Source: an uncultured Bacteroidales bacterium (GTDB lineage Bacteria > Bacillota_I > Bacilli_A > RFN20 > CAG-826). Taken from it: a DNA stretch of 64,000 nucleotides. Both the position numbers and the translations under genes were made by a program. Below, piece by piece: positions 1 to 64,000 of the stretch (its first letter is position 1; the number at the start of each line of letters is the position of its first letter). Location of the stretch: positions 21,439 through 85,438 of the forward strand of contig CAVJMG010000006.1 in NCBI GenBank assembly GCA_963650805.1, in the 5' to 3' direction. The notes below the pieces were generated by a model that was given only the letters and a program-made list of their open reading frames with translations, did no database searches and was not told where the DNA came from.

Positions 1-689
1 GTTTCTTGGCCGGAATCATCGGCATTGAACGCGAAAGCAAGGGCCAAGCCGCTGGGCTTAGGACGCACGTCCTTTTGGCCGTCGGATGCTCGCTACTCAT
101 GGTGATCTCAATCTTCGGCATTGGAATTGCCTCGGGCCAAATCAATTTGAATGACGGATCCGTGAATTCTTCTTTGCTTTCTTACGATACTGCGCGTATC
201 GCCGCTGGAATTACGGCCGGAATCGGCTTTGTTTGTGCCGGCACCATCATTCGCACGGGGCTTTCCGTGCGTGGCTTGACCACTGCAGCGACTCTCTGGG
301 TTTGCGCTGGCATCGGCATGGCTTGCGGATGCGGCTTGGTTTTGGAAGCGATTGTCGTAGCGGCTGTGACGATGGCGTTACTCTTGGGCTTGCTCTCGAT
401 TGAGAAGGCCATTGGCAAAAGAAGCCCGCAAATTAAAATCGTCGTCGCTAAAAACGTCATGCTCGTCCGTGATCTTCGCGTTCAGGCCGATGCAAACGGG
501 TTGGTTATCAAAAACGTCGGTACCCATGTGACTAAGCTTGAAAACGGGGAAGACGCAACCGTCATAAACGTTTTGTTCGCCCTTCAAAGCGGTCAGGCCG
601 TGTTAGAGGAATTCTGCGAATCCTTCGCCTCTAGGGAAGGCGTTATCTCCCTTGAGAAAATCCATTTCAAAAACCCTTTAGGCGAATAA
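1..689 (+). CDS. MgtC/SapB-family membrane protein, 5' end probably outside the window
   Basis: The translation GIIGIERE..AGLRTHVLLAVG followed by several hydrophobic helices and a soluble C-terminal domain matches MgtC family architecture. The frame is open to the window edge and the TTG at 6 is probably not the true start. Confidence 0.7.
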   Translation, partial: FLAGIIGIERESKGQAAGLRTHVLLAVGCSLLMVISIFGIGIASGQINLNDGSVNSSLLSYDTARIAAGITAGIGFVCAGTIIRTGLSVRGLTTAATLWVCAGIGMACGCGLVLEAIVVAAVTMALLLGLLSIEKAIGKRSPQIKIVVAKNVMLVRDLRVQADANGLVIKNVGTHVTKLENGEDATVINVLFALQSGQAVLEEFCESFASREGVISLEKIHFKNPLGE

Positions 690-710
690 GCGAACTTGAT
701 ACAAAAAAAC

Positions 711-731
711 GGGGCTAACGCCCCCTTTTTG
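711..731. terminator. Bidirectional intrinsic terminator between convergent genes
   Basis: Hairpin GGGGC-TAAC-GCCCC (711-724) has an A-run upstream (703-710) and a T-run downstream (726-730). Confidence 0.7.
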
Positions 732-743
732 TTTGTGGGAATA

Positions 744-1343
744 TCAGTCTTCGATGGAAGCGCGGATCCGTTCGAATTCCTCTTCAACGGATAAGAAGTA
801 GGAACTGGAGGCTAGGAAGCGGAAGTCCTCGCCATAATGGGCGCGGAATATCCGCTCGAAGGTTTTCGTCATATTCAGGAAAATGATTTCGGCGATCCTT
901 AAAGGCTCGGACTCTTTGTTTTGCTCGGCAACGAGGCTGACAAGCGCGTCAATCGTGGAGAAGGCAAGCAATCCGGCGTTGTCTTTCAAAGCCTCCTGGA
1001 GTTCGGGCTCTGAGGGCAATATCCATTGGTAATATTCACGAAATGGCGAACCGGCGTTCTCGAAAGTTTCCTTGCTCATGTTCAATCGGATTGACGTGGC
1101 TTTTGAGGATAGGGCTTTAGGGTCATATTTCGAAAGCAAATCCGCATAGACGTCCCTGGTTATTTCTTCTCCGGCGTCTTCTTTGGCGAAGAGATTGTCG
1201 AAGAGATAGGAGGCCGCTCCTAGGATGTTGTAGGCGTCCCTTTTCGTTCCTTCGGCCAAATCGAGCCGGAGCCAGGAAGAAGTGAGGTAGAAGAAGGAAT
1301 CGGTGAGCTGATAGTAGCAATCTGAAGCTTTTTTCATATGCAT
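744..1343 (-). CDS. Hypothetical protein, about 197-199 aa
   Basis: Clean ORF with ATG at 1343 or 1337 and no motif I recognise. Its codon usage resembles that of neighbouring genes. Confidence 0.5.
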   Translation of the reverse strand: MHMKKASDCYYQLTDSFFYLTSSWLRLDLAEGTKRDAYNILGAASYLFDNLFAKEDAGEEITRDVYADLLSKYDPKALSSKATSIRLNMSKETFENAGSPFREYYQWILPSEPELQEALKDNAGLLAFSTIDALVSLVAEQNKESEPLRIAEIIFLNMTKTFERIFRAHYGEDFRFLASSSYFLSVEEEFERIRASIED

Positions 1344-1388
1344 GTATTTTAAAGGACTTTAGGAGCAGTCTATAGATATTTCGACAAT

Positions 1389-1408
1389 ATATGAACAAAA
1401 ATTCATAT
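1389..1408. promoter_or_regulatory. ArsR/SmtB-type operator candidate 1, an inverted repeat
   Basis: ATATGAA-CAAAAA-TTCATAT is a 7-6-7 perfect inverted repeat just upstream of the -35 element. The TGAA..TTCA core is typical of SmtB/CzrA/CadC operators. Confidence 0.55.
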
Positions 1409-1413
1409 TCTTG

Positions 1414-1441
1414 TTGAAAAGGAATGCTCCAGAAGTATAAT
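1414..1441 (+). promoter_or_regulatory. Sigma-70-type promoter of the ArsR-ATPase operon
   Basis: TTGAAA (1414-1419), a 16-nt spacer, then TATAAT (1436-1441). Confidence 0.6.
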
Positions 1442-1450
1442 GGCCTCATA

Positions 1451-1472
1451 AATATGAATGAAACTTCATATT
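1451..1472. promoter_or_regulatory. ArsR/SmtB-type operator candidate 2, an inverted repeat
   Basis: AATATGAA-TGAAAC-TTCATATT is an 8-6-8 perfect inverted repeat lying between the -10 element and the RBS. It has the same half-site as 1389-1408. Confidence 0.55.
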
Positions 1473-1484
1473 AAGGAGGTTCCC

Positions 1485-1784
1485 ATGAGTCAAATACCCA
1501 ACGACGAAACTATCGACAAAATGGAGGATTTGCTGAATATCGCGAGCGATTCCACGCGATTGAAAATCCTATACGCCATCTCGGATGCCGAGAAATCCGT
1601 GAATGAAATCGTCGACGCCGTAGGCGCGTCGCAATCCCTTGTTTCGCACCAGCTGCAAGTCCTTAGGAAAGCCCATCTGGTCTCAACAAGGAAAAACGGG
1701 ACCCATGTTTATTACAGTCTCGATGACGATCACGTAAACCGCTTGCTGACTTTGGTTTATGAGCACGTCAACGAAGACAAATAA
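1485..1784 (+). CDS. ArsR/SmtB-family metal-sensing transcriptional repressor
   Basis: The winged-HTH signature is DSTRLKILYAI....SVNEIVDAVGASQSLVSHQLQVLRKAHLVSTRKNGTHVYYSL. AAGGAGG at 1473-1479 favours ATG 1485 over the track start at 1458. Confidence 0.85.
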   Translation: MSQIPNDETIDKMEDLLNIASDSTRLKILYAISDAEKSVNEIVDAVGASQSLVSHQLQVLRKAHLVSTRKNGTHVYYSLDDDHVNRLLTLVYEHVNEDK

Positions 1785-1804
1785 AAACAAAAGGAGAAAC
1801 GAAA

Positions 1805-3736
1805 ATGGAAGAAGAGGAAGAACGTTCTAAGAAAACGTTGATTATTCTCGGCGTTAGAATCGCCGTAAGCCTTACATTGGCTTTGCTTGGGCAATTCTAT
1901 TTCACCGAAAGCGCGTTTGGGCTAGCCGTTAATTTGCCCATCATGATCGCGGCTTACGTGCTTGTGGCCTACGACGTGATTTGGGAAGGTATATTGTGCG
2001 TTTTCAAGGAGCATGAGCCCTTCGATGAGCACTTGCTGATGACCATTGCCTCTTTGGGCGCTTTTGCGTTGCGTTTCTTTGGGCCGGAGCACAACGAAGC
2101 GTTTGAAGGCGTTTTGGTCATGCTGCTATATCAAGTCGGCGAAGTCTTCGAAGACTTGGCCGCAGATAAGTCTAGGGAAGCCATTGTTTCGGCCATAGAC
2201 CTTCGGGACCAAAAGGCTAAAGTCAATAATGGGGAACTCGTCATCGAAAAGACGCCTGAAGAGCTCCTTATTGGTGATAAAGTCGTTGTTGGCGCTGGAA
2301 ATAAGATTCTTTGCGACGCCGTTGTTATTTCGGGCTCTGGTAGCGTGGATGAAAGCTCATTGACCGGGGAATCCTTGCCCGTTAACAAAACCGAAGGGGA
2401 CGCCGTCTTCTCCGGAACGATTCTTAAGGAAGGATCGCTTGTCGTATCGGTAACGAAAGAATACAAAGATTCAACCGTTGCCAAATTGCTCGATTTAGTG
2501 GAGAACAGTTCGGAAAAGAAGTCCAAAGCAACGCGGTTTATCACGCGCTTCGCAAGGATTTATACCCCCATCGTCACCGGGCTTGCCTTGCTTGTCGCTA
2601 TTGTGCCGCCTTTGTTTTTGGGCATTTCCGATGGCTCCGTTTGGAGCAATTGGATTTTCGTTGCATTGGAATTTCTCATTGTTTCCTGTCCCTGCGCGAT
2701 TGTCATTTCCGTTCCGCTTAGCTACTTTGCGGGGCTTGGCCTAGCTTCGAAAAACGGGGTCGTTGTCAAAGGCGCTGAGTATTTCGATAAGGTCAACGAG
2801 CTTAGCGTCGTTTGCTTTGATAAAACCGGAACTTTGACCGAAGGGAATTTCAAAGTCAGTGAAATCCATCCTGTTTCTATGAACGAAGAGGAATTCATGA
2901 CCTACCTTTCCGCGGCCGAAGCCCGCTCTTCTCACCCTATTGCTAGAGCCGTTTTGGCTAAATCCGGCTACGTCGAAAAAGAGGGCGACTTGCTTTCGTA
3001 TGAGGAGAAATCCGGATACGGAATCGCCGCAAATTACCAAAATCACTCCCTCCTTGCGGGCAAAAGAAAGCTCCTTATTGAAAATGGCATCGACTGCGAT
3101 GGAGCCCCTGTTTCCATGGGTACAGCGACCTATCTTTCTTGTGATGGCAAATATGTTGGTTATGTTGTTTTAAATGACGAAATTAGACCGACATCCGCAA
3201 AGATGACAGAAGAGCTTAAAAGGCAAGGCATAAAGACTATCCTTCTTTCTGGCGATAGGAAAGAAAACGTCGATGGCGTGGCAAAGACCTTGGGTATTGA
3301 TGAGGCTCACGGGGAACTGTTACCAATAGATAAACAAGAATTCATCCAAGGTAAAATTGACGAAAATAAAGGTTCTGTTGCTTTTGTTGGCGATGGTATC
3401 AACGACGCTCCGTCCATTGTCCTTGCCGACATCGGGATTGCCATGGGTGGCCTTGGAAGCGATGTCGCGGTTAAAAACGCCGACGTTGTTTTGATGCAAG
3501 ATGATCCTGAAAAACTTTTGACCCTGATCAACGTCGCCAAAAAGACCAAGCATCGCGCCGTCTTCAACATTTCCTTTTCGCTGGGCGTGAAGATCGCGAT
3601 TATGGTTTTGTCCGTCATTGCTGCTTCCACGGGGATATTCACCTTGCCGATGTGGGTCACCGTCTTGGGGGACTCTGGCGTGGCTTTGCTTGCCGTTTTG
3701 TTCTCGTTGATGCTTGGATATTCCAAAGTCGAGTAA
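1805..3736 (+). CDS. P1B-type heavy-metal (Cd/Zn/Co-like) translocating ATPase without an N-terminal HMA domain
   Basis: Motifs TGES (SLTGESLPV), the CPC membrane motif (SCPCAIVISVP), DKTGTLT and GDGINDAP are all present. The RBS AAAGGAG lies upstream and the gene follows the ArsR repressor directly. Confidence 0.9.
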   Translation: MEEEEERSKKTLIILGVRIAVSLTLALLGQFYFTESAFGLAVNLPIMIAAYVLVAYDVIWEGILCVFKEHEPFDEHLLMTIASLGAFALRFFGPEHNEAFEGVLVMLLYQVGEVFEDLAADKSREAIVSAIDLRDQKAKVNNGELVIEKTPEELLIGDKVVVGAGNKILCDAVVISGSGSVDESSLTGESLPVNKTEGDAVFSGTILKEGSLVVSVTKEYKDSTVAKLLDLVENSSEKKSKATRFITRFARIYTPIVTGLALLVAIVPPLFLGISDGSVWSNWIFVALEFLIVSCPCAIVISVPLSYFAGLGLASKNGVVVKGAEYFDKVNELSVVCFDKTGTLTEGNFKVSEIHPVSMNEEEFMTYLSAAEARSSHPIARAVLAKSGYVEKEGDLLSYEEKSGYGIAANYQNHSLLAGKRKLLIENGIDCDGAPVSMGTATYLSCDGKYVGYVVLNDEIRPTSAKMTEELKRQGIKTILLSGDRKENVDGVAKTLGIDEAHGELLPIDKQEFIQGKIDENKGSVAFVGDGINDAPSIVLADIGIAMGGLGSDVAVKNADVVLMQDDPEKLLTLINVAKKTKHRAVFNISFSLGVKIAIMVLSVIAASTGIFTLPMWVTVLGDSGVALLAVLFSLMLGYSKVE

Positions 3737-3753
3737 GAAATTTCCTTTCTCAT

Positions 3754-3804
3754 ACACGCGATTTCTGTGCGGAAAACAAATGCACGTGTCGCGTGTTTTT
3801 CTTT
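3754..3804 (+). terminator. Putative intrinsic terminator after the ATPase gene
   Basis: ACACGCGA (3754-3761) pairs with TCGCGTGT (3789-3796) and is followed by TTTTCTTT. The loop is long (27 nt) and contains a small inner stem. Confidence 0.5.
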
Positions 3805-3853
3805 ACGCGGATTGCGTTTGAGCCCTCAGAAACCAACTTTTTAAAATTCGTCC

Positions 3854-3882
3854 TTGCGTGTGTGTGCCCTTACGCGCATAAT
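3854..3882 (+). promoter_or_regulatory. Putative promoter of rplK-rplA
   Basis: TTGCGT (3854-3859), a 17-nt spacer, then CATAAT (3877-3882). Confidence 0.4.
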
Positions 3883-3964
3883 AACATCCGCGTGCACAAA
3901 CGTGGCAGGGTTAGACGAGACCCGCATCACCACTGCATGCCGAAAATCCAAAGGAGGATTTCAC

Positions 3965-4369
3965 ATGAAAAAAGTCGTCAAAGTCGTGAAGATGGAACTC
4001 CCTGGCGGGAATGCCCATCCAGGACCAAAGCTCGCTTCCGCGGGTGTCAACATGGCGAAATTCTGCACCGACTTCAATGCGAAGACCGGCGACAGGAAAG
4101 GACAGACCGTCCCCGTCATCATCACCGCTTACGAAGACAAGAGCTATGACTTCGTGATCAAGACCAGCCCCGCTGCTGAATTGATCTTGAAGGCCGCCGG
4201 CATCCAGAAAGGCGCCGGCAATGCCAAAACGGTTGTCGGTTCCATCACCGCTGCCCAATTGGAAGAGATCGCCAACTACAAGCTTCCCGATCTCAACACC
4301 GAAGACGTGGAAGCTGCCAAGAAAGTCATCGCCGGCACCTGCCGTCAGATGGGCATCGCGATCAAGTAA
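3965..4369 (+). CDS. rplK: 50S ribosomal protein L11
   Basis: MKKVVKVVKMELPGGNAHPGPKLASAGVNMAKFCTDFNAKT is a typical L11 N-terminus. AAAGGAGG at 3950-3957 places the start at ATG 3965, so the track ORF start at 3854 is an upstream extension. Confidence 0.95.
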   Translation: MKKVVKVVKMELPGGNAHPGPKLASAGVNMAKFCTDFNAKTGDRKGQTVPVIITAYEDKSYDFVIKTSPAAELILKAAGIQKGAGNAKTVVGSITAAQLEEIANYKLPDLNTEDVEAAKKVIAGTCRQMGIAIK

Positions 4370-4380
4370 GGAGCGAAACC

Positions 4381-5073
4381 ATGAAGAAAGTCAGCAAAAA
4401 CTACAAAGCCGCCCTTGCGAAGGTCGACACCACCAAAGTCTACGAAATCGCTGAGGCTTCCAAACTCGTCAAGGAAACCTCCACGACCAAGTTCGACGCC
4501 TCGGTGGACCTCTGCTTCCGCCTCAACGTCAATCCGACCAAGGCCGAGCAGCTCATCCGTGGGACCATCTCTCTCCCCCACGGCAACGGCAAGACCAAGA
4601 AGGTCCTCGTCGTCACCAACACCAAACTCGAAGACGCCAAAGCTTCCGGTGCCGACTACTACGGCGGCCTTGATATGCTCGAGAAGATCAAAACCGAGAA
4701 CTGGTTCGACTTCGACATCATCGTCGCCACTCCGGACATGATGGGCGAGCTCGGAAAGATGGGCCGTCTCCTCGGCCCCAAAGGCTTGATGCCTAACCCC
4801 AAGACCGGCACCGTCACCATGGACGTTAAAACCGCCGTCAGCGAAATCAAGAAGGGCAAAATCGCCTACCGCGTTGACAAAGACGGGAACCTCGCCATGG
4901 GCGTTGGTCGCGTCTCCTTCTCCGAGAGCGATCTCAGCGACAACATCCTTGCCGTCTGCAACCAGATCGCCGCTGCCCGTCCTTCCACTGTGAAGGGCAC
5001 CTATATCCAGAAGGCCGTCATCTCCACCACGATGGGGCCCGCCATCAAAATCACCTTCGCTTCCCGCAGCTAA
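4381..5073 (+). CDS. rplA: 50S ribosomal protein L1
   Basis: 230 aa. Contains L1 hallmarks ([47 protein letters not shown]). Confidence 0.95.
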
Positions 5074-5232
5074 TCGGTAGCCTAGGAATTCATTCGGTGA
5101 ATCGCTTCCTATACCTAAGATAGCCGGGGGCAAGTGCCTTAAATCTCCACCCTGCTGAGGTTAATGAAACATCACAACCCACTAGTTATTCGAAGCATCA
5201 CATAAAGTCGTCAAGAAAGGAGGTAGAAACAC
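5074..5232 (+). promoter_or_regulatory. Candidate ribosomal protein L10(L12)4 autoregulatory leader
   Basis: A 159-nt structured non-coding gap lies directly upstream of rplJ, the position of the L10 leader in Firmicutes. I could not verify the covariance model by eye. Confidence 0.35.
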
Positions 5233-5745
5233 ATGAATCAGCAAGCTCTCCAAGCCAAAAAGGAAGCCGTCTCCGAGATCACCAAAGGTATCCAGGAGTC
5301 CGGTTCCGTCACGGTTGTTTCCTACCAAGGACTCACCGTCGCTGAGATTCAGGAGCTCCGTCGTGAACTCAAGAAGGTCGACGCGACCATGGGCGTTTAC
5401 AAGAACACCCTCGTCAAGCGCGCCATCGCCGACACCAAAGCCCCGAACCTCGACAGCATTCTTGAAGGCCCCAACGCCTTGGTCTTCTCCAAGGATTTGT
5501 CCGCCGGACCGAAAGTTGTCACCAAATTTGCCCGCAAGCACGAACACCTTAAAGTCGTCGGCGGGATGGGCGAAGGACAAGCGTTCGATGCCGAGCAAAT
5601 GAAGGCCATCGCCAAATTGCCGGATCGCAACGGGTTGCTCTCTATGTTCCTATCGGTGCTCAATGCGCCAATTCAGAAATTCGCCGCGACCGTCAAAGCC
5701 GCGTCGGAGAAAGACAGCGGAGCCGCTGCTCCCGCTGCCAACTAA
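5233..5745 (+). CDS. rplJ: 50S ribosomal protein L10
   Basis: 170 aa with a typical L10 sequence. GAAAGGAGG RBS lies upstream, and it sits at the conserved position before rplL. Confidence 0.95.
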   Translation: MNQQALQAKKEAVSEITKGIQESGSVTVVSYQGLTVAEIQELRRELKKVDATMGVYKNTLVKRAIADTKAPNLDSILEGPNALVFSKDLSAGPKVVTKFARKHEHLKVVGGMGEGQAFDAEQMKAIAKLPDRNGLLSMFLSVLNAPIQKFAATVKAASEKDSGAAAPAAN

Positions 5746-5765
5746 GCCAATGGAGGTAAATCAAA

Positions 5766-6143
5766 ATGGCTAAGCTCACCAAAGAAGAGATCGTTGAATC
5801 CTTGAAAGAGTACACCGCCCTCGAACTCGCGGACCTCGTCAAGGCCGTCGAAGAAGCCTTCGGCGTCACTGCCGCCGTCGCCACCGCCGCCGCCGCCGCT
5901 CCGGCCGAAGAAGAAGAGACCAAGAAGGGACCGACCGAGGTCTCCCTCATCCTCAAAGCCGTTGGCGGTTCCAAAGTCGCCGTCATCAAAGCCGTCCAGG
6001 CCATCACCGGCCTTGGCTTGATGGATGCCAAGAAACTCGTCGACGCCGTCCCCGCTCCGATCAAAGAGCACATCTCCCCCGTCGAAGCCGAAGAGCACAA
6101 GAAAGCTCTCGTCGCCGCCGGCGCCGAAGTCGAAATCAAGTAA
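5766..6143 (+). CDS. rplL: 50S ribosomal protein L7/L12
   Basis: 125 aa with an Ala-rich hinge ([16 protein letters not shown]) and a C-terminal domain ([29 protein letters not shown]). Confidence 0.95.
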
Positions 6144-6173
6144 TTTCGGCTTTAACAACCTACTTACCCGAAA

Positions 6174-6218
6174 CCCGTCCAGAGGCACGTCTACTCTGGG
6201 CGGGGTTCTTGCGTTTCT
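6174..6218 (+). terminator. Hairpin or partial terminator after rplL
   Basis: CCCGTCCAGAG (6174-6184) pairs with CTCTGGGCGGG (6194-6204) with one G-U pair. It is followed by the T-rich GTTCTTGCGTTTCT. Confidence 0.5.
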
Positions 6219-6231
6219 AAAGGAGTTAAAA

Positions 6232-6828
6232 ATGAGCCAATACTTCGATAACGTAGAGGGCTTGGCCCATCAAGACATCACCTATCAGTTTGAGCTGATG
6301 GGCGAGCGCTATACCTTCTCTAGCGACGCGGGGGTCTTCTCCAAAGACGGCCTCGACGATGGCACTAGGCTACTGCTTGAAACCATCGCCAAGACCGACC
6401 TTGGGACGAACATTCTGGATCTCGGGTGCGGTGTCGGACCAATCGGACTAATCCTGGCACACATTGACTCTTCCCGTCATGTCGTCCTAGCCGACGTGAA
6501 CGATAGGGCCCTCGAATGCGCGAGGAAGAACGCCGTAAGCCTTGGCGTTTCCTCCCAAGTCGAGCTGATCCACTCAGACGTCTACAGCAATATCAATTCC
6601 TCTTTCTCCACAATCGTGACCAATCCCCCCATACGCGCGGGTAAAAAGGTTACGTACGCGATGTACGCGGGCGCACTCAGCCACCTTAATCAAGATGGCT
6701 CCTTGATCCTAGTCATCCGAAAAAAGCAGGGCGCGGAGTCCTGCTTCCGCTACCTCCAAACGCTCTTCGGCAAAGTGGAGGTGAAAGCCTCGCATAAAGG
6801 CTTCCAAATTCTCATCGCGCGAAAATAA
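6232..6828 (+). CDS. Class I SAM-dependent methyltransferase (RsmC/YbxB-like)
   Basis: SAM motif ILDLGCGVGPIG and catalytic VTNPPIRAGK are present. It occupies the same position (rplL - MTase - rpoB) as ybxB in Bacillus. The RBS favours ATG 6232. Confidence 0.85.
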   Translation: MSQYFDNVEGLAHQDITYQFELMGERYTFSSDAGVFSKDGLDDGTRLLLETIAKTDLGTNILDLGCGVGPIGLILAHIDSSRHVVLADVNDRALECARKNAVSLGVSSQVELIHSDVYSNINSSFSTIVTNPPIRAGKKVTYAMYAGALSHLNQDGSLILVIRKKQGAESCFRYLQTLFGKVEVKASHKGFQILIARK

Positions 6829-6838
6829 GGAGCAACAC

Positions 6839-9800
6839 ATGCCACAAGAAGAAAAATTCGATCACCAGCTTCTGGACTACAAGGATCCTAACGGCGAATC
6901 CTATCCCGTCGGGGCCAATGGCCGCATCAATTTCTCCAAAATCTCCGGGAAGCTCCCGCTTCCTTACTTGGTTGAAGTTCAGACCGATTCCTACCGCTGG
7001 TTCCTTGAAAAAGGCTTGGACGAGATTTTCAGAGAAGTCTTCCCCATCGCCAATTTCGCCAACACCCTTTACATTGACTATGTCTCTTCCCGTTTGGAAG
7101 AGCCGAAATACACCCCGCTTGAATGCAAAGCGGGCGATTTGACCTATTCAAGCAAGATCAAAGTCACTCTCCGTTTGATCCTCCCCACCAAGGAAATCAA
7201 AGACGCCGAGGTCTTCATGGGCGAATTGCCTTTGATGACCGAATCCGGCACCTTCATCGTCAACGGCGCCGAGAGGGTCATCGTCTCCCAAATCATCCGT
7301 TCGCCAGGAGGATATTTCCAAGACACCATCGATAAGAGCGGCGTCCACATCTACAACGGCGAGATCATCCCTTCCCGCGGCACTTGGCTGCAGTTTGAGA
7401 GCGATCTCAAAGGTGTTTATTACGTCCGCATCGATAGGCAGAGGAAAATGCCCGCGACCACCCTTTTCAAAGCCCTCGGCTTCGATAAGGAGGAGCAGCT
7501 TATCGAGCTCTTCGGCAAATCCGAGTCCCTCGACCTCACGCTCGCCAAAGACAAAGGCATCAAGACCTGCGCCGGCGCTTTGATCGATATTTTCCAGAAA
7601 CTCAAACCGGGCGAGCCCGTCACCGAGAACGGAACCATCGAGTTCCTCGTTTCCAAATTCTTCGATGAGAAGCGTTATGACCTCGGCCGCGCCGGGCGTT
7701 TCAAATATGCTCAGAAACTCGGCATCTATGACCGTCTCCCTGGGCGCGTCCTCGCCGAAGACCTCATTGACTCCCACCAAGAGGGCGAAGGCTATATCGT
7801 TGATGACGCCGGCCACACTATCGACGCCAACGGCGAGCTCGTTCTCCCCGTCACCGTTTACGAGAAGGGCCACAAGCTCACCAAAGAAGAGGTTCAGCAC
7901 CTCCGCGACATCGAGTTCTTCGAAAGGGGCAACTACACTGTTAAGCTCAAAGCCTACGAGAAACTCGACACCAATAGCGTCGTCAACATCGTCCACGTCT
8001 ACGCCGAGGATAAAGAAGGCGAGCAGATCGTCCCCATCGTGGGCTGCGATCTCAACGCGACCATCTCCCGCGTCACCATTTCCGACATGGTCGCTTGCTT
8101 CTCCTATTTCTGCAACCTCCAGTTCGGCATCGGCCAAACCGACGACATCGACCACTTGGGCAACCGCCGCATCCGCTGCGTCGGGGAATTGCTCCAGAAC
8201 CAGTTCCGCGTCGGCCTTTCCAAGATGACGAAGACCGTTCAGCAAAAGATGTCCATTTCCGACTTCGAGTCCATGACTCCCCAGTCGTTGGTGAACATCC
8301 GCCCGCTTACCTCTTCCATCCGCGAATTCTTCTCTTCCAGCCAGCTCTCCCAGTTCATGGATCAAGTCAATCCTCTCGCCGAGCTGACCAACAAGCGCCG
8401 TATCTCGGCTTTGGGCCCTGGCGGCCTGACCCGCGACCGCGCTTCCATGGAAGTCCGCGACGTCCACTACACCCATTACGGCCGTATCTGCCCGATTGAA
8501 TCTCCTGAAGGCCAGAACATCGGTCTTATCAACAACCTCGCCTGCTACGCCAAAATCGACGAGCACGGCTTCGTGGAGACTCCTTTCCGCGAAGTTCTCC
8601 ACATGAACGATGGGCGTTCCTTCGTCATTGAGGGCGACTTCAAAGAAGACGGCGAGATTTCCTATCGCGCCCGTTACCTTTCCGCCGACGACGAAAGGGG
8701 CACTTATGTCGCCGAGGCCAACATCCGTTTGGGCGAGGCCGTTCACCTTTCTTCCCTTTATCCCAATACCGAGAGGGATTGCCTCGTCAAAGAGATCCTC
8801 GATGACAAGGTCGTCGTCCGTCACGATGAAGACAACGTCGAAATCGAGAAGGGGAAAGTCGACTATGTCGACGTCTCCCCCCGTCAGATTGTTTCCATCG
8901 CCGCGGCGAGCATCCCCTTCCTCGATCACGATGACGCGACCCGCGCCTTGATGGGCGCTAACATGCAGCGTCAGGCCCTCCCTTTGCTCTCCCCTGAGAT
9001 TCCTTACGTCGGAACCGGCATGGAGCAATTGATCGCGCGCGACTCCGGGTTGGCCGTCGTTGCCACCAAAGACGGCGAAGTCACTTATATGGATTCGAAG
9101 ACCATCGTCACGAAATCCGGTAAGGAAAAGACCACCTACGCTTTGCAGAAATTCGACCGCACCAACAACGGGACCTGCATGAACCAGACCCCAATCGTCC
9201 ACGTTGGCGACATGGTTAAGAAAGGCGACATCATCGCCGACGGCCCGGCTATGCGCCATGGCGAACTCGCCCTTGGCCACAACGTCTTGGTCGCCTACAT
9301 GACCTGGCACGGATACAACTACGAAGACGCCATCATTATGTCCGAGCGCATGGTGAAGGACGACGTTTACACCTCCGTCCACATCGAAAAATACGAAATC
9401 GAGTGCCGCGATACCAAACTCGGCGCCGAAGAAATCACCCGCGAAGTTCCCAACGTCGGCGAAGATGCGAAAGCCTTCCTTGATGAAAGAGGCATCATCA
9501 TCCCCGGCGCCGAGGTCAAAGAGGGCGATATCCTCGTCGGCAAAGTCACTCCAAAAGGACAAACTGAGCCCACCCCCGAAGAGAAGCTCCTCATGGCCAT
9601 CTTCGCCGAGAAGACGAAGGAAGGGAAGGATTCCTCCCTCCGCGTCCCCCACGGCGGCGCTGGCATCGTCCATGCGGTGAAGATCTTCTCCCGCAAAAAC
9701 AAAGACCCGCTCCCTCCCGGAGTCAATATGGTCGTCCGCGTCTACATCGTTCAGAAGAGAAAGATCTCCGAGGGCGACAAGATGTCCGGGCGTCACGGTA

Positions 9801-10645
9801 ACAAAGGCGTCATCTCCAAAATCTTGCCGATTCAGGACATGCCCTTCCTTGCCGACGGCACCCCGATCGACATCCTCCTCTCCCCGATGGGCGTTCCTTC
9901 CCGTATGAACATCGGGCAGATTCTCGAGGTCCACTTAGGGCTTGCCTGCCGCAAATTGCAGATGAGGGTTGCCACCCCCGTCTTCGATGGCGTCAGCAAC
10001 GAGGAATTGTTCGAAATCATGAAGAAAGCCGGCCTCTCCGAAGATGGCAAGACCGTCCTCTATGATGGCCAAACCGGCGAACCCTTCGGCGAAAGGATCT
10101 CCGTCGGCGTCCAGTACATGATCAAACTCGTGCACATGGTCGACGACAAACTCCACGCCCGCGCCACCGGACCTTATTCTCTCGTCACCCAGCAGCCTTT
10201 GGGCGGCAAAGCCCAGAACGGCGGCCAGCGTTTCGGCGAGATGGAAGTCTGGGCCCTCGAAGCCTATGGCGCAGCCCATACCCTCCAGGAAATGCTCACC
10301 ATCAAGTCCGACGACCGCGTCGGCAGAAGGAGAGCCTACGAAGCGATCATCAAGCAGAAGCCCATCCCGACTCCCGGCATGCCCGAGGCCTTCAAAGTCT
10401 TGGTCAAGGAGCTTAAGGGCCTTTGCCTCAACGTCACTCTCTATAAGAAGGATGGCTCTCCCATCAACCTCGACGATCTCGCCAAGAAGGCCTTGATCGA
10501 AGAGAGGAAAGTCAATTCCTCCATCCGCAACGCCATGTCTCCGCGCGAGGAGGCCGCCGATCCTACCGCGACTGTGGAAGTCAGCAATGACCTCGCTGTC
10601 GAGGAAGGCTTGACCGTTTCCACCCGGGTCCCTGGTGAAGAATGA
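6839..10645 (+). CDS. rpoB: DNA-directed RNA polymerase subunit beta
   Basis: 1268 aa with canonical beta-subunit blocks ([42 protein letters not shown]). It ends with TGA. Confidence 0.98.
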
Positions 10646-10665
10646 AGGAAAGCGAGGTAATTAGA

Positions 10666-14736
<4,071 letters not shown>

Positions 14737-14746
14737 CCTTGAATTA

Positions 14747-14780
14747 AGCCCTCCCCCTTAACCCGGGGCGGGCTTTTTTA
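14747..14780 (+). terminator. Intrinsic terminator after rpoC
   Basis: AGCCCTCCCC pairs with GGGGCGGGCT (one mismatch) and is followed by TTTTTT (14774-14779). Confidence 0.8.
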
Positions 14781-14900
14781 GTGGGCAAGACAGCCGTTTG
14801 TCTTCAATATCAAGCTCCCGCAAATCACGGAAAACTATGTGCATAATGCACAAAATGATACACCGGGCCTTGTGGAGTGAAGAGAAATTGAAATTTCGTG

Positions 14901-14930
14901 TTGACAGGCCTATTAGCCGTGTTTTATCAT
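14901..14930 (+). promoter_or_regulatory. Promoter of the str operon (rpsL-rpsG-fusA-tuf)
   Basis: Consensus TTGACA (14901-14906), an 18-nt spacer, then TATCAT (14925-14930). Confidence 0.55.
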
Positions 14931-15029
14931 CACCCCCGGACGTAAGTAGAAGGCTTTTGCCCTTTTATTTACCCCGGTGCTGGATACACCGGGTATTGTG
15001 TGAATTGAAAATTAAGGAGAAACACAAAC

Positions 15030-15449
15030 ATGCCAACAATCAACCAACTCGTTAGGCAGGGCCGCAAGTCCGCGGTCAAGAAATCCAAGACCCCCGCTTT
15101 GGGGAAACGTTGGAACTCTTTGACCAAGCGCAACTCCAGCCAGCCCTCCGCCCAAAAACGTGGCGTCTGCACCCGTGTGGGCACCATGACCCCGAAAAAG
15201 CCGAACTCCGCTTTGAGGAAATACGCCCGTGTCCGCCTTTCTAACGGATACGAAGTCACCGCTTACATCGGCGGCGAAGGCCACAACCTCCAGGAGCACT
15301 CGACCGTCATGATCCGCGGCGGCCGTGTCAAGGACCTCCCGGGCGTTCGTTACCACATCATCCGCGGCTGCCTCGACTGCGCCGGGATCGATGCCAGAAG
15401 GCAGGGCCGTTCCCTTTATGGGACCAAGAAGCCCAAGGCCGCTAAGTAA
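15030..15449 (+). CDS. rpsL: 30S ribosomal protein S12
   Basis: [13 protein letters not shown]...KSPAL...[60 protein letters not shown]. Confidence 0.98.
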
Positions 15450-15460
15450 GGAGAATCACC

Positions 15461-15931
15461 ATGCCAAGAAAAGGTTCTGTTGAAAAACGTGACGTTTTGC
15501 CCGATCCAGTTTATAACAGCAAACTCGTCACCCGCCTCATCAACCGCGTCATGTACGACGGGAAGAGGGGCACTGCCCAGTCCATCATCTACAAGGCCTT
15601 CGAGAAGATCGAAGCCAAGACTGGCAAACCCGCCATCGATGTCTTCGCCACCGCGATCAACAACATCATGCCGGAAGTCGAGCTGAAGGTCCGCCGCATC
15701 GGCGCCGCCAACTATCAGGTCCCGACCGAAGTCTCCAAGGAAAGAAAGCAAACCCTCGGCCTTCGCTGGCTCGTCACCTATTCCCGCCTCCGCGGCGAGA
15801 AGAGCATGGAAGACAAGCTCGCTGGCGAAATCATCGACGCCGCCAACGGCACCGGTGCTTCCGTCAAGAAGAAGGAAGACGTCCACAAGATGGCCGAAGC
15901 CAACAAGGCTTACGCCCATTATCGTTTCTAA
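15461..15931 (+). CDS. rpsG: 30S ribosomal protein S7
   Basis: MPRKG...KR.VLPDP.YNS.LVT.LIN..M.DGK...A..I.Y.A. 156 aa. Confidence 0.98.
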
Positions 15932-15950
15932 TTGACCTAGGAGAATCCCA

Positions 15951-18047
15951 ATGGCTGAGAACGAAATCAAAGAAACCGAAACTTACGATCTCCCTCATAC
16001 CCGTAACATCGGGATCATGGCGCACATCGACGCTGGCAAAACCACGACGACTGAGCGCATCCTCTATTACACCGGGCGCACGCACAAGATCGGCGAGGTC
16101 CACGAAGGGACCGCGACGATGGACTGGATGGAAGAGGAGCAGGAGAGGGGTATCACCATCACCTCTTCCGCGACCACTTGCTTCTGGAAGGGCACCCGCT
16201 TCAACATCATCGACACTCCGGGGCACGTCGACTTCACCGTCGAAGTCGAGCGCTCCCTCCGCGTCCTTGACGGCGCCATCACCGTCCTCGACTCCAAAAA
16301 CGGCGTCGAGCCCCAGACCGAGACCGTCTGGCGTCAAGGCACCAAATACGGCGTTCCCCGCATCGTCTTCTGCAACAAGATGGACGCTACCGGAGCCGAC
16401 TTCGATATGTGCGTCGAGTCCATCCATTCCCGCTTGGGCGAGAAGCACGCCGACGCCGTCCAATGCCCGATCGGCAAGGAAGGCAACTTCAAGGGCTGCA
16501 TCGACGTCATCGAGCGCAAAGCCTATATCTATGAATCCGATAAGGACGAAGCCCCGAAGGTGACCGATGTCCCCGAGGAATATAAGGAAAGGGTCGAGAA
16601 TTATCGCCAGATCCTCCTCGAAGACCTCGCTTCCTTCGACGATGAGATCATGATGCTCGTCCTCGACGGCGAAGACGTCCCCGTCGACATGATCAAAGCC
16701 GCCATCCGCAAAGCCGTTTTGACCGGAACCTTCTTCCCCGTCTTCTGCGGCTCCGCCTACAAGAACAAGTGCATCCAGCCTCTTCTTGACGCCGTCGTCG
16801 ATTATCTCCCCTCCCCGCTCGATATTCCGGGCGAGAAAGGGACCCTCGAAGGCGAACCCTACGTCTGCGTTCCCGATGACAAGAAGCCCTTCATCGGCCT
16901 TGCCTTCAAGATCGCGACCGACCCCTTCATCGGACGTTTGGCCTATGTCCGCGTCTACCAGGGCGTCCTCAAGAGCGGCAGCTATGTCCTCAATTCCACC
17001 AGCAACACCAAGGAGCGTATTGCCCGTTTGGTGTTGATGCACGCCAACCACCGTCAGGAAGTCTCCGTCCTCCACGCGGGTGAGATCGGCGCCGTCGTCG
17101 GACTTAAGTCCACGACCACCGGTGACACCCTCTGCGACGAAGAGGAACCCGTCATCCTCGAGCAGCTCACCTTCCCCGAGCCGGTTCTTGAAGAGGCCGT
17201 TGAGCCCAAGACCAAAGCCGACCAGGAGAAGATGTCCATCGCCCTCACCAAACTCGCCGAAGAGGATCCGACCTTCCGCGTCCACACCGACGCCGATTCC
17301 GGTCAGACCATCATTGCTGGCGTTGGCGAGCTCCAGCTCGACGTCTTGGTTGAGCGTATGCGCCGCGAGTTCAAAGTCGACGTCAATGTCGGCGCTCCGC
17401 AGGTCAACTACCGCGAAACCATCCGCAAGACCGGCGAAGCCGAAGGCCGCTACATCAAGCAGACCGGCGGCCACGGTCAATACGGCGACGTTTGGATCCG
17501 CTTCGAACCCAACCCCGGCAAAGGCTTCGAATTCGTCGATGCCATCGTTGGCGGCTCGGTTCCTAAGGAATTCATCAAGCCGACCCAGCAAGGTTTGGAA
17601 GACGCGCTCCAGCGCGGCGTCCTCGCCGGCTACCCCCTCATCGACATCAAAGCCACCCTCTTCGACGGGTCCTACCACGATGTCGACTCCTCCGAAGCCG
17701 CTTATAAAGTCGCGGCTTCCATGGCCCTCAAAGCGGCCGCTCCGAAGTGCGACCCGGTCATCCTCGAGCCTATCATGAAGGTTGAGATCACCGTCCCCGA
17801 ACAGTATTACGGCGACGTCATCGGCGATATCGCCCGCAGACGCGGCAACATGGTCGGGGAAACTCAGCGCGGAAACGCCAAGGAAGTGGAGTGCGAAGTC
17901 CCGCTCGCCGAAATGTTCGGCTACGTCACCGACCTTCGCTCCATCACCCAAGGCCGCGGCAACTTCACGATGCAGTTCGACCACTATGGCGAAACCCCGA
18001 GGTTCGTCCAGGACGCCATCATCAAGAAGGCCAACGGAGGCAAATAA
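15951..18047 (+). CDS. fusA: Translation elongation factor G
   Basis: [34 protein letters not shown] and NKMD are present. 698 aa. Confidence 0.98.
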
Positions 18048-18168
18048 GCTTCTGCGTTTAGTCCAAGGCACGGGGAATTCCAATACTTATTAGTATTGCT
18101 TCCCCGCCCCCCTTGTCCTAATATTTATTCGCCAATTTCGAAAACACCATTTTTGGAGGAAATAACAA

Positions 18169-19386
18169 ATGGCAAAAGAAAAGTTCAACCGTGACCGCGT
18201 TCACATGAACGTTGGTACCATCGGCCACGTTGACCACGGCAAGACCACCCTTACCGCGGCCATCACCCACTACCTTTCCATGGTCGGAAAAGCCACCAAT
18301 GGCGCCGAAGGAAACGCTGTCGACAAAGCTTATGGCGACATCGACTCCAGCCCCGAGGAAAGGGCTCGTGGCATTACGATCAACTCCGCCCACGAAGAAT
18401 ACGAGACCAAGAAGCGTCACTACGCCCACGTCGACTGCCCGGGGCACGCTGACTACGTCAAGAACATGATCACCGGCGCCGCCCAGATGGACGCCGCCAT
18501 CCTCGTTGTCGCCGCCACCGACGGCGTCATGCCCCAGACCCGTGAGCACGTCTTGCTCGCCCGCCAGGTCGGCGTTCCTTACATTGTCGTCTTCCTCAAC
18601 AAGTGCGATATGGTCGACGATCCCGAGCTCATCGACCTCGTTGAGATGGATGTCCGTGACCTCCTTTCCAAATACGGCTTCCCCGGTGACGAAATCCCCG
18701 TCATCAAAGGCTCCGCCCTCAAAGCCGGCCAAGCCACCTCTTTGGATGATCCCAACTGCGCTTGCATCAAAGAGCTCCTCGAAGCCCTCGACACCTATGT
18801 CCCCGACCCCGAGCGCGACACCGACAAGCCCTTCCTTCTCCCGATCGAAGACGTTATGACCATCTCCGGCCGTGGCACCGTCGTTACTGGCCGCGTCGAG
18901 CGTGGTCAGATCAAGATGAACGACGAAGCTGAAATCGTTGGCATCAAGCCGACCCAGAAGACCGTCGTCACCGGCCTCGAAATGTTCCGCAAGACCCTTG
19001 ACTTCGCCCAGTCCGGCGACAACATCGGCGCCCTCCTCCGTGGCATCACCCACGACCAGGTCGAGCGTGGTCAGGTCCTTGCCAAGCCCGGGTCCATCAT
19101 CCCCCACGACAAGTTCACCGCGACGACCTACATCCTCACCAAAGAGGAAGGCGGCCGCCACACTCACTTCCTCAACGGCTATCGTCCTCAATTCTTCTTC
19201 CGCACCACTGACATCACCGGCACCATCGAGCTCCCCGCTGGGACCGACATGGTTATGCCTGGTGACCACGTCACCTTCACGGTTGATCTCATCCACGCGA
19301 TCGCCATGGAGAAAGGCACCAAGTTCTCCATCCGCGAAGGCGGCAGGACTGTTGGCGCCGGCACCGTCGCCGAGATTCTTCATTGA
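18169..19386 (+). CDS. tuf: Translation elongation factor Tu
   Basis: MAKEKF.R...[29 protein letters not shown] and NKCD are present. 405 aa. Confidence 0.98.
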
Positions 19387-19408
19387 TCCGACGGCTTGAT
19401 TGCCATCT

Positions 19409-19436
19409 AAGCCCCTCTTCGGAGGGGCTTTTCTAA
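19409..19436 (+). terminator. Intrinsic terminator after tuf
   Basis: AAGCCCCTC-TTCG-GAGGGGCTT followed by TTCT. Confidence 0.85.
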
Positions 19437-19507
19437 TGGCTCTTTAAACTTCGAGATGGTTTGGCCAAAATCAACCAAATAGAGCTTTAAACCCACAGTG
19501 GCTTGGG

Positions 19508-19535
19508 AAAAGCGGCTTCAAGGCCGCTTTTTCTC
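19508..19535 (+). terminator. Second terminator-like hairpin about 70 nt downstream of the tuf terminator
   Basis: AAAAGCGGC-TTCAAG-GCCGCTTTT followed by TCTC. Confidence 0.6.
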
Positions 19536-19953
19536 ATGTTGCCATAAGAAGATGCCTTTGAAATGTGGGCCGTTCTCCGTTGTCTTAAACTAACCGAAAC
19601 TATAAACAACAAGGTGGCCGGCGGAAATTTCAAATGACTTTATAATAAAAGAGTCAGATTTCCTCAGATTGATACTTTAAGATATAACAGATAAGACAAT
19701 TTCTATTGTATTTAAAGCGTTAGGACTATATCCTAACTAAGTGGTATTTGCATGAGGCAAGTCAATTTGTTTTTAAGCGCAGTTTCCTCTTTGCCGTTCT
19801 TGTTCCGATCCAAGCTAGAGCAAAACCTTTATATGACTGCAAAAAGCCTTCGTTCTTTTGCCTCCTCTTATTGCGATTTCCCCGATTGGCGTGATTTAAA
19901 TTGCTACTTTGATATTCTCGATTACAACAGCGGTGGCGGAGGGTTTGTTATTT

Positions 19954-20616
19954 ATGGCTATGCCGAATAACAAATGTTTTTTAAGCCACACTCCAATTGC
20001 CCATGGGTTTTTGATACTAGGTTTGTTATTAATTTCGTGTGCTCCCGTGAAACCTCAAATTGGTTATCCCTTGGAGGGGTACTGGGTCGTTAAACCGACG
20101 TATGTTCACTTTAGTTGCTGTTTAGATAATCAAATGAATGCGTATGCCGGGGAACTTGCTGACATCTTTAGCAAAAATAAACTGCATTGTTCGCCTATGG
20201 GTGAGGCGACTTCGGACGTGTTTAGGCTCGATTGGAATGGACCTTATTACGTTGACGGCACATCGGGTGAGGTCGCGGTTACTTTTTGGTGGGAACTAAC
20301 GGGTTTCATGGAGGGTGCCGTTTGGTCACAAACGGGCGATAGATTTGAAATCCATTTTTATTGTGATGATGTTGATTCAACTCGTTGGCTTTCAATCTTT
20401 TTCTGCTCTGAATCAGAAGATTCGATTTCAATGTGCGTTTATTCATCTCCAAAACGGAATATCTCCCCTTCCTTGTCCGAAAGTTCTTTCTCAAACAACG
20501 GATACGAATACGCGGATGTCCCGACTCTACTGGCGGATTATCGGTTGCTAATCATTCATTATGAATACGTCTCAAGACAAGAAAACTCCTCGTTTTCGCC
20601 TTTACTGCCTTTGTAA
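19954..20616 (+). CDS. Putative lipoprotein, function unknown
   Basis: Signal peptide MAMPNNKCFLSHTPIAHGFLILGLLLISC has the lipobox LISC. Codon usage is AT-rich. ATG 19954 is preferred over the track TTG at 19909. Confidence 0.6.
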   Translation: MAMPNNKCFLSHTPIAHGFLILGLLLISCAPVKPQIGYPLEGYWVVKPTYVHFSCCLDNQMNAYAGELADIFSKNKLHCSPMGEATSDVFRLDWNGPYYVDGTSGEVAVTFWWELTGFMEGAVWSQTGDRFEIHFYCDDVDSTRWLSIFFCSESEDSISMCVYSSPKRNISPSLSESSFSNNGYEYADVPTLLADYRLLIIHYEYVSRQENSSFSPLLPL

Positions 20617-20748
20617 AAGCCAATCTTGCATTTGGTTCACTTGCGCTTAATTAGCGCCGCCCATCTTGACTCCTTCCTTGACAAAAATGGTCCCGATATA
20701 AAAATGACGTTATGATTTTGAGCTTAAGTCTTGGCGGGAGATAAATCC

Positions 20749-22017
20749 ATGACGAAACGCGGCTTTCTGGTTCTTTTGCTCACTATCCCTCTTTCTTCGT
20801 GCTCAACGTCAGACGTTCAATACGTTTTCAACCTTCCGCAAGGGCAAAGCGAAGGATGCTTGTTTTATAAAGGACTTACGAAATCGTATTCAAATGGGTC
20901 AGGTTTATCGTATTTGGTAGAATTCGTTGACTATGATGGCAATCGTTACAATTTGACCAGCCATTCAACACAGAATACTTTTTTCGCATTGCCGGAAAAT
21001 GAGCTTCTTGTTGTCAGCGCGTGTAAGGACGTTGGGAAATCTCTTATTTTTAAGTATAGGTATTTATTCGGGGATCACTCTATTCTTGCATCATTCGAAA
21101 ACGCTTTCCTAAGCGTTGATTTATTGTCGGGAGGAGCGATTTCAATCAGCGATGATCAGACGTCGTTTGTTTTTGAAGGGGGCAATACATATAGTTTACC
21201 AGGCAGAGTTTTATGGCTAGGAAAAGATTACGCGTTGACGGTGCCACCACATTCTTCTTCGTCAGACTATAACTATAACGTTTTCACTTTGTACGAAAGA
21301 TCGAATGGCGCTTTTCAAGAAAAAGGAGACATTCAAAAACCTACGGGGAATTGGCCTCCCATCGTCGTGAACTCCGATGCTTTATCCAATGAATGCGTTA
21401 TTAAAAACGATGATTACAGTTCCAAATGTTATAGGTTTAACGCAAGCGATTTCGAAAAAGGATTTGTTGAAGATCAAACAACCAATTATATAAAAACATA
21501 CTCCGGTAAACTAAACATCGCGTACCGCGGGTTAAGCAACGGATCCACCACGCCTGTAGACTATTATGAAACTTCTACTTACGCTATTAACGATGAAGGT
21601 TTAATCATCCATTGGCAAAATGGAGCGGAAGAGGCCATATCACTGACAAAATACGATGAAAGTGTTCCGGAAGTCGTGTATTTGAAGGAGGCCGATTTGC
21701 TGCAAATAAAGTACGATTACAAGCATATTTTTACTTATAATCGCAAAAACAAGGAGTTGTCACAATCTGGATGCTTATTTGACATTTGCCCAATGTCGTC
21801 TCGATACACTTTGTGGGAAAACGATTCTTACCGTTTCGTTGTGCAAAACCACACTTATAAGAGGCTGGGTCCCGGAGACCATGCTAGGGAGAGCTACTTA
21901 ATAAGAGAGAACAAAGTCACAGGCGCCGTCGAAAGAATGCGAGAGCTAAGCCTTGGCTTTTTTGTGGATTATTGCTATCCGTATTCGTTTGACTACGTTG
22001 ATACATCGGCGGAATAA
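20749..22017 (+). CDS. Putative lipoprotein, paralog A of 24013..25281
   Basis: MTKRGFLVLLLTIPLSSC has the lipobox LSSC. It aligns along its full length with the protein at 24013..25281 through shared blocks NLPQG.SEG..FY.GL, LSGGA, PGRVLWLGK, SKGF.E..T.NYI.TY, IFTYNR..KEL..SGC, MSS.YTLWEND.Y.F.VQN.TY..LGPG and YCYPYSF. Confidence 0.75.
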   Translation: MTKRGFLVLLLTIPLSSCSTSDVQYVFNLPQGQSEGCLFYKGLTKSYSNGSGLSYLVEFVDYDGNRYNLTSHSTQNTFFALPENELLVVSACKDVGKSLIFKYRYLFGDHSILASFENAFLSVDLLSGGAISISDDQTSFVFEGGNTYSLPGRVLWLGKDYALTVPPHSSSSDYNYNVFTLYERSNGAFQEKGDIQKPTGNWPPIVVNSDALSNECVIKNDDYSSKCYRFNASDFEKGFVEDQTTNYIKTYSGKLNIAYRGLSNGSTTPVDYYETSTYAINDEGLIIHWQNGAEEAISLTKYDESVPEVVYLKEADLLQIKYDYKHIFTYNRKNKELSQSGCLFDICPMSSRYTLWENDSYRFVVQNHTYKRLGPGDHARESYLIRENKVTGAVERMRELSLGFFVDYCYPYSFDYVDTSAE

Positions 22018-22237
22018 TCTAGCCTAAATGATTGCCATAAATTCAGTTTGTGTCCCGTTAGAGTTTTAAAGCAAATCGTCGTTGGTGCTTTTTGTCCGTT
22101 AAAATGAGAACATCCAAATAACGTTGAGCGAAGAGGCGGTGCTTTTTTGCTATGCGCATTCTTACTGAAATTCTTTTTCCGCACATATGAGGAGAACAAT
22201 GCCTTGACAAAGAATTATTGCGTTTCAATATTTAATT

Positions 22238-24016
22238 ATGGTTTTAGAATTTTTGGTAGTAGGGATAACCGCTATTTCTTCTGTTTTCCAAAGCGAAGTC
22301 GTTTTCTCTTCAAATGCCGACTTTTCGGAAGAAGAATCCTTTCATTCGGCCTTGGCAAATGAGGCGATGATTTCCGATTGTGCCTCGGTTACCGTTTTTA
22401 TGCACGGCTTAGGCGGATCAGCCTATGATTGGATAAGCGGTCCGCAAGATGACGAATTTCCGCGTTTGGACAACGAGAAAAATGGAGCGAAAGATGATAA
22501 CGGTAGTTATGTGTTTAAAAATCATGGGTATTTGCCGTTTGATCTTAGCAATTCTATTTATATAGTAAATAAGGATTCGATAATTGAAAAAGCTACGCTA
22601 GATGAGTATGGCTATTATCAATATGTGGGATCCGACCCCTTTCAGATTAATTTAAACGAGCATCTAGTAGTTCTTTTCGATCAAGGTTATTCTTCTGGAT
22701 ACGTTTCAACGCTTGATAAATATCATGATTTTGAAAAGGCTATCGACAGTTTGTTATATAAGTATTATGAAACAACGTCCATAATACCGAAGATCAATTT
22801 GGTCGGCCATTCTCTAGGTGGAACAATAAACACGATGTATGCTATTGAGCATCCTGCTTTGGTGTCGAATTTAATCAGCATTGGTACTCCGCATTTGGGT
22901 TCGAGATGGGCTGAGTCGCTGGATGCTTTTCAGAAGGTCGGAAACGCCAATCACGTAAGCAATACTAAGGACATCATTGACCCCTCGTTTTATTTGGACG
23001 TTTTGCAAAAGTGGCTGAAGGTGAAAGAGGAGAATCCCATCAGCGCCGTGGCGATAGCCTGCACCCAATCTTATGAGTTCTTCGCCGAGTCTATTGACCG
23101 CGCGATTGCGGAGCAGGACCCGATTCTCGCCAAGATGTGCAGCGTGTTCTCCCCGCTTCGCGACGTTATCGACATCTTTAAGATAAACGAAGTGTTCAAC
23201 GTATTTGTCAATGAGTTTCTTTCGACCACCGTCCAGACGTTGAAAGACACGGCGAAGGCCACGGAGTTTGCGGCTAGGATCATGACCATCTTTGTTGGGG
23301 ACGATAGCTACAGCAAAAGGCTGGCCGATGCCTTGGCCTCCTTCGTTCAGATATTGGCGTGCGATTTTCAGGATGATACTGTGATGGGTTCGGTTTTAGC
23401 CGACTGTTGCGTGGAGGCCGAATCGCAAAAAGGGGCGAAATTCGTGAACGGCCAGATGAGGGATTTCGGTTTCGATACAGTCTCCATTCATTTCACAAGC
23501 GGGGCTTACAATTACGAAAGGGCCGAATTCAACGAGCCGGGTTTCCTTCATAACTTTGAGCCAAAGGCCCCTGAAGTCGTTTCTAGGGTCCGTGCCATTC
23601 TAAAAAGGACGTCAGAGAATTTTCATGTTCATAACTTTGGGCTTGCTAAGGACGATTCGTCGCATTGGGCTTTATGCGATTGCGGCGCGAAAGTGCATGC
23701 TCGGAATCACAGCCTATTGGCAATCAACACAACGAACGATTTTGAATATTATAGATGTGGATGCGGCTATGAAACGGCCAGAAAACATGCGAAGAAATAT
23801 CGGTCTTTCGATACAAATGAGCACGTCTTCTACTGCTCAAATTGCGGATTCGTTGGAACCGAAAGCCATTCGCTTTATTATTTGGATTCGACGAAGTCAA
23901 AACACATGGCGCAATGCGATTGCGGATACTCTGCCGAAGAGACGCACGCCTGGTTCAAGAGAAGATGCACTAAATGCAATCGGAGCAGCCAATCGCAGTG
24001 GGAGATAAAACCGTGA
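22238..24016 (+). CDS. Exported alpha/beta-hydrolase (lipase/esterase-like) with a C-terminal His/Cys zinc-knuckle-like repeat array
   Basis: Contains the oxyanion-type VFMHGLGGS and the nucleophile elbow LVGHSLGGT (G-H-S-x-G), with a hydrophobic N-terminus (LEFLVVGITAISSVF). The C-terminal 130 aa carry 4-5 H-x3-C-x(1,2)-C-G-x(3-6)-H units. No SD is present, so the start is uncertain. Confidence 0.75.
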   Translation: MVLEFLVVGITAISSVFQSEVVFSSNADFSEEESFHSALANEAMISDCASVTVFMHGLGGSAYDWISGPQDDEFPRLDNEKNGAKDDNGSYVFKNHGYLPFDLSNSIYIVNKDSIIEKATLDEYGYYQYVGSDPFQINLNEHLVVLFDQGYSSGYVSTLDKYHDFEKAIDSLLYKYYETTSIIPKINLVGHSLGGTINTMYAIEHPALVSNLISIGTPHLGSRWAESLDAFQKVGNANHVSNTKDIIDPSFYLDVLQKWLKVKEENPISAVAIACTQSYEFFAESIDRAIAEQDPILAKMCSVFSPLRDVIDIFKINEVFNVFVNEFLSTTVQTLKDTAKATEFAARIMTIFVGDDSYSKRLADALASFVQILACDFQDDTVMGSVLADCCVEAESQKGAKFVNGQMRDFGFDTVSIHFTSGAYNYERAEFNEPGFLHNFEPKAPEVVSRVRAILKRTSENFHVHNFGLAKDDSSHWALCDCGAKVHARNHSLLAINTTNDFEYYRCGCGYETARKHAKKYRSFDTNEHVFYCSNCGFVGTESHSLYYLDSTKSKHMAQCDCGYSAEETHAWFKRRCTKCNRSSQSQWEIKP

Positions 24017-25281
24017 ACAAACACGCTATTTTGCTAGCTCTCATGCTTTCTTCGCTTTCCTCTTGCCAGCCTTCTGGGGCCACGTACGCCGACAATCTTC
24101 CCCAAGGAGTCAGTGAAGGGTACGTTTTTTACACGGGACTTAATAGATCTCTGTCGGACGGGTCAGACTCGTGGCATTTGCTGAGCTCGATCGAGCACGA
24201 AGATTACATATACAACATAACGGATAGGCGCACAACGAATACGTTCCTTTCTGTGTCCAAGGATCAAGTGCTCGTCATCAGCGCAGATAGTAATATAGGC
24301 AGATCCTTAATTTTTGAATACAACTACGCGGATGGGAGTAAAACCATTCTCAGTTCAATCAAAACACCTGCCCCAAAAATCAGTTTTCTGTCAGGTGGTG
24401 CTGTGCTTATTTTCGGAAAAGAAACTTCTTACATTTACAAGACGGGAAGTCTTTTTGAAATCCCGGGTAGAGTGTTGTGGTTGGGGAAGAACTCGGTTTT
24501 AGTTGCGCCGACCCGAACGGGTCTGTCATCCAATTTGGACACCAGCTTTGCGCTGTATAGTTTTGACGGGGAGACTCTTTCGGAAAAAGCGGTTATCCCT
24601 AATCCGACGCGACGCGAAGCTCCAATTGCATTAGTTTCTGATGGTTTATCTAACAAATGTATTCTTAAAGAAAATGAATCTGCTAATCAATATTACGAGT
24701 TGGATGTGGATAATTACTCAAAAGGTTTTTTAGAAAGTGAAACAAAAAATTACATTGCAACGTATACGGCGGAGCTAAGCGTATCCCCATATGGGTTGGA
24801 AAATATAGTTTATGAGCCGACTTGCTCATATGAGACTTCGTCTTTCGCTGTGAGCAATAAAGGAATCACCATCCAATGGCAGTTTGGAGGCGAAGAATTC
24901 ATTTCATTGCCAAGAGATGGCCAAACGGTCCCAAAAATCTCCTATTTAAAGCAAGCAAACCTAATCCAAATAAAATACGATTCGCGGAGCATTTTCACCT
25001 ATAATCGAGAAACCAAAGAATTAATTTCCTCTGGATGCACGTTTGATGAGGTACCCATGTCATCGCAATACACTTTGTGGGAAAACGACGCTTATCAGTT
25101 CATTGTTCAAAACTTTACCTACAATAGTCTGGGCCCTGGGTATTCAGCGATTAGCTTTCTACTCAGAAAAAATAAGTCTACCGGAGTTACCGATAGAATG
25201 CAGAAAAAATACGTGAGTTGTGAATATTACTGTTATCCCTATTCTTTCAATTGCGTGGAAACAAAAGGCGATTTACACTAA
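24013..25281 (+). CDS. Putative lipoprotein, paralog B of 20749..22017
   Basis: GTG 24013 overlaps the upstream stop (GTGA) and is preceded by GGAG at 24001-24004. VNKHAILLALMLSSLSSC has the lipobox LSSC. It aligns end to end with paralog A. Confidence 0.75.
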   Translation: MNKHAILLALMLSSLSSCQPSGATYADNLPQGVSEGYVFYTGLNRSLSDGSDSWHLLSSIEHEDYIYNITDRRTTNTFLSVSKDQVLVISADSNIGRSLIFEYNYADGSKTILSSIKTPAPKISFLSGGAVLIFGKETSYIYKTGSLFEIPGRVLWLGKNSVLVAPTRTGLSSNLDTSFALYSFDGETLSEKAVIPNPTRREAPIALVSDGLSNKCILKENESANQYYELDVDNYSKGFLESETKNYIATYTAELSVSPYGLENIVYEPTCSYETSSFAVSNKGITIQWQFGGEEFISLPRDGQTVPKISYLKQANLIQIKYDSRSIFTYNRETKELISSGCTFDEVPMSSQYTLWENDAYQFIVQNFTYNSLGPGYSAISFLLRKNKSTGVTDRMQKKYVSCEYYCYPYSFNCVETKGDLH

Positions 25282-25601
25282 ATGGCGATTCGCATTTAAA
25301 ATCGGTTTGACAAACCGTTTTAATTTCGCTGCCTACTACTGGCTGAGGAAAGAATCGTTTGGCTAAATTAAGGGTTGAATTTTATTTTCAATCTCTTTCC
25401 TATGTCGTTTCAAGAAGAAAATTCTTAAAAGCGGTTTCTTAAATTTTCAGGCTTTCCCTTATTCGTTCACCCTTTACAATAGGATTCCGGTTATGAAGCA
25501 ATTCCAAAAGGGGAATGGTGGTATCCGTCATGGGGCCTCTATCCCCTTTTTCGCCATTGCTTAACCACCGTGTTCGGGGAAACCCAGAAAGGAAAAATTT
25601 C

Positions 25602-26741
25602 ATGAAACACGTTTCGTCGAAATTCGCTGCGTTGAGCCTTCTCGCCATGACTGCTAGCTTAGTTAGCTGCGGTGGCAATTCAGAGGACAACAAGATCCAT
25701 CTTCAGCTAGTTCCTTCCAATGATCCTACTACTCTTCTTAGCCGCGCCAAGGCTTTGGAGCCTATCCTTAAGAAATACGAGCCCAACTATGAATGGACCA
25801 TCGACGTCGGCACCTCTTACGCCGCGACGACCACCGCTCTTGCCGCCGGACAGATTGATGGGGGCTTCCTCACCGCTTCCGGCTATGCCCAGATGACCAT
25901 TGAGAAACCCGGGAAAACCAAGCTTCTCCTTTCCGCTTCCCGTGCTGGCTACAAAGTTCAGGCTGATGATTTCCCGGGTCTTAAAGCCGAGAACCTCGAG
26001 ACTCAGCGTCAGGCTATGAACGGCAAAAATGGCTATGAATACCGCGGGCAGCAATCTGAGACCGAAGTCGATTTCTATTGCTCCGTCGTCATCACCTTAA
26101 AGGATTCTGAACGCAAGGCCCTTGGCCTATCCGCTCTTGACGCCGATGGCGATGGCGAAGTCTCGTTGAAAGAAATTCACGATGCCAAGGCGATTTGGGG
26201 CACCATGGGCGCCACTTCTTCCTCCGGTTACCTTTATCCCAACAAATATATCTACGAAAACGGCTATACCGGTGGATTCACCGATAAAGCCAGCTATGAG
26301 CAACTTAGCGAAACTGATCAAGCCAAGTACATGATCAACGCCGTCCAGGCTTCCTATCCTGCCGCTGTTGACAACCTCATGACCGGTGCTATCGACGTCG
26401 CTGTTGGCTTCTTCGACATCCGTTACGGTTCCGCCTTTGTTCAGGCCGATAGCAAATATAAGGGTGACGAAAGCCTTTTCACCAAGACTTACACCCAGGC
26501 CGTTCTCGACCCGATCATGAACGACACCATTTGCGCCCGCGGCGACCTCTCCGAGGCTAAGTCCGAAGCCATCAAGAACGCTTTCAAGAAAGCTGTTAAA
26601 GATGGCGATAAAGATACCGAAAATACCGGTGCTTGGATCCTTTATCAAATCTACTCTCACACTGGATACGTCGATGGAAACGATGAGAACTACGACGCCC
26701 AGCGCGAGATGTATAAATGGACTCTTGCCCACAGCAAATAA
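25602..26741 (+). CDS. phnD: PhnD-family (phosphonate/phosphite-type) ABC substrate-binding lipoprotein
   Basis: MKHVSSKFAALSLLAMTASLVSC has a lipobox. PhnD-like blocks are LQLVPSNDP, SYAATTTALAAGQIDGGFLTASGYAQ and VGFFDIRYG. It is followed by phnC and phnE-type genes. Confidence 0.75.
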   Translation: MKHVSSKFAALSLLAMTASLVSCGGNSEDNKIHLQLVPSNDPTTLLSRAKALEPILKKYEPNYEWTIDVGTSYAATTTALAAGQIDGGFLTASGYAQMTIEKPGKTKLLLSASRAGYKVQADDFPGLKAENLETQRQAMNGKNGYEYRGQQSETEVDFYCSVVITLKDSERKALGLSALDADGDGEVSLKEIHDAKAIWGTMGATSSSGYLYPNKYIYENGYTGGFTDKASYEQLSETDQAKYMINAVQASYPAAVDNLMTGAIDVAVGFFDIRYGSAFVQADSKYKGDESLFTKTYTQAVLDPIMNDTICARGDLSEAKSEAIKNAFKKAVKDGDKDTENTGAWILYQIYSHTGYVDGNDENYDAQREMYKWTLAHSK

Positions 26742-26759
26742 ACTGATTTCTTGATTTTC

Positions 26760-26798
26760 AATCCACGTCTCCCTTCTTTTAAGGAGGGGACGTGGATT
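26760..26798 (+). promoter_or_regulatory. Strong intercistronic hairpin after the binding-protein gene
   Basis: A 13-bp stem AATCCACGTC(T)CCC / GGGGACGTGGATT with a 12-nt loop. No U-tract follows, so it more likely acts in mRNA stabilisation or processing than as a full terminator. Confidence 0.5.
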
Positions 26799-26835
26799 CT
26801 CCTTATCCGTTTAAGAAAAAAACGAGGATGCCCAC

Positions 26836-27633
26836 ATGCTAGAATTAATCAACGTAGATAAGATTTATCCTAACGGATATCAAGCCTTAACCGATGTGAA
26901 TCTCAAAGTGAATGATGGCGAATTCATCTCCATCATTGGTCTTTCCGGCGCGGGCAAATCCACGCTTATCCGCTGCATTAATAAAATGCATGACATTCAA
27001 AATGGCCAGATTCTTATCGATGGGGTCGATATTTCAAAACTTAAAGGCAAAACGTTAAGGGAACAACGCCGAAACATCGGCATGATTTTCCAGTCCTTCA
27101 ACCTCGTTAGAAGAAGCAACGTCTATAAAAATGTTCTTTCTGGTCGTGTCGGCTACCACAACACATTCGAAACAATATGCGGAATTTATACAAAAAGGGA
27201 AAAGCTCCTCGCTCTTCAATCGTTGGATAAATTTGGCATATTGGACAAAGCCTACGTGAGGGCTGATCGGCTTTCGGGCGGCCAGCAGCAAAGAGTCGCT
27301 TTAGCCCGCGCCCTTTGCCAAGAACCCAAAATACTTTTGGCCGATGAGCCCGTCGCTTCGCTAGACCCTGCGACGACCATCGCCGTCATGAATGATTTCA
27401 CCCGAATCAACAAAATGGGCATCACCATCATTGCAAATATGCACCACGTTGATTTGGCGAAGAAATACTCTAGCCGCATCATCGGAGTCAAAGGCGGAAG
27501 AATCGTCTTCGACGGCAAGCCCGAGGAAGTTACTGACGACGTATGCTTCCAAATCTATGGACGCCATCTCAACCAAAACGATAACCTTGGTGCGGCTGTA
27601 GATGAGGTCTCTGACGTTAAAGAAGGCAAGTAG
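26836..27633 (+). CDS. phnC: PhnC-type ABC transporter ATP-binding protein
   Basis: Walker A GLSGAGKSTL, signature LSGGQQQRVALARAL, Walker B LLADEPVASLDP, and the PhnC-like IYPNG..AL start. Confidence 0.85.
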   Translation: MLELINVDKIYPNGYQALTDVNLKVNDGEFISIIGLSGAGKSTLIRCINKMHDIQNGQILIDGVDISKLKGKTLREQRRNIGMIFQSFNLVRRSNVYKNVLSGRVGYHNTFETICGIYTKREKLLALQSLDKFGILDKAYVRADRLSGGQQQRVALARALCQEPKILLADEPVASLDPATTIAVMNDFTRINKMGITIIANMHHVDLAKKYSSRIIGVKGGRIVFDGKPEEVTDDVCFQIYGRHLNQNDNLGAAVDEVSDVKEGK

Positions 27634-27636
27634 GAT

Positions 27637-28602
27637 ATGGCTTTATTTGGCTCGAAAAACAAAGGCACGTCCCCATCGGATTCCTCTTTTAAGAAATGGC
27701 TCGATGGCTGTTTCTATAAGGATGTGAGCGTGGATTTAAGCGATGCGCAAGATGGTAGCAACGTCAAAACAATTCGCAAGCCGCGCATCACCAAAACAGT
27801 CCTTATTTTGCTTGCGGTTGCTATAGTCGTGGGGCTAAGTTTCATTCCTTTTAACTACGAGAACAACCTCAAGATCAATTGGAAGGCTTTCGGCGAGAAC
27901 TTTGCCGACATGTTTACTCCTAATCCTTATAGGACAGAGAATTGGGCCGGTTGGTGGTCGTTTGCTTGGGAGTCCTTCGCCGTTGGCATCCATTCGCCGT
28001 TAATTAATTCCGCCCCCTTCCTGCAAATCTTCTCTTTGAATTTCCTGGCAACGGCTCTAGGAGCCATTTTAGCCATACCTGTCTATTATCTTTGTGCCCA
28101 TAACGTTAACCAAAACCCCTTCATCCGCGTCCCCGTTAAGATATTCTATGATTTCCTCCGTTGCATTCCGATGTTCATCATCTGCGTCATCTTTGGCCTT
28201 GTGATGGGAACTGGAAACACCTTGCCTTCTGTTCTCGCCGTTTCCATATTCACTTTGGGAATCATGTACCAAATGATGTACGAGTACCTTGAGACCTTGA
28301 ATATGCGTCCCTTTGAGTCGATGCGCGCCTGCGGGGCCAACAATCTCCAATCCGTCTCCCTTGGCCTTCACCCTGAAGTGAAGCCGATGTTCTTCGCTTA
28401 TTCCATATACGCTCTTGAAATAAACATCCGCGCCTCGGTCGTTTTGAGCTATGTCGGCATCACTTCGACCTATATGAACTCTTTGCAGATCTTTATCGAA
28501 AACGCTTGGTACGACTACGTTGGGGCGATGCTTGTTCCTTTGTTTATCGTTGTGGCGTCTTTGCAATTTGTCTCCAATATTTTGGTGAGGAAACTAAGAT
28601 GA
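27637..28602 (+). CDS. phnE: PhnE-type ABC transporter permease 1
   Basis: Multi-pass membrane protein with a PhnE-like EA(A) loop region (ETLNMRPFESMRACGAN) and a conserved IRASVVLSYVG tail. Confidence 0.75.
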   Translation: MALFGSKNKGTSPSDSSFKKWLDGCFYKDVSVDLSDAQDGSNVKTIRKPRITKTVLILLAVAIVVGLSFIPFNYENNLKINWKAFGENFADMFTPNPYRTENWAGWWSFAWESFAVGIHSPLINSAPFLQIFSLNFLATALGAILAIPVYYLCAHNVNQNPFIRVPVKIFYDFLRCIPMFIICVIFGLVMGTGNTLPSVLAVSIFTLGIMYQMMYEYLETLNMRPFESMRACGANNLQSVSLGLHPEVKPMFFAYSIYALEINIRASVVLSYVGITSTYMNSLQIFIENAWYDYVGAMLVPLFIVVASLQFVSNILVRKLR

Positions 28603-29507
28603 GCAGCAAAAAGAAAGAGAAAACGGTCAACCCCATCCGGAAAGCGGCTTATTTCTTCACCGCCGATACCAAGGGCATGACCCATTATAATGACCCTGTT
28701 TCCGCCTATACCGCCCGTCCTAAGATGTGGATCGTCAACATCTTCTTCCTTGTCCTCTTCCTTGCCGTTGCCGTTTACATGTGCGACCAAATCGGCATCC
28801 TCCATGCTTTCGACCGCCCCATTAATTGGAGCGTTGTCGGAGAGCGCCTTGGTTTGTTCTTTAGTCCTAATTGGGAGTACTTCTTCGGGTATGGGGAATA
28901 CGCTTTTACTGAGAGCGTCGTCCATGGATGCTTGGTTACCCTGGGCATCACCGTCATTGGAACTTTGGTAGGTTTCTTGATCTCTATCCCATTTGGCTTT
29001 TTCGCCAGCCATCGCTTGTTCGGCAGGTGGGCTTACATCACGGAATTCTTGCTGATTCTCATCCGCACTTTCCCGGAGCTTCTTCTAGCTTTGTTCTTCG
29101 TTTCGCTTTCTGGCTACACTTGGCTCACCGCAATCCTTTGCCTTTCCATTCATTCGATCGGCATGATCGGGAAGCTCTATTCCGATCAGCTTGACGAGAA
29201 CGACCTCGAAGCCCTTGAAGCCTTGGACGCCCAAGGCGCAGGCCCTCTTCAACGCATCGTTTTGGCCGTTGTCCCGGAGGTCAAGCCTTCCTTCCTCAGC
29301 GTTGGCTTATACCGTTTCGATATCAATTTGAGAACGGCGACGACATTGGGCTTGGTGCTTCAGACTAGCGCAGGCGTTGGCTATTCCATCCTTTTGGACC
29401 TCTCCAAGAACAATTATTCCAACCTTGGCGCGGATACTTTGGGAATCATCATCATGATCGTCGCCGTCGATTTGTTTTCCAGCTACCTTAGAAAGAAGCT
29501 TGTTTGA
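28599..29507 (+). CDS. phnE: PhnE-type ABC transporter permease 2
   Basis: ATG 28599 overlaps the upstream stop (ATGA) and follows GGTGAGG. Contains ALEALDAQGAGPLQRI and NLRTATTLGLV blocks parallel to permease 1. Confidence 0.75.
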   Translation: MSSKKKEKTVNPIRKAAYFFTADTKGMTHYNDPVSAYTARPKMWIVNIFFLVLFLAVAVYMCDQIGILHAFDRPINWSVVGERLGLFFSPNWEYFFGYGEYAFTESVVHGCLVTLGITVIGTLVGFLISIPFGFFASHRLFGRWAYITEFLLILIRTFPELLLALFFVSLSGYTWLTAILCLSIHSIGMIGKLYSDQLDENDLEALEALDAQGAGPLQRIVLAVVPEVKPSFLSVGLYRFDINLRTATTLGLVLQTSAGVGYSILLDLSKNNYSNLGADTLGIIIMIVAVDLFSSYLRKKLV

Positions 29508-29508
29508 C

Positions 29509-29991
29509 ATGCATACGCTTATTCTTATGGCGGGAATCCCCGGATCGGGAAAATCCACTTGGTGCAAGCTCTACCAAAAGGAGCACCCCAACGTCTTTAT
29601 CGTGGATACGGACGAGACACGTAAGAAAATAACGGGATCATACCTCGTTTTTCCAGAGAACATGGAAATCATCTTCGATGCGATGATTGAGGAGACCAAC
29701 ACCCTTTTCAAACAGCATGAAAATGAAGAATGCACAGTGATCGAAGATTCGATTTTCCTTGATGATTATCGGCGAAAATACTACATGGAACGCATTAAAG
29801 GTTTTGACCGAGCGATTTTATTCATGGTCAAAATGCACGATTACTCCATTTGTTACAAGCAGAACAAAATGCGTCAAAAAGACAAATGGGTACCCGATGA
29901 TGTCATCGACCATATGCGAGAAATCTACGTGGATCCATCCCCTGAAGTGCGCGCTTATTTCGACGAGGTGAAAGTTGAGTGGTGGAATTAA
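29509..29991 (+). CDS. P-loop kinase-like ATP-binding protein (AAA_33 / polynucleotide-kinase-like)
   Basis: MHTLILMAGIPGSGKSTW is a Walker A motif and VDTDETR is Walker B-like. The gene starts 2 nt after the phnE2 stop, so it is probably co-transcribed. Confidence 0.65.
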   Translation: MHTLILMAGIPGSGKSTWCKLYQKEHPNVFIVDTDETRKKITGSYLVFPENMEIIFDAMIEETNTLFKQHENEECTVIEDSIFLDDYRRKYYMERIKGFDRAILFMVKMHDYSICYKQNKMRQKDKWVPDDVIDHMREIYVDPSPEVRAYFDEVKVEWWN

Positions 29992-30068
29992 AAACGCCCC
30001 TTCTTTGTTTTCGGATTGAGCGTGAGGGCTTTTTCTCATCTTATTCATTCATTGGTTGAATTGTTCTG

Positions 30069-30106
30069 CGCCTTTTCGGTGTCCTTTAGGACAAAAGGCG
30101 AATTTT
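30069..30106 (+). terminator. Putative terminator of the phn-kinase operon
   Basis: CGCCTTTT ... AAAAGGCG stem with an inner GTCC-TTTA-GGAC stem, followed by AATTTT. Confidence 0.45.
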
Positions 30107-30120
30107 AGCGATATGGCGGT

Positions 30121-30149
30121 TTGCAATGAGCCCCCTTTGGCGTTATATT
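30121..30149 (+). promoter_or_regulatory. Putative promoter of the nine-gene transporter/nuclease operon
   Basis: TTGCAA (30121-30126), a 17-nt spacer, then TATATT (30144-30149). Confidence 0.5.
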
Positions 30150-30212
30150 ACAAGCAGTTATGAGCCTGCCCACTTTTTTGGAACGGACAATGCGACAGGA
30201 GGACTATCTTTT

Positions 30213-32231
30213 ATGAGGAAACGCTCATTGGCATTTTTCGCAATCTTAGCCCTTTTTGGCATTGGTTCCGCCGCTATTAGCCAGTCGAATGCTCTCGGGG
30301 TTTCCGCCGCCGAAGATCCCTCTCCCCGCTTTGAGGGAGAAACCGAAGTCGACCGTTCGGAACTCGCCTTCACTTTGACCGGTTCTTCCCTTACGGACAC
30401 CGCCCAAAGCTTCTCGCTGACAATGCAATCGGTCAAAATCGAGGCTTGGAACAACGGGAACCGCTATAACGACGTCTTCTCCGTCATCGACGATGAGAAT
30501 TTCACCGATGTTTCTTCTGCGAAAGAGGCTGCTACGACCGCCTATGAAAAGGCTCAGGCCGACGGAACCGAGTACACGCCCGTGACTTTCAATGGATCCG
30601 TCTTCAACATTTCCTACAAGAAGAACGCGACGATTGTTTTGCCCCAATGTATCAGCTACGGCTCCGATCCCACTTATTTCCGAATCGGATTGACAAGCAT
30701 CAACACCGAGGCTTGCTTCGATTACAAGAACAACGCGGTGAGCTACGCCGGGATTTCGACGATCATCATTCCCGAAGGCTATGAAACCATCCACGCGGAT
30801 GCCTTCACCGGCGCAAAAGAAGCAGGGGTTACCATCAAAGTCGCCGCTTCCGAAGATTTGGCCGGTTGGGAGGAAGGCTGGACCGACGCCGATGTTCAAT
30901 ATGGCTATGAGCTTTCCGCTTCTGAAAAGAGGCAGCTTGAGGTCAATACCACCGGCTCCACCTCCTTCGGCGATTCCAAAGATTTCTTTGTCGGCTATTT
31001 CGATTCCGAGGACTCCTCCAAGAATAAGCCTTTGACCATGGAATACTCCCTCATCAACGCGGATGGGACGAAGTCTTCCGAAAAGCATTATTATGAAGTT
31101 CCTTTAAACGCCACTCAGGTGAATTACGACGCCGTTGGTTCTATCGCCGGCAAAGGCAAAGATGACCGCAGCCTCGACATTGAGGTTCCTTCCGGCAGCC
31201 AAATCGATGAGTCCAACATTGTCTTCCATAATATTTACAGGCTCGTGAAAAACGATGAAGGGGGCGTCGTTCCCGATTGGGAGTCCGGGGCTTTTAAAGC
31301 CACGCCGACGCGCTCCTACAACAAAGTTTCCCATATTGAGGACTTCATGTCGGTTCAGGCGAGCTTCGCTTCCCATATTGGCCAATATTCTCGCTTCTCA
31401 ATCGCCATCAATCCGAAATACGACATTTTCAAAACACTGAATCCGACTTCTTACGAATCGAATAAAACGAGCATCGAAAACGGCACTCTCCGCATTCGTA
31501 TCCTCTTCTCTTCCTTAGCAAGCGCCAAATACCGCTTAGTCTACAAAAGCGATAGCGGTGAGAACGTGACGGTGACCGTCCCGGTGACCACCCCGATTAG
31601 CGTGTCCGAAATCCAAGGCGGCAAGTCGGTTTCCTTCGTTTTGAAAAATTCCGACGTCGCGCCGGATTTCTCAAGCGATGACGTCATCTCTTTCCAGCTT
31701 TGTGGCTTCTACCTCCAAACCGATTTGTTCAACCCCGTCAAAAATACCATTACGAGCAATTCGAAAAAATCTGTGCGTTTCGCCGCCCTCGAGCTTCTTC
31801 CCGACGGTATTTCCACGGTAAGGGACGTCAGCGTAGGCGCTTTCCTCGGCATCAGCTATGGCGTCTATGCGATCCTCTTCATCGCCGGAGCCGTTGGGTA
31901 TTGGGTCTATTGCAAGAAAAAGTACAGGAATGATGAATTCCGCAGGGTCAACGACAAGAAATTCTTCCTTGCCTCCCTCCGCAACTTCTTCGGTTATGGC
32001 CTTATTCTCTCTTCTATCTTGTTCATCATCGCGCGCTGGGGGCTGTTCAACGACACGGTCGTTGTCTATAACCCCTTGGACGTGTGGGTCATCGTGTTCA
32101 CAATCGCCGGGGCTATCTTCCTCGGGTTTGCGATAAAAGAATTCGTCGTCTCCACGAAAAAGACGTTGGAGAGGAAGAAAAAAGAAAAGCTGCACCTCGA
32201 TGCTGACGTCGTCGACGACGGAACCAAATAA
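30213..32231 (+). CDS. Surface ectoprotein with an N-terminal signal peptide and three C-terminal transmembrane helices
   Basis: AGGAGGA RBS precedes ATG 30213. MRKRSLAFFAILALFGIGSAAISQSNA is a signal peptide, and an ectodomain of about 560 aa follows. The C-terminal helices are VGAFLGISYGVYAILFIAGAVGYWVY, FFGYGLILSSILFIIARWGLF and VWVIVFTIAGAIFLGFAI, followed by a basic tail. Confidence 0.7.
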   Translation: MRKRSLAFFAILALFGIGSAAISQSNALGVSAAEDPSPRFEGETEVDRSELAFTLTGSSLTDTAQSFSLTMQSVKIEAWNNGNRYNDVFSVIDDENFTDVSSAKEAATTAYEKAQADGTEYTPVTFNGSVFNISYKKNATIVLPQCISYGSDPTYFRIGLTSINTEACFDYKNNAVSYAGISTIIIPEGYETIHADAFTGAKEAGVTIKVAASEDLAGWEEGWTDADVQYGYELSASEKRQLEVNTTGSTSFGDSKDFFVGYFDSEDSSKNKPLTMEYSLINADGTKSSEKHYYEVPLNATQVNYDAVGSIAGKGKDDRSLDIEVPSGSQIDESNIVFHNIYRLVKNDEGGVVPDWESGAFKATPTRSYNKVSHIEDFMSVQASFASHIGQYSRFSIAINPKYDIFKTLNPTSYESNKTSIENGTLRIRILFSSLASAKYRLVYKSDSGENVTVTVPVTTPISVSEIQGGKSVSFVLKNSDVAPDFSSDDVISFQLCGFYLQTDLFNPVKNTITSNSKKSVRFAALELLPDGISTVRDVSVGAFLGISYGVYAILFIAGAVGYWVYCKKKYRNDEFRRVNDKKFFLASLRNFFGYGLILSSILFIIARWGLFNDTVVVYNPLDVWVIVFTIAGAIFLGFAIKEFVVSTKKTLERKKKEKLHLDADVVDDGTK

Positions 32232-32246
32232 AGAAGGAGAACGAAC

Positions 32247-34154
32247 ATGGAAATCCGCATCAAAGATTTGACCAAAATATTCCCTGGAGACGCGAAAAAG
32301 GGAATCCGCGACACAATCGCCGTGAAGGATATGTCCTTCGTCGTTCCCGATGGGAAACTTGTTGGTTTGCTTGGCCCTAGCGGTTGCGGCAAATCCACGA
32401 CCCTTTACATGATTTCCGGACTCCAAGTCCCTTCTTCTGGCGAAGTTTGGTTTGGCGATCAAGAAGTCACCAACCTCTCCCCTGAAAAGCGCGGCATTGG
32501 GCTTGTCTTCCAAAACTACGCCCTCTACCCGCACATGACGATTTACAAGAACATCGAATTCCCTTTGACCAATCTCAAAGTCGAAGTCCCCTTGGAAACC
32601 TTCTATGACTACAAGCTTTCTTATTCTTATGAAAAGAAGGCTGACGACATCGTTGCGGGAATCGTGAAATCCGCCCAAAGCCTTTGCCAAAAGCTCGGCT
32701 TGGGGAAAAAGAGCTACCTCGTTGAGGCCAAAGACGGCAATCCATTGGTCATCGACGTTACGTTGAAGTCCGTTTCTCCGAGCGTCGAATCTGCTTTCAA
32801 GAAGCATTTCACATCCATTATCCCTGCCACTTTGTCTAACGAAGAAAGTAAGCAGGTGTCTTCCCCTTTATACGATTCCACTGTTCGCGCAAGCGTTTTG
32901 AAGCCCTCTTCCCACGAGACTCTCAGCGTCTCAATCAAGGGGAAGCTCGGCAAAGGCTTCTCCACCTCCCATATCGATGATTGCATCTCCTCTTTCAAGG
33001 GCGCGGGGAAAGAATTCGGCAAAGTCATCAACGCCGCAATCGCCAAAACCAGCGAAGGCTATGAGCTCATGGCCAACATCAACGGCGTTAAGCGCGATAC
33101 CCTTGATGCCTTGGTTGCGAGAATCACTGCTTCCTTCGCTTATCCGGGTGGCGTCTCCTATTCTATTTCCGCGGTTAAGGACGCCGCTTTCCAAAAGGAA
33201 TTGAAGGCCGCTTTGAAGGCTAAGAAGGTCTCTTACAGCGATTTCAAACTCTATTTCGACAAAACGAACACCAAAGTCTTCTTCAAGCTTAAGAAAGTCA
33301 GCAAAGAAGACGCGAAAACCATTCTCGATGAGCTTTCTGAAAAACTTGGCCTTGGTGAATTGGAAGTCGTCACCGTCCAAGCCATTACTCATCGCTCTTT
33401 AACAAAAGAAGAAAGGCGCGACATCGTTTACGACGCCGCCAAACTCGTCCAAGTCGACGAATATCTGCAACGTAAACCCAATCAGCTCTCCGGCGGCCAG
33501 CAGCAGAGGGTCGCCATCGCCAGGGCCTTAGTCAAAAAGCCGAGGGTCTTGCTCCTTGATGAGCCGTTGTCCAACCTCGACGCCCGTTTGCGTTTGCAGA
33601 CCCGCGAGGAAATCCGCCGCATCCAGCAAGAAACCGGCATTACCACCGTCTTCGTCACCCACGACCAAGAAGAGGCTATGTCGATTTGCGACCAAATCGT
33701 GGTCATGAAACTCGGTGTCATGCAACAAATGGATGCCCCCCAAACCGTCTATAACGATCCCGCCAATCTCTTCGTCGCCCAATTCTTGGGCAACCCCCCG
33801 ATTAATGTCTTCGAAGGCAGAATCGAGGAAGACAAGGTTTATATCTGCGAAGAAAAAGTCATGGATCTTCCCTCCAAAACGGAGTCGAAGAGCGTTTATA
33901 TCGCCGTCAGGCCCGAGGGCTTCGCCATCGCTTCTGAAGACGAAAGCAACGCCCTTTCCGCCTCGATTGAGCAAATTCAGGTCCTCGGCCGCGACATTTC
34001 TCTTGTCGCCCATAATCCCGCCTGCACCAAGCCGACTTTCAAAGTCATCATCTCCAGCGAACAAATGCAGCAGGGCAAAGATGTTAAATTGACCTTAAAA
34101 GCCAATAAGACTTATCTCTTCGACCACGAAACGGAAGAAAGGATCCGCTTCTAA
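32247..34154 (+). CDS. MalK/UgpC/MsmK-like ABC ATPase with an insertion of about 270 aa in the helical subdomain
   Basis: Walker A GPSGCGKST and Q-loop FQNYALYPHMT lie at aa 43-98. The signature LSGGQQQRVAIARAL and Walker B LLLDEPLSNLDA appear only at aa 414 onward. A C-terminal MalK-like regulatory/OB domain is present. 635 aa in total. Confidence 0.9.
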   Translation: MEIRIKDLTKIFPGDAKKGIRDTIAVKDMSFVVPDGKLVGLLGPSGCGKSTTLYMISGLQVPSSGEVWFGDQEVTNLSPEKRGIGLVFQNYALYPHMTIYKNIEFPLTNLKVEVPLETFYDYKLSYSYEKKADDIVAGIVKSAQSLCQKLGLGKKSYLVEAKDGNPLVIDVTLKSVSPSVESAFKKHFTSIIPATLSNEESKQVSSPLYDSTVRASVLKPSSHETLSVSIKGKLGKGFSTSHIDDCISSFKGAGKEFGKVINAAIAKTSEGYELMANINGVKRDTLDALVARITASFAYPGGVSYSISAVKDAAFQKELKAALKAKKVSYSDFKLYFDKTNTKVFFKLKKVSKEDAKTILDELSEKLGLGELEVVTVQAITHRSLTKEERRDIVYDAAKLVQVDEYLQRKPNQLSGGQQQRVAIARALVKKPRVLLLDEPLSNLDARLRLQTREEIRRIQQETGITTVFVTHDQEEAMSICDQIVVMKLGVMQQMDAPQTVYNDPANLFVAQFLGNPPINVFEGRIEEDKVYICEEKVMDLPSKTESKSVYIAVRPEGFAIASEDESNALSASIEQIQVLGRDISLVAHNPACTKPTFKVIISSEQMQQGKDVKLTLKANKTYLFDHETEERIRF

Positions 34155-34164
34155 GGAGGGCTTT

Positions 34165-35250
34165 ATGCTATTTAAGAAGAAAGCAAAAGCTCCTGAACAA
34201 CCCGTGAACTTGGCCGCCCAAGAGCTTTTCGCCGAAGAAAGGCCAAATTATAGCGAAGGGTATGACGCAGAAAGCGGAACTGTCGTCCGCTTGGTTTCGC
34301 GCCATCCTTCCAAAAAGGCGTACCAAACCCGCGGCATTGAAGACATCGGAGCTTCCAACAACTGGAAGGGCTGGCTCTACCTCGCCCCGGTCATCGTCTT
34401 GGTCGCCATCTTCCTCATCTATCCGCTCATCAACACCATCTTCATCGCCTTCACGGGCAATTATGAATACGCGACCGGTAAATTCGATTATCTGACGTTC
34501 GAGAATTTCGCTTACATCTTCGGCCTTACGACGAATGCGGCGGGCGGCACGGAATACAACTTCGTCCGTTACGCTTTGCCAAATACCTTCTTGCTCGTCA
34601 TAATCACCGTTCCCGTATCCATATTCTTGGCCTTGATTATCTCGGTGGCTTTGAATTCGATTCCTTGGTTTAAGAAATTCCTTCAAACCCTCTTCTTCCT
34701 TCCCTACGTCACCAACGCCATCGCCGTCGGTATGGTCTTCTCGGTCATCTTCGACGACAAAGGCGTCATCAACTACATTTTCAATACGACAACGACGTGG
34801 ATTTACGGGGCGAACCCGCAAATCGCGATGATCCCTCTTTGCCTTTATATCGTCTGGGGCAGCATCCCGTATAAGATTTTGATTTTCCTTTCGGGCTTGC
34901 AGGGCATCGATAAGCAGTATTACCAAGCCGCCATGATCGACAGCACCCCGCACTGGAAGGTGCTTTGGCGCATCACCGTCCCCCTTCTTTCGCCTCAAAT
35001 CCTTTACATCATGATTACTTCCTTCATCGGATCGTTTAAGGAATACACGCATATCGTCGGCTTGTTCAACGGCCCCGGAACTTTGGGTACAAGCGGCGAT
35101 CCCAACATGGAAACCATCGTTTATTACATCTACGAGAATCTTTCCACGCACACCTCTTACGCCGCCGCGGCCGCCGTGTTCTTGTTCGTCATCATCCTCG
35201 TCTTCACCGCTTTGCAATTCTGGGCGTCGAAGAAGAGGGTCCATTATTGA
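34165..35250 (+). CDS. Carbohydrate/glycerophosphate-type ABC permease (MalF/UgpA-like)
   Basis: Multi-pass membrane protein with the EAA-like loop LSGLQGIDKQYYQAAMIDSTPHWKVLWRITVPLL. AAGGAGGG RBS is present. Confidence 0.85.
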   Translation: MLFKKKAKAPEQPVNLAAQELFAEERPNYSEGYDAESGTVVRLVSRHPSKKAYQTRGIEDIGASNNWKGWLYLAPVIVLVAIFLIYPLINTIFIAFTGNYEYATGKFDYLTFENFAYIFGLTTNAAGGTEYNFVRYALPNTFLLVIITVPVSIFLALIISVALNSIPWFKKFLQTLFFLPYVTNAIAVGMVFSVIFDDKGVINYIFNTTTTWIYGANPQIAMIPLCLYIVWGSIPYKILIFLSGLQGIDKQYYQAAMIDSTPHWKVLWRITVPLLSPQILYIMITSFIGSFKEYTHIVGLFNGPGTLGTSGDPNMETIVYYIYENLSTHTSYAAAAAVFLFVIILVFTALQFWASKKRVHY

Positions 35251-35262
35251 GGAGGGTAAGTC

Positions 35263-36234
35263 GTGAAAGAGCAAATCAAAACATACCCGGATTTCAAAAA
35301 AGTCCGCGTCAATGACAACCTCACCCTTTCTCTAGGAGAGTCAGGGAAAACGGTCGATGCGATAAAAAGAACCGAGAAGGTATCGAAAATCATAATGACC
35401 ACGCTGACCTACATCTTCATTTTGGTCTTGGCCGTCATCGTGGTTTTCCCCTTCTATTGGATGATCATCACCTCGCTTAAGCAAAACGAGGAAATCCGCG
35501 CGGCCACCCAAACCTTCTTCCCCTCCATCGTCATGTGGAGCAACTACGTCCACGTCTTCCAAGTCTTCGATTTCGGAACCTACATGTGGAACACGATCGT
35601 CGTCGCCTTCTTCTCCACTTTGGGGACCTTGCTAACGACCATCCTCGCCGCCTTTGCCTTCGCTAGACTCAAATTCAAAGGGCGCGACGCCGTGTTCGCC
35701 ATCTTCCTCATGACCATGATGATTCCGGGCGAAATGATGGTCATCTCCAACTACATCACCGTCGCTAGCTTTGGCTGGGTTGGGCAAACCCAAACTCTAT
35801 ACGAAGCCTATCTCGCCATGATCGTCCCGTTCATCATCTCCGTCTTCTACATCTACTTGCTCCGCCAGAATTTCAAGCAGATCCCCAACGAACTTTATTT
35901 AGCCGCCAAAGTCGATGGCAAAAGCGACTGGTCCTTCCTTTGGAAAGTCATGGTTCCTTTGGCCGCACCGACGCTTATTTCCATCACCATTCTCAAATTC
36001 ATGGGCACGTGGAACTCCTATGTGTGGCCTAACCTCGTTACCCAGTCTCGCGATTATCGCTTGATTTCCAACGGTCTTCGTTCCTCGACCTTCGTCGACG
36101 TCGATCTTGGCTTGACCGATTACGGCTACCAGATGGCCGCGACGGTTCTAGTTACCGTGCCTTTGTTCCTGCTCTTCATCTTCTTCCGCAAATACATCAT
36201 GAAAGGTGTTGGGCGTGCCGGCATTAAAGGATAG
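35263..36234 (+). CDS. Carbohydrate/glycerophosphate-type ABC permease (MalG/UgpE-like)
   Basis: GTG start after GGAGGG. EAA loop is LRQNFKQIPNELYLAAKVDGKSDWSFLWKVMVPLAAP. Confidence 0.85.
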   Translation: MKEQIKTYPDFKKVRVNDNLTLSLGESGKTVDAIKRTEKVSKIIMTTLTYIFILVLAVIVVFPFYWMIITSLKQNEEIRAATQTFFPSIVMWSNYVHVFQVFDFGTYMWNTIVVAFFSTLGTLLTTILAAFAFARLKFKGRDAVFAIFLMTMMIPGEMMVISNYITVASFGWVGQTQTLYEAYLAMIVPFIISVFYIYLLRQNFKQIPNELYLAAKVDGKSDWSFLWKVMVPLAAPTLISITILKFMGTWNSYVWPNLVTQSRDYRLISNGLRSSTFVDVDLGLTDYGYQMAATVLVTVPLFLLFIFFRKYIMKGVGRAGIKG

Positions 36235-36292
36235 AATAACCAAGGGTTTAAGATTCTTAAGAATCTTGGATACAAAACGAAAGGAAAAACTT

Positions 36293-37852
36293 ATGAAAAA
36301 ATCGATCTATGTGTATTCGATGGCTGCGTTGCTCGCTTTGGCGGGCTGCTCTCAAGGCGGAGGAACGCCGGCTTCTAGCTCTTCTCAAGCTCCCGCTTCC
36401 AGCGCTCAAGAATCTTCTAGCTCCGGGGATTCGACCGGCATTATCAAAGAGAAGACCGAAATCACTTTGACCGCGACCCTCTCTTACACCGATCAGATTG
36501 AATCCTTTATCGAAAGCTTCAAGAAAGTCGAACCGAACGTCACTGTTACCTATTCGAAGGAATCCACCGGCTACGACGGGCTCAAAGACAAAATCGTTGA
36601 AGGCATCGCCGTCAATAACTACGCCGATATGGCCGTTTTGTATCCTGACGCGATCGGCACGCTCATCAATTACAACGTCGTCACCCAGCTCGACGACTAT
36701 ATGAACAACACCGAATACGGCTTCACCGCCGACGACATCGATGACATCGCCCCGGCCTACATCGAAGAAGGAAAGAAGTATTCCGTCGAAGGAACCTATT
36801 CGCTCCCTTTCTGCAAATCCACCGAGGCCATGTTCTACAACAAAGGGATTCTCGTTGGCTTGGACCTCTCCGCTTATGATGCCACCATCAATGAAGGCAA
36901 AGCCCTCAGCGAGACTTATCTCAACAACCTCACTTGGGACGAACTCTTCGACAAGCTTTGCCCCGCTTTGGTCGCCTATAACGAAGTCGCTGATTCCGAC
37001 CACAAAATCCTCCAAGATAACGCCACCTATTCCAAAGCCGTCCTTGGATACGATTCCGACGACAACCTCTTCATCACCCTTGCCGAGCAATATGGCTATG
37101 GCTATACCAGCGTCGACGCCGTCACCGGAGAAGGGAAGCTTCTCTTCAACGTCGATGACATCGATTCCGACGGCGATGGGAAAAACGACACCAACGGCAT
37201 GAAAGAGCTTCTCAAGAAGTTCAAGAAGGCCTACGACAAGGGCTATATCATCACCAAAGGCTCCAGCAACGGCGGCAACTACACCAATTATTCCTTCACC
37301 GCCGGATCCGCCCTCTTCTCCATCGGCTCCACCGGGGGCGCCAAATACCAACAGAGCGATACCCTCGATACCGGAGTTGCCAACATTCCCCAGGCCCCCA
37401 AGGGGGACGGACATAAATCCGCCGTCATCTCCCAAGGACCCTCCATTTGCTTGCTCAACCACAAAGACGCCAACAAGAGCCTTGCCTCTTGGCTCTTCTA
37501 CAAGCACATGGTCACCACCAAGAATTCCTTGAAATGGTCTCTTGACACCGACTATGCTCCGATTCGCTACAGCGCCATGGAAAGCAATGAATATCTCGAT
37601 GCCTCTTCCGAAACTGATACCGAGCTCTATAGCCTTGACCGTCTTAAAGCCAGGGTTCGCACCTACGTTGCTTCTAGCGACGTCAGCAGCTCCCTGTATA
37701 CCTCGCCCGTTTTCAAAGGCAGCGATGCCGCGAGGACCCAGGTCGGCTCTCTTGTGACCACGCTGTTCAAGACCGACGCCGAAAAGTTCACCGACGAATT
37801 GGTCAACGCCGAATTCGCCAAAGCCGAAAACACCGTCAAAACCAAGATGTAA
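36293..37852 (+). CDS. ABC substrate-binding lipoprotein 1 (family 1 extracellular solute-binding-like)
   Basis: MKKSIYVYSMAALLALAGC has a lipobox, followed by a Ser-rich linker. It resembles the next gene in its SBP-like blocks (YSLPF.KSTE.MFYNK, ISQGPS). Confidence 0.75.
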   Translation: MKKSIYVYSMAALLALAGCSQGGGTPASSSSQAPASSAQESSSSGDSTGIIKEKTEITLTATLSYTDQIESFIESFKKVEPNVTVTYSKESTGYDGLKDKIVEGIAVNNYADMAVLYPDAIGTLINYNVVTQLDDYMNNTEYGFTADDIDDIAPAYIEEGKKYSVEGTYSLPFCKSTEAMFYNKGILVGLDLSAYDATINEGKALSETYLNNLTWDELFDKLCPALVAYNEVADSDHKILQDNATYSKAVLGYDSDDNLFITLAEQYGYGYTSVDAVTGEGKLLFNVDDIDSDGDGKNDTNGMKELLKKFKKAYDKGYIITKGSSNGGNYTNYSFTAGSALFSIGSTGGAKYQQSDTLDTGVANIPQAPKGDGHKSAVISQGPSICLLNHKDANKSLASWLFYKHMVTTKNSLKWSLDTDYAPIRYSAMESNEYLDASSETDTELYSLDRLKARVRTYVASSDVSSSLYTSPVFKGSDAARTQVGSLVTTLFKTDAEKFTDELVNAEFAKAENTVKTKM

Positions 37853-37882
37853 TTTAGCCGCCAACGCTAGAAGGAGACCGAT

Positions 37883-39340
37883 ATGAAACCATTCACCAAA
37901 TTAATTCTCGCCGCTCCCCCGGCCATATTAGCGCTTTGCGCATGCGCTTCCGGAGGCGGCGAGGCTTCTTCTAGCGGGGTGACCGTTGAATTCTGGACCA
38001 CTTTTGGCCAGAAGGTTATGGACGGCATCGAGACCAAAGCTGCCGAATTCTCCAAAATCATCAAAGAGAAGGAAGGCGTTGACGTCACGATCAATGCCAG
38101 CTATCAAGGCGGGTACACCGACACCCTCGCCAAAATCGAAAAGGGCTTGGCCATCGGCAACACGCCGACCATGGCCATTGCTTATCCTGACCACGTCGCC
38201 AATTATCTGAGCGTCTCCGACGGTTCGCTTGTTTACAACCTCGATAATTACATCAACGATCCCGAAATCGGATTCGGCAAACAAAGCTATCTTGGAGACA
38301 CCAAGGGAAGTGCTGTCTATGGCGAAGACGATTTCGTGGACTCCTTCCTCGATGAAGGAAAGCACTACGCCAAAAAAGGAACCTATTCGCTTCCTTTGAT
38401 GAAGTCTTCCGAAGTCATGTTCTACAACAAAGAAGCGGTCGCCAACGCTTTCCGCCTCTATAGGCCCGACATCCTTTCTGATGATGCAAGAGATGAATTC
38501 CTCGCCAAGATGAGTTGGAGTGAGCTCATCGATTTGTGCAAAGTGGCCTATCAAAACAAAGACAAAGTCCTCACCACGATGGAAGAGCCTCTTTTCTATG
38601 ATAGCGATTCCAATTTCATCATTTCCAAGATGTACCAGGAGAATATCGCCTATTCGAGCATCAATTCTTCGGGCGTTGGATCGATTGACTTCGAAAGCGG
38701 TGAAAACAGAACCAAGACCGAAGCCCTTCTCAACGAATTCAAAGCGTTGAGGGATGAAGGCATCCTCACCACCAAAGGCATTGAAGATACTTACGGCTCC
38801 GATTCGTTCAAAGCCGGGAAATGCCTCTTTGAGGTCGGTTCTAGCGGCGGAACGGGTTATGCAATGCCCGATGGCTCTGCGTTTGAGGTCGGCATCGTGA
38901 AGGTGCCCGCTTCCAATAACAATCCCCTTTATGTTTCCCAGGGCCCAACCCTAACTTTCCTAAAGTCCACGACGTTGTCTTCTGAAGAAAACGACCTCAG
39001 GATGCGCTATGCTTGGCAGTTTGCGAAGTTCCTCACCAACCCCGACGCTAATGACTATCTTTGCGTCTATGGGTCGGAAGGCTATTTGCCCGTGCGCTAT
39101 AGCGCTTATGAGACCAGCGCCTACCTCCAATTCCTCGACGAAGGGGAAATCTACGCCAACTCCGCCAAAGTCTTGATCGATGACATCGATGGGCATTATC
39201 TCAACACAGACGTTTTCGTTGGATCGGCTGAGCTTCGCACGCAAATCGGCTCCGCTCTAACCCAAACCCTTTTGGGCACTAAGACCGCGACCCAAGCTCT
39301 TGACGACGCCATTAAGACCGCCAAAACCGCATTAAAGTGA
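37883..39340 (+). CDS. ABC substrate-binding lipoprotein 2, a paralog of SBP 1
   Basis: MKPFTKLILAAPPAILALCAC is lipobox-like. Shared blocks with SBP 1 include YSLPLMKSSEVMFYNK and VSQGPT. Confidence 0.75.
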   Translation: MKPFTKLILAAPPAILALCACASGGGEASSSGVTVEFWTTFGQKVMDGIETKAAEFSKIIKEKEGVDVTINASYQGGYTDTLAKIEKGLAIGNTPTMAIAYPDHVANYLSVSDGSLVYNLDNYINDPEIGFGKQSYLGDTKGSAVYGEDDFVDSFLDEGKHYAKKGTYSLPLMKSSEVMFYNKEAVANAFRLYRPDILSDDARDEFLAKMSWSELIDLCKVAYQNKDKVLTTMEEPLFYDSDSNFIISKMYQENIAYSSINSSGVGSIDFESGENRTKTEALLNEFKALRDEGILTTKGIEDTYGSDSFKAGKCLFEVGSSGGTGYAMPDGSAFEVGIVKVPASNNNPLYVSQGPTLTFLKSTTLSSEENDLRMRYAWQFAKFLTNPDANDYLCVYGSEGYLPVRYSAYETSAYLQFLDEGEIYANSAKVLIDDIDGHYLNTDVFVGSAELRTQIGSALTQTLLGTKTATQALDDAIKTAKTALK

Positions 39341-39350
39341 GGATCAGAAC

Positions 39351-40871
39351 ATGAAAAAGAAATCTTTATTGCTCATATTAACCGGAGCCGCCGTGTTGGC
39401 GCTTGGTTCCTGCGCTTCGAATAACGGAGGAGATTCTTCGGGCCCAACCCCTGCTTCGTCCTCGAATAGCGGCGCTTCTAGCGCAGCCGAATTCATTGAC
39501 TACGCTGGTAACGGAAGCGTCACCCTCTCTCTTGATTACGAGGGCAAGAATTTCTGGACCGACGGCATTGAGCAGGTGACTTTGTACAACACCGTCGATG
39601 GCGATACCGCCCACTTCACGACAAAAGAGAAAAACTCCAAGGGCGATACGCTTCTTAAGTCTCGTTTCTACGGCATCGATACCCCAGAGTCCACCGGCAA
39701 AGTCCAGCCTTGGGGCAAACCGGCCTCCAAATACACCTCCGGCATTTTGGAGAACGCCAACAAAAACGGAACGATCGTCGTTTCTTCTCCGCAAAAGGTC
39801 TACGGCGCCCCTTCTCCAGACTCCACCGGTTCGCGCTACGTTTCGCTGATTTGGATTAACGAAACGGTCAAAAACGCCCCCAAAGAGCAACTCAAGCTTT
39901 TGAACCTCATGATCGTCCAAGATGGCTATTCTTGGGTCAAAAACGTTTCCGATTTCCCGGAATACACCGATACGTTCTACGCCGCCGAAAGCCAAGCCAA
40001 GAACCTTGGGCTGCACCTTTTCGGAACGGAGAAAGACCCTTATTACAACTATGGGGACTATCAAAACGTTTCGCTGCTCGATCTGAAGAACGAAATGGTC
40101 GCCACCCTCAAAGATTCTTCCCACGAAAACGCCTACGACAACGCCAAAGTCACCGTTCAGGGAACTGTGGCTGGCTATTCCAACCATATCCTCTATATCC
40201 AGGATTATTGCTCTTACGTCGATGATTCCGGGGAGCCGCTTTACTATAACGACAAAGGTGAATCCATCTACGAGGACAAAATCAAGGCGGGTATCCTCGG
40301 CGAATACGCGGGCATCAACATTTTCGTCGGCATGTCCGCCATTCCTTCCAAATACACCACAATCAACACTTATATTCAGGTCTCCGCGTTAGCCCTTGAA
40401 TCTCAATATGGCTTCCAATTGACCGACGCGACCTTCCCCACCCTTTCCTATGACGAGAATGACGCCCAAGTCCTCATCAAAGCCAAAGACAATACCGATG
40501 AGCATGCTTTGCATACTTTCGAATACACCTCAACGCAATTGAACCAGCTCATTGCTGATCAGAATTTCGAATCCTTGAATTGCTCCGTCAAGCTCACCGA
40601 TGCGGTCGAAGTCACCGGCGGCTACGATTCCGATGGAAGCGTCGTGCTTTATACGGGCGACGATTCTTCTTCCTTCTCCGTCTATCTTGGCTTCTCTTAT
40701 CAGCCCGATCCCGATGACAGCGTTCTGAAATGGACGTCTTACGAGAAATTCGTGGGCAATTCCTTCTTCTTCTCTGGCGTGTTTGGCTTGCATACGAGCT
40801 CTACCGGCACCCGCCACTTCAACATCTATCCTTCAAAATCGAGCGACGTGGTGTACCAGAAAGAGGCCTGA
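39351..40871 (+). CDS. Staphylococcal-nuclease (SNase/thermonuclease)-family lipoprotein with a C-terminal OB-like extension
   Basis: MKKKSLLLILTGAAVLALGSC has a lipobox. The SNase catalytic blocks are VDGDTAHF...KSRFYGIDTPES...GKPASKYT. The downstream VTVQGTVAGYSNHILYIQD resembles an OB-fold strand pattern. Confidence 0.85.
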   Translation: MKKKSLLLILTGAAVLALGSCASNNGGDSSGPTPASSSNSGASSAAEFIDYAGNGSVTLSLDYEGKNFWTDGIEQVTLYNTVDGDTAHFTTKEKNSKGDTLLKSRFYGIDTPESTGKVQPWGKPASKYTSGILENANKNGTIVVSSPQKVYGAPSPDSTGSRYVSLIWINETVKNAPKEQLKLLNLMIVQDGYSWVKNVSDFPEYTDTFYAAESQAKNLGLHLFGTEKDPYYNYGDYQNVSLLDLKNEMVATLKDSSHENAYDNAKVTVQGTVAGYSNHILYIQDYCSYVDDSGEPLYYNDKGESIYEDKIKAGILGEYAGINIFVGMSAIPSKYTTINTYIQVSALALESQYGFQLTDATFPTLSYDENDAQVLIKAKDNTDEHALHTFEYTSTQLNQLIADQNFESLNCSVKLTDAVEVTGGYDSDGSVVLYTGDDSSSFSVYLGFSYQPDPDDSVLKWTSYEKFVGNSFFFSGVFGLHTSSTGTRHFNIYPSKSSDVVYQKEA

Positions 40872-40874
40872 TCA

Positions 40875-41348
40875 ATGTATTGCTCCCATTGCGCGAAGAA
40901 AATAAACGAAAGCAAGATCGAAGCCAAAAAGCCTTCTTTCGACCCGAACGTCGAAATCAAAGAAGGCACGGGCGTCTCTTACGTTTGCCCCCGCTGCGGG
41001 CATCTCATTCATTCCGAGCTCGACGAAAAGGAAGTCAAATCCCTTTCTCAAGCTGCCCACGCCCAAATTCAAAGGGCTAGGAACAATTTCGCCTCTGGCA
41101 TGGGCATGGTTTCCATTGGGGCCATTGCCTTAGTTCTGTCCATCCTCTTCTTCTTCCTTGCGAAGAAGCCGACGAACCAGTATCAGCTCGTCGTTGATTG
41201 CGCGGAGTTCTACGTCTTCGTGGTGCTCCTTGTTGCTTCGGTTATTCTCCTTGGCGTAGGAGGGAGTTTTGTCGGTATTGGCATCGTCAAAAAGCAACGC
41301 AACTCCCGTCTGCTCAAGGATATTAACAACCGGACCTTCGTTCAGTAA
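40875..41348 (+). CDS. Zinc-ribbon membrane protein
   Basis: CSHC...CPRC forms an N-terminal zinc ribbon, followed by two hydrophobic helices. 157 aa. It starts 3 nt after the nuclease stop. Confidence 0.6.
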   Translation: MYCSHCAKKINESKIEAKKPSFDPNVEIKEGTGVSYVCPRCGHLIHSELDEKEVKSLSQAAHAQIQRARNNFASGMGMVSIGAIALVLSILFFFLAKKPTNQYQLVVDCAEFYVFVVLLVASVILLGVGGSFVGIGIVKKQRNSRLLKDINNRTFVQ

Positions 41349-41393
41349 GTCCGGATACATCGTCGCTTAGCTATTTGGGAATTAGGAGGAATT

Positions 41394-43862
41394 ATGAAAA
41401 AATCGTTTATCCCATTAACCGCTTTGGCGTTGTTGGCCCTCGTTTCTTGCGGCGGCAACAGCAACCAGACAAGCTCCACCGTTTCGGAGAGTGAGGTCTC
41501 TTCGCAGCAGGAAGTTGTCAATTCCGTCACCATCACCAACAAAGAGGAAATCTCCGCGGACTGGGCTCTTGGTTCTAGCGATCGCACTTTGAACATTTCC
41601 ACCGATCCCGCCGGCAACGTCAACGCGCTCATCAACGCCGGCAAGATCACCATCACTTCTTCTGATCCCACCATCGTGGCCGTCGTTGGCCGCGTTCTCC
41701 AGGCTAAAGCCGCCGGCACGGCGACTGTCACCGTCGCTTATGGAGGCAAGACCGATTCCGTTTCCGTCACCGTCATCGGCGAAAAGACCGCCATCGACCT
41801 TTATGGAACTGTCCACGCCGGCACCCTTGCCGATCCTTTAGACAACGCCGATGCCCTCAAAGTCGCCGAAAAAACCGGTGAGACTGAGACTGAGAAATAT
41901 TTCTATGTCTCCGGCACCGTCGATAGCTTCAGGGAGGTCCCTTCAACCCAAGGCAACGTTTCCTATTATTTGACCAAAGGCGCAAGCGATGCCAAGTCCT
42001 TCCTGGTTTATCGCGCGACTTTGGATAAGGATATCTATGGCACTACGAAAGTCACCGAAAACGATATTTGGGTCGGCGCTGAAGTTGTTGCCAAGGTTAA
42101 AATCGTTAATTACAAGAGCAATACCCCTGAGACCAGCAGCGGCGGAACCATCGTTTCCGTTAAAGGCACTAAGCCTGAAATCAAAACCATTGATGCGACC
42201 GTCGAGCAGGCTTTGATTGCGGCTAAGGCCCTCGGTGACAACAAAACCAGCACCGACAAATACGCCATCACCGGCTATATCGTCGCCGTTGAGGCTTCTG
42301 GTTTCTATTTAAGCGACACCAAAGGCGCCATCAGCGCCACCCGCGAGAACTTCTACGTTTATAACTATTCTGGCGATAATGCCGCTAAGTGCACCTTGAA
42401 CGCGAAAATCAAAGTCACCGCTTACCTCCAGCATTACGTCTCTTCCACCGATTCCGCCAAATACAATTACCAAACCACGAGCATTTCCGCCCTTGAAATC
42501 CTCGAGGAAGGGGACGCTCCAGTCGCTGCTGAGGAAATCGATGTCGCTAAGGCTCTCGAAATTGGCAAAGCTCTTGCCGACAATGCGGATAGCACCGCGA
42601 AATACGCCATCACCGGTTATGTTGTTAAGGTCACATATTCTTATAGCGACACCAGCAAGAATATGAGCTTCACTTTGGGCGCTTCCGCGGATGCCACTGA
42701 AACCGTCACGGTGTTTAAGACTTCCCTTGCCGATGGGACCGCATCCACTTCTATTGTTGACGGGGCGAAAGTCAAGGTCACTGGCTATATCGAAAAATAC
42801 GTAAAAGGTGATACCGCAACTATCGAAGTTGTCAGCGGAAGCACGGAAATTCTTGAAGAGAAAAAGGAAGAAACCAAGACCGTCACCGTTGCCGAGGCCG
42901 TTACCGCCGCAAAGGCTTTGGCATCTGGCGTCACTTCCTCCGACAATTACGTTATAACGGGCTATGTCACTAAAATTTCTGGCAAATATGACTCTCAATA
43001 TGGGAATATGAGCGTCTATCTTTCTGACGAAATCGATGACCCCGAAGCCGTCTTTATTGCTTTTCAGGTAAAATGCGACGAGACGGTTGCCGCTAAAATC
43101 TTGGTTGGTGCAAAAGTCAAAGTCACCGGGAAAATCATGAACTACAATGGCACTCCCGAAACCGTTAGCAAAGGCGCTGCGACAATCGAGCTTGTAACTG
43201 AAGCTTCCGGGACCGCCGTTAAAGCCTCCATCGCATCCGAAACTTTGAAAGTTGGTGAAACCTCTCAGATTACTGCCACCGCCGGAGAAGGTGATACTTT
43301 CACTTATTCTAGCAACGATACTAGCGTCGCTACCGTTAACGAGACTGGCTTAGTCACTGGCGTGGCCGTGGGCAAAACCAAAATTGTTATTACCTCTAAT
43401 GCCGGTAGAAAAGCTGCCGTTGAGGTTTCCGTCCTTGCTGATAACGCCGCTGAGGTAAATGGTTTCTCCGCGATTTCCGGCTCTATTGGCGATACCGGAT
43501 ACACCTACGTTTCCGATGTAGGCGCCGCCCAAACTAAACCGGCCGTTAACTCTGAGGCGATTCGTTTATACCAGGGCGGAGCCACCTTTACGCTTTCTGG
43601 CGATGAAACCGCTAAAGCTCTTGTTTCTTTGAAACTCACGTCCGATGGCGCTTCTGCTGGCGAAGGTCCGTTCAAATATGTGTACGGAGCTTCGGCTGAT
43701 TCTGTTGGCAACGAGACCACTGTTACCTCTTGGGGCGCCGACCATTCCGTGACGCTCAATTTTGAGGGGACGGGCATTAAATATTTCAAATTAACGACGA
43801 CCGGCACTTCGAAAACAACCAGAGTTTATCTAAAAGGGCTCACACTTACTTTCGCTGAGTAA
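41394..43862 (+). CDS. Surface lipoprotein with a Big_2 domain, four tandem OB-like repeats, a second Big_2 domain and an unknown C-terminal domain
   Basis: MKKSFIPLTALALLALVSC has a lipobox. Big_2-like segments are ITSSDPTIVAV..G.V.A.AAGTATVTV and YSSNDTSVATVNETGLVTGVAVGKTKIVITS. Between them lie four repeats of about 105 aa of the form A(L/V)..A.....(K/N)Y.ITGY(V/I)......(V/I)K(V/I)....... Confidence 0.8.
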   Translation: MKKSFIPLTALALLALVSCGGNSNQTSSTVSESEVSSQQEVVNSVTITNKEEISADWALGSSDRTLNISTDPAGNVNALINAGKITITSSDPTIVAVVGRVLQAKAAGTATVTVAYGGKTDSVSVTVIGEKTAIDLYGTVHAGTLADPLDNADALKVAEKTGETETEKYFYVSGTVDSFREVPSTQGNVSYYLTKGASDAKSFLVYRATLDKDIYGTTKVTENDIWVGAEVVAKVKIVNYKSNTPETSSGGTIVSVKGTKPEIKTIDATVEQALIAAKALGDNKTSTDKYAITGYIVAVEASGFYLSDTKGAISATRENFYVYNYSGDNAAKCTLNAKIKVTAYLQHYVSSTDSAKYNYQTTSISALEILEEGDAPVAAEEIDVAKALEIGKALADNADSTAKYAITGYVVKVTYSYSDTSKNMSFTLGASADATETVTVFKTSLADGTASTSIVDGAKVKVTGYIEKYVKGDTATIEVVSGSTEILEEKKEETKTVTVAEAVTAAKALASGVTSSDNYVITGYVTKISGKYDSQYGNMSVYLSDEIDDPEAVFIAFQVKCDETVAAKILVGAKVKVTGKIMNYNGTPETVSKGAATIELVTEASGTAVKASIASETLKVGETSQITATAGEGDTFTYSSNDTSVATVNETGLVTGVAVGKTKIVITSNAGRKAAVEVSVLADNAAEVNGFSAISGSIGDTGYTYVSDVGAAQTKPAVNSEAIRLYQGGATFTLSGDETAKALVSLKLTSDGASAGEGPFKYVYGASADSVGNETTVTSWGADHSVTLNFEGTGIKYFKLTTTGTSKTTRVYLKGLTLTFAE
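41814..43196 (+). repeat. Four tandem protein-coding repeats (about 105 aa each) inside the lipoprotein gene
   Basis: Repeat starts lie near aa 141, 265, 381 and 497. Each has an alpha-helical AKAL-type lead, a K/N-Y-x-I-T-G-Y-V strand and a V-K-V-T-G/A...Y strand. The DNA copies are diverged. Confidence 0.7.
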
Positions 43863-43880
43863 AGTTAAATCTCTTCTCTT

Positions 43881-43911
43881 AAGGCCCCGGAATACCGGGG
43901 CCTTCTTTTTA
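43881..43911 (+). terminator. Strong intrinsic terminator ending the nine-gene operon
   Basis: AAGGCCCCGG-AATA-CCGGGGCCTT followed by CTTTTT. Confidence 0.9.
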
Positions 43912-43943
43912 TACTTCTCTCAATACGTTAAAATCTTCCCGTT

Positions 43944-45044
43944 ATGGAAGAGACTTCGAAAAAAGAGGAAATCCAAATTTACCCCTTATCCAAAGGGAAG
44001 CGTTTCGTGGCTTTTCTCGCGGACTTCTTTTTGACGTTCATTATTTCGTTCGCCTTTTTTCATTTGGCCATCTATCCCCTTCTTTCTTATTCTTTGAACC
44101 TCTACGGCGAACAAGAAACATGCTTACAAGCTCAAAAGGATAGAGACGGGGTTTTATATGGGAATTCCCTTTTAGTTTACGAAGAAGGGAAAAGCGACAA
44201 AGAACCTTCTTCTTTTACCACCAATCTTGAATATACCTGCAAATCCTATGTTTCTTCTTTGATTAATGGTGATTCTACTTATGATGTTTTTCATCATTAC
44301 TTCGTTGATATCAGGAAGCAAGAAAGCCAATACGTGGAATGGCTGAAGGTTAAAGATACAGCGACGCAGTTCTTTTCCTATTCCCCTTCGGTGTCTTTGC
44401 TTTCCAAATACGTTGATGAATTCTCCCCTCTATTTGAAGAGGGCAATGCTCCTTCGAAGCAAGGCGAAGAAGACTATTCCCGTTTCCAAAAAGAATTCTT
44501 CCTGCCTGCTTATTCCTCTTTGCTTCAAGACGTGATCAAAAACGATTTGAGTTATCAGGGAGCTTCCTATAATCAGAAGCAAGCTGTGGTGACTGCTTTT
44601 TCTAACAAAGCCAATGCGATAATCGTTTCCTCCGCGGCGGTTGCGTATGTGGTGGGTGTCTCCGTCGTTTATCTCTTCACTCCTTTGCTTTCGAAAACCA
44701 GGAAGACCTTGGGGATGATATTCCTACGAAGAGAAAGGGTGCACGCGGCAAAATTGATGCCCCTAAGGAAGAGAGATCTGATTTTGCCTTACCTATACGC
44801 TTATTTTGCTAACGCAGGTCTATTATTTCTTCTCCCGTGGCCAATCGTCTCTTTTAATGAGCTGTTCTCCCTTCCGGGCCTATGGATTCTGTCTTTAATC
44901 TCGATCCTATTCGACTTAGCATCTCTTTTCTTTCTCCTCTTTGATAAATTGGACAGGACGCTTTCAGACAAAATGACGATCTCTGTTATGCTGGAAGAAG
45001 AGGAGATGGATGCGATATATAGGGCGAAAGGGTATGGAAAATAA
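43944..45044 (+). CDS. RDD-family membrane protein
   Basis: The N-terminal KRFVAFLADFFLTFIISFAFF is RDD-like (R..A.l.D). A large extracytoplasmic segment follows, then C-terminal helices. Confidence 0.6.
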   Translation: MEETSKKEEIQIYPLSKGKRFVAFLADFFLTFIISFAFFHLAIYPLLSYSLNLYGEQETCLQAQKDRDGVLYGNSLLVYEEGKSDKEPSSFTTNLEYTCKSYVSSLINGDSTYDVFHHYFVDIRKQESQYVEWLKVKDTATQFFSYSPSVSLLSKYVDEFSPLFEEGNAPSKQGEEDYSRFQKEFFLPAYSSLLQDVIKNDLSYQGASYNQKQAVVTAFSNKANAIIVSSAAVAYVVGVSVVYLFTPLLSKTRKTLGMIFLRRERVHAAKLMPLRKRDLILPYLYAYFANAGLLFLLPWPIVSFNELFSLPGLWILSLISILFDLASLFFLLFDKLDRTLSDKMTISVMLEEEEMDAIYRAKGYGK

Positions 45045-45046
45045 AC

Positions 45047-46051
45047 ATGGCTTATTCATCTCATTACGACATTCATTATTCTTACCCCAAATTTCATAGA
45101 AGGGTATTCGCTAACCTCATTGACTTCCTTCTTTTTGCTTTCCTCTTTTTCGCTTTGTTTTTAGGTTGCAGGGCCGCCGTGACGAATATGCCGGGATATG
45201 TGGAGCAAGATAATGCCTTATTGGCCATTCGGAAGGATTCGGGGCTATATCGAGTAGATGGTAAGAAATCGACGGACATCGTCTCATACTTAGGGGATGA
45301 TTCCAACAATTACACCGCTTACCAAAAAATGACGCTCTCTTCTCAGGCCATTGATCATTTCATCGCATACGTGGGCGAAAAAACGTCCTTAGAAGAGGCA
45401 AATAAAATCCAAGCGGATTATGACTCCTATCGGCTGAACGCGGATTTAAAATACGAGGGAGTCGCCTATTTCGTTAAAGACGAATCCGGGTCCATCATTA
45501 GAAACAAGGAATGTTCCGCGGACAACGTGACTTATTTCTCGAATGCTTATAGTCCCTATATTGATAAGCAATGCCAAGGCTATTTAGTTACGTTGATTCC
45601 GGAATACCTCGAAATCCTTAAATTTGAGGCGTACATGTTGTTCTTTTTGGAGATACCCATCGCGTTTTTGCTTTCTGGTGTCTTCGTCTACTTATTGCCT
45701 CCGGTTTTCTTTAAGAGAGGCAGAATGACTTTAGGCAAAGCCATGTATCAGATTGGCTTAGTGGATTCTCACCTTTTGTCATGCACGTTTCCCCGTTATT
45801 TAGCTCGCTGGGCCATTTTCTTCTTTGGCGAACTTTGCCTATCGTTATTCACTTTCGGCATACCCTGCATCATCTCTTTCTCCTTGATGGCTTTCTCCAA
45901 AGGGAAGCAAGGATTCCCTGATTATCTATTGGGCTTATTTGAAGTCGATGTCAGCCATGACAAAATCTATTCTAATTACGAAGAGATTTCTCTCGGCGGC
46001 GTGGAAGGCGAGAAAAAGCCTTTGGACTTCAAAGTCACTTACGATGATTGA
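45047..46051 (+). CDS. RDD-family membrane protein, same architecture as the upstream gene
   Basis: HRRVFANLIDFLLFAFLFFALF has an RDD-like motif. It starts 2 nt after the upstream stop. Confidence 0.6.
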   Translation: MAYSSHYDIHYSYPKFHRRVFANLIDFLLFAFLFFALFLGCRAAVTNMPGYVEQDNALLAIRKDSGLYRVDGKKSTDIVSYLGDDSNNYTAYQKMTLSSQAIDHFIAYVGEKTSLEEANKIQADYDSYRLNADLKYEGVAYFVKDESGSIIRNKECSADNVTYFSNAYSPYIDKQCQGYLVTLIPEYLEILKFEAYMLFFLEIPIAFLLSGVFVYLLPPVFFKRGRMTLGKAMYQIGLVDSHLLSCTFPRYLARWAIFFFGELCLSLFTFGIPCIISFSLMAFSKGKQGFPDYLLGLFEVDVSHDKIYSNYEEISLGGVEGEKKPLDFKVTYDD

Positions 46052-46159
46052 GGGGTCAGTGAAGGATGATTCTTCTGACTTTCAATGGGCTTTAACCACG
46101 AATTGTTCAATGCTTTTGGCGGTTGGGCCTCCGACTCACGCCGAATTTTTAAAATCTTG

Positions 46160-46188
46160 TTGCCCCGTTTCGAAATGGGTAATAGAAT
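46160..46188 (+). promoter_or_regulatory. Putative tRNA-Lys promoter
   Basis: TTGCCC (46160-46165), a 17-nt spacer, then TAGAAT (46183-46188). It lies about 22 nt upstream of the tRNA 5' end. Confidence 0.5.
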
Positions 46189-46210
46189 ACTCAAGCGCGC
46201 AAGCGCATTT

Positions 46211-46286
<76 letters not shown>

Positions 46287-46388
46287 AATGGCAAGGAGAC
46301 GAACTCCAGCTATATAATGGCTATCTGTTATATTTCTGGACACTTCGTTGTAAGGACAAAGTTAGATTTGCCCGTAGATAGAAAGAAG

Positions 46389-46417
46389 AAATAGCAGCGT
46401 TGATGCTGCTATTTTTT
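46389..46417 (+). terminator. Intrinsic terminator about 100 nt downstream of the tRNA
   Basis: AAATAGCAGC-GTTGAT-GCTGCTATTT followed by TTT. Confidence 0.8.
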
Positions 46418-46504
46418 GTCTAAATTTATTTCGCCATTTATTTCGCCAGTGTGGTGATTCATTTCGTCAAAATGATACGCTTAAGATAAGTTGGAGGCTA
46501 TTTT

Positions 46505-46654
46505 ATGCTTGAGGATGAAACAGAAGAATTTAAGAAAACCACAGGAGAATTAAGCGAAGGCATTGCTTCTATTGTAAATATATTGAGCAAGCATCGACAT
46601 GGAGAGCTACTTTTGGGGAGGGGGATGCGATCAAAAAGCAAGAATATTGATTAG
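46505..46654 (+). pseudogene. 49-codon remnant resembling the N-terminus of an AlbA_2 / Schlafen-like (divergent AAA) DNA-binding protein
   Basis: MLEDETEEFKKTTGELSEGIASIVNILSKHRHGELLLGRG matches the E-x-E-x-x-EFK ... G-G-x-L-x-x-G opening of AlbA_2-domain proteins, then terminates. GGAGG RBS lies upstream. It falls below the ORF track length cutoff. Confidence 0.4.
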
Positions 46655-46712
46655 CCATACTCAGAACTGTGTTTTCTATACCCCTATTAATATGGGCCAT
46701 CTTTGACCTTCG

Positions 46713-46750
46713 TGACCAAAAACGGATAGCGTCCAACTTTGGTCATTTTT
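46713..46750 (+). terminator. Terminator-like hairpin after the remnant ORF
   Basis: TGACCAAA (46713-46720) pairs with TTTGGTCA (46738-46745) and is followed by TTTTT. Confidence 0.5.
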
Positions 46751-47026
46751 AGCTTAGAGTCAATTCCGCTTGTGTTTTGTTGCGTTTTAAATAATGGCTT
46801 CGCGGTTTTTAGAATCGCTTTTTAATGTTTTGCAAGCAATTAACCAAAGATAAATTGTCTAATAAGGCTTCCGCAATGCAAAATTGCGCCTCTTTTAATT
46901 TTTACGACAATATCTAAATTTATTGACCATTTGATTAAATTAAAATTGACGTTTTGAGCATACTGTTTGAAATTGCAACCTTTTCATGTATTATGGCTTT
47001 CAGTTTGCAAAAAAGGAGATACATTT

Positions 47027-49315
47027 ATGCAAAAGAAACAACTGTTCCTTGGGATTTCGATGCTTGCTTTGCTAGCTTCCTGCGGCGGCACTAACCCCGG
47101 AACCTCTTCCTCGGCGTCCTCAAATAGCTCTACGCCAAGCTCTTCCGTGAGTTCCTCTTCGAGTGAGCAACCTAGCTCTAGCGAAGAATCCTCCTCTTCC
47201 CAATCTCAATTTGAGATCATAAAAGAGGCGGTTTATGCGTCCTTAGAAAAGATGAAAGAAGGGAACTTCACCTTGTCTTATTCAATCGGAGGCAAGGACT
47301 TAAAGGATGTTGTTACCCCAAATTATGTATACACGGGTTATCTAAATTCGGGATCTGTTTTACTCAAAACCTATTCTGAAACCGCTTATGCTTATGACTT
47401 TACATTAAATGAAGGGGCTATCGAGGTCCGCGGGCAAAGCTTCAATGAGGAATACACCACCCAAGAAGTGACGACCCTCGCCCATAAGAACAAATTTGCC
47501 TCTTACGAAAAGAAAGATTTCGATTTCTACAAGGAAGATGCTTATTTGGCTACAAAAGACAGCACTTTAATCGATCTATTCTCCGCTCAACTTGATTTCA
47601 GGGGCGTAAAGAGAATCCTGTTCTCTTTAAAGGGCGATTCGGTTATGGCCACGTTCCAAGGGACCGATAACCTTGGCGTCGGCGTCTATAACACCCTGTC
47701 TGGTGGAGAGGTCGTCATCGAAGGGCTTGGGGCTTCGTCTTTGCCTGAAGTTGATGCATATCTTAAGAATTTTGCTGTTTCTTCCGATTCCTTAAGTGGA
47801 AAGGCCGACAATCTCTTCGGGAATGCCTCTTTCGTTTCGGCAATTTACGACAACCTATTCCTTGATGAATACAACTCCATCCAACGCCAGGGCTATTCCA
47901 ATCTCGACGTTTACGGAGATTACGTCCGCGTCACCGACGTCAGCGAAGAGGGCGCTTCAACCTCTCTTACCTATCATCGTCTCGATGAAGCCGGGAAACT
48001 CGAGCTCGTCGGCGTCAATGGCAAAAACGAAGAAGAAAGCACCCCGAGCAGTACCCTATGGAGCGATTTCGGATTCTTGGGCCTTGAGCAAGCTAAGCTC
48101 GATCAATTCCGCAAACTTCCGGGTGATGATGATTACTACGTCTATTTAGGGAGCGATGCGACGGGATTGGCCCTCTCTATTACCCAGCACCTCAATTTCG
48201 AGCAATGGAAAGTTCAAGAAATCAAAGCAAAAGTGGTGGACGGCAAAGTCAGTCAGCTCGTCTTCTCCACCGGGATGCTGCAAGATAGCTTCACCGGCAA
48301 CTTCTTCTATAGGTACGCCGACACCCGCGTTGAGGCTACGCCTAACGTCATTTCCGGCGCCAAAAAGAAAGAAGCTTCCAAAGATGACGCCCAAATCAAA
48401 GGGTATCTTTCTTACTTGAACCAAGATTCCTCCGTTTTCACTAGCGTGGAAAAAGATTCCGCTTGGGAAGGCTCCCGAGTCACCAAGACGGTTAAAGGAG
48501 AGGATTTCTATCTTAAGGGAACCTACCTTGTTTCTTCCGAAGACGGCTCGCTTGGGAAAATGGAGTCTTTGGGGACGGGCTATTATCAAAAGGATGGAAG
48601 TCTCTATCGCTTCTCCTTTGACGAGTTCAACAAAATCACTCTTGAGAAGCAACCCGTCAGCAAGTCACTCTCTGATATCGTTAATTTCTCCATCTCTAGC
48701 GAAGTTCTAACGAAATCCGAGAATATCCTTTCTTCCTATGGCGACATCATCAACATTGGTTCCTATATCGGCAACGTCTACAATCCTTTGACCGTGGATG
48801 CCTCCTCCTTAAAGATGAATCTTTCTGAAGGGAAGATTTCCTCCATGGAGTTTGCCTATCGAGGCGGGACTGAAACAATTGACTTCGACTATTCTGCGAC
48901 TGCCTTGCCGGTGGAGATGAAAACGAACCTTGATGAGGCCATCGCCGCCCTAAATCCGTCGGAAAGACCCACTTGGGCCGACGATAAGTCGGATACCGTC
49001 ATTGATGGGTTGAAAGAAGCCTTTGGCGAAGAAACTGCGAACAAGGTGCCCTTCCTCTTCGATCAGTCTGTCTATGATAGCGGGAATAGTTTTGACGGCT
49101 GGTATTGCGATTACGAAGAAGAGCCGTATTACTTCATTGTCACGATGAACGACGGAATAGATGTGGATTACGTTAAAAAATACAAGGCTTATTTGAAGAC
49201 TATTGGCTACACAAGCGAAGATGACGAGACTTTCGTCAATGAGACCGACAAACTCAAAATCGTTGTCTACGAAGTAAACGATTATAGCGAGTTCCTTCAC
49301 ATCTATAAGATTTGA
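47027..49315 (+). CDS. Large lipoprotein (762 aa), function unknown
   Basis: AAAGGAG RBS precedes ATG 47027. MQKKQLFLGISMLALLASC has a lipobox, followed by a long Ser-rich linker. I see no recognisable catalytic motif. Confidence 0.7.
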   Translation: MQKKQLFLGISMLALLASCGGTNPGTSSSASSNSSTPSSSVSSSSSEQPSSSEESSSSQSQFEIIKEAVYASLEKMKEGNFTLSYSIGGKDLKDVVTPNYVYTGYLNSGSVLLKTYSETAYAYDFTLNEGAIEVRGQSFNEEYTTQEVTTLAHKNKFASYEKKDFDFYKEDAYLATKDSTLIDLFSAQLDFRGVKRILFSLKGDSVMATFQGTDNLGVGVYNTLSGGEVVIEGLGASSLPEVDAYLKNFAVSSDSLSGKADNLFGNASFVSAIYDNLFLDEYNSIQRQGYSNLDVYGDYVRVTDVSEEGASTSLTYHRLDEAGKLELVGVNGKNEEESTPSSTLWSDFGFLGLEQAKLDQFRKLPGDDDYYVYLGSDATGLALSITQHLNFEQWKVQEIKAKVVDGKVSQLVFSTGMLQDSFTGNFFYRYADTRVEATPNVISGAKKKEASKDDAQIKGYLSYLNQDSSVFTSVEKDSAWEGSRVTKTVKGEDFYLKGTYLVSSEDGSLGKMESLGTGYYQKDGSLYRFSFDEFNKITLEKQPVSKSLSDIVNFSISSEVLTKSENILSSYGDIINIGSYIGNVYNPLTVDASSLKMNLSEGKISSMEFAYRGGTETIDFDYSATALPVEMKTNLDEAIAALNPSERPTWADDKSDTVIDGLKEAFGEETANKVPFLFDQSVYDSGNSFDGWYCDYEEEPYYFIVTMNDGIDVDYVKKYKAYLKTIGYTSEDDETFVNETDKLKIVVYEVNDYSEFLHIYKI

Positions 49316-49337
49316 CATTCTTTAAATAACAACAGCC

Positions 49338-49392
49338 GCATACCTTGCCTTCCGTTTTCCCCTAGAAACGCGGAAGCGGGGTATGCTTTTTC
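49338..49392 (+). terminator. Intrinsic terminator after the lipoprotein gene
   Basis: Two-part stem GCATACC..CTTCCG / CGGAAG..GGTATGC followed by TTTTT. Confidence 0.75.
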
Positions 49393-49410
49393 GTTATCAA
49401 TAAAACTTGA

Positions 49411-49479
49411 ATAGAAAAAAACCTCAACAAAATATGGAAAAAAACCTCAATGAATTATGGAAAAAAACCATAACGAATC
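49411..49479 (+). repeat. Three tandem 23-bp direct repeats immediately upstream of the -10 element of the ATPase gene
   Basis: The units are ATAGAAAAAAACCTCAACAAAAT, ATGGAAAAAAACCTCAATGAATT and ATGGAAAAAAACCATAACGAATC. TATAAT follows at 49490-49495. Confidence 0.85.
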
Positions 49480-49523
49480 CAAAAACATTTATAATTACAT
49501 CGGAATTATGGTGAGGTTATGGC

Positions 49524-50813
49524 ATGAGCGAACATAATTATTATCCAAGAATTGTTGATAAACTTCTTGATTTGAAACTGAGAGCATTTGGCGCAACAAA
49601 TATTGTTGGCCCTAAATGGTGCGGGAAAACCGAGACTGCTTTGCAAAAGGCAAAAAGCAAGATAATGCTGCAAAGGGATCCCAATAAAGATGAATTAATT
49701 TATACCGCAAAGATAAATCCTTCTGCGCTTCTAGACGGGGAACAGCCGCGTTTGATCGACGAATGGCAGGACGCGCCCAATATCTGGGACGCCGTCAGAT
49801 CTTATTGCGATGAGCAGCATGGCCAAGGACATTTCATACTTACGGGTTCTACTGCGAGAACGGAAGAGACAAGGCACACTGGAACGGGGAGAATATCGAC
49901 CTTAAAGATGTATCCAATGTCGCTGTTTGAGTCTAAAGAATCCAATGGTTCCGTATCCTTGCTCGATTTGTTTGATAAGAAAGATGCTTTGGAAAAAGGG
50001 TGTCGAACGGACTTAACTTTAGATGATATTGTTTTTGCCGCGTGTCGGGGCGGATGGCCAGCCAGCGTGCTGATGGATGACAAAGAGGCTCAGCTCGCTG
50101 TGGCAAAAGATTATTTCGAGCAGATATATTCCCGGGACGCTAGCGCAGTCGATCACACCAAAAGGAACCCCCAAACCATGCGAGCGGTATTGAGGAGCTA
50201 CGCGCGGAACATTTCTACGCTTGCGAAAAAAGTAAGCCTTATCGAAGACGTCAACGCCACTAATCACATTTCCGAAGCCACCTTAGATGACTATATTGAG
50301 GCCCTTGAAAGACTTTTTGTCGTTGAAGACATTTATGGATGGTGTCCGTCCTTGCGTTCTAAGACGGCTGCGCGAAGCGGAAGGAAGAGAGAATTCGTCG
50401 ATCCCTCAATTGCGGTAGCGGCTTTAGGGGGTTCGCCCACCGTATATAAGACTGAACTCAAAAGCTTTGGCTTCATTTTCGAGACGCTTTGCATCAGAGA
50501 TCTAAAAGTTTATTCTCAAGCTCTTGGGGGTGAAGTCTCTTATTATCGCGACAAGCTTGGCTTAGAAGCCGATTGCGTACTGCATTTAAACGATGGCAGA
50601 TATGCGCTGATTGAATTTAAGTTAGGGACGGATAGCATTGAGGAAGCGAGCTGCCATTTGAATAAGCTTGAGTTTTTGATTCAAGCACACAACATCGAAA
50701 AAAAGCCCCAGATAAGAATGCCTGATCTGAAATTGATCATTACCGGGACCAAATATGGATATAAAAGGGACGACGGTGTGCTCGTCGTCCCAATCGGATG
50801 CTTGAAGGATTAG
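49524..50813 (+). CDS. AAA+ ATPase with a C-terminal PD-(D/E)xK-like domain (AAA_14 / DUF4143-type)
   Basis: Walker A GPKWCGKT and Walker B LIDEWQ are present, with a sensor region ILTGS. The C-terminal GFIFETLCIRDL, then EAD...ALIEFKLG, fits a D...ExK nuclease-fold signature. Confidence 0.8.
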   Translation: MSEHNYYPRIVDKLLDLKLRAFGATNIVGPKWCGKTETALQKAKSKIMLQRDPNKDELIYTAKINPSALLDGEQPRLIDEWQDAPNIWDAVRSYCDEQHGQGHFILTGSTARTEETRHTGTGRISTLKMYPMSLFESKESNGSVSLLDLFDKKDALEKGCRTDLTLDDIVFAACRGGWPASVLMDDKEAQLAVAKDYFEQIYSRDASAVDHTKRNPQTMRAVLRSYARNISTLAKKVSLIEDVNATNHISEATLDDYIEALERLFVVEDIYGWCPSLRSKTAARSGRKREFVDPSIAVAALGGSPTVYKTELKSFGFIFETLCIRDLKVYSQALGGEVSYYRDKLGLEADCVLHLNDGRYALIEFKLGTDSIEEASCHLNKLEFLIQAHNIEKKPQIRMPDLKLIITGTKYGYKRDDGVLVVPIGCLKD

Positions 50814-50818
50814 TCAAA

Positions 50819-53560
50819 TCAGTAAAGCGTTTTTGCTCCGGATTCGTCGTAATGCCAATAAGAGCAGTCAAACCCTTGTTCTTCTTCGCTCGGCTCAGTA
50901 TCGCTATAGAAGGCGACGGTGACTTCGTTATTGTCCCAAGCCGCGGATAGGAAATCATCGAGCCAACAATCGTCTTCGTCCCAATAACTGTTGGCTTCGG
51001 AACGATAGGTGCTCAAGCTAGCGGCGAAGTAGATGGAGGAATCTTCTGAATCGGAGAAATAATCGAAGGCGGATGGCTCAATGCTGGTGCAAGAAGCGGG
51101 GATGAAAACCTCAACCTCGCCAAGAATATAGGAGAACGCGTTGCTTCCGATACTTTTTACGGCGTCCCCTAAATCGAATGAGGTCACAGTATAGGCGCTT
51201 TCTTCTTCGTCTCCGTAGAACGCATAATCTCCGATTTCTGTCGCGCCTTGGATGGAGATCGACTCCAAGCCGTTGGAGTAGCTGAACGCGTTGCTTCCGA
51301 TCGAAGTGACTTTTTCGCCAAGCGCCACTTCCGCGAGAGAACAATGAGAGAACGCGTTGGAATCTATCTTCTCAGCGTTGTTCCAATTCACGGTTTTGAC
51401 GGCTTTTTTGTTGATGAAGGCGGAAGCCCCGACTTCTTTGACGGAGTCGATGAAGACGTAGTTCTCCTCATTTCCCCCATAGCCGTAGATGACCGATTTG
51501 TCCGCGTTGTAGATCTCTTTTCGCGCATAGTCGATGGTCACTTCTTCCGGGGTGGCAATGTGTTCAGGCTTATATAAAGAGAACATGCTTTTGAACGCTT
51601 TGGCTTTCGCGGAATCCTTGATTACGTATACGGTGTGGTTGTAGCTTCCGGCTCCAATCTGGCGATAGAAAAAGGTTTCACTGGCTAGAATGGTTGGGTC
51701 GTCGTGACCGAATTCGATTTCCAAGACATTCGGATTGCTTTTGAAAGCATCGACTTCAATTGTGGTCACCGAGCTGGGAATGTAGATGTACTGGGCTTGT
51801 GACAAAGAAACGAAGACGCTTTTAGCGATTTTGGTCACCGTATCAGGAATGATGATTTTTGTAGGATTCTTAGATTTAGATACGTCATAACGAACAAGGG
51901 TTCCATCTTCGATGATGAACTCTTCTGAAATTGCCTGAGCGGTTTGAATCAGAGCGGCTAAATCCGGGCAGTTGCCCCAAGCCTGCTTCAAAGTGGCCGC
52001 GATATCTTCGCTATCGACGATGATGGAAGGCGTGGCCCCGATTCCGATGGAGGGGACGACGGGATAAACGGTGACGTCTTCATCGAAATGGAAGATAAGT
52101 TTGTCGATTGCGCTTTCGGCAAACACGCCGCTTTTGATTTCGGCTTGATTGGCGAAGGTCAATTCCAATTCCGAAATTGCGGTTCCCCTTAAGGCGTTGA
52201 TTCCTAAATAGGCTAGAGATCCTAAAACGGTTAACGATGAAAGGCTGGAACAAGAAGCGAACCAAGAGTCTTGGATTGAGGCGATGTAGCTAGGCAAGAT
52301 GACGCTCTCAAGACGAGAACAAGACGCAAAGACCATGTTTTCTGCTTCGAAGTTTATTCCTTCGTTTAAGGCGGAAGGGAAATCGATAGCGGTGAGGCCG
52401 GTGCTAGAGAAAGCGGCGCTTCCGATGCGGGTTAAGCAATTTCCGAAATGTGCCTCCTTCATCGCGGTGCAAGCGTAGAAGGCGTAGCCCTCGATGGAAT
52501 GGACATGACTTAAGTCAAGCGTGCCGACGTTCGTCATGAAGAAAGCGTACTGCCCGATTGTCGCGACCGTTTCCTTCAAAACGAAGGAGGAAGCGTCTTT
52601 TGCCTGAGGAAAATTGATCAAAACCGTCTCGTCTTTGGAATAAAGCACTCCGTCCGCGGTTTTGAAATGCTCGTTCTCGGAGGAGATGACCCATTCTTTC
52701 AAGTTGGGCATGTCTTGGTAATAGGCGAAGTTTTCTAGATTTTTTGGCAATGTGAATGTTTCGAATGCTAAGCCCACGAATGCTTGGCCTTCGATTGTCG
52801 TCACTGTGTCCGGGATTGAAAGCGAGGAAAGGGAACTATTGTTGCCCAAAGCACCTCTGCCGATTTTCAGCAAACCGTTAGGAAGGGTTATCGATGTGAG
52901 CTTTTCTAGGCCGTTGACGGCGCTTGCGCCAAGCTCTTGGCAATTTTCCAAAACCAAGGTTTCCAATGTGTCGCACCCAGCCAATACGCCATTAGGGAGC
53001 TTCTTTTGATTGGTGATGGTGAGAGATTTGAATTTGGAGGCGTAATAGCTGGTCGCATTCTTGCCTGTGACGTTTCCGATGCCGAACATTTCACCAAGAT
53101 AAGCGTTTTCCTCTTCCGCGCTTTGTCCAACGAAAGGGGTCACCAAGGAGGCCAAAGTGCTGCACAGGGGGCTCAAGGCCCCCTTTTCGATGTAAGTAAC
53201 GGTGTTCGGGATGGTCAATTTGGCAATCAAAAGCGCGCTTTTGAAGGCCGTGCTGGCGATTGCCTTGACCGGGAGCCCTTTGTATTCGGAGGGCACGGCA
53301 TAATCGCTGGCGAAGGTGTCCGGGCAGCTGATGAGGGTGAAGCAGGACTTGTCTTCGGATAAGGCGAAATGATCGTCGCCGACAACTTCTTCACTGATGG
53401 ATTCCGACGAGCTTTCGCTTGAAGATTCTGATGATTCTTTGCTAGTTGAATCAATGGAAGAGCTTTCTGGTTCGCTTGATGAGAGAGGCTGGGGCGTCTC
53501 GCTTGAGGAGGCGTTCCCCCCAGAGCAAGAGACGAGGAGGAGCGAGGCCGATAGGGCCAT
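50819..53560 (-). CDS. BspA-like leucine-rich-repeat (LRR_5) surface lipoprotein
   Basis: Many repeats of about 23-25 aa of the type IP.sVt.Ig..AF..c..L..i. The N-terminus ..ALSASLLLVSC has a lipobox followed by a Ser-rich linker. The true start may be a non-ATG codon upstream (up to 53584). Confidence 0.8.
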   Translation of the reverse strand: MALSASLLLVSCSGGNASSSETPQPLSSSEPESSSIDSTSKESSESSSESSSESISEEVVGDDHFALSEDKSCFTLISCPDTFASDYAVPSEYKGLPVKAIASTAFKSALLIAKLTIPNTVTYIEKGALSPLCSTLASLVTPFVGQSAEEENAYLGEMFGIGNVTGKNATSYYASKFKSLTITNQKKLPNGVLAGCDTLETLVLENCQELGASAVNGLEKLTSITLPNGLLKIGRGALGNNSSLSSLSIPDTVTTIEGQAFVGLAFETFTLPKNLENFAYYQDMPNLKEWVISSENEHFKTADGVLYSKDETVLINFPQAKDASSFVLKETVATIGQYAFFMTNVGTLDLSHVHSIEGYAFYACTAMKEAHFGNCLTRIGSAAFSSTGLTAIDFPSALNEGINFEAENMVFASCSRLESVILPSYIASIQDSWFASCSSLSSLTVLGSLAYLGINALRGTAISELELTFANQAEIKSGVFAESAIDKLIFHFDEDVTVYPVVPSIGIGATPSIIVDSEDIAATLKQAWGNCPDLAALIQTAQAISEEFIIEDGTLVRYDVSKSKNPTKIIIPDTVTKIAKSVFVSLSQAQYIYIPSSVTTIEVDAFKSNPNVLEIEFGHDDPTILASETFFYRQIGAGSYNHTVYVIKDSAKAKAFKSMFSLYKPEHIATPEEVTIDYARKEIYNADKSVIYGYGGNEENYVFIDSVKEVGASAFINKKAVKTVNWNNAEKIDSNAFSHCSLAEVALGEKVTSIGSNAFSYSNGLESISIQGATEIGDYAFYGDEEESAYTVTSFDLGDAVKSIGSNAFSYILGEVEVFIPASCTSIEPSAFDYFSDSEDSSIYFAASLSTYRSEANSYWDEDDCWLDDFLSAAWDNNEVTVAFYSDTEPSEEEQGFDCSYWHYDESGAKTLY

Positions 53561-53767
53561 AAGCCATTTTTTGTTTATGATAATCTCCTTGAAAGAAACC
53601 TATAGACTATCGAACTAAAACGAAAAAACGCAAGAGGTTTTCACCGCAAAGCGCATTGTCTGCGAATGAGCTTGAATAAAGCACGCGCCAACAGTTTTGC
53701 CGTTTTTTACGAAAAAGAACGGGGACGGGTGCCCTTATTCGCGTTTCGCCTTATAATCACATTGAAT

Positions 53768-54226
53768 ATGAGTAAGCCAACTAAACGCCAAGCCCAGAGG
53801 ATCGCCGCCTCCTTGAAAAAAGGCAAGAAAAAATACATCGATCTAGAGGAACTCTCTACTTTGGTCGGGATCTATCCCGACGTGTTAGGGCAGCAGCTTT
53901 TGGCTTTCTCCCCAATGATACTTATGGACCCTTCGATTAATTGCAAAGAGCTTTTGCCTCAGATCGAAGAATACATAAAGAACTACGATGCCCCCAAGAA
54001 AGCCAAAGCGCCTTCAACCCCTCCGGTTAGAAAAAAAGACGTGCTTGAATACAAAGGCATCACCGACTTCGTCTACAAAAAGATGACTACGGCAGGCGGG
54101 CTTGTCGATCCGAGCTTTGAGCTTAATGACAAGGACTTGAAGATTCTTCACAAACTCGTTGTCAATGAGCGGAAGGCTAGAAGAGAGAAAGCGAAAAAAG
54201 CCGCCGCGAAGAAGAAAAAGAAATAA
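53768..54226 (+). CDS. Small Lys-rich protein, possibly DNA-binding
   Basis: MSKPTKRQAQRIAASLKKGKKKYIDLEELSTLVGIYPDVLGQQLL is HTH-like, and the tail KARREKAKKAAAKKKKK is strongly basic. No SD is visible, and TATAAT at 53752-53757 lies 10 nt upstream of the ATG. Confidence 0.5.
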   Translation: MSKPTKRQAQRIAASLKKGKKKYIDLEELSTLVGIYPDVLGQQLLAFSPMILMDPSINCKELLPQIEEYIKNYDAPKKAKAPSTPPVRKKDVLEYKGITDFVYKKMTTAGGLVDPSFELNDKDLKILHKLVVNERKARREKAKKAAAKKKKK

Positions 54227-54232
54227 ACGATC

Positions 54233-54289
54233 AAAGCCCTTTGCCGCAACATGTATGAGAGCGCGAGCAAAGGGCTTTTTGCTTTTTTG
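54233..54289 (+). terminator. Intrinsic terminator
   Basis: AAAGCCCTTTGC (54233-54244) pairs with GCAAAGGGCTTT (54267-54278) and is followed by TTGCTTTTTT. Confidence 0.75.
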
Positions 54290-54489
54290 AAGCTTGCATC
54301 AATTGACAAAGAGATTGATGGCGATGCCGCCTTTCCAAAAGGCGTAATGGAGCCTTTTTTACGCTTAAAGATAGCCTTGGAATGACGATTTTTGGATAGA
54401 AAAAGAAACACAAAGGGGCGAAATAAAAGCGGTATATAAGTAAATAATACTTAACATGTATTGTCAATTAAACTCCCTTTTTCTACGTT

Positions 54490-54515
54490 AGCCCCCTTAG
54501 GGGGCTTTTCATTTC
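54490..54515 (+). terminator. Orphan intrinsic terminator upstream of the PFOR promoter
   Basis: AGCCCCC-TTA-GGGGGCT followed by TTTCATTTCATTTC. No annotated ORF ends here. Confidence 0.65.
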
Positions 54516-54521
54516 ATTTCG

Positions 54522-54550
54522 TTGAATGCGCCCGTCAAAGTTCCTATACT
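54522..54550 (+). promoter_or_regulatory. Promoter of the PFOR gene
   Basis: TTGAAT (54522-54527), a 17-nt spacer, then TATACT (54545-54550). AAGGAG RBS is at 54561-54566. Confidence 0.65.
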
Positions 54551-54576
54551 AACGGCGTTAAGGAGATTTTGCATTC

Positions 54577-57500
54577 ATGGCAGAAATCAAAAAGACGATG
54601 AAATCCGTCGACGGCAATACTGCTGCCGCGATGGAAAGCTACTACTTCACCGAAGTAGCGGCAATTTTCCCCATCACCCCCTCTTCCCCGATGGCGGAAA
54701 ATGTCGATGTGTTCGCATCAAAGGGGCAGAAAAATTTCTTTGGACACCCCGTTAAAGTGGTGGAGATGGAATCCGAGGCCGGTGCTTCTGGCGCTGTCCA
54801 CGGCGCGCTTCAAGGCGGGTCCTTGGCTACGACCTATACCGCTTCCCAAGGCTTGCTCTTGATGATTCCTAACATCTACAAATGGTGCGGTGAATTGCTC
54901 CCCGCGGTTATGCATGTTGCCGCGCGTTCCCTCGCTACTCGCTCTTTGTCAATCTTCGGCGACCACCAAGACGTCATGGCCATCCGTCAGACCGGCATCA
55001 CCATGATCGTTTCCAACTCCGTTCAGGAAATTGCCGACTTGGCTCCTGTGGCGCATTTGGTCGCCATCGAATCCTCGGCTCCGGTTTGCCATTTCTTCGA
55101 TGGTTTCCGCACCTCTCACGAAGTTCAGAACGTTGAATTCGTCGACCCCGAGGAATGGAAGAAACTCATGCCTTGGGAAAAGGTCGAGGAATTCCGTGCC
55201 CGCGCTTTGAACCCCCATTCTCACGCTGTCACCCGTGGTGGTGCCGAGAACGATGATATCTATTTCCAGGGCCGTGAAGCTCAGAATGAGCATTATTCTC
55301 ACGTTATCGAAATTGCTCAGAAGTATTTCGACGAGGCCACCCGTCTCACCGGCAGGAAATACGCGCCGTTCGTCTATTATGGCGACCCCAACGCCGAACG
55401 CGTGATCGTCGCCATGGGCTCGGTCAACGAGACCGCCATGGAAGTGGTGGACGCCCTCAACAAAGCCGGCGAAAAGGTCGGCTTGGTCGAAGTTCACCTC
55501 TATCGCCCCTTCTCCAGCAAATTGCTTTCCGAAGCCATTCCCGCCTCGGTCAAAAAGATTGCCGTGCTCGACCGCACCAAAGAAATGGGCGCTGAAGGCG
55601 AGCCGCTTTATCTTGATGTTTTGGCCGCCCTTTCCAAAGAAGGCCGCTCCGACATCAAAATCATCGGTGGACGTTATGGCCTTTCTTCTAAAGACACCCA
55701 GCCCAAAGACGTCAAATCCGTCTACGACTTCCTCAATGCCGAGAAGGTCTGGACCGGCTTCACCGTCGGCATCAAAGACGATGTCACCCATCTTTCCATC
55801 CCCGTCGACGAATCCTTCAAGATTCCGCAGAACTACACCTCTTGCCTCTTCTATGGCTTAGGTTCCGACGGCACCGTCTCCGCCAACAAGAGCTCCATCA
55901 AGATCATTGGCGACGCCACCCATCAATACGCGCAGGCCTATTTCCAGTATGACTCCCGCAAAGCCGGCGGCACCACCAGGAGCCACCTCCGCTTCGGCAA
56001 AGAGCCGATCCACAGCGAGTATTACGTCAAAAACGCGGATTTCATCTCCTGCTCTCTTGATACCTACATCTTCAAGTTCGACATGATCGCCAACCTCAAA
56101 GAGGGCGGCACCTTCTTGCTCAACACCAACATGGACGATGAGACCCTCATCAAATCCATGCCCAACCGCATGAAGCACCTCCTCGCTGAGAAGAAGGCCA
56201 ACTTCTACGTCATTGACGCCAATAAACTTGCCGCCGAATGCGGCATGGGCCGTCATACCAACACCACCCTTCAAGCTGCCTTCTTCAAACTTTCTCCGCA
56301 GATCATGGATTATTCCGAAGCCGAGAAATGGATGAAGAAATTCGCCGAGAAGACCTACGCCAAAAAAGGCATGGAAATCGTTCAGCAAAACTGGAACGCC
56401 ATCGACGCCGGCCCCAAGGGGCTCCGCCGCATCGAAGTCGATCCCAGCTGGATTGAGCTTTCCTCCAAGAAAGTGGCCGCTGCTGATTCTGGCGACACTT
56501 ATTACGACGAATACGTCGAAATCATCGATCGCCTCGATGGCGACGAATTGCCCACCAGCGCCTTCACCAAGCATGAGCTTCTTGACGGCACGATGAACGA
56601 GAACATCACCTTCCGCCAGAAGAGGGCAATCGCCGACAGGGTCCCTGTGTGGAATCCTGCCAAATGCATTGAGTGCAACCAGTGCGCCTTCGTTTGCCCC
56701 CACGCCACCATCCGCGCTTACCTCCTTGACGAAAAAGAGGTCGAAAACGCCCCCGAAGTGGTCAAGGCCAATCTCAAACCCGCCATCGGAACCGCGGACA
56801 AATCGCTCAAGTTCCGCATTTCCGTCGCGACTGAAAACTGCATTGGCTGCGGTCTTTGCGTCTCTGAGTGCCAAGCCAACAAAGTCGCCGATATGAAGGC
56901 GGTCAAAGAAGGCAAGAAGCGCGCTGATGCCTCCGAATACGCTCTTTACATGGTCGATGCCCACAAAGCCCGTTCCGAGCAAGAAGCCGCCGACTATTGC
57001 TATTCCAAGGTTTCCGTCAAAGCCAATCAATTCCCCGCTCCGATCGAAAACGGCGTCAAGGGTCTTGGCTTCAAGAAGCCCTACATGGAAGTTTCCGGCG
57101 CTTGCGCGGGCTGCGGCGAAGCTCCTTATTACCGCATCGTCAGCCAGCTCTTTGGCAAAGACATGCTTGTTGCTAACGCCACCGGTTGCTCTTCCATCTA
57201 TTGCGGTTCCACCCCGCTTACTCCCTTCGTCAATGACCACGGCAAAGACGGCGTGGCTTGGGACAACTCCCTCTTCGAAGACAACGCTGAATTCGGCTTT
57301 GGCATGAGAATCGCCACCGATCAGAAGCTTTCCGCCATTTGCTCCACTTTAGAGGAAGCGAAGAAAGCCGAAGACGTCGAGCCTGAGCTCAAGCAAAAGA
57401 TCGACGAATACCTCGCTAACGTCAAAAACCGCGATGAGGAAAAGCGCATCGTCCCCGAACTTCTTGAGCTTGCTTCCAAGAGCAAGAACGAGGCGGTTAA

Positions 57501-58182
57501 GGATATCCTCAATTACAAGAACGACCTCGTCGACAAATCCGTTTGGATCATTGGCGGCGACGGCTGGAGCTACGATATCGGCTACGGCGGACTCGATCAT
57601 GTCTTGGCCAACGAAGCCGACGTCAACGTCTTGGTCCTCGACACCGAAGTCTATTCCAACACCGGCGGCCAGTGCTCCAAATCCTCTCAGACCGGCTCTA
57701 TCAACAAATTCTCCGCTTCCGGCAAGAAAGAAGCGAAGAAGAATCTCGCTTTGATGGCCATGGCCTATGGGCACGTCTATGTCGCTCAAATCGCTCTTGG
57801 CGCCAACCCCGCCGCGGCGATCAAAGCCCTCAAAGAGGCCGAAAGCTATAACGGCCCCTCCTTGGTGCTCTGCTATTGCCCCTGCGCCGAGCAGCACATC
57901 AAAGGCGGCCTGGTCAACTCCATCAAAGAGGAGAAGATGGCCGTCGACTGCGGCTACTTCACCACTTGGAGATTCGATCCTCGCCTCAAAGAGCAAGGCA
58001 AGAGCCCGCTCCAAATCGATTGCAAAGAGCCCGATTTCTCCAAACTCCGCGACTTCATCATGCATGAGACACGCTTCTCTCAGCTCCCCGTGGTCAACCC
58101 CGAGCACGCTGAAGAACTCCTCAACAAGTGCGAAGCCTACGCGAAGCAGCGTTGGTCCGACATCAAGAAGTTCGGCGAATAA
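54577..58182 (+). CDS. nifJ: Pyruvate:ferredoxin (flavodoxin) oxidoreductase, single-polypeptide type
   Basis: 1201 aa. Two ferredoxin-type clusters (CIECNQCAFVCPHA and CIGCGLCVSECQ) and the TPP-binding GGDGWSYDIGYGGLDH are present. Domain order is typical of NifJ/PFOR. Confidence 0.95.
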   Translation: MAEIKKTMKSVDGNTAAAMESYYFTEVAAIFPITPSSPMAENVDVFASKGQKNFFGHPVKVVEMESEAGASGAVHGALQGGSLATTYTASQGLLLMIPNIYKWCGELLPAVMHVAARSLATRSLSIFGDHQDVMAIRQTGITMIVSNSVQEIADLAPVAHLVAIESSAPVCHFFDGFRTSHEVQNVEFVDPEEWKKLMPWEKVEEFRARALNPHSHAVTRGGAENDDIYFQGREAQNEHYSHVIEIAQKYFDEATRLTGRKYAPFVYYGDPNAERVIVAMGSVNETAMEVVDALNKAGEKVGLVEVHLYRPFSSKLLSEAIPASVKKIAVLDRTKEMGAEGEPLYLDVLAALSKEGRSDIKIIGGRYGLSSKDTQPKDVKSVYDFLNAEKVWTGFTVGIKDDVTHLSIPVDESFKIPQNYTSCLFYGLGSDGTVSANKSSIKIIGDATHQYAQAYFQYDSRKAGGTTRSHLRFGKEPIHSEYYVKNADFISCSLDTYIFKFDMIANLKEGGTFLLNTNMDDETLIKSMPNRMKHLLAEKKANFYVIDANKLAAECGMGRHTNTTLQAAFFKLSPQIMDYSEAEKWMKKFAEKTYAKKGMEIVQQNWNAIDAGPKGLRRIEVDPSWIELSSKKVAAADSGDTYYDEYVEIIDRLDGDELPTSAFTKHELLDGTMNENITFRQKRAIADRVPVWNPAKCIECNQCAFVCPHATIRAYLLDEKEVENAPEVVKANLKPAIGTADKSLKFRISVATENCIGCGLCVSECQANKVADMKAVKEGKKRADASEYALYMVDAHKARSEQEAADYCYSKVSVKANQFPAPIENGVKGLGFKKPYMEVSGACAGCGEAPYYRIVSQLFGKDMLVANATGCSSIYCGSTPLTPFVNDHGKDGVAWDNSLFEDNAEFGFGMRIATDQKLSAICSTLEEAKKAEDVEPELKQKIDEYLANVKNRDEEKRIVPELLELASKSKNEAVKDILNYKNDLVDKSVWIIGGDGWSYDIGYGGLDHVLANEADVNVLVLDTEVYSNTGGQCSKSSQTGSINKFSASGKKEAKKNLALMAMAYGHVYVAQIALGANPAAAIKALKEAESYNGPSLVLCYCPCAEQHIKGGLVNSIKEEKMAVDCGYFTTWRFDPRLKEQGKSPLQIDCKEPDFSKLRDFIMHETRFSQLPVVNPEHAEELLNKCEAYAKQRWSDIKKFGE

Positions 58183-58192
58183 GAACTATCTT

Positions 58193-58227
58193 AAGCCCCA
58201 GGGAAATAACCTTGGGGCTTTTCTTAC
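58193..58227 (+). terminator. Intrinsic terminator after PFOR
   Basis: AAGCCCCAGG ... CCTTGGGGCTT followed by TTCTT. Confidence 0.85.
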
Positions 58228-58346
58228 GTCTGCGCAAATTGTTGTCGCTGATTTCATGGGCGCTCGCGGGAAAGCGGATTGTTCCTTTTGCTTTAACCGC
58301 TGAAAGCGTTGTTGAAACTCTTGCGAAAGGGCATAAACTCCCCATT

Positions 58347-59747
58347 ATGAAGCAAAACATGAGCAAATTCGATTTGATGACCAAGGGTAAGATTCCGGGT
58401 TTAGTGACTCGGTTGGCTTTGCCTTCGATTGTTTCTGTCTTGATCACCAGCATTTACAACATGGCCGACACGGCTTTCGTAGGGAGAATTTCGACCCAAG
58501 CCACGGCGGCGGTAGGGGTTGTATTCGCCTATATGGCCATCATTCAGGCCTTTGCTTTTTTCTTCGGTCACGGGGCGGGCAATTTCATATCGCGTGCTTT
58601 GGGGGCTAAGCAAGAGGAAAAGGCCGAGCAAATGGCATCGTTGAGTTTCTTCTCTTGCTTTATGTGCGGCCTCATTTTCATGGCCGTTGGCCTTATTTTC
58701 ATGGATCCCCTTTTGAGGATGATGGGGGCGACGGAGACGATATTGCCCGACGCGAGGGATTATTTCCTTTATATTGCGATTGCCTCGCCCTTTATTATGA
58801 CTTCCTTGGTTCTTAATAATCTCATGCGCTTCCAAGGCAATGCTTCTATGGCCATGATTGGCATATTGGCGGGCGCTATTATCAATATCGGTTTAGATCC
58901 CTTGTTCATCTTCGTTTTCAATATGGGCGTGGCCGGGGCTGGATTAGCGACCATGATTTCCCAAATCATTTCATGGGTATTGCTGTTTTTCCTTGAAAGA
59001 CAAAAAGGCGGCGTCCCCATCCACATCAAATCCTTTAAGGTGAGCAAAGAGTTGACTTTGGAAATCGTTAAAGGCGGCCTCCCTTCTTTGGGGAGGCAAG
59101 GCCTTTTGGCTCTTTCTTCTGTGTTTTTGAACAACGCTGCGGCGCTATATATGGCTAGCGAAGAAGCCGATTCTGCAATCGCAGCGTTTTCCGTTGCGTC
59201 TAGGGCCGTCAATTTCGCTTCTTCCATCGTCATCGGCTTTGGGCAGGGATTTCAGCCGGTGTGCGGATTTAACTACGGGGCGAAGCGCCCTGATAGGGTG
59301 AAGAAGGCCTTCTGGTTCGCGATTGGGGTAGGAAGCGTTTACGCTTTGGCGATTTCGTTATTTGGCTATTTCTTAGCCCCAACGATTGTCGCGTGGTTTA
59401 GAAAAGACGATCCTTTGCTAATTGATATTGGCGCGGAAGCTTTGCGCTTTACTTGCATTGCTTTTCCCGTTTCGGCCATATCCGTGGTGACTGGAATGTA
59501 CCTTCAGGCGGTGAATTACGTGGTTCCCGCCACCTTTGTTTCTGCGGCTAGAAGCGGCTTATTCTATGTAGCCTTTCTTTTTGCCTTCGGCGCATTATGG
59601 GGGAGAACCGGGCTTTGTCTTACCCAAATGGCCAGCGATTTCGCCTCTTGTCTAGCTTGCATCCCTTTTATTGTTTATGGCCTAAAAAGAATGGATAGAG
59701 AGATCGGTCAAAGTTCATCCGAGCAAATCGCCGATCCCGAAGTTTAA
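58347..59747 (+). CDS. MATE-family efflux transporter
   Basis: IPGLVTRLALPSIVSVLITSIYNMADTAFVGRIS is a typical MATE N-terminus, and the protein has 12 predicted helices. The start is uncertain (ATG 58347 or 58359) because the SD is weak. Confidence 0.8.
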   Translation: MKQNMSKFDLMTKGKIPGLVTRLALPSIVSVLITSIYNMADTAFVGRISTQATAAVGVVFAYMAIIQAFAFFFGHGAGNFISRALGAKQEEKAEQMASLSFFSCFMCGLIFMAVGLIFMDPLLRMMGATETILPDARDYFLYIAIASPFIMTSLVLNNLMRFQGNASMAMIGILAGAIINIGLDPLFIFVFNMGVAGAGLATMISQIISWVLLFFLERQKGGVPIHIKSFKVSKELTLEIVKGGLPSLGRQGLLALSSVFLNNAAALYMASEEADSAIAAFSVASRAVNFASSIVIGFGQGFQPVCGFNYGAKRPDRVKKAFWFAIGVGSVYALAISLFGYFLAPTIVAWFRKDDPLLIDIGAEALRFTCIAFPVSAISVVTGMYLQAVNYVVPATFVSAARSGLFYVAFLFAFGALWGRTGLCLTQMASDFASCLACIPFIVYGLKRMDREIGQSSSEQIADPEV

Positions 59748-62011
59748 TTTTTCTTCAGCACTTCCAAGATGTCGATCTTGGAGATGCGGAGCAGAGGAAG
59801 AATCGTGCTCAGTAACGTCGCCGCAGCATAACAAGCGAAGCCAATTAAAATTGACAAAGGGCTTATGGCGAGGACGTTGTAGGCAACGCCGAATACAGAC
59901 GGGGATTTCAGCACTGCGTTTACAATATACAAAGAGGGGTACACTAGAATTAAAGCCACCAAGAAAGAGCCGAGTCCGGATATTCCATTTTGGAAAAGAA
60001 AGCATCCCTGTATCGATTTTTTGGAAATGCCCAACGATTCGAGCAAGGCAATTTCCCTTTTCCTAAGACCTACGTTTTCGCTGCAAATCATCATGGTAAA
60101 GACGGTTGAAAGAATTAGCAAGATGACCGTCGCTGCAACGATATAAGGGAATATCGGCGAGGTTTTTGTTGATTCCATGAAATAACTCGGCGAAGTGCCG
60201 TAAAGGGATGTGGAATAATCGTTTTTATTTTGGCTTAGGATTTTCGCTAATGAAGACGGATCGTTGTTCAAAGCGAAAGTTTCAATCTGAGAATAAGTAA
60301 TTTCGTTTGCCGCTTTTTCAAAGTCTGCTGGGTGCATATAGACTTCCGAAGAGGTGTCGGTTGAAATTCCGACGATTGTGATTGAGGGGAACAAAAGGTC
60401 CATTCTCACCGGGATTTTGGATATGCTGCTAGATAAATCGCGGTAATGAAACGTTTTATTCAATATTGATGTTGGGTCATCACTATCTAAAGCGTATGTG
60501 GCGTGTTTAAAGAAAGCCTCTGAAATCACGGCTTCGCCTTCCTTTTCTGGCGCGCGTCCATAAGTGAGCGGTTGTGCAGCGTAGTGGAGGTAATTTACAT
60601 CTTTGGTTACATAGGTCAAATCGTCGTAAGTATAGGAAAGGAGAAAATCGGAAGCGGGCAAAGTGACGGTGGAGGTACGGGTGAAAGCATCCCTGAAATC
60701 CTCATTGTTCAAAATTACGAATCCGTAGCCTTGGATATACGAAGATCGCTGAGAGAACCGGTAAAATTCCGAAGAGGAATCAATTTCTCCGCGCTCGTTT
60801 TTAGATTGGAGATACCATTCTTTTATTTGGTCCAAATCCCCTGATTCGATTATCTCGGCGGTTTCGAAGGCGCGATTTTTGTTTTCTCCCCAGTCAATCG
60901 AAATTGATTTTTCGGCGAGTTCGGAAACTAGGGAGGTTGTAACGCAACTGCCTTTTTCGGGGTTTTGAATTGCCCTTCCTTTGATTTTCATCCCTTCTTG
61001 GTAAGGGAATATTTGCAAGTTGAGTTTTGTCTGGTTTTCAGTCGAAGAAAGCGAGGACAAAAAACTTGGGAAGACGTCTTCTGCCTTTTCAATGGTTTTT
61101 GATGCTAAATCTTCTGGGTGGAGCGAGACGATGGGAATAAACGAAGACCCGCTATCTTTGAAGGCGTTGGATAAACTGCTATCTAATTGAAAAAAGGATA
61201 ATGAAGAAAGCAGGGTGGCTAACGCAAAAGAAAAGCAGGACAAAAACAAGGAGCCTAATGTTTTTCCTGGGCGTTTCCAAATTGTTTTTTGAGAGAAAGA
61301 CAAAAAGAAATGCGCGTGCATTTTGCTTTTTCTGCCTACATTATCGGGCGCTTGAGGCGCCAAGACCGCGTTTTCATCTGAAGCCGGCGTTTTAAGCGAT
61401 GCTATTTTTCCTTCTTTCATTTCGTAGATGAAATCGCCGTATTTTTCTGCGCTCTCTTTGTCGTGGCTGACGGCGAGAACGAGTTTTGTCTTTGATAGTT
61501 CTTTTAAAAGATCGAAGACGTCTGTTGCGTTTCTTTTATCGAGGTTCGCGGTGGGCTCATCCAAAACTAGGATGGAGGCGTTTTCTAAAAGGCTCCGCCC
61601 GATTGATATCCGCTTTTTTTCGCCCCCGGAAAGATTTGCAACCTTTTGGTTTAATTTATCTTTCATGTGGAGGTTGGCCAAGACGCTTTGAATTTGATTA
61701 TCGTCTTCGCAAACCAAAGAAAGATTTTCTTTGCAAGTCATGTCCTCGATAAGGTTATGCTCTTGAAACAAGACGGAAACCTTATCGGAGCGAAGCGACT
61801 GGTTAAGCTCTTGCCCATCAAGCGTTATTTTTCCATTAGTGGGAGTTAATAGGCCCGACAGAAGGCTTATCAATGTTGTTTTCCCAGAACCCGACCGCCC
61901 GACGATGAAAACAAAACCCTGGCTGGGAAGGGATAAATTTACATGATCAACGGCTAGAACGGTTTTACGGTCGCCTTCGAATGCTTTGGTAAGATCAGTA
62001 ACGACTAACAT
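59744..62011 (-). CDS. Fused ABC ATPase and FtsX-type permease (MacB-like type VII ABC transporter)
   Basis: Walker A GRSGSGKTT, signature LSGGEKKRISIGRSL and Walker B ILVLDEPTANLD sit at the N-terminus. One TM helix, an ectodomain of about 360 aa and a C-terminal FtsX three-helix bundle follow. ATG 62011 lies 2 nt after the upstream stop. Confidence 0.85.
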   Translation of the reverse strand: MLVVTDLTKAFEGDRKTVLAVDHVNLSLPSQGFVFIVGRSGSGKTTLISLLSGLLTPTNGKITLDGQELNQSLRSDKVSVLFQEHNLIEDMTCKENLSLVCEDDNQIQSVLANLHMKDKLNQKVANLSGGEKKRISIGRSLLENASILVLDEPTANLDKRNATDVFDLLKELSKTKLVLAVSHDKESAEKYGDFIYEMKEGKIASLKTPASDENAVLAPQAPDNVGRKSKMHAHFFLSFSQKTIWKRPGKTLGSLFLSCFSFALATLLSSLSFFQLDSSLSNAFKDSGSSFIPIVSLHPEDLASKTIEKAEDVFPSFLSSLSSTENQTKLNLQIFPYQEGMKIKGRAIQNPEKGSCVTTSLVSELAEKSISIDWGENKNRAFETAEIIESGDLDQIKEWYLQSKNERGEIDSSSEFYRFSQRSSYIQGYGFVILNNEDFRDAFTRTSTVTLPASDFLLSYTYDDLTYVTKDVNYLHYAAQPLTYGRAPEKEGEAVISEAFFKHATYALDSDDPTSILNKTFHYRDLSSSISKIPVRMDLLFPSITIVGISTDTSSEVYMHPADFEKAANEITYSQIETFALNNDPSSLAKILSQNKNDYSTSLYGTSPSYFMESTKTSPIFPYIVAATVILLILSTVFTMMICSENVGLRKREIALLESLGISKKSIQGCFLFQNGISGLGSFLVALILVYPSLYIVNAVLKSPSVFGVAYNVLAISPLSILIGFACYAAATLLSTILPLLRISKIDILEVLKKN

Positions 62012-62013
62012 TG

Positions 62014-62769
62014 TTAATAAGTATAGGACAATAAATCGCCGCAAACGCCATGGAATTCTCTTCCGTAATAATTGGCTTGATGTTTAACGGTAATGGAAAC
62101 GTTTGAGGATGACGTCCTAAATGTGCAGAAACCGTAAAATTTCATCGTTGAATGAGACGCCGAATTCAAAACTGTTGAGTGGTAGTATGCTTCGAAATGA
62201 TTCTTCGCGACGTTTGATTCGCTTTTAATCTCAACTGATTGGTTTGTAAAATTCACACTGGCACTTAATTGATATCCGGCGCTTCCAGCGGAAATCCCTA
62301 TTGTTCCGGAATAATTGTTGGATAAATTTTCTGGAGCCCAATTGCACAATTCGTAATTGGCGGGGAAATCGATGGTTGTTTTGACGGAACTGCAATACCA
62401 ATCGTCACCATAGCTCCCAATGCCCATAAATCCCCAATTTCTCCGGGTCGCCATCGGAGATTCGGTTACTCTATAAGCGAAAGCGTATGTGTCGCTAGCT
62501 TTGTTGTTTCTTAACAGAATTTGTTGAATGTTAGTTCTATATTGAGCTTCGCCGTTATCGTTGAATTGATAAGACGGAGTTTCAAAATCGGACATTTTAT
62601 AAGGCACCCAATTGCTGGAAATCGTGAACCCATAGGCGTCACAGTGGCCTTGAAAAGCGTCCGTTGAATTCGCATTCAATTTCGAAAAGCGATAGGTGCA
62701 TCCTTTTTCGACACCAAAGGAAAGCAAGCATGCGGCTAAAGCTAAAGGGCCAATTAATTTAAATTTCAT
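62014..62769 (-). CDS. Small exported beta-rich (lipo)protein encoded between two MacB-like genes
   Basis: MKFKLIGPLALAAC has a signal peptide and a lipobox-like motif. It is rich in Tyr/Asn/Ser/Trp and has a Gly/Ser-rich alternating segment, SGTIGISAGSAGYQLSASVNF. Alternative starts are ATG 62799 and TTG 62805. Confidence 0.6.
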   Translation of the reverse strand: MKFKLIGPLALAACLLSFGVEKGCTYRFSKLNANSTDAFQGHCDAYGFTISSNWVPYKMSDFETPSYQFNDNGEAQYRTNIQQILLRNNKASDTYAFAYRVTESPMATRRNWGFMGIGSYGDDWYCSSVKTTIDFPANYELCNWAPENLSNNYSGTIGISAGSAGYQLSASVNFTNQSVEIKSESNVAKNHFEAYYHSTVLNSASHSTMKFYGFCTFRTSSSNVSITVKHQANYYGREFHGVCGDLLSYTY

Positions 62770-62830
62770 ATTTGAATTATATGGTTCGGTTTCTTTCATT
62801 GTCAATATGCGTCAAGCAAAAACATATCCA

Positions 62831-64000
62831 TTACATGGAAATTTTGATTTTTAAAACCCGCGCCAAATGAGTTGCCCCACATATGAGCAAGAGCGATCCG
62901 ATAGAAATTAAAGGAGTGGAGAAAACCAACGAATACACGGTTAAAAACCCGTATAATGACTGATTTAGCAAGAGAAGAACCAGCCCGGCGGCCAATGATC
63001 CCAGCAAACATGAAATAAGCGAGAAAGAAATGCCAAAAGATGAAAAGAATAGGAAAAGCGTTTTTTCGTTGACACCAATCAATCGTAGCACGCGGAACGC
63101 GTCTTCTCTATATTGGAACAATGAGGCGATGCATGTTGTGGCAGTGATGAGGGCTATAACGAGCGTCGCAAAGGCTCCGGCAAAAAGGATTTTGTTTATT
63201 GGGGATTCGGCGAACTGCTGAGCTTGATAAACTGGCGAAAAGGCGGTTAGAGACGACATATAACGAAAGGATGCCAATTTCTTCGGCAAATTGGCGGCGT
63301 TAGACTTATAGACCGCGACGCCTCCTGAAAAATAAAGAAGCTCATGCGATGTTTTTTTGGCGTCATCGGAGTTTAACAAAACGTCACACTCTTCGTTATC
63401 GGTTATGCCTACAATGGTGACCGAGCCCAAAACATCGCCCAATTCAATGCTTTGTCTAAAGTAAGGACTTGTTTTATCCGTATACTGCGACTTCCGATAG
63501 GAATATTCTTTGCCGATTATTTTGCTTTCCTCATTTTGCAAAGACATGCGGGATAAGAAAGCGCTTGAAACGATAACCTCGTTTTGCTGGGTTGGACTTC
63601 TACCGCTTGTGATGACTTGATTCGAAAAAACGCCGTACCCTACTTTTTCTTTGAAATAGCGGTCGGACGAAACCGTCGCATCGGCTAAAAAATTGGACGC
63701 TGGAAGCAGAACTGGGTTGGTTAATGCAAAAGTTTTCAGGAAATCGGTTTGATTAACGATTACATAACTAAAGTTTTGCATCAAATCTTCGTAATATGAT
63801 TTTAGGTTTGAAGGATTATCGGGCGCTTGGGGGTGTTTTTGAATTTCGATGCTTTGAGAAACAATATAAGAAGCATCGACACTTGAAAAATCGTTAATGA
63901 GTTTTGTGTTCAGCTCTTTCGTTGCAAGAAAGGAAGTGCAAACGCATTCGCCCGTTTGAGGCTCCTTGATTTCTACGCCCTCGAATTTCATGCCGGCTTG
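62831..64000 (-). CDS. C-terminal part of a second MacB-like fused ATPase-FtsX transporter, N-terminus outside the window
   Basis: The frame is open to the window edge. It aligns with the ectodomain and FtsX part of 59744..62011 (MKFEGVEIKEPQTGECVCTSF versus MKIKGRAIQNPEKGSCVTTSL, with parallel C-terminal helices). Confidence 0.75.
   Translation of the reverse strand, partial: QAGMKFEGVEIKEPQTGECVCTSFLATKELNTKLINDFSSVDASYIVSQSIEIQKHPQAPDNPSNLKSYYEDLMQNFSYVIVNQTDFLKTFALTNPVLLPASNFLADATVSSDRYFKEKVGYGVFSNQVITSGRSPTQQNEVIVSSAFLSRMSLQNEESKIIGKEYSYRKSQYTDKTSPYFRQSIELGDVLGSVTIVGITDNEECDVLLNSDDAKKTSHELLYFSGGVAVYKSNAANLPKKLASFRYMSSLTAFSPVYQAQQFAESPINKILFAGAFATLVIALITATTCIASLFQYREDAFRVLRLIGVNEKTLFLFFSSFGISFSLISCLLGSLAAGLVLLLLNQSLYGFLTVYSLVFSTPLISIGSLLLICGATHLARVLKIKISM

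Follow-up and report, generated by a model that had tools for sequence, protein, structure and literature searches.

In several mycoplasmas, the gene for a surface nuclease of the SNase family lies beside genes for an ABC transporter. The SNase lipoproteins MAG_5040, Mhp379, Mpn133 and MHO_0730 are all encoded in this way, and in M. agalactiae the SNase gene is co-transcribed with those for the transporter and a binding-protein-like lipoprotein, P80 (PMC3585158; PMC9740415). The authors of these studies proposed that the operons import nucleotide precursors, which is unproven (PMC3585158; PMC9740415). The link has been noted since the 2000s, and the transported molecule has never been shown. 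Mycoplasma surface nucleases also degrade neutrophil extracellular traps (PMC9740415). In M. pneumoniae, growth on glycerol is poor when the SNase lipoprotein MPN133 is mutated, and the transporter encoded next to it carries the annotation Ugp.

Related parts are found in other systems. Throughout the clade of binding proteins that includes UgpB and the GPC and U3G binders, phosphate is held by two Tyr and two Ser (PMC12718374). OB folds occur in the extracellular nucleases YhcR of B. subtilis and SWAN of S. sanguinis, and the OB region of ExeM, a surface nuclease of S. oneidensis, is required for activity.

Here we describe a nine-gene cluster (g1–g9; Table 1) in a 64,000-nt stretch of DNA, hereafter the window. 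Like the mycoplasma operons (MAG_5030-5070, mhp379, MPN133-136 and MHO_0730), it has on one strand, next to each other, genes for a surface SNase lipoprotein, binding-protein-like lipoprotein, CUT1-type ATPase and two permeases. An initial annotation of this DNA had pointed to mycoplasma loci of this kind (MG186-189, MPN133-136 and Mhp379) as a precedent, and the published descriptions show that the precedent is real (PMC3585158; PMC9740415). The host is likewise a genome-reduced relative of the Bacilli, and the role proposed is likewise digestion of external nucleic acid and import of precursors. The two are compared here by published locus description, and the link in sequence is a match between the g6 family and the P68 lipoprotein family. 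In the mycoplasmas, the gene for the binding protein comes first, followed by those for the nuclease, ATPase and permeases. Here, g1 leads, the ATPase and permease genes come next, and after them the two binding-protein genes, the nuclease gene, g8 and g9. The cluster differs further in having two paralogous binding proteins, three additional conserved genes (g1, g8 and that for the protein in ninth position), and two extra conserved C-terminal domains in its nuclease. The mycoplasmas with such operons are pathogens, whereas the host here belongs to a commensal lineage of the gut and rumen. The cluster appears to be an enlarged form of a module familiar from mycoplasmas, and it is strictly conserved.

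With UgpBAEC, the M. tuberculosis GPC binder and the T. thermophilus U3G binder, the cluster shares its transporter class and subunit types, and g6 motifs around the putative phosphate-binding Tyr and Ser residues align with the Thermus protein. It differs from UgpBAEC in that scores are far under the equivalog thresholds and the partners are a nuclease and OB-repeat proteins. In addition, its binding proteins exceed those of UgpBAEC by about 80–100 aa, and about 250 aa are inserted in its ATPase. With YhcR, ExeM and SWAN it shares, as judged from genes and models, the pairing of a cell-attached extracellular nuclease with PF01336-type OB folds. Unlike those proteins, the cluster has four to six repeats with a leading helix, a lipid anchor rather than a sortase or outer-membrane anchor, and a link to an importer.

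Layout, boundaries and conservation

Table 1. The nine genes, selected domains and boundary sites, in positions of the window.
Feature	Position	Strand	Description
Promoter-like site	30121..30149	+	TTGCAA, 17-nt spacer, TATATT; within the 221-nt gap before g1
g1, membrane-anchored surface protein	30213..32231	+	672 aa; N-terminal signal/anchor, beta-rich ectodomain, three C-terminal transmembrane helices
g2, ABC ATPase, UgpC/MalK type	32247..34154	+	ABC_tran (E 2.8e-34), C-terminal TOBE_2
g2 insert	32637..33383		about aa 131-379, between Q-loop and LSGGQ signature
g3, ABC permease, UgpA/MalF-like	34165..35250	+	BPD_transp_1 (E 8e-21); top NCBIfam match UgpA
g4, ABC permease, UgpE/MalG-like	35263..36234	+	BPD_transp_1 (E 5e-17); top NCBIfam match UgpE
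g5, substrate-binding lipoprotein A	36293..37852	+	Lipobox LAGC; SBP_bac_8 (E 5e-26); CUT1 family, predicted UgpB clade
g6, substrate-binding lipoprotein B	37883..39340	+	g5 paralogue; SBP_bac_8 and SBP_bac_1
g7, SNase-fold surface lipoprotein	39351..40871	+	Lipobox LGSC; PF00565, 36.1 bits (cut-off 21)
g7 nuclease domain	39516..40034		about aa 56-228
g8, small basic membrane protein	40875..41348	+	N-terminal CxxC...CxxC zinc ribbon, two transmembrane helices, conserved LLKDINNxTFVQ tail
g9, surface lipoprotein	41394..43862	+	822 aa; lipobox LVSC; Ig-like domain (aa 44-128), four OB repeats, Big_2, C-terminal beta-sandwich (aa 684-822)
g9 strand-helix-OB repeats (four)	41778..43205		aa 129-604
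g9 Big_2	43215..43439		aa 608-682; 40 bits
Intrinsic terminator closing the cluster	43881..43911	+	10-bp stem, 8 G-C pairs, 4-nt loop, T-run; hairpin 43881-43904, then CTTTTTAT

The ORF layout of the window has nine + strand ORFs between 30213 and 43862, and the gaps from g1 to g9 measure 15, 10, 12, 58, 30, 10, 3 and 45 nt. These values agree with the initial annotation, which had described nine same-strand ORFs separated by 3–58 nt. Internal starts were used for two genes: that of g1 (30213) is backed by an AGGAGG 8 nt upstream and by homologue lengths, and that of g5 (36293) by homologue lengths and the lipobox.

Both boundary sites had also been annotated. The terminator was recovered with its long, GC-rich stem and T-run, and is by far the strongest terminator-like site of the region. 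The promoter claim held in part. The site exists and matches at 9 of 12 positions, but promoter-type matches are no commoner in the region than in shuffled sequence (8 observed, 11.8 ± 3.6 expected); hence, only the position of the site points to a promoter. From the tight spacing and the single strong terminator, we predict that g1–g9 most probably form one transcription unit. Rfam detected no riboswitch or other RNA within or before the cluster. The sole Rfam match in the window is a tRNA-Lys.

Among related species-level genomes, 66 have 9 kb or more of sequence upstream, and 66 of 66 show g1–g8 in collinear order on a single strand. The genomes with the cluster are MAGs of gut and rumen Bacilli, which we take to belong to RF39; a literature search on nucleotide auxotrophy in RF39 returned nothing usable. 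Gene order is retained while the proteins diverge to 22–77% identity. This degree of collinearity places the arrangement beyond chance. The permease g4 is the most conserved member (median identity 77% across loci) and g9 the least. The ninth position is always occupied by a large surface protein, and only the Ig-like domain at the N-terminus and the position itself are general. At least 39 of 80 loci encode the OB repeat in this protein; across the 80, the repeat occurs only in the gene after g8 and in fusions to the SNase protein in two loci (L050 and L076); in the window, repeat and nuclease are encoded by separate lipoprotein genes and the fusion of the YhcR/ExeM type is absent. An AAA_33 kinase gene, g0, was considered as a processor of imported 5ʹ-OH products and set aside, since it adjoins the cluster only in the closest relatives.

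Transporter, binding lipoproteins and accessory membrane proteins

The subunits of the importer are those of the initial annotation: an ABC ATPase with a large insertion, two permeases, both with BPD_transp_1, and two paralogous binding lipoproteins. ABC_tran matches g2 in two pieces (aa 26–130 and about 380–633), in addition to TOBE_2, which indicates an insert of about 250 aa. The insert has no sequence match in the PDB and no Pfam family; protein length is 633–658 aa in 26 of 26 loci sampled. In NCBIfam, g2 matches the UgpC model best (E 3e-102); the match breaks near position 100 of the profile and scores 342 bits against an equivalog cut-off of 432.

The two binding lipoproteins share SBP_bac_8 and are 31% identical over 459 aa (E 1e-42). 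With profiles of either protein, the top solved relative is the Thermus protein 7c0x/7c0f (4e-20 for g5, 1.4e-19 for g6), followed by E. coli UgpB, M. tuberculosis UgpB and UspB for g5 and by UgpB for g6. We take the 7c0f series to be the Thermus dinucleotide (U3G) binder of the UgpB clade; a literature search on the code 7C0F yielded nothing usable. Sugar binders score at least 10 orders of magnitude worse than UgpB-clade proteins with both profiles, and the weaker PDB matches include maltodextrin and arabino-oligosaccharide binders. The GGY, KS, GSSGG, QG and GYxPV motifs of g6 align with 7c0x. GGY (Y78), KS (S175), GSSGG and GYxPV (Y401) are invariant or nearly so, their alignment to the Thermus protein being by motif only. 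A Trp-x-x-Trp clamp on the glycerol moiety is specific to binders of G3P or G1P. The UgpB equivalog model gives the two proteins 28 and 16 bits, with a cut-off of 411. Matches to the Mycoplasma P68 lipoprotein family were found for 25 of 27 g6 orthologues (best E 8.8e-18), below the 200-bit cut-off of that model. From these sequence comparisons, we assign g5 and g6 to the UgpB clade, which comprises G3P, glycerophosphocholine and dinucleotide binders, and not to the sugar clade.

Both membrane proteins that accompany the importer had been described correctly. The AlphaFold model of g1 (pLDDT 79.8) has three long C-terminal helices (541–570, 581–611 and 621–668), as expected for an ectoprotein anchored by three transmembrane helices. 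The cluster opens with g1 in 66 of 66 loci; median identity is 29%, and the transmembrane region of g1 is the best conserved part. It has no Pfam or NCBIfam match, and Foldseek against the PDB gave no functional lead, the matches being antibody, arrestin and transglutaminase-type beta-sandwiches with low TM-scores. g8, annotated as a zinc-ribbon membrane protein, has two hydrophobic helices and four Cys (C3, C6, C38 and C41) that are invariant in 24 orthologues. It follows the nuclease gene in every locus that extends far enough, and its Pfam matches are all below threshold.

Nuclease and OB-repeat lipoprotein

The assignment of g7 to the SNase family is borne out by PF00565, which scores above its cut-off in g7 and matches 26 of 26 relatives tested. 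DGDT (83–86), R105, D110, T111, E113 and R162 are invariant in 26 relatives. All but R162 align with SNase D19–T22, R35, D40, T41 and E43, so that D85, D110, T111, R105 and E113 cover the Ca2+ ligands and catalytic residues D21, D40, T41, R35 and E43; R162 is assigned to SNase R87 by position only. The initial annotation had named a nuclease domain without catalytic residues as an argument against its reading. Instead, as judged by alignment, g7 has the complete SNase catalytic set. It is the only enzyme encoded in the cluster. More than 700 homologues were found, all full length. The C-terminal part (aa 229–506) comprises two conserved domains without a Pfam match; hhalign detected no relationship of these domains to the OB repeats, to the SNase domain or to each other. 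One g7 relative has a weak match to Ten1 (OB) within its C-terminal region.

The description of g9 as a Big_2 lipoprotein with four OB-like repeats also stood. The repeats are mutually homologous (hhalign probability 94–99.8%), and in the AlphaFold model (pLDDT 86.9 overall, about 85–95 in the repeats) each has OB topology, a five-stranded barrel with a helix between strands 3 and 4. Foldseek matched them to the tandem-OB ssDNA binders Teb1, POT1 and CST at probability 1.0. Whole-chain searches of g9 against the PDB are noisy, with many multi-Ig proteins, and hence we used only matches at this probability: the tandem OBs and, at the C-terminal end, Big_2-CBM56, a glycan-binding arrangement. 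Foldseek against viral structures was uninformative, returning mostly Big_2-bearing phage tail and capsid proteins, and self-BLAST of g9 revealed nothing useful. PF01336 matches 10 of 27 repeat units; the window g9 scores 20 bits, below the cut-off of 27. Among 58 wider OB-repeat relatives, PF01336 matches 28 (best E 3.1e-16), and PF13742 is also significant. These models and profile matches indicate that the repeats are OB folds of the nucleic-acid-binding Pfam clan, nucleic-acid binding itself being putative. The OB-repeat profile had no significant match among PDB sequences, and we regard PrgI (E 0.05) and RPA2 (0.88) as chance. Similarity of R3 and R4 to the C-terminal slice of g9 is an artefact: longer homologues have extra repeats, and these fell into the columns of that slice in the alignment.

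The OB repeats are acidic, with a net charge of -3 to -6 and a pI of 4.5–5.2, as are the SNase domain of g7 (pI 5.7) and all other ectodomains of the cluster. This is unusual for DNA binders, and the negative charge of the repeats does not favour nucleic acid binding. None of the 58 wider OB-repeat proteins sampled has a nuclease domain; their partners are adhesin-type modules, e.g., BspA LRR, Big and Flg_new. Secreted multi-repeat proteins with this OB repeat form a large family, so far undescribed, of about 1,400 clusters at 50% identity.

Proposed function and alternatives

What is the function of a surface nuclease encoded with an importer? We propose, with a probability of about 60%, that the cluster is an extracellular nucleic-acid scavenging system of a genome-reduced lineage of gut Bacilli. 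The lipoprotein nuclease g7, given its fold and catalytic residues, would cut DNA or RNA at the cell surface, and the OB-repeat lipoprotein g9 may hold the polymer near the membrane. g5 and g6 would capture phosphate-containing products, e.g., nucleotides or di-/oligonucleotides, and pass them on to g3 and g4, a permease pair of CUT1 type that the ATPase g2, with its insert, would power. g1, with its ectodomain and three transmembrane helices, and g8, with a cytoplasmic zinc ribbon and two such helices, would be universally co-inherited accessory membrane subunits and may dock on the permeases.

Several observations argue for this model: the tight spacing, single terminator and collinearity of g1–g8 in all 66 genomes despite divergence; the invariant SNase catalytic set; the resemblance of the OB folds to ssDNA-binding tandem OBs; the restriction of the OB repeat, among 80 loci, to the gene after g8 or to SNase fusions; and the best match of the binding-protein profiles to a clade with a dinucleotide (U3G) binder. 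Co-transcribed SNase/ABC operons of mycoplasmas carry the same interpretation, and OB folds are needed in ExeM and present in YhcR and SWAN. Other observations count against it: the acidic ectodomains, the lack of nuclease domains among the 58 wider OB-repeat proteins, the Big_2-CBM56-like end of g9, and detection of OB repeats in 39 of 80 loci. In addition, the nearest named transporter relatives move glycerol-3-phosphate, and MPN133 mutants are impaired on glycerol. The initial annotation had proposed a system for capture, cleavage and uptake. This reading is supported in part: its anatomy holds up in every item, and the OB fold, the catalytic set and the placement of the binders in the UgpB clade favour it, but the acidity and incomplete detection of the OB repeats speak against it.

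The last two points on transport would fit a Ugp-like importer of G3P or glycerophosphodiesters (lipid head groups), with the SNase-fold lipoprotein and its neighbours being accessory or cleaving another phosphodiester. UgpC, UgpA, UgpE and UgpB are the top named NCBIfam relatives, UgpB of both E. coli and M. tuberculosis ranks high among the solved relatives of g5 and g6, and the transporter beside MPN133 is annotated Ugp. Nonetheless, we consider this explanation unlikely: scores fall far below the equivalog cut-offs (28 versus 411 bits; 342 versus 432), the closest solved relative is the Thermus protein rather than UgpB, and there would be no role for an intact nuclease site, for OB folds or for OB-SNase fusions. 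A purely carbohydrate-directed locus, in which a CUT1 importer takes up oligosaccharides and the OB and beta-sandwich domains bind glycans, seems very improbable. Sugar importers typically have SBP_bac_1/8 and MalF/MalG/MalK-like parts, oligosaccharides can be ligands of OB folds, and oligosaccharide binders are among the weaker PDB matches. However, Pfam and NCBIfam found no glycoside hydrolase in the cluster, its sole enzyme is a nuclease with an intact active site, and sugar binders score far worse than UgpB-clade proteins.

Nuclease and OB-repeat protein could also have a non-nutritional role, such as clearing of extracellular DNA or traps, biofilm remodelling or adhesion, and lie beside an importer of sugars or other solutes through conserved gene order. 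Trap degradation by mycoplasma surface nucleases (PMC9740415), the adhesin-type partners of the wider OB-repeat family and the carbohydrate-binding-like end of g9 are consistent with this. Yet 66 of 66 genomes retain the order and strand of the genes, the gaps measure 3–58 nt and there is one terminator, the nuclease gene sits inside the transporter cluster, between those for the binding proteins and g8, and SNase/ABC linkage recurs independently, in a different gene order, in mycoplasmas (PMC3585158). We regard such a role as quite improbable.

Within the scavenging model, we tentatively suggest a more specific reading, which is possible but doubtful: a dedicated importer of dinucleotides or short oligonucleotides, with two UgpB-clade binders, a surface SNase, an OB-repeat polymer receptor, and g1 and g8 as new integral subunits. 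If true, it would be the main nucleotide route for a widespread uncultured gut lineage (RF39-like Bacilli) and would resolve what the homologous transporters of Mycoplasma carry, which has long been unproven. The cluster is a better test case than the mycoplasma operons because at least 66 species-level genomes, from bacteria abundant in gut and rumen, share one fixed gene order, its two binding proteins are soluble, expressible and of a clade with a dinucleotide binder, and some loci have the OB-repeat partner fused to the nuclease. Should nucleotides or oligonucleotides prove to be the ligands, they would represent a new substrate class for CUT1 importers, and would explain how these uncultured bacteria with reduced genomes feed, which could help in culturing them.

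Organization and conservation of the cluster

Nine + strand reading frames lie within 30126-43862 (g1–g9; table). With our choice of starts for g1 and g5, the successive gaps are 15, 10, 12, 58, 30, 10, 3 and 45 nt, in agreement with the initial annotation of nine same-strand genes 3-58 nt apart. For g1 we chose the internal ATG at 30213 because AGGAGG lies 8 nt upstream and homologues are 671-686 aa long; for g5 we preferred the ATG at 36293, since the protein then has a lipobox (LAGC) and homologue lengths are 474-559 aa. The strong terminator proposed at the cluster end is genuine in sequence terms: its 10-bp stem contains 8 G-C pairs, a T-run comes next, and it outranks every other such site across 15 kb. 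Presumably, g1–g9 are co-transcribed. The proposed promoter upstream of g1 does exist as a 9/12 consensus match, but such matches are not enriched (8 found vs 11.8 +/- 3.6 expected in shuffles), and the one thing that argues for a promoter role is where it lies, in the 221-nt gap ahead of g1. The top promoter-like match of the region lies within g3 (TTGCCA, 17-nt spacer, CATAAT; 10/12), where transcription of the distal genes may also begin. A hairpin (CGCCTTTT ... AAAAGGCG) with AATTTT after it lies downstream of the kinase gene and ahead of the promoter-like site; this possible terminator of the preceding unit has no match among Rfam families. A tRNA-Lys downstream of the cluster was the only RNA family found in the window.

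How widely is this arrangement conserved? Scanning one genome per species yielded 203 encoding loci, 80 of which we fetched. They come from MAGs of gut, rumen and faecal origin under labels such as Bacilli and Erysipelotrichaceae, and the records include Clostridium sp. CAG:288, Candidatus Enterosoma and Candidatus Onthovivens. NCBI lists the last two as Bacilli incertae sedis; we take both to belong to GTDB order RF39. Wherever a locus extends 9 kb or more beyond the nuclease on the upstream side (66/66), g1–g8 all occur, in collinear order on the same strand, with median identities from 29% (g1) to 77% (g4). The next gene always encodes a large surface protein (245-1073 aa), often a lipoprotein. 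The N-terminal Ig-like domain of g9 is general in this protein (78 matches in 80 loci) and the remainder is variable: our OB-repeat model finds one to six copies in 39 of the 80 loci, and several of the remaining proteins have weak Pfam OB matches.

Two RDD-family genes lie beyond the terminator. The second adjoins the cluster in 54 of the 80 loci, lying before g1 in 43 of them and after g9 in the other 11; hence, linkage is kept despite rearrangement. A phosphonate-type ABC importer lies directly upstream of the cluster, with a small kinase gene that adjoins the cluster in the closest relatives only. G+C content is 0.53-0.60 at 4000-20000 and 0.42-0.50 elsewhere in the window; this block encodes rplA (L1), a methyltransferase and EF-G (Pfam), and reading frames that, by size alone, resemble rpoB and rpoC (1268 and 1364 aa) and EF-Tu (405 aa). 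Two further large surface proteins are encoded downstream: a 782-aa lipoprotein-like protein without a Pfam family and a 913-aa BspA-type LRR_5 protein. A pyruvate:ferredoxin oxidoreductase gene is consistent with an anaerobe.

Coordinates of features in the window, in related loci (L0xx) and in the g9 protein
Feature	Location	Strand	Basis
PhnD-like binding protein	25515-26741
Phosphonate-type importer ATPase	26836-27633
Phosphonate-type importer permeases, two	end at 29507
AAA_33 P-loop kinase	29500-29991
Hairpin	about 30069-30108
Promoter-like site	30121-30149
g1, ectoprotein	30213-32231	+
g2, ATPase	32247-34154	+
g3, permease	34165-35250	+
Promoter-like match within g3	34576-34604
g4, permease	35263-36234	+
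g5, binding lipoprotein	36293-37852	+
g6, binding lipoprotein	37883-39340	+
g7, nuclease	39351-40871	+
g8, zinc-ribbon protein	40875-41348	+
g9, OB-repeat protein	41394-43862	+
Terminator	43881-43904	+
RDD-family membrane proteins, two	43944-45044, 45047-46051
Large surface proteins, two	46967-49315 and 50819-53560 (-)
Pyruvate:ferredoxin oxidoreductase	54577-58182
SNase-OB fusion lipoprotein, 670 aa	L050 9986-11998
SNase-OB fusion lipoprotein, 723 aa	L076 9944-12115
Extra ~380 aa lipoprotein	L067 11449-12588; also L069, L070, L074, L077
g9 Ig-like domain	aa 44-128		AlphaFold
g9 OB repeats R1-R4	aa 129-260, 262-373, 377-490, 492-604		AlphaFold
g9 Big_2 domain	aa 608-682
g9 C-terminal beta-sandwich	aa 684-822		AlphaFold

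The nuclease and the OB-repeat protein

The g7 lipoprotein has an SNase domain that passes the Pfam threshold, as expected from its annotation, and its catalytic residues align one-to-one with D19-T22, R35 and D40-E43 of staphylococcal nuclease; DGDT, R105, D110-T111-P112-E113 and R162 are invariant among 26 relatives. About 280 further residues, conserved throughout the nuclease family (more than 700 full-length relatives), matched nothing known in Pfam or hhalign. Five loci carry an extra lipoprotein between the nuclease and zinc-ribbon genes; L068 also has one after the nuclease, and its contig stops before g8. The L067 example, the sole one scanned, has a weak SNase match (E 7e-4).

The AlphaFold model of g9 (pLDDT 87), which has a lipobox ahead of its domains, bears out the description of a Big_2 lipoprotein with four OB-like repeats. 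In each repeat, a strand and a helix lead into a five-stranded barrel that has the OB-typical helix between strands 3 and 4. The repeats are mutually homologous (hhalign probability 94-99.8%), a structure search matched the tandem-OB single-strand DNA binders Teb1, POT1 and CST at probability 1.0, and 10 of 27 repeat units match PF01336 below threshold. An exhaustive search for the g9 repeat (R2-R4, 42177-43205) found a wider family of 1414 cluster representatives at E<=1e-3, 601 of them at E<=1e-10; in a sample of 58, PF01336 is matched in 28 (best E 3e-16) and PF13742 in 11. Together, the model topology, structure matches and Pfam matches identify the g9 repeats as OB folds of the nucleic-acid-binding clan. 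The repeat also marks a large, secreted, multi-repeat family (proteins P0231-P0368), apparently undescribed; some members run to 9-12 repeats and more than 2000 aa, one of them to 4288 aa.

Apart from the protein after g8, the only place where the OB repeat was found in the 80 loci is the C-terminus of the SNase lipoproteins of L050 and L076, which carry one or two g9-type repeats beyond the usual C-terminal domains. A weak Ten1 (OB) match lies within the first of these domains in L076 (257-337). No other single argument for cooperation between nuclease and OB protein is as strong as these fusions.

The importer and its likely ligand

The g2 product is a UgpC/MalK-type ABC ATPase with a TOBE_2 tail. 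Its ABC_tran match is in two pieces; hence, as annotated, it has a large insertion, ~250 aa between the Q-loop and the signature motif. Length is 633-658 aa across all 26 relatives measured, and our searches found neither a Pfam family nor a solved relative for the insert. The earlier reading of two permeases and two paralogous binding lipoproteins also holds: g3 and g4 are BPD_transp_1 permeases whose nearest named relatives are UgpA and UgpE, and g5 and g6 are SBP_bac_8 lipoproteins with 31% mutual identity. The two remaining membrane proteins are likewise as described. g8, the zinc-ribbon protein, combines four invariant cysteines (CxxC...CxxC) with two hydrophobic helices, and its C-terminus carries a conserved LLKDINNxTFVQ motif. 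In the AlphaFold model of g1 (pLDDT 80), the ectodomain is beta-rich and three long helices form the C-terminal part; g1 matched no Pfam or NCBIfam family, and a structure search returned generic beta-sandwiches and nothing more specific.

What might g5 and g6 bind? Among solved structures, the best match of both profiles is to a protein of Thermus thermophilus (7c0x/7c0f series; E 1e-19 and 4e-20) whose deposited name is “sugar-binding protein”; we take it to be the dinucleotide binder of that species. UgpB of E. coli and both UgpB and UspB of M. tuberculosis come next, and true sugar binders score at least ten orders of magnitude worse than UgpB-branch proteins. Furthermore, the invariant g6 motifs GGY, KS, GSSGG, QG and GYxPV have counterparts in 7c0x. 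A 2025 study groups in one CUT1 branch glycerol-phosphate binders, the glycerophosphocholine binder of M. tuberculosis and a T. thermophilus protein that binds the dinucleotide uridylyl-3'-5'-phosphoguanosine; in all of them the phosphate is held by two Tyr and two Ser, residues absent from glucose binders (PMC12718374). Together, these relationships make a phosphate ester or diester a more likely ligand than a sugar, and candidates may include nucleotides, oligonucleotides and glycerophosphodiesters. Of 27 g6 orthologues, 25 match the NCBI model “P68 family surface lipoprotein” from Mycoplasma (best E 8.8e-18), more than match the UgpB model; in M. hyopneumoniae, P68 corresponds to mhp390.

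Proposed role and its alternatives

We propose, with a probability of about 0.6, that the cluster is a scavenging system in which g9 would capture a polymer, g7 would cleave it, g5 and g6 would bind the products and g3, g4 and g2 would import them, with g1 and g8 as accessory membrane subunits. Our data show the folds, the catalytic residues, the clade of g5 and g6, the conserved gene order and the OB-SNase fusions; activities, ligands and co-transcription are all inferred. The mycoplasma linkage cited in the initial annotation is correct in substance. The M. agalactiae SNase lipoprotein MAG_5040 is an active nuclease whose gene is flanked on one side by that for P80, a binding-protein-like lipoprotein, and on the other by those for an ABC ATPase and two permeases; the genes are co-transcribed, the arrangement is kept in the M. 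hominis group, and the authors proposed that MAG_5040 provides nucleotide precursors for the transporter (PMC3585158). A review extended the linkage to Mhp379, Mpn133, MHO_0730 and MbovNase (PMC9740415). OB folds also occur in the cell-attached nucleases YhcR, ExeM and SWAN, and deletion of the OB region almost abolishes ExeM activity.

Three observations count against scavenging. Every extracellular domain is acidic, including the OB repeats (net charge -3 to -6; homologue medians -4 to -5). In the sample of 58, the wider OB-repeat family is joined to adhesin-type modules (BspA-type LRR, Flg_new_2, Fn3_assoc, CHB_HEX_C_1, Big) and never to a nuclease domain. The third is the likeness of the g9 C-terminal end to a glycan-binding pair, Big_2-CBM56, in the structure search. 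Functionally unrelated neighbours would accommodate the adhesin-type modules and the CBM56-like end, and would sit poorly with the one-strand collinearity of g1–g8; we regard this as improbable. Somewhat easier to entertain, and still unlikely, is an importer of glycerophosphodiesters: it would suit the Ugp-type relatives and the accessory role in glycerol use reported for MPN133 of M. pneumoniae, and would give no part to an SNase domain with invariant catalytic residues. A sugar locus would suit the SBP_bac_8 and MalK-like components, with the OB and beta-sandwich domains as glycan binders; set beside the scores of true sugar binders, it is very improbable.

What does the scavenging reading add to the mycoplasma SNase/ABC operons, for which the core idea is already published? 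The lineage is new, comprising abundant uncultured gut and rumen Bacilli, as is the strict conservation of eight genes. In contrast to the mycoplasma operons, the cluster has a doubled binding protein and three more conserved components (g1, g8 and the protein at the g9 position). The link of an OB repeat with a nuclease/importer cluster and the placement of g5 and g6 in the UgpB/GPC/dinucleotide clade are also new. The cluster would hold no surprise for specialists, and is a well-posed, testable lead on the old question of the mycoplasma transporter substrate.
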